Shown in pieces: positions 1 to 64,000 of a stretch of 64,000 nucleotides of DNA (position 1 is the first letter of the stretch; every line of letters begins with the position of its first letter). Both the position numbers and the translations under genes were made by a program. Source of the DNA: Schmidtea polychroa. Its lineage: Eukaryota. The stretch spans positions 61,690,001-61,754,000 of the forward strand of contig CM097886.1 of NCBI GenBank assembly GCA_044892525.1, read 5' to 3'. The notes beneath the pieces were generated by a model. The model had not been told where the DNA came from. It did no database searches and saw only the letters and a program-made list of their open reading frames with translations.

Positions 1-164
1 AATCTAATATTTCATTTTAATATATTATTTTAAATCTTATATTTCATTGTATAGACCAAGGTTTACCAAACTTTTTCAGAGACGGAACACTTGGCAAATT
101 TGAAAATGTTGGCGGAACACTTAGCTTATTTTTTAAGTTGGGTAATTCATAATAGTCATAATTC

Positions 165-800
165 ATGTACATACCTAAAGTCCTACAACCGCTTGCGAAT
201 GGTGCAGTGAACGTCTTTGGGATGATTGCGGTTGGTTTGTTTAGCAATAAAGATGTTGAGGGTGATGTGAGTTGTGCCTCTGGACGGGATTGCGTGATTA
301 TAAACAAAGATCAAAACATGAAAGAGCATATTTTAACAAATTTATTGAAAGAATGAATTCTTCCCAAGAAGATCTAGGCAATTGACACAAAAGAAGAAGA
401 AATATTTCTATCTTAACATCCCATTTATCAGTGACATGCTCGACTTCAAGATCCTGAAAGAACTTAAACGCACCGGTCTTCCAATTCGGATAGCACATAA
501 ATCTTGGACATTGAGAAGGGCTCTGGCAAGCAACACAAATAGAGAAAACAATTGCACAATGGAAAACTGCCAGATACTGAAAGATAATGCATTAGAAAAA
601 ACATCATCTATTTCATCACTTGCAATGTATGCAAGGAAATCTACATTGGAAGTACACTCAGGAACTTGCACCAAAGAGTTAAAGAACATCTAGATCCTGG
701 TGAAAAATCCTCGATAAACAGACATCTCCAACAGTGTCAACCAACAAGGGAAAGAAAAAAAATATTTCAATATATTTGTAAATTGTCTATTTTATTGAAA
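165..800 (+). mobile_element. Penelope-like retroelement 3' fragment (GIY-YIG endonuclease), in the carboxypeptidase intron
   Basis: Joining frames of ORFs 382-693 and 666-884 gives LNIPFIS...IYFITCNVCKEIYIGSTLRNLHQRVKEH, a GIY-YIG motif with the PLE-type C..C; frameshifted. Confidence 0.8.
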
Positions 801-1241
801 TATTTAGTTAGTTATTGCGCAATGATATTATTAAAAGATATTACAAATCCCAGGAAAATAATTGCATCCGATAGAACCAAATAAAGATCGTTCACTCTGA
901 ATTTTTGTGAATTAACAATGAAACCTAACTTTTTTATAGAGACCCCTAATTAAAAATATTATGGATTCTGTAAAGTAGTTCAATTTTACTACAAAATTTT
1001 AAGAATAAATTTATATTTGCAATTTCTTTTCTTTTCTTTTTTCAAATGAAAATTGACTAGCCAATTCAACATTTGTGATTATTTTTGTATTTAATCTATT
1101 GTCACTCGTAAAATTTTATAAAATTTTAAATAAAAAAAAAATATTAATTTTATGGTGAGTCAAATAAAAAATGTATCTGATCATTTTACTGATTAAACAA
1201 AATTTTGTAAAATAATAGTGATAAATGAAAATTTTTCATAC

Positions 1242-2202
1242 TTCTTCATAATCCGCAAAGTGATCATTAATTGTTGGGCGAGTTGCGCTGAACATTTTCA
1301 TAAGCTTCACATTTTCATTCATTTCAGTCTCTTCGTTGATTATTCTTTAAAATAATTAAAATATTTAATTTTATATGCTTTATTACTCTTGGACATTATT
1401 AATTATAATTTTAAATTGAATCCCATATTTTGTCAATGATTCAATGAAGCTGTCAAAAGATTCTGGGCTCAGCATCACATGAGTAGAAGTAATTTTGCTT
1501 GGACCTTTCCAGATGTCTCCCTTGAGAAATAGTAAATATCAAAATTAACAATAAAAAAATTTATTAAAATTCACAATTCGAATATATTAATGTATAATAT
1601 ATTTTCATAATTACTAATAATTCCTAAAATAATCGGTGATGAAGTTATATTTAATAACAGTGGACAAATAGTATTTTTAATAATGATTATTTAAAAAATA
1701 TTATACAATACAATACAATTACAATACAATTTTTATAAATAAAATTTTCAAAATAAAAAAATATTTTATTATTAATTAGAATAAAATAATTTTTATTTTG
1801 TAAATTGTATTTATAAAAATTGTATTGTATTGTAAAAATTGTATTTTTAAAAAGATTTGATGTAATGATTTATGATAATAATTTATTATAATCTAAAAAA
1901 GTCAATTTGAATATAAAACATTTTGAAATTTGATGCAAAAATATTATAATAATAAGTTCAAATGACATTATCAATTAGAAAATTTAATTTTTTATTATAT
2001 AATTTTACTTGGTATTTTTCAGACATTTGGAAAACATATTTCATTTCTTCATCTGTTTTTAAATTCATTTCGATTACCTTATATCTGAAGATATAATAGT
2101 TAAAACAATTAATTAATTTACAAAAAAACACTACCCATTATATGACTCTAGACCTTGGGCAACACCCAGTAGTACAGCTACAAAAATAAATTTTAAATAC
2201 AT
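1242..2202 (-). CDS. M14A metallocarboxypeptidase (carboxypeptidase A/B-like), 5' part: signal peptide and activation propeptide; remaining exons lie left of the window
   Basis: Hand-spliced exons 2202-2135, 2084-2009, 1520-1387, 1344-1242 with GT-AG introns of 50, 488 and 42 nt give MYLKFIFVAVLLGVAQG-LESYNGYKVIEMNLKTDEEMKYVFQMSEKYQGDIWKGPSKITSTHVMLSPESFDSFIESLTKYGIQFKIIINNVQEIINEETEM...DHFADYEE. This matches the M14 propeptide pattern (Y.GYKV; D.W..P; L...GI.F.I.I.NVQ..I.EE) and ends at the conserved '..YEE|I' boundary. Catalytic exons were not seen. Confidence 0.85.
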
Positions 2203-2822
2203 TAATAGACTAAATTAATTTTTTTAATTAAAGTTTATATATTTAAAATGGTTAACATGTGTTAACAGTACTAAAACTTATTGCGGTAATTAGGCCGATT
2301 AGATAAATTATCGAAAAGTAAAGTTTTAAACAATTGATTGCATACATTACATAAAAAATACATAAAGTGCCGCTAATTTTATTTAGTATTAATAATTTAG
2401 TATTAATAAAACAAATAAAGTCGATTTCACATATAATCAAACCATTCTTTAATATTAATTATTAATCGATCTTATTTTATGAAAGCGTTCTTATGATATG
2501 AATATAGGGAGGGCGGTATTTCTTGAAATATCCGGAGTATTGAAATAGTGTGAATTTTACGATTGGTGAAAATTTTCAAGACTTTCAATATCCACCAATC
2601 AGCATTTAGTGTTTGACAAAATTAATGTTGGCAAAAATCGAGGAATGATGAAATCGTTTCGAAAATAAATATGTGTGGTTTTAATCGAATTTAATTAAAA
2701 ATTATGTTTTTGCAGTTCGTGTGACATCAATCGAATTATGATGTACGTTACAAGTAGTGCCGGTTCTGGTGGGGGTGAGCAGCTGCTAGAGACTGCTGAT
2801 TATAAAAAATCTCAATTTCTCA

Positions 2823-3036
2823 NNNNNNNNNNNNNNNNNNNNNNNNNNNNNNNNNNNNNNNNNNNNNNNNNNNNNNNNNNNNNNNNNNNNNNNNNNNNNN
2901 NNNNNNNNNNNNNNNNNNNNNNNNNNNNNNNNNNNNNNNNNNNNNNNNNNNNNNNNNNNNNNNNNNNNNNNNNNNNNNNNNNNNNNNNNNNNNNNNNNNN
3001 NNNNNNNNNNNNNNNNNNNNNNNNNNNNNNNNNNNN
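2823..3036. other. assembly gap (N run)
   Basis: Run of N. Confidence 1.
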
Positions 3037-4612
3037 TGAACTCTGTAAAAACATTACGTTTTTAAATTAATATATTTGTTCGTCCTATCCTATGTAAAAT
3101 ATGAATATTTTTGTATTTTTCCAAAATTTTTTTTAACGAAATAAGAGGGCGACAAAAAGTTAAGTTACACACGGGTGCCCAGGTACCCGAAACCGACCAC
3201 TGATTTAGGTCAAAGGGCAATGTAAATTTATTTTACGTTATCGCATTTTAAAGTTTCCTGTAATTGATGTTAAAAAGTGAGTTTCTGCAAAATTGAAATA
3301 TTTGAGAATAAGTAATTTTAATTAAAATTGTTATTTTGTTTGGAATAAAAATAATATAACAATTTTAGTTACAATAAAAATATATCAAAACTTTAAATCA
3401 TATAAAGATAGAGTTACTTCGGAAATTTCACAGAAAAGTAAATCTTCCTAAAGGAGGTTAACTTAATATTAATTCGTTGATATTTTATGGGGTGGTTATT
3501 ATTTTAGTCATTATCTTTCATTAATTGTTTATGGTGAATTCACACATAATATATTCGTCCAAAAATAAAAAAAAAATTTTCTCTTAAGGGATAACGTCAA
3601 TAATTGTGGTTTAAACCGTTTTACTAAGAGTTTCTTTAAAAAGTCTACCAAATTTAATACTTAATTCTTATTTATCTTTTACTTGTAATTATTAATTCAT
3701 TGATTGTCAAAAAATGAATTTTGTTTATTAATTTGAATTTGTTAAAATTAATTAATTTGCAATTCTCGAGACCTACTATCAATTAAAAATTACTTTTCCA
3801 TTGCAGACTCTTTCTACTTTTCCCTTCAGAATATGTCAAATTTTACACTGACGCCATTAAATAATTTTTAATTATTTTGCACAATCCTGAAACTAACTCC
3901 AAATTATGTGTTAACTACAACAGTAGGTAACAGTTAAAAATATATTTTAATCTGTCCTAGATAATATGAAAAAAGACAAAAATATTAATGAAATTTGTTT
4001 AAAAAGAACTTCACATGTTTTAAACAATCAATGATTAATTTTCTCATTTGAAAACAGTTTGAAATAATTATTTGAGTTAAAAAATTGCCAATTAATTTAA
4101 ATTCTGAGATAAAATTAGAATAAAATCTAGAAAATTAATCCAATTATTTATTTTTCACATTCAATTAAAAAATTCAATTCTGCTTGTTTCAATTAAATGT
4201 CTATTGTGTTTTAATTATCTACGAAATATATATTAACAAATTAAATATCTAATTATTTATTTAGATTATTTATTATATAGTAATTAAGTGTAAGTGATAA
4301 TAAGTAAGGATAAAACTACAAACGATAAAAAACAATTCAAGTGATACAATGAAACTAATGATTTAATTATTTCTACTTATTTTCCTTTAAATCAGCTGAA
4401 ACTATGACAAAAAGCTGGTTTAATAAATAAACTGATATTAGTTAGACAATATTATTATTATTATTATTACCAACAATTGGCATGAATAGGAAAAGTCTCA
4501 ACATTATCTCACTCTATCGATTTTTCTCTCCCATTCAGTTGGTTTGTCAACAAACTCAGTTATTGATGGAAATTTTTAACAAATCAAATTCATCTATTTA
4601 ATAACAGGTTTT

Positions 4613-5350
4613 ATGAAACAAGCAAACGTTGATTTAGAAGATGAAAGTTCTAAAGATCGGAAACGTGAAGATGATAAAAGAATCGTTTTCGCAGTAAAAT
4701 ACACATGGATATCATTAATCGGTGGAGGTTTATTATTCATATGCGGAATCGTATTATTTGGATTAGTTTTCAAATTTCATGACGCCGAACAGCTCATTAA
4801 CAACAAAAACAAAAGCCAACGATCAACGAGTCTTGTTATGACTTTGATTTTAAAACACGTTTCTCCGTTTCTTTGTGGAATCGGTGCGTTCTCTATAATC
4901 ATTAGCGGTGTAGTTAAGCTAGAGATATATCAACAGAAAATCCGACTAAGAGAAGTATTCGATTTGAAACCAGAAAAATCATCAAAATTCCAGGTAAAAT
5001 CTTTTCGAAATTGTTTCAATCAAATCAAAAGAAATACGACGGTGAATCATCTTGAAGAAAAGAAACAACTCAACAGAGTATTTCACAGATTTCCCACAAC
5101 CAAAAGCAGTAATAAAACGTCTGATTTAGTTCGGAATAATAATGTGATTCAAAGAAATATTAAAAACCATTTGGATATCAACAGTGATAGGAAATCTAAA
5201 AATTCAACAATTCAACATATTCTGTCAGCCGTTGGGTATTTGCCACTATTTTTAGGTATAACCGATATCGACGATAAAGCCATATCCCGAAAACCATCAA
5301 TCTATAGAAGCAAAGAGAGTATAAATCATTTAAAAGAGGATGTAAACTAA
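4613..5350 (+). CDS. two-transmembrane membrane protein, weakly TMEM200/DUF2371-like, with a long basic cytoplasmic tail
   Basis: 245-aa uninterrupted ORF in very AT-rich DNA. Two hydrophobic segments (YTWISLIGGGLLFICGIVLFGLVF; PFLCGIGAFSIIISGVVKLE), the second resembling the TMEM200 'P..MGIG.F.FI.A..V..E' pattern. An acceptor 'aacag' at 4603-4607 suggests a small upstream exon (e.g. ATG 4482-4494, MNRKS). Confidence 0.7.
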   Translation: MKQANVDLEDESSKDRKREDDKRIVFAVKYTWISLIGGGLLFICGIVLFGLVFKFHDAEQLINNKNKSQRSTSLVMTLILKHVSPFLCGIGAFSIIISGVVKLEIYQQKIRLREVFDLKPEKSSKFQVKSFRNCFNQIKRNTTVNHLEEKKQLNRVFHRFPTTKSSNKTSDLVRNNNVIQRNIKNHLDINSDRKSKNSTIQHILSAVGYLPLFLGITDIDDKAISRKPSIYRSKESINHLKEDVN

Positions 5351-6539
5351 AACTAAAAATCATTTTATTTTTCGCTTTCAATATTTTTTAAATTCTAGTT
5401 TTTTAAATATAAATATAATTTTCATTACAAAAGTAAATTGATTAAAACAATTCATCATTAAAATACAATTAACAAAAAAACTCTAAATTAATTTCTATGT
5501 TAAATTGCTTTATTGTTTGAGAAATAGCGGGAGGCTAATTTAATTTGATTTTTTCACAATTTTTAACTAAAAATTTTAATAAATTAAAAACAATAATGGT
5601 CAACCAATTTTATTACCGACTAAATATTTAAAAATTCAACTAGTTTTGGTAAATAAAGCTTCAAATATACAAGTGGTGTTATGAGTATAAATTTTAGTCT
5701 TTGTCATGATTGGCATGTTTTTTAAACATCGCCAAACCTGAGATTCTTGTGTACATACTGACATACAGCCATGGAGTGCCATACAGAAAGATGAAGAATT
5801 CACTGATGCATGATAAGCGTGGTAAGTACTCATCAGTATTCTCATCAGATACAAACAAAATTACTAAATAAAAGACACGCCTTTTATCTTATAATTATCG
5901 CAAGCTGTACAAAACAGAAACCGTTTTTCTGAGCCTTATTCATAATCATATTACACTTTAATAATTTATTACCTTTGTTAATAAATTATGATTGTCACAG
6001 GATGTCCTGGATAACTTAGCATATTCGATTTCATAGACAAATGCTTGTGTAAAGACAGATCCATATTTAAATACACCAACTTCTGTTTCCTTCGCCATTT
6101 TTACCCGGTAAAAATCAGTGCTTCAGAAATAATTTAAATTTTTTTAAATCTAGCAACTCCAAGTTGAAAGCAAAATTTATAACAGACCGAATAGGATATT
6201 ATAATAAAAATGTAAAATACATAAACGGTTTATTTTAAATTAAATTTTTTTAAGTGATTTGTTTATATATAGTAATAAATTAAATAGAAAATGTTTACAA
6301 AAATTTAATGTGACATGTTCTAAAGATGCTGAAAATGGATACAAGAAATTGATGATACTTCTAGTAATAGACCTTGACATCAGCAAAATAATTTTGATAA
6401 ACATCCTAAATATGTAAATGATAATGAGTTTGATAGCATCGGAAGATACCAAAGAGAAATTATTTACAACGAAAGTTGGGGTTTAAAACCTTGGCAGTTT
6501 GAGACCATAAATTCAGGAAACAGATAAGGGATACAAGAT

Positions 6540-7510
6540 TTTATTGAATAGCTCCAAAATGAAAATCACAGTCTAATAAATGTTTTTGGCATCCTGTTGA
6601 GAACCAAAGTTGCAAATAACTACGATTTGAGAAGTTTACCTTGAATTTATTGGAGGAGTTAATAAAATGTAATTGTTTGAAGTGAAACATTTGGAGATAA
6701 ATAATATGGGAACTGATATAGTCAATTAGATTTCTTAGACTTCGAGCATACACAAAGAGCTACAAGAGAACTCGGTAACTAGGAAGCTACAATTAAAAGT
6801 TGAAAGATTTTTATGGTTTCAAAATTTGATCTTGGATTTACAATATTAGTCATTCATAAATCAAAAAAAAATGGAGGATTGATTACGCATACTGCTCGAA
6901 GACAACCTATACACGTAGAAAAGAAAATAAATCTTATCAAAGGGTTAATGAAAACACAAGTCATTAGGAAATGTAAAAGCGCTTGGAAGGCTCCGTTAAT
7001 GAAAGATGGAAACATCAGAATATGTATTGATTACAGGGTTCCAAAACTCTAAAAAAAAAGAGGTTTCCCGATTTCTGATACATGATGCTTATTAGATTAT
7101 CTTGCAGATTCAAAATAAATTTCTTCATTTGACCAAGAACAAGCTTATTACCGAGTTCATGTGGCTCCAAATCCTAAAATTAATTGCTCTCGGAAGGAAA
7201 GTTTTTTTCAACAGATAAACTTTTGAATTAGCAATATGTATTATTTGTGAAGGAGTTTTTGTCTATTTAGATGTCATTTTAATATATGGAAAAACAATAG
7301 AAGAACACAATATAATGCTGGAATTAAAAACGCAGAGTTAAAGATTAATCCGAAAAATGCAAGTCATAGAAACTAATAAATTCTTCTCGGCAATATTGTA
7401 AATGCAAATGTTATTCAAACAAATGATTAAAAGCTTAAAGAAATAAAAAATGCAAATATACACAAATGTACAAAACAGTTATGACCGTTCTTAAGATGTC
7501 GTTCTTTGAC
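6540..7510 (+). mobile_element. degenerate Ty3/Gypsy pol fragment (protease end to RT)
   Basis: ORF 6813-7052 contains RRQPIHVE...IRKCKSAWKAPL..KDGNIRICIDYR; RT remnants (YLDVILIYGKTIEEH) follow with stops. Confidence 0.75.
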
Positions 7511-7970
7511 ATAAGAATACATAATGTTAATAAGGTTAATACAATGTCATATAAAATACGTCAAAATCTTGAAATATAGGCAAGTCGAATTTTTTGTTAT
7601 AATTTAGATTTTGTCCTTTTATTTAATTATTTTATTTATTATATTTTATTAATTAAACTACTTTATTTTAATTTCTTACTTTATTTAATTATGTTTATTT
7701 TTTATATTTTATTTTGTTTGATTTACTTTTAATAAATTGTAACAAGACCGTGAATTATTACAATATCATTCCGATTAGAACAAAAATTTGAAGTAGTAAT
7801 AACTTGATTTTAATATAAAAAACTAATATAAAGATTAAAAGAATATTAAATTTTTAATAAATGAACACGGAAATTATAATTACTGATTATCTAAATTTCT
7901 CTTAAATGTTATAATGCAATTGTTGACAATAAATAAAATTGCCAAATTAAATAATAAGCCAAATAATTTG

Positions 7971-7972
<2 letters not shown>

Positions 7973-8022
<50 letters not shown>
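7973..8022. repeat. (AT)n microsatellite, about 25 units
   Basis: Perfect dinucleotide run. Confidence 0.95.
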
Positions 8023-8026
<4 letters not shown>

Positions 8027-8559
8027 TTTAATTAATTTTTCAGGAGTTTTAGATGTTATTATTATTATTTGGAATTATTTCAATATAATGTGAGTTTTAT
8101 TATTATTTTATTAAGTAATTAAGTAACAAATACAATTTATTAATTTATTAATACAGTTTATTAAATTTTTTATATTTATAAATTATATTTCTGATTGATT
8201 CTTAGCGAATTCTTAATAATCGCCCGAAATTATAAAAATCTATAGAAATATTAAATTTTAAATTTAGGTTAATCTAATTTACGATTTTCTAGTTTTTTCC
8301 CAACATCGAACGGCAAAATTGAGATTTCAAGGAAATGTGAAATACTAAAAAACTATTAAATTTATTAAAAATTTAAGATAAATCTTACAAAATAATGTCT
8401 ACATTATCTATAGAACTCAAAGTTGAGTTTTCGGAATTTTCGTTATAAGTTTTTTCATTCATTTTTTTCTAAAAAATTCTAAAAATGTCTGTAAATGATT
8501 GATTATAGTGCGTTTATTCATTGCAACGATTCTACATATCGAAAAATTGCATGCCTTTA

Positions 8560-10000
8560 TTACTATGTGTTGGAATCCGTATCCTTGCAGAGATTTGAAA
8601 ATAAGCGACTGTTAAGGGCATGGCTCTTAATAAAATTTATAATCTTTACAGCATTCTGAAGCACATCGTTCAATTCTGGTGCTAATTTTTTTGATGCAAG
8701 GGCCTCTCTATGAATAAGACAGTGAGTAAAAGTTATATGATCATAAGGAGCAGCTTGAAAAAATGATTTAAAACCAATATTTTTGCCCGTCATCGCTCTT
8801 GCACCATCTGTGCATATTCCACAGCAATTTTTTCATTCTAAACCTTCAGTTTTTAAAAATTCGTCAACTTTACAATATATGTCTTTCCCTGTAGTATGGT
8901 CTTTCATAGGACGAGAAAATAACAATTCTTCCTCCACGTTTTCTTTATAAACGTACCTGACATATACTAACAACTGAGCCAATTTAGTAATATCCGTTGT
9001 TTCATCCAAATGAATTGAAATTTTTGGGCTTTCTTTAATTCTTGCAATAAGTTGCACTAATTGGTCCTTGTTAATATCAAAATTCTATTCGCGACAGTGT
9101 CGTTCGACAAAGGAATTTTTCGAATATCATCGCCATATTTACTTTCATGTAGTATTTCTAAGATCTTCTCCGATGGTGACCGGCTTTTTCTTTTTAGCAA
9201 TACAGTATGAAACTTCATATGACGCTAATAAATATTTTTCATTAACGGTCATAAATTTTTGAAAGGATTTTTTTTCTTTATTTAAAGATTTATACAATCT
9301 TTCAAAATATTCTTTTGGTTTATTGACATACGAAACATGCTTTGATTCAAGATGTCTTTTTAATTTTGATGGTTTCATACTCTCCGCAGCCAATAATTCA
9401 TTGCAGATCAAACAAAGAGGTTGTTCATTACCATTACAAATTTGAAATGTAAAGCCAAATTGAAGAAAAGACTCATCATATTTTCTTTTTCGCACATTAA
9501 ATGGCTGTTTTTCAATACTTTGTCCTGCTTGAGGAGAGTTTGTAGCATTATCATCTGCGTCATTATCATTCTTATTTAAGTTCAGCCATTTATCCATGGC
9601 CAAAAATTATTTTGATTCTAAAATCCAATAAATATATAAAAATAACATATTGCATATAATAATTGTCATTAAAAAATGTCATTAAATTTAATAACACATA
9701 AAAATTTCACAAATATTACTTTTAAATGAAGTTCAATAAAATTAATATAATTTTAATAAATAAACAAAAGTAGTACATTAATTTATACTATAAATTTTAT
9801 ACTATTCTGATATATTATAAATTAATCGAAAAGTAATTTTCGAAAACAAAATATTTTTAGAGTTAAAAAACATTAAATAGTCATTAATTTTAAAAACAAA
9901 ATCGTGTATTTAAATATTTGGCATTAAAAATCTCTCGCGACCCCAGAATTATGCTAAGCGACCCCATTTGGGGTCGCGACCCATAGTTTAAGAAGGCCTG
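8560..10000 (-). mobile_element. hAT Buster-type DNA transposon, 5' half, frameshifted transposase
   Basis: ORFs 9145-9603 (BED-type PLCLIC...KPSKLKRHLESKH), 8833-9057 (SIHLDETTD) and 8563-8793 (CTDGA upstream; HCLIHREALA). Terminus CAGGCCTTCTTAAAC...GGGTCGCGACCC at 10000, flanked by an nnnTAnnn 8-mer (cattatag, 10001-10008). 3' end missing. Confidence 0.9.
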
Positions 10001-10345
10001 CATTATAGGATGCGTTTATTCAGTGCAAACTGGTGAATAACACACACAGACAAATTTGCACGCACTTTTCGTATATTAGATCTTTCGAGAAAAACTGTAT
10101 TGGAATTATATTGGTAAATTTTGTTGTATAAAATAAAATTTTTAAAAACAAACGTTTTCATCTTATTTCATATTTATACAAGAACCAGTACTGTTGGGGT
10201 TTTCAAATAGTGAGACCTCAACATCATTATTTTGATATTGCTACATTACCTCAAATGTATACGTTTTTTCAAATATTTAACAGATATACTGTATACGGTA
10301 TTGTTTTTTAACTTATAATAATATCGCTGAAATGAACATGTAGTA

Positions 10346-10455
10346 CCGTATTTTACCGCATATAACCCGAGGGTTATACCAAATTTTAAATACCCCATGG
10401 GGAAGGTGCGGGGCATATATGGGTGCGCGTTATCTGCGTACGAGGGAAAATACGG
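10346..10455. mobile_element. Tc1/mariner-superfamily (pogo-like) MITE, 110 bp
   Basis: TA|CCGTATTTTACC ... GGAAAATACGG|TA: terminal inverted repeats with TA on both sides. Confidence 0.75.
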
Positions 10456-11049
10456 TAACTACTTTCATTTGGATATTGTAATCAATATATTCTTTCAAAA
10501 TAGCTACTCACCTAAATTCTGCAAGACAATTGACTTTTAAAAAGATTTCACCGTAGCTCAACCATTCCACCAATACCTACCATTAATCACATACTTGGGT
10601 CATGTTTTAACTTTACTGTCAAGTGCAGCGTTTCTTCTAAGCTGGCGCCTCAATCAACAATTCCACCAATTTATCAACAATTTTTAATGAATTTTCAAAA
10701 GTAAATCATAAAGACCATGACCATGACCATTTCACTTACATTTAAATTCACAAAAACTTTCAAACGAAGTATAAAAACCAGTATTAGTTGGTTTTCTCTA
10801 TTAAGAGAAGAAAGAAATTTATACACAAATCCACGGTGCACAAAATATTTAGGCACCTAAACGCAAAAAATAAAAGCGTGTCAACTGCGCAATTGGATAT
10901 GTTGTTCTTATTTAATTATTATAAGTTAACGTTTTAATAGTTCTACACCAAAGCGCATTTGATTTCGATGGGGTTCAAAAATGGATTATATGGCAACTTT
11001 TCTATTTGAATAGTCAATGAAGATATATTATTGTAAATGGATTAGCTCA

Positions 11050-11230
11050 TCATTGAAAATTGAGACCTCGATTTTTTGGTAAATTGTTATAAATTCTATT
11101 GTCTACTCGTGATCTACCGAAGCTCTTGTTCGTCCATCTATTGAAGAGCATTCATCTATGTATTTCTTGAAATGAAATAGTCGATTCTGATGAAGTTTCT
11201 GACATATTCTTGTATATTTTTTATAATTAA
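11050..11230 (-). mobile_element. possible mariner transposase N-terminal remnant
   Basis: Decayed 'DEQ-RSGRP'-like codons (gacgaacaagagcttcggtagatcac); weak. Confidence 0.3.
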
Positions 11231-12870
11231 TTAATTTTAAATGGAAAATATTTAGCTAATTGAATGTCCACATGATAAATCAATGTCCTATAGTGTGTAT
11301 TTTTTATTATAGAACCGTGTTTGTATGTATTTATTTATTTTTCTTCCAACAGCGATTTTTTCTATCTTTCTATAGTGTAAGAGCTAATTTAATGTCACCT
11401 AGCTAATTCAATGTCCCTTCTGGCTATGACACACATACATTTATTATAAGTAAGTTAATATTTATATTATTAAATATGCAAATCAATGGCCATCTGATGA
11501 TAATCAATTGCCGGTTGGTGTAATAGTCATTTTGAAGTGATCTAGTAATTACTTTTCATGTTTTTGATTTAATATTTTTTTAAAATAATTTTTTAGAATT
11601 TCTGATGGATTTCATAAGAATAAAAGTAAAATATTTATTTGAGAAAGCAATAATGTTACTTTTCAACATTTTGATGACTTTATAAATGTAGTTTTAATTT
11701 TCGAATTTTATGTAATAATTTTTCCTGGTAGCAGCCGGCAATTCTTAACACAAATTATACCAAAAAACATAAATGAAGAAAAAAACTTCCATATTTGTTT
11801 GTATGGAATATTTGGTGACGTGAAAACCTCAAAGATTTCTTCTTAATTCTTTTTTTATATTCAAAATAAGTTTCCTAATTATTTACAAGGCCTAATATAC
11901 CTTATTAAATGAAAATTAACGTAACTTAATGGTTGAATATATATTATGGGATAAAGGAAATTTAATGTTTTCAAGATAATTGAGGTTATTTTATATTATT
12001 TTTAATTTTAATCCAGAAATCCAATTGTAAAATTGAGTAATCTTATAGGACAGATAAATTGGTAACGTAATTACAATAATAAAATTTAATGGGTTTGTGT
12101 CCATTTCAAAATACTTATCTGATGAAATAAATTTGTTAAACAAATAAGTCAATAATTTCGGAATTTTTATTCTAAACTAAAAGCGTAAAGTCGTAATAAG
12201 TAAATAAAAATAGGAATTAAGAGAATAAAATCTAAATACGAAAAACATAAAGAAATGGCATAAAATATTAATTAAAAAGCGAAAGAAAATTAGAAAACAG
12301 GCAAGTAAACACCGAATTATTAACGAAAATCCACAAAATATACACAGAATTATAGGAAATAAATAAATTAATTAATTAACAAAACAAAATAAATAAATAA
12401 CTCAATAAAAACATTTAAAATATAAGAAACAAAGAAAAATAGCTAAAATACAACATAACTCAGTCTTAATTGGACAAAATATACTATATAAGGTAAACAC
12501 TTAATTTCTAACAAATCCTTACAGGTAAAATTTTATGCATTGTAAAACGAACTTCTTACAAATCCTTACAAGAATCAAACTCTTACAAAATTCATTACAG
12601 AACTTATTCATCAGCGATTATCAAGAACTCTACAAAGGTATTACAGGAACGTTTACTGAGAATTCGAACTTATTTATCGAACGGAGAATTGTTTGAACGA
12701 TAACGGTTTAGCAAGCACTGACGGATATTACTCGATTGATTGCCATATTTAATTCAGTCTAATAGTTTGAAAGCTAGTCGAAAGGAACAAGTATATGATT
12801 GAAATTTATTTTTATTGATTGATATTAGTAATTGAATGTTATAAATTTTCATTAAGACAAAATATTATAT

Positions 12871-14215
12871 TTAATAGCATTTCATGACTTTTCTCTTCAC
12901 GGAACTGGTGACGATGCCGTTTGCGAACTCTGAGTATGATGGACATGAACCGAAAGCGCGAGAACCATGAATTAATAATGTAGAATTTTCTGAGAATATG
13001 CGATTCGCATTCACACCAAGCTGATAGTATGAGCATGAAATCAAATGTAGGAGAAATGTGATGGAAAGCGATTGAATCGTTTTGTATCAACTACCGTGGC
13101 AGAATAAACGTTCATAATGAGAAAATCGGATGCGACACATCATACTCAGAATCCAAAGGACATGGTCACCAGGTAGATTTGATACATTTATAATTTTTTT
13201 AAAAAATCACTGATTTCATTTATAAATCTTTATTCATACACATTTTTATTTTCGTTTAATTACTGTGGGTGTGGTGGATCCGTCTATCGTGGTGCTCTGG
13301 AGATGGTCGGTAGCAATATCGGTGGTCCCCAGGTAAGCCACGGTAAGTGGAAAAACCAATGAGGTAGATATATGAAAAACAAAGTAGTTTCATGAGATAA
13401 GTGTCTTCATCGAGGAGCAGCCAAGTAAGGAATCGGTCCGTTACAGTAGTTCTGCGAGAATCACCAGTTGCCTTGCAAATTTCGATCGTTTTGGAAGATA
13501 GAGAAACGCATGACCTTTAGAGAAAACTTTAGTCCTCAAAATGCCAGTCGTAATAGTATAGTGAGAAACGTTCAATCCAATCGTTAATAAAGAATTCACA
13601 TCTTCAGATCTTCTATCGTGGAAGGGCCAACTTCATCAAAAATCTCGTAATTATTTTCCAACGTCCAGTTACTTGTCGTTTTTATCTATGTCAACAAAAG
13701 ATATGATTTCTTACACAAATTCACTAATCTACTTTTCGGCATATAGATTCAGGCGTTGTGTGAAGATCGGTACAATTTTGCATTTCGCGATTTCCGCTCT
13801 GATAAACTTTCGAATTCGTTCACCAAAACGTCGAAAATTGATGTAAATAATCTACATATCCGATCAATCGAGATTTAAATATTTACAAAACCATGCTATT
13901 CCGAGACCGCCTTTCTAGATTTTCCAACGACGATCGGATCACTAATGTAAACGAAGTCAGATAGATTTGGACGCTAGTTTAGGCAAAACGATAAATCTTG
14001 TGTAAATTATCAACATCAAATAAATAAACTTGAGAGCAACATCGTCTATGCTAAAAACCAACCGAATCTGACATAAACAAATTAGAACCAGACGAAGCTA
14101 GTTCTGGGTAAACACCGTTAATAACTCAAACGATTGTTTATCATAGGAAATATAATGCACAAGATAATATCCGGAAGAATAGATCACAACCAAGATAAGG
14201 AAATAAACAATACAC
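12871..14215 (-). pseudogene. decayed ORF array: putative glycoprotein plus two signal-peptide-like ORFs
   Basis: Hand translation shows a hydrophobic N-terminus (CIVYFLILVVIYSSG), sequons NWT/NVS/NST, an intact 45-aa ORF at 13393-13256 and a broken ORF at 13219-12871. Several stops and frameshifts. Confidence 0.4.
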
Positions 14216-14586
14216 AATGATTTAATTAAAATAATAATAACAATATTTTACCCTTGAATTCTTCTCTTTTTATGAATACGCATTCTATTTAAACGATTAT
14301 TAGCAAGAGTAAAACTTCACCGCTAACAATAAAACGTTCAACGCGCATCACAGACTATAATTAATAAGATGTAAGGTTTCTGTAAAAATTGAGTAATAAT
14401 AACTTCTTAAACAAAATTAATTGATCAAATCTCACCCTCAATGATTAAATTTTCCGCGACGAAATCCGATTTGTACGATATGGTGAGTAAAAATATATTA
14501 ATGTTGTCTATACGCTAGAGAGGTGAGAATAACATTTTATGACGAATTTCCTTGAATTTCGATGAACCATCCTAATTAATTCAGAT

Positions 14587-15343
14587 ATGTGCGAACCAAG
14601 TTTGCCACCAAAAGGGCCAAAGCCATGCCTTTCTTGTGCAGACAAGAATGTAGGCATCAGAAAACTGCATGAATATATAGGGGTTCTGGAGAAGTGTATT
14701 GAGACGCTCGAATGCACGTGGTTCTCCCCGCCACAGATGAAAGAAAAAAAGACAAAGATACTGCGACTGGATCACTGTAGAGACAGTCTCCTCGAGGAAA
14801 GCCGTTGTCAGAGGTTTACAATAAAGGATCAATCGGAAGCACTACACCAAGTGTATTCTGAATCCGAAATAAGGAGAAGAGTAAGAGAGTACCCAATCAA
14901 AGATGTTCTCCCTACATCACCCAGATGACGAACAGCAGTTACCTTTAACCAGTTGCACTGGCCATGAATTTAATTTTCCACCAATAATCGATGCAGTCTT
15001 GTCCGGGTCATCAAAGGAGCACGGTGTACCGAAACCAGTCGCCAAGGAAACAGCTTCTACTTCGTCATCTGGCCGTCTAAACGAGTTCACTACATCATCT
15101 TCGAAAAAACGAAAGCGCCCCTCTCGAGCTGAAAGGAACCAGAAACGCCGAGACGAGATCGCCGCTTTAGAGACGTCATTATTTGCCGCTCAGGCTCTGA
15201 GCGCACAAGTGCTGAAAGAAAAGATACCAACACCAAAATCAGTTTACCGAATCGTTCAATCTGGGGCACTCCATCTTCCGGAAGACGCTCAGCTACAGGT
15301 AGATATAGATGCCATGTTAGCCGAAGAAGAAATGCCCTTGTGA
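14587..15343 (+). pseudogene. frameshifted ORF (~250 aa), CxxC plus coiled-coil N-terminus and basic NLS-like tract; unknown family
   Basis: ORFs 14587-14928 and 14903-15343 join by removing one C at 14920-14922 (..VLPTS-PDDEQQ..). Contains PCLSC and KKRKRPSRAERNQKRR. Confidence 0.5.
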
Positions 15344-16470
15344 GTGACAAACGGAAGACATCTTCAGCACCTCTCATGACTTGATAAATATCCTCCCGAA
15401 ATCTGTACAAATTTGTGTAACATTTAATCGTTAAGTATCTAACTCGTTGGAATGAATTTTCTGTCTTATATAATAAATATTGTTAATGTCTGTTTCGTGC
15501 TTTATTATTGCTGACTAGCTTGCCTGAGTTAAATGTTGACATATCCGGTAGTGAGTAAAGTCGTGCCCTTGGACCAGGGTCATACTGTCTTGACTGAATG
15601 AAAGTTGAGGTAAGTCCTTCTATGTCACTCCTGAACCCGCACAGTGAACCTTACCGGGAGTAGTCCTAACGCAAGGGCTCACCTGCTGGAAAGTTCGACA
15701 CATCATCAGAGGCACTCGTATGGGAGATTATTGTCAAATTATGAAGGTTGCTTGGGAACCAAATATGAGCATATAAACAATTTTTTCCTAAGTAACCAAC
15801 ACATTGAAACCAAGAAAGTACTAGCCTTAGCAGTCGTGGCATCAAAAACTTGCATTTGTCTAAAAGCTAACCACATGGTATAGTACCAGCGTCACTTAGT
15901 GATCACGGTGAGTTAAAATATGCGTTTTGTTTGTAATTGTAGAAATATGGGGGTCATTTACATTTTCAACCAACCTAAACCAAGCATAATTATTGTTAGT
16001 TATATAAAAACCAGTGCAGTTTTGAAAAAATAAAACTTCAGTTATATATTTTAAAAGTACTATATGAAAAAGTGAGCAAATCTAAATTAAAATTAAAATA
16101 TTTTAGATAAACTAATAAATAACTTCCAAAAAAAGAATTTAAAATTAAAATTAATTTTGAGCTTTTAACGAAATATGTTTATATTATATATATAATAAAA
16201 GAACTTATTTTAAATTTATTTCGAAAGAAATTTTGTTATTTACTTTTCTAATATTCTTCCTTTTACTTCAAGAATATAATTGACCTTGATTGATATTTAA
16301 ATTTATCAATTGTTTAAATAAAGTTAAATTATGATAAATTTGATAATGCCTAACATTATTTTAATTTTATTTATATAGAAATATTTTTAAAACAAATTAT
16401 ATTTTGATTTAAAACATGAAATTATTTATTTGGTGTTATATAGATTTTAAAATATTTAAATTTTTTAGTA

Positions 16471-16558
16471 ATGTTAGATGGTACTGCCCCAGATGCTTCT
16501 CATCCCATCGTACAATGGCCTAATAACAAGAGTGATTATATTATTAAAGGATCTATTG
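16471..16558 (+). CDS. OXSR1: OSR1/SPAK exon 1
   Basis: [30 protein letters not shown], donor gtgaat; an acceptor-like ttttttag lies 2 nt before the ATG. Confidence 0.85.
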
Positions 16559-19500
16559 GTGAATGATTTATTATTTTATTTTTCAATACAAATTTAAGAT
16601 ACATAATGTCAAATATTGATTTAATAACATAATATTTTTATGAATTATATAGATTTTTCAAATTCAATAATACACAAGATTTCTTATGTTTTATTTCATT
16701 TTTCTAAAAACTTTTAATGAATAATAAAATTACTTGCTGAAAAATTTATAATTTTTGGTTACGCGATACGCTTTATACTTAATGATTTTTGAAAAGATGT
16801 GTGTTATCAATCGAGTAAAAAATTGCTACCTATTATTCTTTCTAATCCAGGTAAAAGAGTTAATATTTGTAAGTTATATTTACATATTTACTAATTACAG
16901 TTTCAGAGTTCAAATATAAGAATTATAATTTTACGCCTGATAAATATATCATAATTGAAATTCTACTAGGACTGATAATTAATAGTAAAATATTTTGATT
17001 ATTTTATCGATATAAATCGCAAGCTATGGTTTCTATTGTTAGAATACTAATAATAATAGATTTAGTAATATTCCTCTGTGACATTCAATTGTTATTTAAA
17101 TTATTATCATATTTGAAATTCTTGAAATTATATAATTTAAATTATTATTTAAAAATCAAAAATTTAATTTTCTATCTTCAAAAAAAAAATTTCCAAATTT
17201 CCAATATTAAATTATTAAATTAGATTGTTTTCTAAATTTAGAATTTTCGATTACAATAAAATTGATTAAAAACTCCAGGTTTTTACTTATGAAAATTAGT
17301 TTCATTTGTAATTTCAAAAATTATAATTTTATAAAAAACTAAAATTTTTAAATTTTGTTTTTAGTTCCTTTCTAAAGGAGAATTTACAGTAAAATTTTAT
17401 GTTGCAAATAACTACTGGGTAAATGATTTAACTTATTCATTTACATCATAACCTAGTCTTATTAACACTTTGATTAATGAAAAACGAATATTTCTCGGGG
17501 AAATTTCAATTAGATTGCATACTATTCTGTAATAAATTAATCTCAAAATTCTGAAAATAAGCTCAACTCAATCCTTTTGATATTCGTAAAAAATACATTT
17601 CCATCACCAACATTCAATAATGAAAATTTGAAAACAATTTAAGGATATATTCTCTTTTAAAATGCATTAAAATAAGCAAACAAATTATGGAATTTCGTAG
17701 CACATTTTCTCTAATTACCTTAACATTATTTGTTATGTTATGCTGTGGCTCTGAATAGCTATATTGTCATTATGATGAAATGTGTTTGAGTAATTTTTAT
17801 TTGAAATCAATGAAAATTAATGGATCAATATAATTTTTATTTGAGATTTTGTATAATTAAATTTGATTTTTTTATTAGTTTGAATTAAAAATTAAGTTAA
17901 AAAGATGATAAATTTAGTGAAGATAACAACTCATGTTCGTCAACAAAGTTTAAATTACGTGGTGCGTTCAATATGTATATTTTTCCGGGTTATTTTTCAA
18001 TATAATACTGATTGTGCTCCACACATTTTCTCAAGTGACGTAAGAGTTCCGAAAAGGAATTTTTAAAGAAAATTAGGCTTTGATTTTTCAAGAAAGTTCC
18101 GCATCCTGTTGAAAATCTCAAACACTTCTGTAGATCTTTCTTCGCAAAAGTTTTTTTTATATACCTGAATAGATAAAAGTCGCTGGGTGCAAGATCAGAG
18201 GTAATCTAAGAGAAAAAAAAATTCATTTTTCTTCATCACTGCCAACATTTCCGCGTTTTTGTGGATTGGAGCGTTGTCTTGGAGGAGCAATAGGAGGAAG
18301 AGACCGTTTGGGTTTGGATGATTACGTTTAATGTGTCCACAAGATTGCTGTAAAGAGTGGGATTTTTTCGGAGACCTTCTGCGGCAGAACCCGTTCCAAT
18401 TGTACCACTTTGATCCGTAAAAATTGTTAACATCAATGATTTTCGATATGTACCAGATCTAATCTTCCTGAAACTCGTTTTTCCAGTGTGTTTCCATTCG
18501 CTGAACTCACGCTTTGTCTCAGAGACAAACAGATATCAACTTATGTCAGATGATTGACAAAAGTTTTATAAATAAAATATTAAATCTCAAAGAGAAACTG
18601 AGATTTGAAAAATACATTGTAGGGACTAAGTTAAATAAGACTTTACTGAATTGATTAACTAATATAATATTGTATATTAATTAATTTAGAATTTAATAAG
18701 TATGGTATGTAATTAATAATTGTAAATATTATATTAATAATTTAAATGTAAGTATAATTATAATATAATTATATAATTTAAATTAACATAATAATTGTAG
18801 AATGATGTTTTCTTGCTCAAATAAAATCTTAAAATAATCTTGTTTGAATGTTGTGAATAATAGTAAATTTTTGAATATCGAATTTTTAGTTAATTTAAAT
18901 GAATACAATCAATACTCGGCCCACACAGTTTAATATAAATATTAAACTAAAATAAAATATTAAAACATTAACATCTGTGCACATTTTGAGCGTCACTTTG
19001 AAAATATTCTGTAAGATATGCAATTATTTCTATTTGCTCCCAGATTTCTTTAGTTAAATATAACTTATTAAATCATATACATTTTCCATATAAATAATTC
19101 TAAATTCCTTCTATTGGAAGTTTGGTTTCTTAAATTAATAACATCCATATTTTAAAAACAAAACAAAACTATCCTTCATCTTTAAAATTGTCGAATTTTC
19201 TCAAGAAGTCTATTCCTCCGATTACCTTTGGTGAAATCTCTTTGGCCACAATAAATTCAATTATTCTCGCCTCTTTCGTTCCCACTATTTGAACTGTAAT
19301 ATTTACCTTTCCTACTATCGATACCGGTGACTCATTTGCACATCTCAATTTAACATAACATTTTTCTAAATTAAACTTTTCTATCTTCTAATACACTTTC
19401 ATCCATCACACTGATCTTTGCTCCTGTATCTAATAAACAACATACTTCGTTCTCATTGATCAATAATGTGACACTTGGTCTACCATTTAATTTATTATAT

Positions 19501-22500
19501 TTAATTATATTACTATTATAATTTATATCATTAATATTACAAACATGCTCTACAACATTTCCAAAATCATCTAACCTCAATCCAATATTACACCAATCAC
19601 TATAAATATCTGCATCGGAGACGCATTTACAATTATCATCATTACTTATATATTCATATTTCTCATTATTTAATACATACAAACAATCATCAAAACAATC
19701 CCCATTCAACATATAACTCATACTTACTGCAGTGCTCCGATCACCTCTCGTGGTGGAGCATATTCATTTGGGTATTGATTTTCATGTTCTTCTTCTTCCA
19801 TTGCCGCAAATGGTTTCTGATATTGTCGGTTTCTGAAATTTCTGCAATTTCCTTGGAATTTTCCCCGTATGTTTTCTTGTTCATTTTCTTTTACATCTCT
19901 GAAATTCTTTCTTAATTGGAAGCACTGGTGTTTGAAATGACCTGCTCTGTGACAATGATAACATTCGAACATTCTGCTCTTCTATGGCCTTCTTCATGAC
20001 ATGCCCAGCATCTGAACTTTGGCCTATTGTTTGTTTGGAATTCTTGATTATTTAAATTCGATTGTTTGTTCTGATATTCTCTATTCTGTTTTGGCTCGCT
20101 GAACGTATTTCTTCTAGGCATATATCTGCGTAATATTGGTCTTGCTGGAATATTTACAGCCTTTTTTTACCATATCCGCATATCTCGTTTCAGTTCCCAC
20201 AACTGCTATCGAGTCACTGTTTCGATTTAATTCTTTAATTACTTTCTCGTGTTTTTAATTCTCTTTTTCATTTCATTCACAGATTTATATTCATTTAATC
20301 TCAAATCTTTTTTTCAAATCTTGGTCTCCTACTGCATTGAATATGAGAAATTTTTGAAGTTCTTCTTCATTTAACTCTTGTTTCAGAATTCGTTTTGATA
20401 ATTTCTCAATTTTTTCGCAGAAATCATCAGCGGAATCATCTCCTTGTCTATAATCTAGCGCTTCACTTAAGTCTTCCATCAGATTCATTGGTTTTTGAAG
20501 GCTTCTCTCAGTCTATCCATATAATTTTGTTTCTTATCAGTTGAATCATATTTCTTAATTGCATCTGTTGATAAAAAAGCCTTGACAAATCTACATTTGA
20601 AGTCCTCAGCTATCGACAATTCGAAAAATCTTTCGGTTTCTTTGATGAAATCTTCAACGTCGGTTCCCATCTCAAAATTTTCTGGCGCTTTGATAAAATT
20701 GGCCATCGTGGTCGCCATATTGGAAGTTTGGTTTCTTAAATTAATAACACCTTCTATGATCTCATTTTTGTTATTGAAACAATCGAATAATGCGTTCGTA
20801 GTCAAAATATGGAAATTTTTTAATTATATATAGTGTATACTGAACATATTGCGGGGGCAAATTCCATCCCTCAACTGCAACGGAAAATAGAAATTGCGTT
20901 GCAATCAATAGATTAAGGTGAGCTGCGAGCTGATTTTCTGACTATCCGGAAACGCCTGAGAGCTATTGATCGAAATTGTTCAATTTCCATTGTTTAATGG
21001 TTTGCATTTATTGTTATGACCATGGGAAAATCAAATAATCTATTCCTTTTGTTTTGCCTTTTTTTGCTTCATAGGGTTATATTGAAACTTATTCCAGTTT
21101 CTCTTCCACGTCAGTTATTAGAAATCAACTTTAGAAACTTTAGATCACCTTTGAGCTTAATAATTCTTAGTTTTCTGTTTAAAAATGTTGCTAACAATGT
21201 ATTCTATAATCAAAATCATACACAAATTACTGATGTCTTGAATACATTGACTGCATATCTAATATTGTGAAAGTCATTGATGATCACCAAACTGGGCCTT
21301 GACCGTCAATGTGTTAAAATATTTCACTGTTGATTTTTTAGAAAGCCTACTGTTAGTTTGAACTAAACATAATTACGTAACTTTAAGCTCTTGAGTCATT
21401 TTAGTGTTTTTGAAATATTCGTTTATAATTATTCGTACTTATATTGTAATATATAGCATATACTATTACAGGAAAAATAAACTAAGTCATTTTTGAAGTG
21501 TATTCATAGTAAATATTTGCAAAAATTATGTCCAATTTGTATGCTTGTTAGCAAAATTACTTCATTTTCTTCTTTTTCCATAGTCATTTAACATTTATGT
21601 TTCGAATTGATTTATAATAAAATATCATATAACATTCCAGTAATTTCATATTCTTCTTATTTAGAAATAAATCTTTATAATTAACATAAATAAAAAACCT
21701 ATTCGATTTTATTTCATTAAATAAATAATTCAAAAATATATTTAAAAAAATTTAATATTTTTCTTATTGAGAATAACATATTTTATAAACATATTTTAGG
21801 CACACTAAATAAGTACTATTATGGAAAGATGAATTTAACTCCAAAGAACTTTATATTTGTAACTTCTAACCCATTTAGATTTTCTTTTTCAAATGACCTT
21901 TCAATAACATAAATTATTGTTACGACACATGGCTAACTCTAGAAAAGCTTTGTTGAAGAAATTCGTTGAATAATTATTGAATAATCATTCTTCAATCCAA
22001 TTGTGATGTGAAATGTCAATTTCTCAGGGCTCATTTATAATTGTTGTTTAATTTATAAAAATCTGATGCGGCTGAATCATGACTGTATAAGTGACATGAA
22101 ATCACGCAATTCTGAATTATGACTCTTGATAAATCACTGATGCGAATTGGTGCATTGTTATGCAAATTATGTAAATTACACTTTTCAACTGCAATTTCCT
22201 GGTTTAATGTATGAGTTCTGAATAGTATTCACCATTGTATCAGCCGTATCAAGATTTATGAAAATCATGACTTTTACGCAACATAAAATAGAAAGTATCA
22301 AGGTTATCTTGAGTGACTAAATATAAAACTTATAGATTCAAGACCTTTCAACAAAGTCCATGCACCCAACGTCATTAGTGTTCCTGAAGGTGAAAAGCAT
22401 GAACATTCGATAATGGAAAATTCCCGATAAAAAATGACAGTTTTTTACCAGGCAATTTCCACAAAATTAAATTCTTGTTAGATTCAGAGATAAGCGTGTT

Positions 22501-25500
22501 AAGTAGCGTCTTATCTTCTGAGAATATTCATGTTGCAATTCAGGTTTCGATGTTGCTTTCACTAGTCATGAAGCGATTTTTCATCATTTCAACAGAAAGG
22601 AATTTCGAATTGGCAATACAATTTTCACCTATCTGAAACCTGCTTATTCAACAATTTCAAGTCGACATTGTCAGAAATGGTATATAGTAGTCATAAGAAA
22701 CTGATGTGTGACCACCTATAAATGCATTTACCCAGTTATTTACATTTGATAAGATCTTTCTGATTGATGGACTGCAACAACCTGTGAATTTCACTTCTGC
22801 CTTTCTTTGGCAAACAAAGAATTTTATCACACTTCGATAATTTACCAGTCAAATCATGACAATTTTACCTGGGGTACTAAGATAAAGAAAAATGACAGTA
22901 ATACAAACTTAATTTTCGTCATATATATTTATATATGGCTACTTCAAAATTGAAAGTAACTAAGTTATTATTTTTAAATCTATATTAGACCAGCGTCCTA
23001 TTAAACGCACCACGTATTTTCCACTTTCCTTTCAAATTTCTGATTTTATATTAAAACAAACCAGCTATCATATATTTAAAATACACGTTTTTTATACATT
23101 TTTAAAAGAGAGTCTGTTACATAATTCAATAAAATAATTAGACGTCCGGAAGACCTGATTGTTTATTAGTTGAGAATCACTTATAACATTTTAATAGGAC
23201 ATAACTGAAAAATGTATTATTTACACTCTAGTTTTATTCTGTTTTAAAATTAAATTCCCTAAAAACATTTTTTCCTTTCTAAAACATTTTAAATAAAGTT
23301 GGTTCAAAAAATATTAATTCATATAAAATAAAATCTTATTTTTGCAATATTTTTTTAATTCTATTTTTTTTAATAAAATTTAATTAATGTAATTAATCGG
23401 AACTATGTATGTATTCAAAGTTTCAAGTCAATTTTATAAGTGAAAGTCGGTCAAAATGTGAATACAAAATATTTTACTCTATCTAAATAACAAATAAAAT
23501 TTGATTAAAGTTTGTTAAATATTGATATGATCGTTTTTGGAATAACTTAATTTTTACATTAATTTTGAATATTTTTTATATATTTATTTTTTTAACGAAA
23601 TACCTTGTTATTGTTATTGGTATTTTAATTTCGAAGTGATAATGTATAAAATCAATGAAAGAATTTTGAAAGAGTTGAGTTCTTACAGAATGTGTTCGTC
23701 AATCTATATTATCATTTTCTAAGAAATCTATATGTTCGTTAGGTCAAGGCGCAACATCAACTGTCTATGAAGCTTCTTGTCCCATTTTAAATAATAGAAA
23801 ATGTGCAATGAAAATAATAAATTTGGAAAAATGCAGTAGCTCAACGTTATTAGACGAAATTAAAGTAATAATTTTTTATTCAAAAATTAAAAATTTTGAA
23901 ATATAGAAAGAAATTAGAGGGATGAGAAATTTGAAAAACGAAAACATAGTAACTTATTATGCATCTTTTGTAGCTGGTACCGAACTTTGTATACTCATGG
24001 ATTTATGTCAAAGAGGTTGTTGTTTTTATAATAGATTTAGTTTAATTCATTTTGCAGGATCGTTATTAGATATTATAAAAGCTACTCAAAATAAACGTGA
24101 TATCAGTTCTGGGGTTCTTGATGAAAACACTATAGCTACAATTATGAAAGATGTTCTTAAAGGATTGAGTTATATTCATGAAAATGGCCTTGTACATAGG
24201 TCAGTTTAGATATATTACATTAATATTGTATGATTATACGAGATTAAATTAATAGATAATTCTAACCTCAATTGACATTGCTTTGGATGCAAATCTATAA
24301 TTTTGTTTCAATGACGCGTTATTATAAAAATTATATTATTAATCGGTTTTTAGTAAAAATATTTTTAAATGAATTTGTTATTAAAGCTTTAAAATGATAT
24401 TCGATGCAATTTCTATTGAAAGACTAGTTTTCGAATTTTTAGGCTCTCATTGGTTTCATTTGAAATATATTCCAGTGACTTTGTAATCATATCCTGAACT
24501 TGATCACTCCATTGTTAGGTCACTTCGAATATCACAATTATACTGTTTTTGTTATCAAATCAGGCATATCAGTAACTTATATCATTGCTTTGTCACCAAA
24601 TCGATAAAAATATGAATGAAGTTATTAATGGTATTCGATGGTTGTAAAATATTACACTAAACCAAAATTTATTTGAATTTCTCACATATATATATATATA
24701 TATTTACGTATATCCCCTTAGACCCCCAGTACGTAGTGCACCCAATAAATACTTAGAGTCGACTAGATATAATTACTTTATAAAATATACCGTATTAGCC
24801 CGAATAAAACGCAACCCCGAATTTAGAAAAAAATACTCATAAAAAAATTAAAATTAAGGGAAATTCAATCAGATAAGCGTTTGGTTAGGCAATTTAAAGT
24901 AATACATAGGTTATATTCATGATAATAAATTTAATTAATTTAAACCAAAATTTAATAAAAATAAAATGTTAAATATTGTCGCGTTATATTCGGGCCTATA
25001 CGGTATATTATATGGATTTAACTTAAATATTTATAAGTAATAAAAAGTGTTGGTTTTTCTAAGCTAATTTTGTCTGGAAATTATGAGGAAGTTGATAGAT
25101 TCTTAAAGATTTAATTAGAAATTTTGTTAAATTTAAAAAAATATTTTTATTGAAAAATATTTTAAAAGGAAAATTGAAATTTGTTTAACCCTTTCGCACC
25201 GACTTTCCGCTAATGACACTATGCTAAATTTATATATTGGAACTTGTTAATATTGACCTAAATATGAAATATTCTCATTTTTGTAATCGTGGCGCTTCTG
25301 AATATCCTAGAAAGTCCTGGGATAATAAATAAACTTTAACACCGCAAATTGCTTTGAAAATATCCCAGTAGGATCATGATGAAAGTTTCTGGGACGTATC
25401 GTCCCAATAGGGGTGAAAGGGTTAAATAACAAAAATAAGAAAGACAAGTTTATGAGTGTAAAATTTATGGAATTATTTAGTGATTTGCAAACAGATATTA

Positions 25501-28500
25501 AAGTTGTAACGGATAAGAATCCTAATATGGTGGCAGCGGTAAACACCGACGCGATTACCGAAAGATTATTGCCAAAGGTGTTCTGTCAAGATGATGACTT
25601 GGAAAAATTAATTAGAAGATGCGAGATTTATTTCGATGCTAAAGGCGTCAATAAAAGAGATCAGGAAAGATTGACTGCATGGATGATCGACGAGGATCTA
25701 TTAGAGAAATAGGCGAAGACAGTTAAAAAAGCAGAAGGATTTCAAGCCAGGTTACAAATGGCATTTGATTACGAAAGAGACGTAATAAAGGACATGGCAA
25801 GTTTATTGAATTATAAAAGAAGAGGCGAAATGATTGAAACATATTTTAAAAAGGTGGAGGACCTTGTCGATAGGTTGAATGAAGAATTCATCAAAGAGAA
25901 AATGACAGCAAAGATGTTGATAGTATGTGCTGAGAATAAAGAAGTTAAGAAAGAAGTAATATTGCGGAAGAAGAATTAAAGGAAACATTAATTCTGATGG
26001 ATAAAGTGGACTAACAGAGAGATCAGATAAACGCTGTGAAAAGTTATGCAAGAGTGGTCGTTCAGGATCCACAGAGAAGAGGACAGTACAAGCAGAAAGA
26101 TGAAAGAGAAGAAGGTAGGCGACGAGAAGAACCAGAGTGCTGGCTATGCCACAAAATAGGCCACACTAAAATAGACTGTCCAGTAAGAAGTAAGATAGAG
26201 CGCTGGACATGTCACAGAAGCGGACATATAAGTAGGAATTGTCAAGATAACAAAGAACCAAGATGTTTTGGTTGTGAGAAAGATGGTCATATAAGAAGGT
26301 TATGTCAAGAAAAATCGGTGTAAAAGATGCAACGGAAATGTTCATAGATCTGAAGAATGTTATACAAAGTCGAGTTACAAGAAAACGATAGAGAAACAAA
26401 GACTGACAGGAAACAGATACAGCCGGATTAATGGAATCAAAGAAGAGGAAATGGAATCGTTCGTAGTTGAAATGAAGATAATTTTAGTAGGACGTACCCA
26501 AACAACAGGGCTCCACCAGTAGAGGAGTTGGTTGGAGCCATATACTAACAGAAAAGTGGATGGGATATCATCAAGGGGTAGAAAAGTGGGAGAATGTAGG
26601 AAGGGTAAGTGAGAAAGTATACAGGTTCCTAAGGAGAGAAAAGTTTGAAGAGGAAGTGGAAACAAATGGAACAATTGAAACGGGGCAGGAGGTAGAAATT
26701 GTGTATAACAAGCTACAGAGGAGATCTAGTGTAACAGTAATGATGAATGGGGAAATTTTCGACTGTTTATTAGACACCAGAGCACGAATAAACGTAATGA
26801 GTGTAAACTGTTTTAACATGTTACGAGGACAACAATTGATGAGAAGCGACGATAAGTTATGATGTGCAAACGAAAGTACGATAGAGACAATTGGAAGAAC
26901 AAAGGTTAAAGTAACTATCGGAGATATTTCCAAGGAAGTTAGATTCATTGTGGCGGAGAAAGTGACACCAGAGGTGATTGGAGGAGTAGAATTACAAAAG
27001 GCATTTGGATCTAGGCTGGCAAAAAAGAAAGATATCGAATCTAGTGAAAAAGACAAGAACTATATTTGTAAGATTGAAGCAAAATTCGGCAGACAAATAA
27101 AGGATGGAGAAAGATTGACGCGAGCGTTGGAACATCTAAAAATTAATGAGGATAGTAAATTAAAAGAAATAATAACGAACAGTGGAAACGTGTTTATGGT
27201 GGATAAATGGGATGTGGGTCGAACGCATTTAGTAAAAAATAAGATAATTACAAGAGGTGAACCAATAAACATAAAACCATATCGTCAACCATTGAATTTG
27301 GAAAAAGAAAGTGAAGAAGCAATACAAAATTTGTACGAAAACGGGATTATACGGAAATGCAACTCCCCATGGAACACGCCGTTAATCTGCGTATGGAAAA
27401 AAGAGAAAAAAGATATTAGGCTATGTTTGGATTTCAGACAGCCGAACTGATTTATTCGAATAGTAAAGAAAAACATTATACAATACTCAGTGAAGTATTA
27501 AAAGCGATCGATGAATCAGGACTAAAGATATCAAATAACAATTACAACGAAGGAACCAGTAAAAAACTAGAATCAATCGAAATGTTCGAAATTATATTCG
27601 TGGATAATTGTGGACCAATGCAAGAAACAAAAGGACGTAAGAAATATATATTGGGTATTATAGACCAGTATAGTAAGTATCAAGTCTTGTCAGCTATAAC
27701 AAGACAAGACGAGGAAACAATAAAGAAAACGATTTTAGAAAAATGGATTTTAAGATTTGGATGCCCAAAGGAGATAAGATTTGATTGTGGGAAGACGTTT
27801 GAATCAGGAATGATGAGATAATTCACAAAGAAACTTGATATTAAGTTATGTTTTTCGAGTCCATATCATCACCAAACAAATATACAGATAAAAAGGCAAT
27901 TCAGGACAATACGAGAGCTGATAAATGCTACTTTACGAGACAGAAGGAAGAAGGATTGGGCAGAGATACTACCAGAAGTCGAATTTACATTAAATGCAAC
28001 TAAACAAAAAACGACAGGAAAGAGATAGTTTTTGGAAAAAAAGATTAGCAGGGAGAAATGGTTCGGGCCAAAGGAAAAACTGGTAAAGGCAGAACAAGAA
28101 GAACAAAGAAGGAGTAAATTCAATGTAGAAGTGTTAGTAAAATTAGAAACACGCAACAAAAGGCAGGACAGATATGAGGGACCATATAAAGTAATCGAGA
28201 AAGTGCATGACAGACGATAATTCTTAATTAACCAGAATGGTAAAAAGATTGAAAGAAACGTGGAAAAACTTAAAAAATTTCTTAAGAAGGGGGATATGAG
28301 ATTTAATTGGAAATTTTGTTAAATTTAATAAAATATTCTTATTGAAAAATATTTTAAAAGGAAAATTGAAATTTGTTTAAATAACAAAAATAAGAAAGAC
28401 AAGTTTTTGAGTGTAAAATTTATTGAATAAAATTTATGGAATTATTTAGTGATTTGCAAACAGATATTAATGTTGTAACGGATGAGAATCCTAATAGAAA

Positions 28501-31500
28501 TGAAATTACGATATTTCATCATTGTGTCAGAAAATGCCAGATAATGTTGAATTTCGAAGCGTTATAAAGTTTTTGCTTTTGAACTAACTTAGTAGCCAAC
28601 AAATTATTGCACAACTGCAAGATGCTTACAAGAGTCAATGCACCTGTAAATCTACCAATGACAACTAGAATCGTGATTTTTCAAGTCGGTGCAATATTGT
28701 TTTTGATTTGGAAAAACCTTGGCAGACCTGTGGAAGTTGAAAATGAAAGGAAATAAATGCTGGAGAAAATCATGACAGACTGTGACATTGCTATACTAGT
28801 TAATGTTTTTTCAATTCAATTTAATTTTTTTAATTAATTTTCAATGGGTTTTCAAATTGATTTTATTTCACTTCAATTTGACATTTAAAATATTACAAAA
28901 CTAAATAAACGTATGGAAAGATTTATAAAGACATATACGGTCACATAAAACAATTTACTAATTAATACAAGAATTAAATTTTATTCCACGATTTCAATTC
29001 CTTCTATTGACAAACGAATATTATTTTCATATAATATAGTACCCCTCGACATCACTCCTTCACAAACTTCTTAATCCATCATGCATTGCTATCTTCAGTG
29101 CTTATTCATTCAAGGGATTACTTCGTTTTACAAAATCCTTCCATTTTGAGAATAAATTCTCGATTGGGTTCAAGAAAGGAGAGTAAGGTGGCAGAAATTC
29201 AATTCGAATGTTTTGAGTAGTAGCTAATTCCATTATGCATGTGCTTTTATGAAACGCCACAATGTCAATCACCAAAACACAATTCATTGTATTATTATCA
29301 ACAATATAATTTGAAAATTCGTCGATATATTCTAGAAAAGACGTGGTATTGTATGGTACGTAACTCAATTTCAAAAACACCAAATTACACTTAGTCCATG
29401 ACACTGCATACCTATAGGTTTTTCGACCGAATATCTGGAACTATTAGATTCACTTGACTCCATATCTTCGAGTGACCTCTTGTATCGTTGAATAGATACG
29501 TTGAATACAACTTCGTCATGAAAAAAAAATTCTTCGCCAGTATACGTTTCCTCAATTTCCAAATATTTCGCGGCGTAAATTTTTCGGGTTTCGTTCGAAT
29601 GGGTAAACTTTTTCGAATGAAGGTTAACTTTTTAAGATTATAATGCAGGTTCTTTAAACAATAGAAAATGGTTGAGAGTGCAATTTTCACGTCATAATTT
29701 TCATGTAACCTTCCTTGAATATGCCTCAGTGCAATAGTACACTCATCATCAACTAAATTCAGAATAAAAACTTCATTTCCTCCGTTAATTTAACATTTAT
29801 GCAGCACCCCCAAGCCAAAGATGCTATTTGTCCAGTTTTAATAAATTTATTGACAATGTTTCTCACCGTTGCAACAGTTAACATTTCATAGCCTGCAATT
29901 ACGTTCACCGAGTTGTCGCTCTGATATGAATGTATGACTTTTGATCTTGTTTCTTCGGTTATTTTCTTATATGGGCCTCTTCTGTTTGTTGTACAATATG
30001 GATCCGATTCGCTGTCAATTATGAATGTAGAATTTAAATTGGTGTACGGTTCTGGTTTTTCTGGCTGATCTTCGTTACTTCCATTGAACATTTCCATGGA
30101 ATTATTAAATTGTTTAAGACTTTCTACAAGAATGAATAAAATCAATTTGAAATGAAAACCCATTGAAAATTAATTAAAAAAATTAAATTGAATTTAAAAA
30201 ACATTAACTAGAATTGAAAATCCTGTAAGAGACCTGGTACCACGTCTAAACATCTCCAAATGTATGTTGAACAACTTCCTGGATGAAATGGACACAAGGA
30301 AATTGTGTTCACGATTTGTGATACGATTTCTTGCGAATAGCATGCAATAAAGGAAATTTGGGTGTTAGAAGAATTTGAAAATCTTTGAAAAACTTGGTGA
30401 TATCTATCTGAAACACAATCATAAAAGATGAGACACTTATGAGTCTATACACACCTGAAACTAAACGTGAATCTACAGAATTTAAGATACCAGGGGAACA
30501 AATATCACTGAAAATGAGAACTGGTATATCTCACAAGAAATGTCTTATGTTCAGAATCTTCTAGGATAGGAAAGGCTTTCTCAAAATGAATTTTACTGCA
30601 TCATATGTCAAAATGAACAGCGAATATTATGTACAACTGGTAAAAGAAGCAAGAAGAAAGTGGTAGAAAAGAGGAAATAACCAATTCTGACTATTGCATG
30701 ACAATATCCCAATCCACATCCCATCTTGAAAGTAAATAAACATATTAGTTTTGAAAATGTTTTTCTCATTCATTTGTGAGTGAGCTTTTTTAAATTTATA
30801 AAATTGTGACTACTCAGAGAAATTGCATTGGCTTGTAATTACATTATTTTAAACTGACAATGAAACAATGTTAAAACTTTTCGATTAACCACAACAGCAC
30901 ACTATTTTGAAGCTATTCACAGGGGGGCTATAGTGTTCATTTTTCATTTAAAATCCAAATTGAATTGTTTGCACATGTATTTTAACCGTCTTTAGAGAAC
31001 AAATTTTCAGTTATTTAAATGTTAAAAAGTTAGCCAATCCTTACCGTACCTTAGATTTTAAATTATTCGCATTAATCTTTCAACTACAATACACCTAAAT
31101 GGAATCAAAAGCACTAATGATTCATTGTTGTCGAATTTCAGTTATCGAAATTAAAATATTTTAGATTGCATCTAATTCTTTAGCTGTACGAATAAAGAAC
31201 TGTTGAACCAAATTTTTACAACAGACAACGGGAACTTTGTTCTATAATCTCTGAAATGATTAAATCATACTAATGTCCTTGTTGAATGAAAATGCTTTTT
31301 AATTATACGATGTGAGTTTCCAATACCCGAAGTAGCGTATTTTATTTATTAACATTCTTTGATTATTAAAATATCAAGAGTTCCGTTATCTACCGGAAAT
31401 ATTTCTTTAGTTGTGCAATCTAAAATCTTTAAACATTAACTAATTTGAATTATACGAATGTGTCTTATAGTCCGTTTCAGTGTTTCGTCGTTTTATATAT

Positions 31501-34500
31501 TTGATGAAAAAATATTGTATTTTCATGTTAACCTTTTCGTTGCTATCGTTGCTTTTCTAACGTCTCACATAGATAGCGCCGTTCTTCATCTAACTTCACA
31601 AAAAGATTTTTTGTTTCAATAGGTCTCAACATTCGAAATTCTCAAAGCCTTTGAAGTCATTTTTAAAATATATACATTTTTATCTTTTGTAAATTCTAAG
31701 ATTTTATTTGTTTTTAAATCAAAATTTATTAAATTTATTTTCATTGTAATGCATTCATTCATTTTCTAACATTTTTAAAAATGATCTGCATATATTTTTG
31801 TCATTTTTTAATTTTATTCAGCTGATAAAACAAAACCATTTTTTCCTTCATTATTTTCTTATTGTGTCTTACTAATTAATTTTTAGTTTTACATAAATAT
31901 TTTTACTACACTAATAAACTAATTTTTCCTTCACTTTGATAACTAACGGGAACAGTCAAGATATCGGCCATGCTACTTCTATACCCTTCACTTAAACCCT
32001 TACTTCTCTGGTTTATTTCATTAATTTTGTGGCTACTGTAAAATAAATGTGGTAATGTGGTAACAGATTTAAACTGTTATCGAGCTTACAATTGAGGAAT
32101 TTTAAAATTGGAATTAGCAATGTGACAGTAATTACAATTATCCTTAATATGATAACGAGAATGAGTTTCAGTGAAGACTTTCTAACAGTTATCCACTTGA
32201 TTTATCAAAAATGAATTTGAAATTAAATGCGTTATATTGTTGAAAAATTATCATTTTCTGTTCGTTATTTAGATAGTTACAGATTAAATTTTCACTTAGA
32301 ATGCGCCTATAGTTAACGACATAACACAATTAACTATCGTAGTTTTTATCAAATTTTGATATAAAAAATATGGAAAAAATTCAATTTGAATTTAAACTAT
32401 GCATAACCGTGGAATTTAATAGACATCGTCTACAATCAAAAGGACAATTAAGCATTTTTGTGAAATATCCAAGGGAACATTATTTAATCCCTTAAAGTCA
32501 TCTAAATTAAAAAATATAATATATTGTGTCTGAATTGAATTACAATTTACAACATATTTACACCAGCCAGTCGAGTATAAATGCATTAAACCTGACGGAT
32601 TATATGTCATTCTAAACTAGACAATATATTAAACGAATTAGATTGTTTGAAGAGATTTATATAAGCATAAATTTCTCAACTACAGTTGTTTTTAACGATA
32701 ACCTTTACAGTTGAAGTAAGGTTCGAAGTAAAATATAAAAGAAAGACAGGTCATGGATCTATGGAAATTCATGAGGACTAAAAAAAGTGAACAAAGGCAA
32801 TTATGTTTTAAAAAACTTTTGCCAAACAGAATAAATTTCAAATGAGCATGGATAATAAATAAAATTTACAAAATAATTTCACTATTTCTTTATTGCCTAT
32901 TACCAGTCTAAGTTATAAATATTCAAGTTCATTTTTTGTCGTTTATTTTGATAATTTATCTATATTGATTATATGAGGTATATTTCCTACTTAAGGATAA
33001 AGTTAATTCTAAATTCGACAGCTAACCTACCACTATTTGAGGACCTCTGCTTTATACCATTCTTTTGCGATTAACAATTTTTATACTATGAAACCGTTTA
33101 ACATAATACAATTTATAATATAAGTAGTTGGTACCAACAAGAATTTTTTTATTCTACTAATACAGTTATTTTTTATTTATCTTTATATACATATTTGTAC
33201 CTTATGACAAAACAAAGTCTTGGGCAGTGTTACAAAAAATAAAATAATATCTTATTGAACGATATTTATTAAGAAAATATGTTAACAAAAGTAATATTTA
33301 TGATATATTTTTAACATATTTTGTCAATTTAGATCAATTTAGTTGATAACGTATATATCCGTCATAGCCATTTAAGAGGTTAATAAATCATTAAACTATT
33401 TTTTATGAAAAATATCATTTTTTTTCTTATTCTATATTTGTTAAAGTTTTTTTTCATGATTAATATTATTTAAAACTAACACAACTTAACAATAATTTAT
33501 GGACACTTGATTTTTATTAAAATACTTAGAACTAAATCATTAATTTTTGCCATGTCAATTTCTGTCAAATGATTTTGATAACTTTCGAATTGCCAATATC
33601 AATGGTTATGATCCGGAAAATGGTGAATCTTTCATTATTTATCAATTAAAGTTTAACTGTTAAACACTTCTTTTTTCGTTATTTTGATGGATGAAGATTT
33701 TATTGCCTATTTATAAAATATAATAAAATATCTTAATTTTTAATTTCTAAATAAATCATTTTTGAAAGTGATTCATTCTTTTTAACTTTGAATACATCCA
33801 TGGGTGTCCGCGGGTATAGGCAATGGGAGGGGGTGGGCGATTGTCACCCTTTTGGATGGAACTAAAAATGTTTAGTTTTCTTTGATTATAATTCTGGTGC
33901 TTTGATATATTTTAAAGCACTAAGTAGGGGTCTGAAATTAAGTATTTTTAAATTTGTCACTTGCCCTAAGGAAGGAAAATAGGAAAAGAATGAACATACA
34001 AAATATTATGTCATTTAATTTGTTCCATTTGTAGAAAAAAATATATTAAGAAGAGCTTGAATTATAACCACTTCAACTTATCGTTTTTTAATATTTTGTA
34101 AAGTGGTAGGTTAACAACATTAGGGAGCTACACAATAAAATTGTTCAACTACTACTATTTCTGTCATAGAATCTGCTAAATTCTAAAATTTTAATCATTT
34201 ATCTCAAACCGTAAGGGAGTTTTGTAAAAAGGAAAATTTAATCTTAAAAGACAACAAAAAAGGAATTGAGTTAAAAAAATTAATGTAGCATTTAATTTTG
34301 TCCCGACCCTAGAAAAAATCCCGTGGACGCTTCTGAATCCATCCATCTTTAAGTTTCACTTAGTATTATTTACGTGGTATTAATTTTTCCACTTCAAATG
34401 TATTTTTAAATGAATTTTGTTTATAATTTCGTTCTTTCATAAGGTGACATTGACCCGGAATACAGCATTGTTCACATTCACTGGTTATTTTAACAATATT

Positions 34501-37500
34501 GACACTGCAGATTGTCATTTACAATTACGTTTCCCTTAAACTTGATTTATATTTTTCCTTGACTACTCAGGTCACATTTAAATTTTGATAGAAAATATAT
34601 CTTAAGTAAGTTTTTCGATTTTAAACTTTGGTAAGTCCAAATTCTTAAATTTAGTATTTTCTAGTTCTGATGATGTCGTTCCTTTTTTAATATCATATGA
34701 ACGGGTTTTATTCCAAAATAAAGTTTAAAGTGGAAGAAGAATTAATTATTTTCCTTCATTTTTAGATTTGTTAGTAGGAAGGTTACGAAAAATAAATATA
34801 CAGAAATCCAACGGATACAGGCCTATACACTACTTCTAATAGCCTTTTTGACCTTAAATATAATAAAATGTGATTAAGTGTTTGATTTTTAGATCGTGAT
34901 CATTATCTTTTACGTTTGAAAACTTTAGAAAAGTATATATAAGCTCGCTTCTATTTTGAGTGTGCTGATCTAGTGTATAAGTTTTCGTGTAATGAGTGCA
35001 ATACATTGGAGAGACTTCCTGATATCTCTGCAAACAGGTTCAGGGACATAGCCGATTGAAAAGTTTGAGCCATATTATTGAGCATAGGAAAATGTATAAA
35101 TGGGTAACTGACTTAAAAGATTTAAAAATTTTATATAAAAATAATAAGTGGGAAAGAGTTTTGTGAGGCATTGGCGATTAAATCATAATCCTCTACAATT
35201 AAAAATTTATTGAGATTGTTTAATTAACTCATTAAATCATAACTATTGGTTCTGTATTTAAGTTTTGACATAGATTATGATGGTATATGAGGATAATTTC
35301 TTAAAAATATATTTTATATGTTAGGTGTTTTAGTGTTTTTATTACAAAAGGGCCAGCATTTTTCGATATTTTATACTTAAATTGATAATTGTTTTTATAG
35401 TTTGCTAATGTCACAATGAATATTAATTAATTATTTTTTTAATTTGGAATTCCACTTAAAATTTATGAAATAACAAAACGTATTTGATATGAATTAAATG
35501 AATGCCTGATGATGTTATTTTACAAAAATAAAGCTGTAGAATTAAAAATAGACCAGAATATTGCTTTATCTTTATTTTTTAGTAACATCGTTACAAATGA
35601 AAAATATAAATAGTTCTTTTCAGTTTAGAAACAACACTTGTTTCTTAATTTTTAGTTAAATCATATTTATTCATTGAAATAAAATATCATCATTGGAAAT
35701 TAATTAAAAAATACTTATCAATATTTGGTAATAAAATTTATGTTATAACATGTTATTGTTTAATATCGTATTATATATCATAATGTTGAAAACATTTAAT
35801 ATTTATTAATAAAATATCAGGACTTAATTTATTTTTCAATAAGAATTCATATTTCCTTAATCTTGACTTTTAAAACTAAGATATACGACTGGATATTAGC
35901 ATGATAAATATTGTTTATTAAACAATTAATTGAAACTAAGAAAAACGAAATCTGGCATTGTCAGAACATAGTTCTTCAATTAATAAAATTTTACTAACTT
36001 AAGATTGCAATAGATAACTGTTAAACTGATGGTCAAAGAAACTGCATAAAACGCAATTATTCTGACGCTATTCATTAAAATTCACCAATTAATAAATATT
36101 ATTTATTTTACATCATCAAACGTGTATCTTGTTTTTTAATGTAAATTTAATCATAAATCAAAATTAGCAATAGTTATGCCATATATTATATTATATGCCA
36201 TATATTATGCCAAATATTATATAAACATAAAATTGCAAGTAGTCTATCCTTAATTGAAATTCGAAGACTTAAATATATATTCACTTTAAACTGATTAATC
36301 TTATCTACAGAATTTGAATCTCCTAGAACAGGGATTATCAAAGTTTTTAGTCAGTATACCACTTTCATAGAAATCAAAAGACGTTTATCAGCTTAGAAAA
36401 ATTTGGGATTTTTGAATTCATTTTTATACCAATACTAGAAGTACTAGTTGTTATATATATAAAGTCTTTTGAAATACTAAGTTTATAATTATTTATTCAT
36501 CTTCGAATATATTTATAACATTTAGCCATGTCTTTGAAATTCAAAATGAGATAACATATAATATGTGTAACAGAAGCATTGAGCTAAATTGATGTAATAG
36601 TTAAAGTTTGAGTTCATTGATTCTTAAATTAATAAAAAGCTAATGTTTAATATTTCTTTTTATAAAAAAATTTAATGCAAATATTTTATTGAACCAATGA
36701 TTGTTTTACACAATTATTTTTCAAAGTTTTTTATATTAATGTCAAATATATAAATGTCAAATTACCAACTGCCCCATTTGTTTCATTGATATTGCGATTC
36801 ACTTCCTTAGTTCAATCGACAGCATAACTGATAGATGATAATTTCCAGTGCTTCTGAATATTAACTTTTCAAATTCGTCTCCTATCCTTATTTGTGGATA
36901 TCAAATCATCTATCGAGTCGTTTTTAAAATCCCTGAAGGAAGAAAATATAATTATCAACAATTTTATTGGCTCATACTTGCGCCAAGAGTTCCTAGCATT
37001 ATAACGCCCACTGGCAATTTAACTTAATCGACCAAAACAATTTTTATAGTTTGGAAATCCTTGCATATTTTTTTATAAAGACATTTAAGAGTTCGTTTAC
37101 TTAAACAGATAACTTCTCTGTAATAGATTGTGTGGAAGAATCTTTTGGCAGTGTACTAAAAACCAAATAGATTGGAACTCTAAAATAGATTTTTAGTTTT
37201 GTGCCTCATTTGGTTAATCTGAGAAATCTTAAAATATATTTTAAAGGGACCAAAAATATTTATTAGACCGTCAATTTTTTAATTTATCTAATAATTTAGT
37301 AACTTTATTTTATCTTTTATATTCTTTATTGTAATTAAAATACTATATTTCGATGCAGAAAAAAATAAATTTTCTCTTTATAATTACTATATACTTTTAT
37401 ATTTATTGGCCATATATTGAGTAAAATTTATTAAAAAATATTTTTAAATATGGTTGCTCTGTCTTTAATTTTCTCAATTTAATTAGACCTATAATATACT

Positions 37501-40500
37501 AATATAATGAAATTATGAGAACAAACGATCAGCCGGAATTTTTCATCAAAATAATATTCTATATCCTAGTTTTATATCTATAATATTTGCAAACTCTACA
37601 TTTTATTCAATTTTTCACCAGATAAATATTTAAAAAGTATTTAAAAAGTAATTATTTAAAACCAATATATTTGAGTTTTTTTTAAGTACCAGATTTTGAT
37701 ATTTTCAGAATGCCAGATTTCAATTATTATACATTTCATTCGCATTAACATTTTAAATTTATGAAACATTTTACATTTTACATTATACTATTTTAAAAAT
37801 ATTTTACATAATTAATCTTTAAAAGTTAGTATTTAATTTTTAAATACATGCTTGTATGAGTGATGCAAAATATTCATGAAATGTCGTTTTAGCAAAAGTT
37901 TCAAAATATTATAGTGTAGTCGAAATTAAATATTTTTTTCGATTAAGAGCCATGTCAGCTGCGTAAGGTGAAATTCAGGATTTCAAAATTACTTTTTATC
38001 ACCAACAAATATTGGATTTTGTTTCCTTTCAACTCACTATATGTACACTATATTCGACCAAATAAAATTTTCAAATAAATGTCAATTCGTCATAAATGTT
38101 AATACTTAAAAGAAGTCATATATTTTTCAAAAACATTTTTTTTCAGCTTTAAATAACAATTTTTTTACTCCCTCCCATCTCCTATAATTAATTCTGAGAC
38201 ACTCCCCAAAAGCGTTACATCATTTATGAACGTCTCATTGCTATTTTCTATGATTAACTTAACAATAAATTTGGATAGAAAAAAAGTTATACAATTCATC
38301 AAACATAATTAAATTTTAAGGGAATCTAATTATTTTTTTATTATCAAAATATAATTATAAAATAGCTCAACTATTAAAACTAATATTTCATTCGTCAATT
38401 TAATCTTTTGGTTACTGGAAAACTAATAGTCGCCTTTAAATAACAAAAAAAAAGAATTTTATTTATATTCAATTAGAAATATTTAGAAAATTAATGTAAT
38501 GCATTGTAAATATATAATTTTGCTATTCGTCATTTTCTATGATTCATTTTATTATTTAATTATTAGTTTCATAGCGGAGCCTAAATTGGGGAGTCTTGTA
38601 ATGATTATTGCATGCCACTGTTGATGTTGATATTTGAATAGCATTTGACTTGCATTTCGTTCTTTTGATCATTTCTTATCGATTATAACATATTTTCGCA
38701 TTTTACTTTTTTAAATTTGTAAAAGACCGGGATTTGTTACAAAATAAACTTAATTAATCAGTTTGTATTTAAAACTTTAATTTATTTATCTGCACGCATC
38801 GTTGTTGATTGGTTGAGATAAACTTTTCAAAAAAATCTACTTATTCTGACATTTACAATTTTTTATTAAATAAATTCTTTTTACTTATGGTCACAGAGAT
38901 TCCGTAATCCTTCTAAATTATGAGGTTTTTCACTTCTTTCTTTGCAAGTTAAGATCATGTTAATAGAAAATACGTTTTTAAAGATGCAAGTCAGCTTAAT
39001 AAATTAAAATTTAGGTGTAAATAAATATTACAACAATTATTATTGTCCAAATTTTAATATTGTTTTCAATTTTTAAAAACTAGACTTTAAATGAATTGTA
39101 GTTAATCATATTGTCTTATTTTTATGTTTGCCAGCTATTCATTAAAACAAAAATCATTATTGCAATCATAAATATGGTCAATTAAACATTTTAAAGCTTA
39201 CCGTTTTTTATTAATAATCACTGGTTAATTAAATTTTCATTTTTCAATGTCAGTAGTTTGTTTTTATTTTCATATGTTTATTGTAAATAATTTTGAATAT
39301 TAATCTGTTTAAGTTGTACCAATTTTCCTATTTCGTAGTAAAATGAAATTCAATATTATTCAGCTTTTATTTTTGTCTTCGATAGATCTTAGAAAAATAT
39401 TCTTTCCATATAATTTTTATGACGCTGAATATTTATTCAAAAAACAAAATCTGACATTATATTCAAAACTTCTATTATAAATATTTAAATAATTTGTCCT
39501 TTTTTCCCATTTCAGTTAAAAAAAACATTGTGAAGTTTATTATTATGGAAATAGAAATAACCAGAATATTTTGATTTTAAAAATGTAAGAAATGGTTTAT
39601 AATTGCATGGAACATTGATAAATGTCGAATGTTCGTTTTCAAATTTGAAAAATTATAAACATTGATTGTTTTTATTTAAACGTATCATTCTGTAACTAAC
39701 AAAAAGTGTAAATCTATTAAGAGATTTAAAATGTGGCAATTTACTTGTCAAAGATGACGCCGTTATTCAAATTGCTGATTTTGGTGTAGCAGGGTTTCTT
39801 GCTGCTAGACCAATGGAAGCTACTGGAATGAGCCTTGATGATAAAAGATTTACATTTGTTGGTACTCCTTGTTGGATGGCCCCAGAAGTTATGCAACAAG
39901 TTTGACAAGAATTCCTTGTGAATTCATTAATTATTTTTTTACCTAGGTGAAAGGTTACAATCAAAAAGCAGATATATGGTCTATAGGAATCACTGTTATT
40001 GAAATGGCAACTGGTCAAGCTCCTTACGCTAAATATACACCGATGAAAGTAACTTTTATTAAAAAATTCATATTTTTAAAGTTTTAAATAAATATTTTTT
40101 CTTATTAATTCCGTCAAATTACTTATTTTAACTAATAATATTTTTAATAGATACTTATTAGATTTTCTTATTTCCCATAAATTATATAGTAGTTCCTGTC
40201 ACAGAGGACCGGCATGGTAGTTTTCTTAAAAAAGTATAATAATATGAGTTAAACCAATCAAATCCATAAAACATAAAATAAAGTACAAAATCATTTAAAT
40301 TATAAAACATAAATCAACTTCTTTCATACTATATGTATATTTAGTTGTTTTTTAAAAGAATAATTTGTCCTAATAACTAAATTTTAGTAATGTAAAGCTC
40401 TTTCCGATTCCTTGGAGCCTAATATTTTTTTAACATTTCATTTATTTTTATTACGACTGTAGATCAATTTTTCCTGTGTAACACAAATTTTCGGTACTAC

Positions 40501-43500
40501 CTTTATTAAATGTTATAATAACACTTTATAAAAGCAATGTAGAAACTGTGTTAAATATTGATCTATATGGAAACGTTCGTAAATTACGTAACGCTTAAAG
40601 GGTGGGGAAGAGGGGATTATAGATTTTGTTACAACACAGAGAAATTTTCAAATAACAGAAGCAACTTACATATCAATTCTCTCTGATAAACATTCAAAAT
40701 ATACAGCTTACTCTCACGCAAAGGACTTTATGAGATCGATCAATTCAAATCTTTTCTGTATGACAAAAATGGACTTCCAAAATTAGTTATGATAATTTTA
40801 GTTGACGATGGGCCAGATGAAAATCCACGATATCAAAGAACTATCGAAATCGCCATATATCATTTTATTGAAAGAAGTTTAGATGCATTATTTATTGCCA
40901 CAAATTTTTAGATTTTTAGCGTTACGTAATTTACGAACGTTCCTTTTACGCTATGAAGATAAATGAAATGTTAAAAGAAAACACAAATAATAAAAGATCA
41001 ACAAAACAATGGAATATTTTTTGTATAAATTGTCTAAATTATCGGTGTGCTGCAAGTAACTTCAAAATTATTCATTTCAATAATCAGATTTATCAATCCT
41101 TGCGACATTGCATATGTTATTCAATTTTTGATAATCCGTGCTAATCCGTGAAGATTACATATTTGACCCGAGCAACAATGAAATTTCAGTTTCATCATCT
41201 CTTTAATCATTTAATATTATAATATCTGTAGAAGCAAGTCAGCAATCACACTCTAGTCTAGAAAATAATACTTTAGCTAATTCATTTTTTATATATCCCA
41301 ATTAGATGGATTGTTTAAATATATTAGCAAGCAAACTAAATTCAGGTTCTGTCGTTTGAGAAATATATTTGGTGGATTGCAACAATTTAGAAAACAAAAT
41401 TTTTATTCATACACAAATTATCTAAAATAAATATCAATACATAGACTGTTATTTATTAAATATTTTCCAGAAAATTTGCCAGTTGTTTTCAATATACATG
41501 CTTTTAATACTATAGAAAGCCTCGCAATTGCAAAATTTAGTTCCGCTTTATATTTCTATTCAGTATTCACTCAAGTTTTTTATTGTTCTCCATGATCACT
41601 TATTTTTGCAGCATTTAATTTTTAGACGATGATTTTTAAATGCAAATTCGGATTCATCAAAGTAGTAGTGTCGGTGTTGATGATATTTAAAATAAGTGTC
41701 TTTACTCTGCCATTAAAGAAATGTTGTAGGTTCCCATTCTAAAATCGACTACTTCTGTTGAAGTGCTGTTCAAACATGACCACTGCTCATCGAGTATTTA
41801 ATGAAAACACTAAGACTAGTAAGCCACTTGTAAGTAGAATATACTTATCTGATAAACGTCAAATTTTCCCAATTAATTCCTTAAGTTTAAAAATATTCTG
41901 GATCTGTGTGTCTACGATTTTGTGTGATTGAAGTTTTCAAAACTAAACCTTTTAAATAACTCTTTGATCTATTATGGGACATTTAATGCTCTCTTACGTT
42001 AAATTTGAAAATCATTTGGCAAAATACAATGCAATGAGGTTATTTCTTAGCTTTTATGATCAAATTTTTTAGATTTAATCAAATATATAAAATAATATAT
42101 AAAAGATTTTTTGAAAGTAAACTTCATTATTTTTTCTGTAAAATAATTTATTTTTTGTTCACTTTTCAACTGTTTTTATTTTCTTTTAAAATTACATTTA
42201 TCATCATTTCAACTTGACAAAAATTTTTGGCAGTCTTTTTCAAGTTTTTTTATCTTTTTAATTTTTTTTTACTTTTAATTCTTTCAATTTATGCAATTTT
42301 CACTTTAATCACATAAACGTATGTTCTTAATTTCCAAACATTACTAAAGGCGTTCTTTGGTATGATATATATCGGTGACCCACGAGGATTGGAAAATGTG
42401 TTTACGATGAAAAAGCTAATTGGTTCATTCTAAAACTGGTGACACGTCTGCTTTATTAGACAAGATTTTCTTATATATTCGGATTTTATAAAACCTACCC
42501 ATATCAGTAAATCTTAAAATTATATTTTTTCAAAGAAAACGCTACTCGAACATTCGTTTTACAATTTGAGAGGAAAACTGTCGAAATATATCGCAAAATA
42601 AATGTTCAAGTGGCGCTTTCATCTAATTAGATCGTTGTCATGTATGTTTAATGGTTTATCTTTTTCATAGGTTGCATCTTTAACAAACCATTTTGTTTTA
42701 TGTTTAATAATTTAATTCCTAATTGATTTTGTGTCAAAAATATTTTTATGAAAATATTCTACAGTAGATTTCTAGTCCTTTATTCAGTTTTATAAGAACT
42801 TTTTTTTACATTTTCACCACTGATTATTTTTTTCATTGAATTTATTAAAAAGAGAGCTTGAAGAAACTCACTTGAAAAAGGCAGTGCCGAAAATTCGTGA
42901 GTTTCAAAAAACATCGATATATTACTGATTGATTTATTGTCTTCAAGCTCTCTCTTTATTCAGTAATTTATAAATATAGTTTGCTATATTTCTATCAAAT
43001 ATTTATTAGTTTCACACTAATCCAGATAAAAGTCATCAATACAGGAAATAGAAATCTATTTATACATACGAAATATCTCTGCATTTGGGTTTAGAAAGAT
43101 TAAGATTTTAATGGAAATGATATTTCTAAAAATATAAATAAAAATTGATTGATAATCTAAAAGAAATGACGATAAAGAAAATTTAAAAAAGTCAATGTTG
43201 TAAAAGATATAAGTTATTGCTGTTAATAAAAGTAGCTTGATTACTAGGAAATTATTTTATCTTGTCTGGGTAACTCTGTTTATTTTTCAGTAAATTAATT
43301 GATTTACTAATTAAGTAAATTAATCATAGAATTATGAAACGCAATAATTATCTGAATTTGAAATTTTTGATTTATAGTTAGCTAGATTGTCAATTTCTAT
43401 ATTTTTATTTGAAAGTTGTATCAATTCTTAAAGCCACACCTTTAAATTCTAAAATAATCATTGTTTCACTTAATGTTCAATACAAAGAGTTTTTTCCCTA

Positions 43501-46500
43501 TTGTGCGAAATTTACAATTTTTTTATTTTATTCATATTTTAATAAATACGAGAATGAAATTATTAAAATTTTATCATTAAATTATTAATATATTTTGAGA
43601 TTTTTTTTATGTATTTTCTGTTTAATAATACTGCAATTAATAGTTTTATCTTTCTTTCGGATTTTTGAAGATGAAAATATATTTTCTATGTAAAATTTTA
43701 GAGTATATATCTTGAACTCAATATTTTGTAATACATGTTAAAAATAATTTATCAATTATAACAATTAACAAATATTTTATTTAACAAAAATTAGTTTTAT
43801 AGTTGTCATTCGCTATATACTTATTTCCTTTTGTAATGTAAAAATATACCAGGAAATATAAAAAATCAATCATATTCATTTTTCATTTTTAATAGAAATC
43901 TCATGTTTGATAAATATATATATTTTATTATATTTAGATACATAATGTTTTTGTAGACATTTCTTGTTATTAATTTCTTGTTGTTGTTGTAAAGGGATAA
44001 TAAATTAGTTGATTTAAAATTAGAAAAAACATATCAAATTGCATACTTAACATTTTCATATTTGTAAATTTCAAAGTGACAATTTTATTTCAATAGTTTT
44101 CATTTTTAATGTGTTCTACATAATTTATTAAATACATTATTATTTTATAAAGAAAATATTTAATAACTAAATTCATTTTATAGATGATACATTTAGAAAA
44201 TAAGGAGCATTCCAAAGGATTCCCAATATTAAACGATCATGTTTGCTCTTTCAGTTCGTCTTTTGAAATTATTAGCATGTTATTAACAATTTTTAAAGAT
44301 TGCTTTGTTAATTTTATTCCACAATATTTTAGTGTAATTATAATAACCTATATTCATTTATTCAGAGGAATCAATTGTTGCATAATATAATTTATTAATA
44401 CCATGATTACCAATTTTGCTATCATTCCTTCTAACTTCAACTTTCGTAACTCCTGTGCTTCTTTTGAATTTTGTAGTATTAAATTTACCTATAAGTTCTA
44501 TTTTAAGAAAGAATTCGAGAATTTCACTTGAATTGGTAGTTTCGAATTTTTTAGTTTTGAATCTTAATATTTTTGAAAAGAACTACTACTTAAGAAATTT
44601 TTTTTAAACCAACTATATGTGTTTTGATATAAATAATAATAATGAGTGTTACTTTTTTATAAATATTATTAGATTTAATTAATTGTTCAATGAAAAATTG
44701 GTATTATGATGTATTAGTAATATATTTTAATAATAAATATTAAAAATCTAATCAAATGAAAAATTTACCAAATAAATTTGACAAATTATTGGTCATATAA
44801 ATTCTTTTGTCCTTTGTAACGCTATTAGTGAAATTTAAATTGATTTGGATAATTAGCTATTAATAATAAAAGTTGGCTTTTAAAATTTAAAATTAATAAT
44901 TTATACACTAAAACCAGATTTGCGTTGTCTCTATATTCGTAGTTTTGGTTTCCGTTAATTTTTTTAATCAAAATCTGGTTTCCGTTAATTTTTTTAATCA
45001 AAATCTGGTTTCCGTTATTTTTTGGTCACCATTGATCTTTTCTTTTTTGATATTTCATTCGCTTTAATTGTGACAAAAATTGTCACATTTTTGTGGTTTT
45101 CAACATTTCTGAAACGGTGCAATTCATATTTTTACAACTGATGATGGTGTATAATTAATTCCTAGTCATTTCTTGTGTATATCCTTCTGTAATTTTATTA
45201 CTTAATTATGATCAAATAATCTTATTACGTAATTATAAACAAAAATTATCTGGTTTAAATTATGAAAAGAAATATAATGAAGATATTAAAATTTAGTTAA
45301 CATATTCATAAATAGAGGGCTATTGTATGGGTGAAGTAAAATTCTACATAAAAATAAATTTGTCAGGTAACTAATTTATAGTAACAGTTAAATCAATATA
45401 TGAATAGTATAGAAAAATATTGAAACGTTTTTTTGTAATTAAAAAAACTAACAGTAAATATATTATTCACTTGAAAAAGGAAATGCCGAAAATTCGTGAG
45501 TATCAAAAAACATCGATATATTATTGATTTATAGTCTTCAAGCTCTCTTTTTAATAAATTCAATGGAAAAAATAATCAGTGGTGAAATTGGAAATAAAAG
45601 TTCTTATAAATATTTTATATTTTGATGAAATTATCAATATTATAATCAATTATATTATCAATTATATTAATCAATTATATTATAATCAATCGTACATTTA
45701 TTACTTATCGCCATTTTGAGTTCGTTATATTTTGTTTCAAGTTATTTTAGAATACAACTTTTCCAATAAATTCAACTATATTCATCAGTTTGATTTTTGA
45801 TTAGTAAATATTTTGCAATAATATCAAAAAAACGAATTTTGTGTTTTTGAATAAAGTATCTTCTAATCAAATAATTATTTTTTCTCTGTTTGGTAACCTT
45901 ACATGATAATATGATCCGGAAACATGTGGATCTACGCGTACGTAGGAAAATTCCTAAGAATTATTTGATCTAGACAGTTTTCAAATAAATAATTTCATAT
46001 ATTACCTCGATCGTTAAAATTTAAAATAGAATTCGAAGTTTCCGGTTTTTCGAAAGCAGAATCTAAGCTACGTCTTTATTAGATGATACATCAGTGTCTT
46101 CTGACATATCTTGTACAGTTTGTTCTTAGGTGGTTTCTTTTGAAGTATGAGTACAGGAAGCACTTGCTTCGTTCAAGCATTCATTCCTTTGTTTCATAGC
46201 AAGTGCTGTTGGTGGTTCAGACTCCAGAAATTTAATCAATTTAATCTATTCATGCTGTAATCGCTTTTTTTTACTTTAAGCGCCAGATAATTTATTTGAT
46301 GTTTTCTCGTTCATCTGGGGGTTAAAGTATGTAATCAATTAAAAAGATTATTTATTAATTTTACTTATTATATAAAATTTTTAAAGATGTTGATTCATTG
46401 ATATTATTAAATATCAATAATTAATTTAATGTGTTTAGGGTGTTCCAAAACTCGATTGATTCTTGTGAACTACGGGTAGATTAGCTAAAAGTAAATCGAA

Positions 46501-49500
46501 AAGCCATATCATTCATTGACCCAAAAATAATTCCAGAAAATTAAATTTTAAAATCTAACCATCAGCCACATTTAGTTGGTTTTAACACTAAAATTAATTA
46601 GAAATTTTTTAATTTCAAAATATTTTTAATGGTCATATTAATGTATAAATATCATGAAGTAGAAATAAATATTTTTATTATATTTCTTTGCCAATTTATA
46701 TTTTGAGTACACCGTTAAGTATACAGTAGCTAAATACATAGAGAAAATGAAAATCAGATATTAATAATTTCAGTTTACTGAAGAGTTCTGGCAAAAGGCA
46801 ATAAATACTGTAATTTTGATTAGAAAATATTTTTATTTATATTTATTTATATTTTTATTTATATTGTACATTAGAAATTTTTGAAAAAATGTCGTGTGGT
46901 GAGACACTTAATTTATTTAATCATCTATTGCATAAATTAAAAAATTATCAAATATCATCAATTACTAAAATGCATTTTTTATCAGATTATTCTTAATTAC
47001 ATACTTTCAATTTTTATAAGGGCACACATACAAAATCAAAAGTAACACTATCCACTTCAAGGCCTGAAATAAGAATAAAATCAATTTTTTTATTCCGGTA
47101 TTACAAATAAACAATTAATAAATTTAATATTATTGCTACGTAAAAAATCTCTTGTCGGCTAATAAAAATTTTTAAATAATAATCAGTAATGCCACTTAAA
47201 ATCAGTGTTGATTCTACATGTTAAAGAAATAACGTGTCGCACCGGAGCGCTATATGCGAAGAGAATCGAAATTGCTTTGTGGAACAATTTATTAATGTAA
47301 ATATTTGCTTCTATTTAAACAAGAAAAAATAAATATATCATCATTACCCTTTATTATTTAAATTTTTTATGACTTATGCATTAATATAAATAAATAATGT
47401 GTACTATTTATAGTAAAAAATAAAATATTATGTATTATAATAATACTCGTAAGTACTCAAGTGTCTGTTTTATAGTTTCTAATAAAATTATATTATCAAT
47501 AAATTCTTTAAGGGTGTTGCAACAATCTTTTCATCGGAACGCCATAACCATAAGACCGGCACTGCTGCAAATCCTTGAATTATATATATATACACAAATT
47601 CAGGCTGTTCATGAACGTCTTATATAAATACGATGCTATAAATATAACATACGAGATGATCTGAACATAGTTTTAAAAGTCCGAAACAAACGTACAAGGG
47701 CATCATAACTTTTAAAAAAAAGTTTGTAAACTTAAACGAGCTATTTATTTATTCAAAAAATTATGAATTGGTTGGTAATGATCATTTTCTTCAACAATAT
47801 GTATATTATTCAGAATTGACCAAAAAATAGTTTTTTATGCTGATTCAGCTGTATAAGTCATCAAAAGAAAAGTATATGGTAGGGAAATAAGAAATATTTT
47901 AAAACAGAGTATTTTAATTTCGATGAAATCAAAACAATATATTTTTATTTGGATCATTAATATTTTTTTCTAATATTGTATAGTATATTATTTAGATAAA
48001 CATGTGTAATCACATTATCTACTTAGGTTTTTATTTACACTTCTTTTGTCTGGTAATCACAATAGTATGTTGTTTACAACGTTATAATTGGGAGTATAAC
48101 ATTTTGACGTCAATTAGTAGATAAATTTATCATATACTAATTATTGGATAAAACAAAAAAATCTAAATTGAACACTGGTGTATTAGAAAATTATGCACTT
48201 TATCTGGCTGAAATTTTTCTATTGGTTTCATTCTCAATATTATAAAATTAATAATCAATGGAAATTCCTAATTTGGAGAGATTAAATGGAAGTGGAGGTG
48301 GTAAATGGTTCGGGTTTTCCGAAAGTGTCATTGTTTAATAATATTCCGTGAACTACCTGATAAATAAATCACAATGAGTTATTTATTGTGTTGCTTGACG
48401 GTTCAGTAGTTCCTTCAGATCGATGTTTAATATCAACATATAACTGTTACTTTCATTCTTGCAGAATCACAACACGGGGACGAACATTTACTATTTTTTG
48501 TTATGATGCCATTTTATGACATGTTTGAAACTGTATTTTGCAATTAACTCCGGTTCTTCTATTGTATTTCCATAATTTAGTTTCTCCATCTTATCTCATT
48601 TCATTCAAATATTAAATGACCAAACTTTTATTTATGATATATTATTATGATTTCAAACTTCTGCTGGTTATATCTTAGTTGTTAATGTCATCTTTAAGTT
48701 AATTAAAATTTTTGAATTATATCTGCCATAATCCTTCACAGCTCATCCATGTCATAATTGACTCTTACATATTCCATCGACTTTATTACCTTCATTTGTT
48801 ATACAACCAAGGAACTTAGTCATTTTTCAAAGTCATCTAGATATGATCTTTAGTGAAACATAAATCCTGTACTTCCATTTCGGATATCATTTTCATATTT
48901 TACATTCTATCTTTTTTCATGATTCCCATTGAATCTGTCTTTTCATCACCCTATTTTTAAAAGTTTCTTCTTTTTCTTGAATTGTTGCGATACCTGAGAT
49001 ACATTTTCAATATTGATTACATTGACTTTAAAAAAAATTCTTTGATGTCATTAACTTCCAAAGTATCTCTCACTTAATTTCCTTTTTAATCTGAAAGTCA
49101 AACTAGTTTGATACTCCTGTGTTTCACATTTTCTTATATTTTATTAACTTGAAATCAAATTAAACGTCATCTAGGTGATTATCGTCCGACATGCGTTCCC
49201 AAATTTTCAATACAATTTTTTTCAAATGAATTTTGTTTACTTTAAAATCTTTTATAAAAGTCACGTAGAATATCTATTATTTTATTATTTTCAAACGGCC
49301 TTTGAATTTTCTTAATGTTCAAGATCTAATGCTTGTAATTTATTTTCATTTTCTTGTATTTTTTCTTCATGATTTTTCATTTTAATCGTAAGTAAAATTT
49401 ATAATTAATCATTTAATCTTGAATAACTTGGATGTTAGTTCTTGAATTTGATTTTTTTTATATTATTTTTATTTTAATTGAATTTTGCTTTCATAAATCG

Positions 49501-52500
49501 TTTATGTTCTTATTTGAATCAATTAATCTTTCTTTAATAGATATTTTTGTACTTCTCGATTTCTTTATTTCGTCAGCTTCAAGTGAAATAAGCAATCTTT
49601 TCAATTAAATTTTATGCAAACGAAATGATCGTGCTTCTTTGTGAATATCGATATAATTTTAGAATATTATAAATGAATAAGTATATCAATCAATATCGAA
49701 TTAAATAGAGAACTAAATATTTATTCATAGTCGAGTAGAAATAAAGATTGAGTAAATTGGAAAACAATAACAATAGTAAAAAAATCAACCATAAAAACAT
49801 GGTTTTTGAAACTCTATATTTCACTCTCCTAAGTTCACTCAAATCTAAAATTTCAATATGGTAACATTCGTTAATTAGGTAACGCTGAAAAAATCGACTT
49901 TTTTGCCCCCTTATCATTGTAACAAATCATAACACATTTTGAATCCCATCCCCCTGTCGCGTAACGTAACACAAAATTTTAAAGTTCATGTTTTTATAAA
50001 ATAATTTTTTTTAAATCAAGTTTAACTTATCTTCATTTTATTTGTTCTCATCATTTTTCAATATTTTATCTAACCTCAAAATTATTCATTCTCCAATGGG
50101 CTCTGAAAATGTTTATCTAAGCTTATTAATGGAATATTTCCTTCCTTGACTGATTGTAAGACTATCACATTGGCTAAGTCTAAGTAATTTTCGTCGATCC
50201 ATTCGCATGTTTCAATTCCAACTGATTTTTCAGTTATAACCATATATTCATTATTTCGTTTCTGGAGTACTTTTTTTGGCTGAATTCTTGTTTTTTTCTT
50301 TTTATTTTGTGTGTATTTAGCGGTTTTTATGGAGTAATGTTAAGGAAGCAAAATAAATTCCACATTTAGGACAAGTGCGAGATATGATTTTTATCTTTGG
50401 TCCTTGGGCAACAGTTATCATAGAGCATGTCAGCAATGCCGAATGCAATACTTTGAAATAATGATGTATATTGAACTTAATTTACTTTTCAACGTGTATG
50501 ATTTTTCAAAACTTTTAATGAAATGTAATAAATTGCCTTAGTTATTTGAAAATTTCTGTTTTACGTAACAAAATATTAAGAGTTACGTAATTTATAAACG
50601 TTCCCAATGAGTTTCATAAGTTATTGGTTCAAACTTATCTAACATATTTTAGATATAATTACGTTATCTCTTTAATCCGAAATTAATGAATAGATAAGAA
50701 TTTATATTAAAATAAGGAAATGACGCTAGATATTATGTATCAATATCTTTTAAATTTACCCACTTTCCGTGATCGATTCGCTCTGAAATTTTGATAGTAT
50801 TTAGTGTTCTCGAAAACGAATCTACTTGCCAGATTTCATCTCAATCCGATCACGGAAGGTAGGTTAATTTGGTCTCACAAAATTTGCGCGGCGCATACAA
50901 ACATCAGCAAATTTATTATGGATAGAGTAAAAAGATGAAAAATTTTATTTGATGTCTTAGTGTCGTTTTGTTATTTGATTATAACTTATTAATTTCCCAT
51001 ATTACAAAATGTATTTTTTTTAAAAACAAAACAACATTTATTTTTATAAATCTATAACGTTTTATAATATTTTCAATAACGAATTGCAAGAACACAAGTT
51101 CTAATATACACTTTCATATCAAATGTTCTTTCGACTTAGAGAAAACATTAAAATATTAATTTTTCACCATAAAACCACCGGAAAAACAGCAACAATTTAT
51201 CAATGATGAACGAGAAAAAAAATTTAATGAAACATTGTACCAAATTATTTTGCTTATTATTATTGTATTTCTAAATTTTATTAATGCTAGGTGTTGATGT
51301 TAACTTTACAAAATGATCCACCAGATATTGATACAGCTGCTGCTTCTAGTAATCAATATACAAATTACGGCCATAAATATAGAAAATTTACCAAAGTATG
51401 TCTTTGTAAAGATCCCTCTCAAAGACCTTCTGCTAAAGAATTACTTCAATCTCCTTTTATAAAATCAAAATCAAGAGTTTGTAATTTTAAGCTTCTATGG
51501 TTTTTTCATCATATTTTATAAAGGACAGGGAGTTATTGTCTAAAATGTTGCTCAATTGTGACATTCCACCTGCCCCAGAAAGAAAAGTTCGTGATGAAAA
51601 GCAAGAAAAGAATCCCAAGGTATTTTAAAATTAATTATTTGATATTTTTAAATATTTTCCCAATTTTTTTATTATATTTATATTTTAAATTATTATAATA
51701 AATATTATCCAATTTATATAAATTATTTATTATGACGCTTTTCTCGTGTTATAAATGTATTGGACGTTGATTATCCAGACAGTTTAGGCTTGATACTCAT
51801 TATTTGGTTCTATAATGAACCAGAAACTTTTGAGGAAGCACAGGCGAACGAATGCTCAGCGTGTTTTATACACAGAAAATTGTTCACAGCTCATTAGGAC
51901 TGGCAATATTAAAAGCTTTATCTTGTCCTCTCTTGTTTTGATAGGATTTTTTTTAAAATTTATCTATTAAGCAAATATTTTTATATCAAGCTTGGTTAAT
52001 AATAATATTTATATTTACTCACTCTCATATTTTCACTGTTTACCCAAATAGCTTTAGTCGACTCTCACTTAATAAGGCGAAAACTTAACAGCGAGGATGT
52101 TGGTCGATAACTTCAATGTGGACTATTCAACCATCTTTAAAAACCTCAAAAGAAAAAATATTTGTGTTTCACCCAAAGGAATACCGAAAGGTGTCGACTG
52201 TAAGAAAGCAGTGTAGTGTGTTTGGTGGGACAGAAGCGGAATTATCCATTGGGAAATAATCTCAAACTTAATTTGTTAAAGATGGAATGACGACATTGAA
52301 CATCAACAATAATGGATTCCGGACAAAAACGGCACACGGCAATTTAATATCAACAGCGACAATCTGGCTTAACTTGACGACATTCACGCTGCAATCTAGG
52401 CGAAAAGAACAACCAAAAAGAAACATCGTCTTCCACCACGATAATACACGTCCACATGCTGAGCGTCGTGTCGTCGAACTTATCGTCAATAAGAATTAAG

Positions 52501-55500
52501 AACTGCTTACTCTTCTGCCATATTCTTCAACAGAAGCGCCTACAGACTATCTAGTCAATCGATTACTGACAAAATTGGCGCGTGAACAAAGTTTATGATA
52601 ACTTGGATGACTTGGTGGGTGACGGCAGAGTGGAATGAATCTAAGAAAGGAAACTTTGTTGTGGAATTGACCGAAGCAAATGGGAAGCACTAATTGAACT
52701 GGATGATGAATATGCTCCGGAATAATCATTTAAAGATGTTTTTGTTAAATGTTATTATTGTTTTTGTTGAATAAAACTTTTTTAAAAAAAGTCATAGTAA
52801 TTATGCACCAACTTAATAATTATTATTCGGAATTGTCAATTAGTAGTTATTTTTTGGCTATAAATCAACTTTGTCCTTAAACTTTGCTCTTTAAACGACA
52901 TTAAATCGATATTTTTAACCCTTAAATAGCTAAATCAACCATGCCATTCAAATTTAACTCATAAACGGACCTTTTTAATCCATACCTAGACTTTTCGACC
53001 CTTAGATGATTAAATCAGTCTTGATCTTTAGTGTTGACCTTTAAACCAAAACCATATGAAATATGCTTCTGTAAAAACGTCTATCGCATAACATGGAATG
53101 TGTGTTTTAAGAAATTTACATTGGAAGCGCATTCAGGAATTTATACCGAAGAGTAACAGAGCAATTGAATCCTGCGGGATAATCCTCGGAATACAGACAC
53201 ATTCAACAATGTTGACCAAGTATATAGAAAGTTAGCGCTAAACAAAAACATTAAGTATAATTTTAAAAAATTTATAATTGTTTTTTTTACCAAAAATGAA
53301 TTTCCATGAAATTAGATAAGCAAAAAATGTTCATGGCATCTGTGGATTAATAATAAACTAAGCAATAATCTGGAGTTTTTATTGAACAATTAAAAGTGTC
53401 TATCCATTGAAATTTTCTCGTAGCATCATTAAAACGTTGCTCAATTGTGACATTCCACCTGGGTGTCACATAATAAAGTAAAAATTGACCCATTGTATTA
53501 AAATGTTTTATAAAAATATATTCCATGTAAATTGTTCTCATTGTTAGGCATGTGACTCTAAAAACACAGTCCACAATGCCCATAAGTGAGCACATCGACC
53601 CTATGGGAAAAAAAGATATGTCCGTCGGTGAATATTTGATGCTCAATGCATTAATAAGACATACTCATTCGAAGAGTTTCAATTTCAATTTTCATTACAA
53701 ATTAAATCTTACTTCTCAATTTTACTCTCAACTTGTACAATGCGAATTAAAATTAAATGAAAACTCTGAAAACAATTTTTATAAATAATTAAAACATATA
53801 TACAAATTATACAAGTATTTTTCTGTTACTTGAAGTAGTCTGTTTTTTATTAAAATATTCAAACTTCAAATTTAACTTGTTTATTTAGTATAAAATATAT
53901 TTAACATATTGACTGTCATGCATGCTTTACTTGTTTTAGTCTGGAAGTCAAAATATATTTTATAACACTGTTTAAAAAGCTTGTCTATGATATTTACTTA
54001 GCTTTGATCATTTAAAAAATTATAGTCTCTCCAGTCATTATGACAGTCAAAGGATCAATTTGAAAAATCAATATGTAATACTTTAACCTGTTAAATGTTA
54101 CCGACCTCATATGAAGCTTTTTATTTTTTCGATTACCTTTTAAGTTATTCAAGCCTCATATGAAATTTGGGGCAGAATTTAAGGGCAATCTCATGTAAGT
54201 TCAATGACGCTTAGCAGGTTAATAATCCTAACTATATCATTTATTATTTAGCAGTGTCATTTCATGACTTATATTGGCTTGTGCTAGTCCTTTACCCATT
54301 ATAAATGGATTTCGTAGATAAAAAATTCTAGGTAAACAAACCAACAATTTATAAAATTTTTAATTATTTGTATAATTTGTATACACTATAATAGCAATTT
54401 TTTTTTTTGAAATATATTCTAAATGGAAGATTTTGTTGAAATTAGTATTGCATAATTGTTATACGCGCCTTGCTATTGTAAAACATTTACGAACATTCAA
54501 TTAGTGAAACATTAACAATTTTGTCTGTTTTAGATGTAGGTTGCGCTGGATTATTTAACAAGGAAAGATTAATCCAACGTAATATTTTTGTGTCAGCATC
54601 TGTAGATTATTAGAAAAAGCTTCAGATACTGAATCTTTTAGTCCATGAGCACTTTCTGATCTTCCAATGAAAAGGTTCACAATGTCGAATCTAAAATTTT
54701 GTTTCTGCTCATCCATTTTCATCATCAAAAAATATTAAAAATAACATATTTCTTTACTAGTTCATTTGATGTAATTAGATGTTAGCGTTTAATTTATTAA
54801 TTGGTCTTCTGTATTTATGAATGTTATTTATTTTACTCTGTTTTAGGATTTCAGTGGTGAATGGAATTTTGATATCAAAGGAAAAGACGATGACAGTAGC
54901 AGTGGTGAAGATCAACCTGTTCAAAAATCCAAGACATCTGTTACGGTAAATATTAAAAATAAATGCCTCTTTATTCAGATAAATTGACTTGTTAAACTAT
55001 GAAGTCGAAAATTTTTGAGAACCTCTATGTTTTTCTAATTTTCAAAATTATTTGGAAAGGAAAATATCACTGAGGTTAAGATTTAAATATCTTAAATTCT
55101 AATTTGTCTTTCCACATTTCTTCAATTAATAATATGTTGTTAAATTAAAAGAAATTTTTTCTAGAGGATATTATTATTTGTTGGAGAAAATTGGAACGCC
55201 AAAACTTCAACGTTGTAGAATATTATTATATGGAGTTTTACTACTCGAGGAAAAGAATCAATGGGATATTTGACGATACCAGTCACGTGGAACCAAAAAA
55301 ATAGAAGGATTAAGATATTAATCTTAAAAGAGGTTAAGTTCAAATTCAAAGGAGGTGTTAGCACAATGAAAGTGTTTGGAGTAAAATTAAAGGATATCAA
55401 CAACAATATAAGCTACATAAGATTGATACTAATTAAGAACGAAATAAACAAAGCACAGATGACACTGACAAACCAAAAGAACTGTTAATTCAAAACGAGA

Positions 55501-57314
55501 TGAGGATATCGAGAGGGCCAATGATACAACATCAACACCGATGCACATGGAAAAGAAAATTGAAGAACTAATAAAATTACTGAAAGCTAACTTAATCCGG
55601 CGATGTAAAAGTCCATGGAATGTGCCATTGGTAATAGTATGGAAGAAAGATGGTTCCATTAAAATGTGTGTAGTCTATCACGGATTAAGCGCCATAACAA
55701 AGAAGGAATCATTTCCTATGCCAAGTACAGTTTTTACCAGACTGTATTGTTGGCGCAAAGATATTTTTGTCAAGCGTATTATGAAGTGGAACTATCATTG
55801 AACATTCAAGAAATGACCGGGTTTAGTACAAGAGAATAGCAATTCTATTTTAACAGACTGCCGTTTAGTTTGCCAACAGCTCCTGCCACTTCAGATGCTG
55901 ATGTACTCATTAATTGAAAGTATGTTATTCAGAGTTGTTTATCTAGATGATATTAATATATGTGAAAAGGGACCAAAATGAACCCGATGAACTATTGAAA
56001 GAAATATTCAGAAGAATTCACAAAGCGGGATTGAAAATTAACCCAGAAAATGTGAATTTAACAAAACAGAATTCTCCTTTGTTGGATACACGGTTAGCAG
56101 AATTGGTATCTACACAAACATAAAAAAAGTCGAAGAATTCCAAATAGCAGAATTATTAAAATGTTCGAAACAGTTAAGGTCATTTCTCGGACTTACTAAT
56201 TATTACCGGAGATTTATAAAGGGCTATACAAGAATTGTGGAATCACTGTATGCAGTGATATCAGGATGTGAAAAGATATAATTTGGATTAATACATGTAA
56301 TGAAGTTTTCCAAACAGTGAAAGTAAAGTTTTGCTTACCGTAATTTTGATTACCTATGATAAGGTAGAGAATTTATCTTAGACACTGATGCCAACTTTGG
56401 AGTTGTCATAGCGTATTCTTCGAGACTCATGGCAGCCCATGAGAAAGGTTATTGTGTAAATAGGAAGGAACTACTCTCAGTAATTATCTATGTTATGTAT
56501 TTTAAAGAATATCTTTACGGGGATAAGTTTATTGCTCCCATAGATCATATGGCAATGGTGTTTACTAATAAAATAAAGACCAATCAGTCCACAATTTAAG
56601 ACATGGCTATCTAACCTTGCTGAATACAAATTTGAGTTGGAATACAGAAAAACGAGAAGAATATTCAAATGCAGATGGGTTGTCAAGAATAAAAGACCTG
56701 ATTTGTACGAAGTAAAAACGAGACATGAAAAACCCAAAGAAGGAAAGTTTAGGATTGAGCATATATTTTAAACAATGAGACACGCTTTGTTTACCAACAC
56801 TGAAAAAATAAATATATGCAAAATGGAAAATTGTCAGGCGTTCAAAAAAATGCTTCTGTAAATGGTGGTCTACTGAATTACATGAAATACGTGTAAAAAA
56901 TAATAAACTAGATATACCAGAGAATTTAAGAGCGCCTGAACCCTGATGTTAAATCATTATTGAACAAACATTTTCAATTTCGTAAACTAGAGCAAAGGTA
57001 ATTGAGAATTTCAGTAAATTTTATAACTAGTGAATGAGAATACAATGCCTATAATGCCAAATTAGAAAAATGGGATTTTTAACCATAATTGTAGAAATAA
57101 AAATGGCATATAAACTACATTTACCAGTCATATTAATGCCCAATAACAATTAGCTATATTCCATCTACTTTTCAATGCAAATTAGAGATTAATATATTCT
57201 ATAGTTGAAAATTCTAATTTCTGTTTTTTATTAAAACTTATCCTTACAGTAGAAGTTTATTATATAATTTATTTTACATTTAATTAATACTGCTAACAGG
57301 AACCTATCATTTTA

Positions 57315-57383
<69 letters not shown>

Positions 57384-59328
57384 GATTATTTAGGAAAACG
57401 TTTTCTATCGAATCACCCTTCGTAAAAGAAATCCTAAACAAAACAATGAGCTTCAAGATATAAGTTTCAATTATGTATTAGGAAAAGGTAATTTGAAAAA
57501 TATTTAATTTATGTATAAATATAAAGTTGAGATTATAATTTTATTAAATAATTAAGTAAATAAAAGTAAAATAAAATATTAAATGAATATATATTTGTAT
57601 TCATATCCTATGCAAATTCCTTGTGCTTACTTTACTCGACGTTTAATGAAAACCTCGAAGAAATTCATTTAAATATTTAAATCAAATTGCATTGTTTTTG
57701 AATTTAATAAATATTAGTATTTAATTATGGATTTTATAAAGGCTAAAAGTATAACAACTAACAAAAATTAAGATATATTTTGATGCTAGTGGCAAAAGAC
57801 ATGCTTCATAAATTTTATAGACACTATCATGTATCATGTCCGAACAATATATTATTAACTCTAGAAAGTAGAATAACTTTCTGGTTTAGTGGATATCGAT
57901 TATTCCCTAAATATTAATAGATATTTAAAAATTCATCATTTTAGAAGTAACTTTTGATTTTCGGTTCTTTTAAACTATTAAATTCTGTTCAAACTTTTTG
58001 GAGTAATAGAATAAAATGTGTCGCTAAACTTGTTTTATTGTGGTTAAAAATGTGTATCATTTACCATTTCCGGCTTGTTTCCTTTAAATGGATTTTTTTT
58101 AATTATTCATTTTGAACCAATATTTATTTGAATTTATTCTTTGATTGCTCTTTCAAAGTTTATAATGTGTAATTAATTGTATTAACTGTAATTTTTTGCT
58201 GAAATATGAAAATAATATTTGAAAAATATTAAGATATTATCAAAATATTTACTAGTAAAAATAATAAAAATTATTTTATTTATTATTACCATATATTGAA
58301 CGTTAAACTTTAGAAAACTCTAATGAAATTGAAATGTTCACAATCACTATTCATTTTGTCAAAACGTTTTCTTATTATCCTTTTGTAATATTATATTTTA
58401 AGACGCATGCTTGCATTAATAATATTTTTTACTAATGGATGTAATTTAAATAGCTTATATTTAGCATTTTTTAAAGTTTATAAATATTATATTACATTAT
58501 ACTTTAATATATATAGTACTTTATATATTAGGTATTTATACGACCTTTATGTAAGTTTAGTTGCGATTTTTAAACTTATAGATCGCTTCGCATTATATAT
58601 GAGAAAAATCCTCAAAATATTGCATTTCATACTATTTGAATTTTATTTAAAAAAACTCCAACAAAAGCCAGCTCAAGATACCTCATGTTCTAGTAAAATT
58701 GTTCAAAGTTTAAATCGATATCGGAGTTCTTTTCCGCAATAACCTCAGAAACATATTGTATAATTTGGTTCTGTTTTGTGGCAATGGTCTCTTCCCATAA
58801 TATCTGATTTTAATAAATCTAAAAACCTCTTTTTTAAGGGGCAGATAATCATTGTTTATGTTAATTTTTTCTGAAAAAATCTTGGATTTCATTGGTTTTG
58901 TGAAACCTAACATTGTCCAATTATGGAATCAGATCTAAAATCTTTTTTTTTCAGGGCATTCTTCTAAAAAACTTTAAGTAACGCCGAGTTGAGTGTGCCT
59001 ATAATTAATTTGTGATGTAATATTCTCTCCTTTGATATGATGAAAACAAGGCTTATATTTTTCCTTTTTGCAGGAACTAAAATATTAAAAACACGAGACA
59101 CGAGGTTTGGGTCTTCGATTTGTTATCGTTTGAATTCATGCGGCATAAAAATTTGATTAGTAAATAAAAAAATCGAAAAATAAATGAATATTTTAAATAA
59201 AAAATACTATATATATATATATTGAAGTATAAATCTGTATTATAAATTAAATATTTCAGATTCTGTTGATGTTTTGGCTAGAGAATTAGTTGAAGCTGAT
59301 TTATTGGATGGATGTGACTTACTTTTGG
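16471..59328 (+). CDS. OXSR1: STE20-family Ser/Thr kinase OSR1/SPAK (fray-like) with CCT domain; 11 coding exons found, 3' end beyond 59328
   Basis: Exons 16471-16558, 23743-23864, 23907-24015, 24058-24199, 39722-39899, 39947-40048, 51291-51476, 51524-51619, 54847-54945, 57394-57487, 59260-59328 are all GT-AG and phase-consistent (428 codons). Motifs: [72 protein letters not shown], and CCT '[39 protein letters not shown]'. OXSR1 versus STK39 orthology cannot be resolved (likely pro-orthologue). Confidence 0.95.
17958..18600 (-). mobile_element. mariner remnant (3' half)
   Basis: TA|CGTGGTGCGTTCAAT terminus; minus-strand [10 protein letters not shown] and [16 protein letters not shown] remnants. 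Confidence 0.75.
19112..20830 (-). mobile_element. Ty3/Gypsy element A, internally deleted (gag with two CCHC knuckles plus protease)
   Basis: gag pieces 20718-19724 ([28 protein letters not shown]), protease [13 protein letters not shown]-like TGGCGACC at 20717. The LTR end tattggaagtttggtttcttaaattaataaca occurs at both 20718-20749 and 19112-19143. Confidence 0.88.
23743..24199 (+). CDS. OXSR1: OSR1/SPAK exons 2-4 (N-lobe to HR), separated by two 42-nt introns
   Basis: GQGATSTVY...[11 protein letters not shown]; KEIRGM...MDLCQRG; SLLDIIK...[30 protein letters not shown]. Confidence 0.95.
24790..25003. mobile_element. pogo/Tc-like MITE, 214 bp
   Basis: TA|CCGTATTAGCCCGAATAAAACGC ... GCGTTATATTCGGGCCTATACGG|TA. 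Confidence 0.8.
25105..28496 (+). mobile_element. Ty3/Gypsy element B with both LTRs; RT/RNase H largely deleted
   Basis: 5' LTR ~25105-25527 and 3' LTR ~28297-28496 (~190-200 bp, about 6 substitutions by eye). PBS TGGTGGCAGCGG (25528; complementary to tRNA-Leu 3' end); PPT AAGAAGGGGG (28284-28293). gag with 3-4 CCHC knuckles, protease (CLLDTRA), RT start ([16 protein letters not shown]), integrase ([18 protein letters not shown]) and GPY. Confidence 0.93.
25189..25421. mobile_element. piggyBac-type MITE inserted in the 5' LTR of element B
   Basis: TTAA|CCCTTTCGCACC ... GGGGTGAAAGGG|TTAA; the 3' LTR shows the empty site with a single TTAA. Confidence 0.9.
28796..30211 (-). mobile_element. 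IS630-Tc1 family DD34E transposon, full length, frameshifted
   Basis: ~60-bp TIRs (CTAGTTAATGTTTTT...), TA on the left flank. ORFs 29759-30163 (HTH), 29371-29562 (FHDE) and 29102-29404 (VIDIVAFH...[12 protein letters not shown], 34 residues between D and E). Confidence 0.9.
30215..30730 (+). mobile_element. mariner transposase remnant
   Basis: YTPETKRES..., [16 protein letters not shown] and LLHDNIPIH motifs with stops. Confidence 0.7.
33799..34335. mobile_element. hAT-type MITE, 537 bp
   Basis: TIRs CATGGGTGTCCGCGGG / CCCGTGGACGCTTCTG; 8-bp TSD aatacatc / aatccatc (7 of 8 match). Confidence 0.75.
34640..35150 (+). mobile_element. Penelope-like remnant (collapsed RT plus GIY-YIG)
   Basis: xDD-like (tctgatgatgtc), FLDLLV and [15 protein letters not shown] motifs in order, heavily decayed. 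Confidence 0.65.
38150..38237. mobile_element. isolated Zator-like terminus
   Basis: GCGTTACATCATTTATGAACGTCTC resembles the TIRs at 40569/40943. Confidence 0.35.
39722..40048 (+). CDS. OXSR1: OSR1/SPAK exons 5-6 (catalytic loop, DFG, T-loop, subdomain IX), 47-nt intron
   Basis: DLKCGNLL...ADFGV...[18 protein letters not shown]|[16 protein letters not shown]...PMK; branch-like TAACTAAC upstream of the acceptor. Confidence 0.95.
40569..40943 (+). mobile_element. internally deleted Zator-like DNA transposon, 375 bp
   Basis: 26-27-bp TIRs GGAAACGTTCGTAAATTACGTAACGCT / AGCGTTACGTAATTTACGAACGTTCC. Internal frame [41 protein letters not shown] resembles the ISAzo13/TP36-related catalytic region. 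Confidence 0.7.
44946..45023. repeat. 30-bp tandem repeat, about 2.5 copies
   Basis: tggtttccgttaatttttttaatcaaaatc starting at 44946, 44976 and 45006. Confidence 0.9.
45850..46330 (-). mobile_element. possible hAT (Tip100/ZMYM-like) transposase N-terminal remnant
   Basis: KLSGA*SKKKR...LIKFL-like decayed frame; weak. Confidence 0.3.
48560..49720 (-). mobile_element. decayed non-LTR retrotransposon RT (RTE-like)
   Basis: Minus-strand remnants KIWERM, GVSN*FDFQIKKGIK and [10 protein letters not shown] in RT domain order. Confidence 0.55.
49860..50605 (-). mobile_element. second internally deleted Zator-like element, ~745 bp
   Basis: Termini GGTAACATTCGTTAATTAGGTAACGCT / AGTTACGTAATTTATAAACGTTCCC match the TIR at 40569. 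Internal minus-strand [12 protein letters not shown]...[16 protein letters not shown] remnant. Confidence 0.65.
50757..50930. mobile_element. possible Helentron/DINE-like non-autonomous element end
   Basis: 11-bp inverted repeat TTCCGTGATCG (50765) / CGATCACGGAA (50847) enclosing ctgaaatttt...ccagatttcat. Confidence 0.35.
51291..51619 (+). CDS. OXSR1: OSR1/SPAK exons 7-8, 47-nt intron
   Basis: [11 protein letters not shown]...[23 protein letters not shown]|[23 protein letters not shown]...PK. Confidence 0.9.
52050..52816 (+). mobile_element. mariner remnant with right TIR
   Basis: [21 protein letters not shown] and [13 protein letters not shown] motifs; terminus ...TAATTATGCACCAACTTAA|TA resembles the TTAGGTTGGTGCA-type mariner TIR. 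Confidence 0.8.
54087..54218. mobile_element. piggyBac-type MITE, 132 bp
   Basis: TTAA|CCTGTTAAATGTT ... GACGCTTAGCAGG|TTAA. Confidence 0.6.
54847..54945 (+). CDS. OXSR1: OSR1/SPAK exon 9
   Basis: ttttag|[22 protein letters not shown]...VT|gtaaat; phase 0-0; W-x-F motif in the position of the WEW motif. Confidence 0.75.
55160..56760 (+). mobile_element. degenerate Ty3/Gypsy pol fragment (RT-RNase H)
   Basis: [50 protein letters not shown] and FILDTDA motifs with many lesions. Confidence 0.85.
57316..57381. repeat. (ATT)22 microsatellite abutting the exon 10 acceptor
   Basis: 22 perfect ATT units followed by ATGATTATTTAG|exon. Confidence 0.95.
57394..57487 (+). CDS. OXSR1: OSR1/SPAK exon 10 (CCT start)
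   Basis: [32 protein letters not shown] aligns with [24 protein letters not shown]. Confidence 0.9.
58650..59010 (-). mobile_element. Tc1/IS630-like remnant
   Basis: Minus-strand [13 protein letters not shown] motif; otherwise decayed. Confidence 0.35.
59260..59328 (+). CDS. OXSR1: OSR1/SPAK exon 11 (CCT)
   Basis: [23 protein letters not shown]|gttagt aligns with DTAEGVSQELISAGLVDGRDLVI. Confidence 0.92.
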
Positions 59329-59495
59329 GTTAGTAATTTTTATTTATTATCATTATTTAGTGTCAATTATTTACTTTTCGCTATTGTTTCTGACAACTGA
59401 ATTGTCAGAATAGTTATTATAAATTGTTATCGTCATTATTGATGTATAATTTGATGAATTTCATTCTAATAATGACTTGTCATACTATTTATGAT

Positions 59496-59535
59496 ATATA
59501 TATATATATATATATATTTTATATATATATATATA
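59496..59535. repeat. interrupted (AT)n microsatellite
   Basis: Two AT runs split by tttt. Confidence 0.85.
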
Positions 59536-61338
59536 AAACTTTTATTTCATGTCATTTATGCAATGCCTTAGTCCACCTCCAAATTTGACAGGGATACTTC
59601 TGATAGAAAACAATATTTTTAATTTTATCAATATTCTTAAGAAATAAATAATTCCAAATTCGGGATAAAATATGTTTATAGTCACCAGGTGCCCACTACC
59701 AAATAAGCATATGTTAACTTATGTAATTAAACTTGTAATGAATATCAAATATTCATGTTGTGATGGTCACTAAATCGGAATTAATTGGACAAAAAATTAA
59801 ATCGGGCGTAACTCTGCATGCATTCATAAACTCGTCGATTCTTTAAAAAGCAGTTTATTCTACTTGTTCATTAAAAAATTAAAAAATATGCCAAAAAATT
59901 TTTGTGTAGTCGAATTTTATGTCGAGATTTTTTTGGTATAATGGGTTTGTATTGGGACCGAGAACTTTTAAATTTCAAAATAAAGTGGAAACCTTCAATG
60001 CACTAATCGCAAACGTATCTCAGTAGAAATCTAATTGGAAATTCAATATAAATTCCAAAATAAATTTTGGAAAATTTATTATGAATCCAAACTTAATTTT
60101 AATTAATAAACATCTGGAGCAAATCAACGTAAACGATGAAACGCAACGCAATTGATAGTCCATTTTTGTAAATAACATATTGTTATGTCAATGAAAATGT
60201 CGTTCTAACTTCGTCTTTCTGTTTCAAACTACGCTATGGAAATATTATTAGTGGAGAAATTTATCTCCAATAATTTGAAGTTCATTAATAGCGTTTCTCT
60301 GCAAAACACGACAAACACAAACTGTCTATTTTTGAATTTAATCAATTTTTGGATTTCTCAATTGAAAAAAACAAAAATCTAATTTTGGATACGATTTCAG
60401 AATTGTATTCCAAATTCCAATAATCATCTAAGATAATCTATTTTTATTTATTAGAAATTAAAATTGATATTGAAATTTGAATTTCTATTTAAAATCCTAT
60501 TTTTGGGTTAGTTATTTGGTTTTATTAGTTTCATTAGAGTTTGTTTTTTTTAGAACTCACTATAAATTATACGGGGAAAATTTTAAAAAAATCTTATTTT
60601 CCCTCCTAAACAAATCTCCTGAAAGATATCTTCTATGCAATACACCTTTAACAATTAAAGTCAATATAATGAAGACGTATGAAACAATTTCCGAATATTG
60701 AAGTGTTTTGGTTCAATGTTAAAAGTGTGTATCACGCATTAGCTGAAAAAGCAATTAAATATTTACTTCCGTTTTGTTCAACATATTTGTGTGAGAGAGT
60801 TTTCTCGATGCTATTATATATATGAAAAAAAATATCGAAATCGATTGAAAATTGAACCAGAATTAAGAATAAACATGTCAAATATTAATCCTAATATTGA
60901 AATGTTTGTATCAAAAAGGCAACACCATCTTTCACGTGGTAAAAAAATTAAATACACTCATACCTCGCTATACGGCTGCTCTTTATACGGCTTTTCGCTA
61001 TAACGGCCTACTTTAATTACGGCACTTTTTCGATTTACGGCCTAAAATGTTTCGTTATACGGCCAAAAAAAGTGTGAAAAAAAGGTGCGAAAAAAAACAT
61101 GAATGTACATATTTTCAAAATGAAATTTTATTAATTTGAGTACAAAGAGAAAAACATGAATGTACATATTTTCTTGTTTATGTATTCTTAAAAGTAGACG
61201 TGTTTATTCTTGTTTGGTAAATCTTGTTTGTTTATTTTTTATTACTATTTATATAAAGTGGAAAATTGGAATCTTTTGGAAACATTTCTGGTATGTATTG
61301 TATTAAAAAGTCTTTAATAAATATTTTCTTTATAAAAC

Positions 61339-61482
61339 NNNNNNNNNNNNNNNNNNNNNNNNNNNNNNNNNNNNNNNNNNNNNNNNNNNNNNNNNNNNNN
61401 NNNNNNNNNNNNNNNNNNNNNNNNNNNNNNNNNNNNNNNNNNNNNNNNNNNNNNNNNNNNNNNNNNNNNNNNNNNNNNNNNN
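61339..61482. other. assembly gap (N run)
   Basis: Run of N within the Tigger 5' non-coding region. Confidence 1.
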
Positions 61483-61484
61483 AA

Positions 61485-63211
61485 ATGCCACCGAAGCATT
61501 CATCGAATTTGGAAACTGCTAAAATTATAAAGCGAAGCCGAAAATCTGTCACGCTAGGGACTAAACTAGAAGTTTTACGTCGTATTGAAGCTGGTGAGAA
61601 AATTGTTCAAATTTGTAAGTCAGTTGGATTGGCGAAGTCTACCGTTCAAACTATTCGTGATAAAAAAGAAAAAATTAAAGCACATTCGCAATCTGCTGCA
61701 CATTTAAGTGTCTCAAAATTAACTCGCCAAAGAAGTAGCATTATGGAAAAAATGGAAAAATTATTGGGTATTTGGATTGAAGACAATAATCAACGGAGGA
61801 TGCCAATGAGCCAAATGACTATCCAAGAAAAGGCTAAACATATTTTCGAGAATTTGAAGAGTGGGGATACCGATGAATCTATGGAAGATGTAACATTCCA
61901 AGCAAGCCGAGGTTTGTTTGAAAAATTTAAAAACCGGCACAATTTGCACAATTTAAAAATGAAAGGTGAAGCCGCTAGTGCCGATGATGACGCAGCTAAA
62001 GAATATCCCAACATTTTGAAAAAAATTATTGAAAGAGGTGGGTACCGACCCGAGCAAGTTTTCAATGTAGACGAAACAGGACTCTATTGGAAGCGAATGC
62101 CTGAACGCACGTACATTTCAAAAAACGAAAGTCTGCATCTGGCTATAAGGTATCAAAAGAAAGATTAACTTTGCTCCTTGGTGCAAATGCTGTGAGCACG
62201 TTTAAACTAAAACCACTTTTAGTATATCTTTCAGAAAATCCGAGACCTTTTAAAAGGCTGGATAAGAAACAGTTGCCCGTCATTTGGAGATCCAACAAGA
62301 AAGCTTGGATGACTAAGATTCTTTTTGAAGACTGGTTCAAAAATTACTTTTGTCCAGAAGTAAAAAATTATTTGCGAGACGTTAACTTTAGCATTAAGGC
62401 TTTGCTAATTTTGGATAATGCTCCAGGACATCCGGTTAATTTATGCGAATTATCTGAAGATGTGGAGATTGAGTATCTTCCAAAAAATACAGCAGCTCTA
62501 ATCCAGCCAATGGATCAAGGTGTAATAGCCACTTTTAAGGCATATTGTTTACGTAGAACATTTCGAAAACTTATAAACGTAACTGATGGTGAATCTTCGA
62601 TTAAACAATTTTGGAAAAACTACAACATTAAAGATGCTGTAGACAACATTAGCGAATCGTGGAAGGAATTGAAATCAACCACAATGAACCATGTTTGGAA
62701 AAAAATGTGGCCAGAATGCATAAAATCTGAAGATCCTGAAGTTGATTCTCTTTCTGAAATAAGACAAAGCATATTGAACCTAGCGAATGACCTTGGTTTT
62801 GAGGATTTGGAAGAAGGTGATGTGCTTGATTTGCTAAATGCTGATAGAGAACCCCTTTCACACGAGGAACTGGTCTATATCGAAGAGGACCGATCACTTG
62901 ATGAGGAGCCAGAGCCTGATGTATGTAAACAGCTAACCTTAAAGAACTTGTCCAGTGCGCTTTCTCATTTCGAACAAGGAATAAAAATCCTTCTTCAAAG
63001 TGATCCAGACGTAGAACGCAGCGCTAACGTTTTTCGTGGAATTAACTCAGCGATTAACTGTTATGTAGAACTGCAAAAAGAAGCAAGAACCAAGGCAAGA
63101 CAAACAACGTTGGATAAATTTCTTAAAAAATCATCTAAATCTACAACAGCGGAAAATGATATTGACATTATATTGCAGCTTACCGATTCTTCATGTTCGT
63201 CTTCAGATTAG
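61485..63211 (+). pseudogene. Tigger-like transposase (HTH_psq / CENP-B HTH / DDE_1) with a single 1-nt deletion
   Basis: ORFs 61485-62168 and 62171-63211 join across a frameshift near 62125-62131 (SKNEKSASGYKVSKERLT). Catalytic FNVDETG, LILDNAPGH and IQPMDQGVI are intact. Confidence 0.9.
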
Positions 63212-64000
63212 AACTCTGTCTTTAAAAATTTTAATTTATGTATTTTATTATGTATCAATTTATTAATTTCGATTTTATTAATGAATTTGTTTTTGTTTTT
63301 TTTTATTTCAGTTTATTGTTATATATAATATGTACTTGTTATTTATTTTTATTTTATATGTAAGCATTTTTAAATGAAATAAAAAGAAAAAAATGCATTT
63401 TAAACTAAAAACTACGTTATTTTATAAAAAATTGGAACCAATCCTATTGAATTTATATGGAATTGTATCAAAATATTTGATTCGTTATGCGGCGTTTCGC
63501 TTTGCGGCCAACTTTCCTGGAACGTATCTAGGCCGTAAAGCGAGGTATGAGTGTATATCTCATTTTTAATGTGATATCTAAATATTTTATTACTTTATTT
63601 GCTATTATTAATTGTGAATTGATCCGAATAAATAATAAAAGTTAAATCTGCTATTTTTTAAAAATACTTTGCTATTTAGTTTATCGACGAATGAGTTAGT
63701 TCATTCGGTTTGACCGTATAAAAACTGTGGGGTCCGTCAATAACATTATCTGTGTATTATTATCTGTATTAAATTTAAGAACCACTGATATAAATTATTT
63801 CGATTGGAATAAATGCCTAAATTAACTTTAATATATTTCAACTGTTTTTGACTTTAATTATTAAATTATAAAAATATTTCCAAATAAATCATCATAAATG
63901 AAATCGGCGATTTTATTTACAATACCATAATAGTTTTATTTAGGTAGAAGATGAAACTAAACTAAACTCAATATTCATCACTTGTCTTACCAGAGTTTGA

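Follow-up and report, generated by a model that had tools for sequence, protein, structure and literature searches.

What kind of DNA is the decayed block, with open reading frames on both strands, that lies at positions 12200-15962 of a 64,000-nucleotide stretch of the Schmidtea polychroa genome (hereafter, the window)? A preliminary description, whose coordinates are kept here, took it for a compact gene array left by an endogenous virus or by the accessory region of a giant LTR retroelement. Its observations are partly confirmed and its interpretation is partly supported. The block is real, repeated DNA. The mobile-element part of the proposal stands insofar as this repeated DNA carries one or more genuine genes of mobile-element type outside the core set, as would suit an accessory region; the viral part finds no match in BFVD, IMG/VR, PHROGs or phage records, libraries that are incomplete for invertebrate viruses. 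The host kinase reported downstream is real: Pfam Pkinase matches two downstream exons, and one contig joins its first coding exon (about 16468-16560, plus strand, outside the block) to exon 23706. The upstream exon of the kinase is not found within the window, and the block lies either upstream of the kinase gene or inside its first intron.

The block is less AT-rich than its surroundings, as described. G+C is 0.33-0.52 in most 200-base windows of 12900-15800 and 0.15-0.27 in the flanks; it is raised without a sharp step, except in short AT-rich spacers, where it is 0.25-0.30. CpG, on the other hand, does not distinguish the block, with an observed/expected ratio of 0.89-1.54 inside it against 0.5-1.7 window-wide. 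Coding signal was judged with a codon model, using sequence shuffles as control. Compared with shuffles, the dense coding appearance attributed to the whole block holds for its right part and not for its left. In the right part (14300-15962), 8 ORFs reach 80 aa or more, where shuffles give 1.5. In the left part (12200-14300), 6 ORFs reach 60 aa (4.0 in shuffles, P=0.2), 3 reach 80 aa (1.0 in shuffles, P=0.05) and none reaches 100 aa; the codon model, applied to five segments of 12660-14250, finds no frame better than shuffles (P=0.17-0.78). No RT, integrase, transposase or capsid family is matched in any frame of the block, in agreement with the initial reading. Compared with itself across the window, the block shows no self-repeat. 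Rfam returns just two snoRNA matches (E>1), taken as chance, and no tRNA genes are found.

Parts of the block have paralogues, 82-85% identical among the matches listed, in contigs from two studies. These contigs, again among the matches listed, are 385-448 bases long, with 58-81 letters differing. The one over 13718-14165 (81 differing letters) is present in both DNA-like runs; others among those listed span 14701-15085 and 14904-15330, and some are collinear with the block on either side of 15344-15606. Short 85-95% pieces from run X7, that may be DNA, were left out. The A-rich non-coding stretch at 12200-12450 is repeated elsewhere: bin 12205-12405 has a summed contig depth of 1025/1110, compared with about 40 where only the own contig counts. 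Summed depth does not measure copy number, and bins of AT-rich sequence beyond the block also attain 150-750. Similarity is detectable no further left, and a related contig continues before 12201 with different A-rich letters.

The plus-strand basic, coiled-coil ORF with an AATAAA signal is present, in two pieces. The plus-strand open frames are 14566-14928 and 14885-15343. From its homologues, ORF A (14587-14928, plus strand) corresponds to the N-terminal half of an orphan protein, with predicted long helices and a coiled coil; from the codon model and a weak profile match, ORF B (14885-15343, plus strand, other frame) is probably the C-terminal half. Together (14587-15343) they are probably one frameshifted gene, whose presumed frame break lies inside the overlap 14885-14925. 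Both retain coding signal (codon model P<0.004 for ORF B), and the contig depth of ORF A, 18985/12697, is the highest of the block. ORF B comprises a linker, a basic region (~15089-15211) and an acidic tail; it aligns with the arginine-rich motif of the homologues, and its match to the family profile is collinear but weak (iE 0.15).

Upstream, a candidate leader intron (14483-14584, plus strand), proposed from a GTGAGT donor and a TTCAG acceptor, ends 2 bases 5' of the ATG of ORF A. Three of 16 homologous gene models have unrelated host sequence joined at one common point just before the methionine. Within 14300-15962, a region picked after looking, plus-strand GT[AG]AGT donors number 5 against 1.0 expected (P=0.0045). 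The AATAAA at 15472-15477 (plus strand), 130 bases past the ORF B stop, is a candidate polyA signal. The 1.3 kb preceding ORF A contain no TATAAA, and the minus strand ahead of ORF C, discussed below, has none either.

Judged by sequence similarity, ORF A belongs to an undescribed protein family. A HMMER search with it finds nine homologues (E 2e-7 to 5e-4), unlike word-index protein searches with ORF A and with ORF B, which return no match; a profile built without the window sequence matches ORF A at iE 1e-17. The family domain is present in 16 public gene models, and its core has nine invariant residues at 27-42% identity. Nine of the 16 homologues fall into at least three lineages, which suggests an old, diversified family. 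Fourteen of the models are fused to unrelated host genes, with 14 different host domains; the fusion lies at either end or in the middle, and internal pieces are missing from several homologues. Fusion to so many unrelated genes is the pattern of intronic transposon copies drawn into gene predictions. The homologues are singleton records wherever checked, and gag, RT, integrase, capsid or Maverick core domains occur in none of the 16. P0004, with adenylate kinase repeats, was removed from the homologues as a chance match, and 53 MCM loci, matched through the host part of P0013, have no bearing on the family.

Pfam, PDB and BFVD contain no entry for the family; the ESM Atlas gives no clear cluster, just unnamed or sub-0.9 leads, and JGI metagenomes give no relatives. 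Literature searches turned up no description of the protein, though the ORF may stand unnamed in Repbase, Grohme et al. 2018 or supplements. The protein is about 250 aa long, with a predicted N-terminal coiled coil of 90 residues, then an arginine-rich helix and finally an acidic tail. The AlphaFold model of ORF A (pLDDT 82, pTM 0.43) resembles generic coiled coils alone (VIA, best Z 5.5). Foldseek, suggested earlier as a way to identify the proteins, gives no match at E<=0.001 in viral structures and the PDB; two PDB sequence matches, MED9 (E=0.03) and AphA, were judged coiled-coil noise.

The arginine-rich motif is recognized by pattern in 9 of the 16 homologues, and in P0013 a helix (137-170) is predicted over it with pLDDT 77-89. 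The window copy has 10 Arg/Lys among 17 residues; this basic region is degenerate and fails the family motif pattern. The succession of coiled coil, arginine-rich helix and acidic tail suggests a nucleic-acid-binding trans-regulator, and the modelled protein likely acts on its parent element's own RNA or DNA. We take it to resemble retroviral export proteins of the Rev/Rex type and other RNA binders with an arginine-rich motif, phage lambda N among them.

To the right lies ORF C (15483-15842, minus strand), a candidate convergent gene of 119 codons with two internal stops and a moderately hydrophobic start. The codon model gives P=0.02 for 15486-15866 and P=0.003 for 15350-15900, segments picked after looking; contig depth at 15622-15822 is 3130/3305. 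No homologue of ORF C is found in family searches or IMG/VR. ORF C falls within the block bounded by TGTAACA and TTTACA (15416-15962) of the preliminary description, whose terminal words are indeed present at 15416 and 15962. Its LTR-like reading, however, is not supported by target-site and depth tests: the pair 15416/15962 has no target-site duplication, and the right 140 bases are not repeated, depth falling to that of a single contig from 15848 onwards in each of the two DNA-like runs, and over 15823-16023. No purine tract adjoins 15416 or 15962; TGG sites, possible primer-binding positions, are present. The TGTAACA...TTTACA block may instead be a convergent minus-strand gene.

The left half contains the announced TTACA array: six words at 12519-12645 (plus strand), or 6 per 161 bases where 0.29 are expected, the densest in the window and possibly a promoter or protein-binding array. 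An AT-rich spacer of 87 bases follows at 12791-12877, its low-G+C limits falling no more than 1 base from GT and AG (chance ~0.16 x 0.17), and fits a candidate plus-strand intron. The minus-strand polyA words noted previously are letters of this spacer. The segment 12878-13172 is G+C-richer, repeated (depth 719-1223) and coding-like, with +2 as its best frame (codon model P=0.27) and no protein family matched. A second AT-rich spacer, 13173-13265, has a plus-strand donor near its left edge and no canonical acceptor; a plus-strand intron and a minus-strand intergenic region or intron are alternative candidates. The minus-strand array of secreted proteins proposed for this region is not supported, as its ORFs score like shuffles and one spacer fits a plus-strand intron. 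Of the signal-peptide-like ORFs, one of 45 codons with a hydrophobic start exists at 13256-13393 (minus strand); its segment has a contig depth of 2234 at 13341 but no coding signal (P=0.78). The glycoprotein-like reading is unsupported, given 16-22 stops and just 1-2 sequons in each minus frame of 13250-14300. The interval 13400-14200, partly covered by the paralogous contig over 13718-14165, is a decayed coding-like segment with no recognizable product and no matches in protein family and PDB sequence searches. A leucine-rich-repeat reading of 13753-14481, made by eye, was rejected (no Pfam or PDB match, pattern P>=0.26), and PDB matches to mut-7 (E=0.49) and a methyltransferase (E=0.64) were dismissed.

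Our best explanation, held at somewhat less than an even chance, is that the block is the truncated accessory-gene region of a large mobile element, with a frameshifted gene for the element's own nucleic-acid-binding regulator. ORFs A and B would be expressed through a plus-strand RNA that is spliced and terminates at the AATAAA at 15472. The protein may oligomerize through its N-terminal helices, its arginine-rich helix would bind element RNA, in Rev-like export or processing control, or element DNA, and its acidic tail would contact host factors. The window copy is probably dead, its ends and core genes lost. Evidence against the explanation is that neither an LTR nor a primer site is established at the block, nor an adjoining purine tract or a target-site duplication, and that gag-PR-RT-RH-IN is absent from it and from all 16 homologous gene models; full-length copies could still carry these genes.

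For the parent class, a giant Gypsy/Burro-type accessory region comes just short of an even chance. The class is inferred only, because no termini or core genes were found, and is the least supported of our conclusions. Burro elements are ~25 kb internally and combine a 4,873-aa polyprotein with accessory ORFs and tandem repeats (PMC6431247, section 7). The block shares with Burro/GYPSM1 of planarians a high copy number in an AT-rich, planarian-like genome, along with tandem repeats and accessory ORFs that do not belong to the polyprotein. It differs in that the Burro domains listed there (MATH, BIR, ankyrin, BCL2, env, gag-pol) are not matched, and section 7 of that source names no arginine-rich accessory protein. 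In plants, Retand has repeat arrays, together with ORFs of regulatory type, in the interval from pol to the 3' LTR (PMC11963269); Retand (Tat) and Ogre resemble the block in their kilobases of non-core sequence, repeat arrays and putative nucleic-acid-binding regulator ORFs, but the block has no TRP28 (PF04195) match and an animal host. Repetition of the block is not specific to the Gypsy/Burro class. An intron-bearing gene in sense to a retroelement RNA requires an added assumption, either antisense orientation or export of unspliced RNA.

Introns are unproblematic for a DNA element, and the compact two-strand gene array, with the probable convergent pair of ORF A/B and ORF C, also resembles Maverick/Polinton accessory genes. 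The block could then be a fragment of these, and the orphan protein a DNA-binding regulator or an arginine-rich DNA-condensing core protein. The class is expanded in Dugesia (bioRxiv 10.64898/2025.12.11.693146). A PPxY word is present in 2 of the 16 homologues. Such words are typical of viral structural proteins. Nevertheless, we regard this origin as unlikely: the family has no relative in IMG/VR or BFVD, and core domains are missing from every homologue. The block holds no terminus and no polB, integrase, ATPase or capsid gene, long terminal inverted repeat or 6-bp duplication; the rest of the element would lie outside the window.

A composite is rather improbable. ORFs A, B and C would form one repeat, and 12200-14200 another, unrelated repeat or a captured intron-containing gene; alternatively, the carrier would be Helitron-, DIRS- or Penelope-like. 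Similarity does come in patches, depth dropping to a single contig at 12698-12746, 13716 and 14166-14513, and among the matches listed no contig joins the left half to ORF A across 14165-14700, although bridging was judged on the longest pieces only. The probable plus-strand intron, too, suggests gene capture at the DNA level. Against this, G+C is elevated on both sides of the spacers, and termini of any class are not seen. That ORF A/B is a member of an expanded lineage-specific host gene family and the locus a pseudogene is very doubtful. Host genes, too, have splice signals and a polyA word and encode conserved proteins, but the homologues are singletons where checked, fused at varying positions to 14 unrelated genes, several without internal pieces.

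Within the accessory-region explanation, the regulator may be compared with Rev/Rex. Common to both are an arginine-rich helix, predicted oligomerizing helices and a probable spliced mRNA, as well as one sub-threshold Pfam REV match among family members: P0009, one of ten proteins tested (E=0.0013, 19.1 bits against a cut-off of 22). This match may be compositional. The window protein has no Pfam REV match. The orphan protein differs in its length of ~250 aa and its 90-residue N-terminal coiled coil, and a profile including the basic region finds no Rev chain in the PDB at E<=10. A leucine-rich export-signal pattern is seen, by eye, in homologue P0001 only. No structured response element is found: 15500-15850 has no stable fold, folding z-scores for the TG...CA block are -0.44 and +1.23, and Rfam gives no match beyond chance. 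It is a long shot that a giant invertebrate Gypsy-type element independently evolved the gene control of complex retroviruses. If it did, a spliced accessory gene, part of a cassette whose genes occupy both strands, would yield a Rev-like arginine-rich protein, which would bind unspliced element RNA and carry it from the nucleus.

Accessory RNA-export control is known mainly from vertebrate complex retroviruses; if the protein is Rev-like, such control would extend to an invertebrate element. Under any reading, segments of the family deserve masking in gene annotation: this undescribed family is so abundant that no fewer than 14 public host gene models are contaminated by it. The family gives a tangible starting point for studying self-regulation in very large mobile elements.

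The block at 12200-15962, to the left of a host kinase gene, is a real, old repeat fragment; the protein family it carries is new, unannotated and of regulator-like build. The firm evidence for its repetition consists of long paralogous pieces, namely 13718-14165 (81 differing letters), 14701-15085 (58) and 14904-15330 (62), and of contigs in both DNA-like sequencing runs that match collinearly either side of 15344-15606. Among the matches listed, no paralogue bridges 14165-14700. The block is wholly or partly present in six of the 15 listed runs, from two studies, the best-matching run being possibly the window's own source; contigs were compared in four of the 15, at 80% likeness. In run X1, the window's own contigs lie at a depth of 40-47. 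The summed depth of the block ranges there from 89 to 18985, with its peak over ORF A (14587-14928, plus strand); summed depth does not measure copy number, and values of 150-750 also occur in AT-rich bins beyond the block. Similarity dies out between 15786 and 15848. In run X5, from the second study, near-identical contigs cover most of the block and one contig passes its right edge into a kinase exon, from which the insertion appears shared and old.

A search of 1.84 billion proteins with ORF A gives 10 matches at E ≤ 0.001, of which one, to a protein with adenylate kinase repeats, was discarded as due to chance. A profile of the nine remaining proteins and ORF A finds 11 proteins, seven of them new, which brings the homologous segments to 16. 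Unrelated host domains, each a different one, are borne by 14 of them: CRAL-TRIO, glycine cleavage P, SNF, ABC, L21, subtilase and actin by name, and seven found by Pfam accession, which we take to be sedlin/sybindin, MCM, tyrosine phosphatase, LSM14, ankyrin, M1 peptidase and DAD. Gag, reverse transcriptase, integrase and capsid domains are absent from all 16, and the homologue records looked up are unnamed singletons. This pattern suggests that gene predictors spliced intronic repeat copies into host genes. In three models, differing host sequences are joined at a common point four residues before the methionine, which matches a splice acceptor 2 bases ahead of the ATG in the window copy. 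At least 14 public gene models among the homologues P0001-P0018 read as chimeras of a host gene and a repeat-borne ORF.

The core and basic region occupy a single frame in the homologues and are split in the window over ORF A and ORF B (14885-15343, plus strand), with the frame break inside their overlap; this frameshifted copy was translated through the break with X. A profile built without the window sequence recovers ORF A (iE 1e-17) and, collinearly, the basic part of ORF B, at an iE of only 0.15. The tree of nine of the 16 homologues and the window copy contains two supported groups and one single lineage; the window copy has a long branch and an unsettled placement. No description of the protein was found in the literature searched, Repbase and Grohme et al. 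2018 lying outside that scope.

Nine core residues are invariant, including W45, P48, E71, R73, Q75 and R76. AlphaFold predicts core helices at 15-44, 48-89 and 92-101 (pLDDT 82, pTM 0.43); its model of homologue P0013 (pLDDT 63, pTM 0.24) also shows, between a disordered linker and a disordered tail, a helix at 137-170 that contains the arginine run. Structure searches return generic coiled coils only. The arginine motif is found by pattern in nine of the 16 homologues; the window copy misses it, yet has 10 Arg/Lys within 17 residues. Membership of the Rev family was rejected: the sole Pfam REV match, in homologue P0009, lies under the cut-off, and the PDB search gave no Rev chain. Taken together, the helices, the arginine motif and the structure, REV and PDB results give the family the predicted look of a small nucleic-acid-binding regulator outside the Rev family.

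The preliminary description saw dense coding on both strands; an excess of ORFs is limited to the right half of the block, where 14300-15962 contains eight of at least 80 aa versus 1.5 in shuffles. In 12200-14300 the counts are three versus 1.0 (P=0.05), no clear excess, and no ORF reaches 100 aa. Trained on 13 of the window's ORFs, a codon model favours the frames of ORF A (P=0.06) and ORF B (P<0.004). Plus-strand GT[AG]AGT words number 5 in 14300-15962 versus 1.0 expected (P=0.0045, the region chosen after looking). Across five segments of 12660-14250 no frame rises above shuffles in the codon model (P=0.17-0.78), a test that would lose power through frameshifts in so old a copy, and no frame of the left half, read with X, has a library match. 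Of the proposed minus-strand secreted ORFs, a 45-codon one with a hydrophobic start exists, beneath a depth peak; the array of secreted ORFs is otherwise unsupported. The minus-strand polyA words are present in letters but read equally well as T-rich plus-strand intron, given the splice edges of the spacers: AT-rich spacer 12791-12877 has plus-strand GT and AG at most 1 base from its edges, and in a second, ambiguous one a donor on the plus strand lies 4 bases from the left edge and one on the minus strand 1 base from the right edge. The block is indeed richer in G+C than its flanks and holds the TTACA array (6 copies in 161 bases versus 0.29 expected); its CpG ratio, claimed as distinct, is that usual for the window, an AT-rich, animal-type DNA in which CpG is not depleted.

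An LTR at 15416-15962 is not supported: the TG...CA pair has no target-site duplication and no adjoining purine tract, and the last 140 bases are unrepeated. Folding of 15500-15850 is no better than in shuffles. A minus frame across the interval is favoured by the codon model (P=0.003-0.02; one of nine segments, chosen after looking); it opens at ATG 15842, where repetition stops, and converges on ORF B. No homologue of this candidate gene, ORF C (15483-15842, minus strand), turned up in the libraries searched. At 6400-7750, T-rich sequence and a short TGTAAC...TTTACA piece come after a heavily decayed gag-pol-like remnant (identified by eye), so such words stand alone in this genome.

The right-hand neighbour is a protein kinase gene; in a single X10 contig its exon 16468-16560 is joined to one at 23706. 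The 24 letters upstream of 16468 in the transcript contig have no match in the window, which places the first exon beyond the window or within an N gap, and the block may then lie in an intron of the kinase gene. To the left of 12078, an X5 contig extends into an array of (GGGTTC)n, a variant repeat of telomere-like type. The short repeat at 11200-11522 is a different one, of very high copy number; it holds an internal 35-base duplication and exceeds a summed depth of 100000 in both DNA-like runs. The window also has a 256-codon ORF at 4580-5350 (plus strand), which encodes two hydrophobic segments and matches no Pfam family above the cut-off, and decayed transposon pieces, presumably Gypsy, Tigger-like and others. 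Two deleted Gypsy-type elements lie at 25422-28496 (plus) and 19112-20823 (minus); their LTR pieces finish in ...AATA, not CA, followed by a candidate TGG primer-site-like stretch.

Since the block shows neither ends nor core genes, we infer its element class. Burro elements offer room, accessory ORFs and tandem repeats, according to passages of PMC6431247, and the layout of plant Retand elements, as outlined in parts of PMC11963269, is analogous to that of the block. The main rival parent class is the Mavericks, for which part of bioRxiv 10.64898/2025.12.11.693146 is cited; piRNA silencing is reported for both classes in PMC8532177. It is improbable, though suggested by composition and layout, that a giant retroelement of an invertebrate encodes a Rev-like export factor. 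The block copy is probably dead. The broad idea of the preliminary description holds; its claims of secreted ORFs and of an LTR-like block do not.
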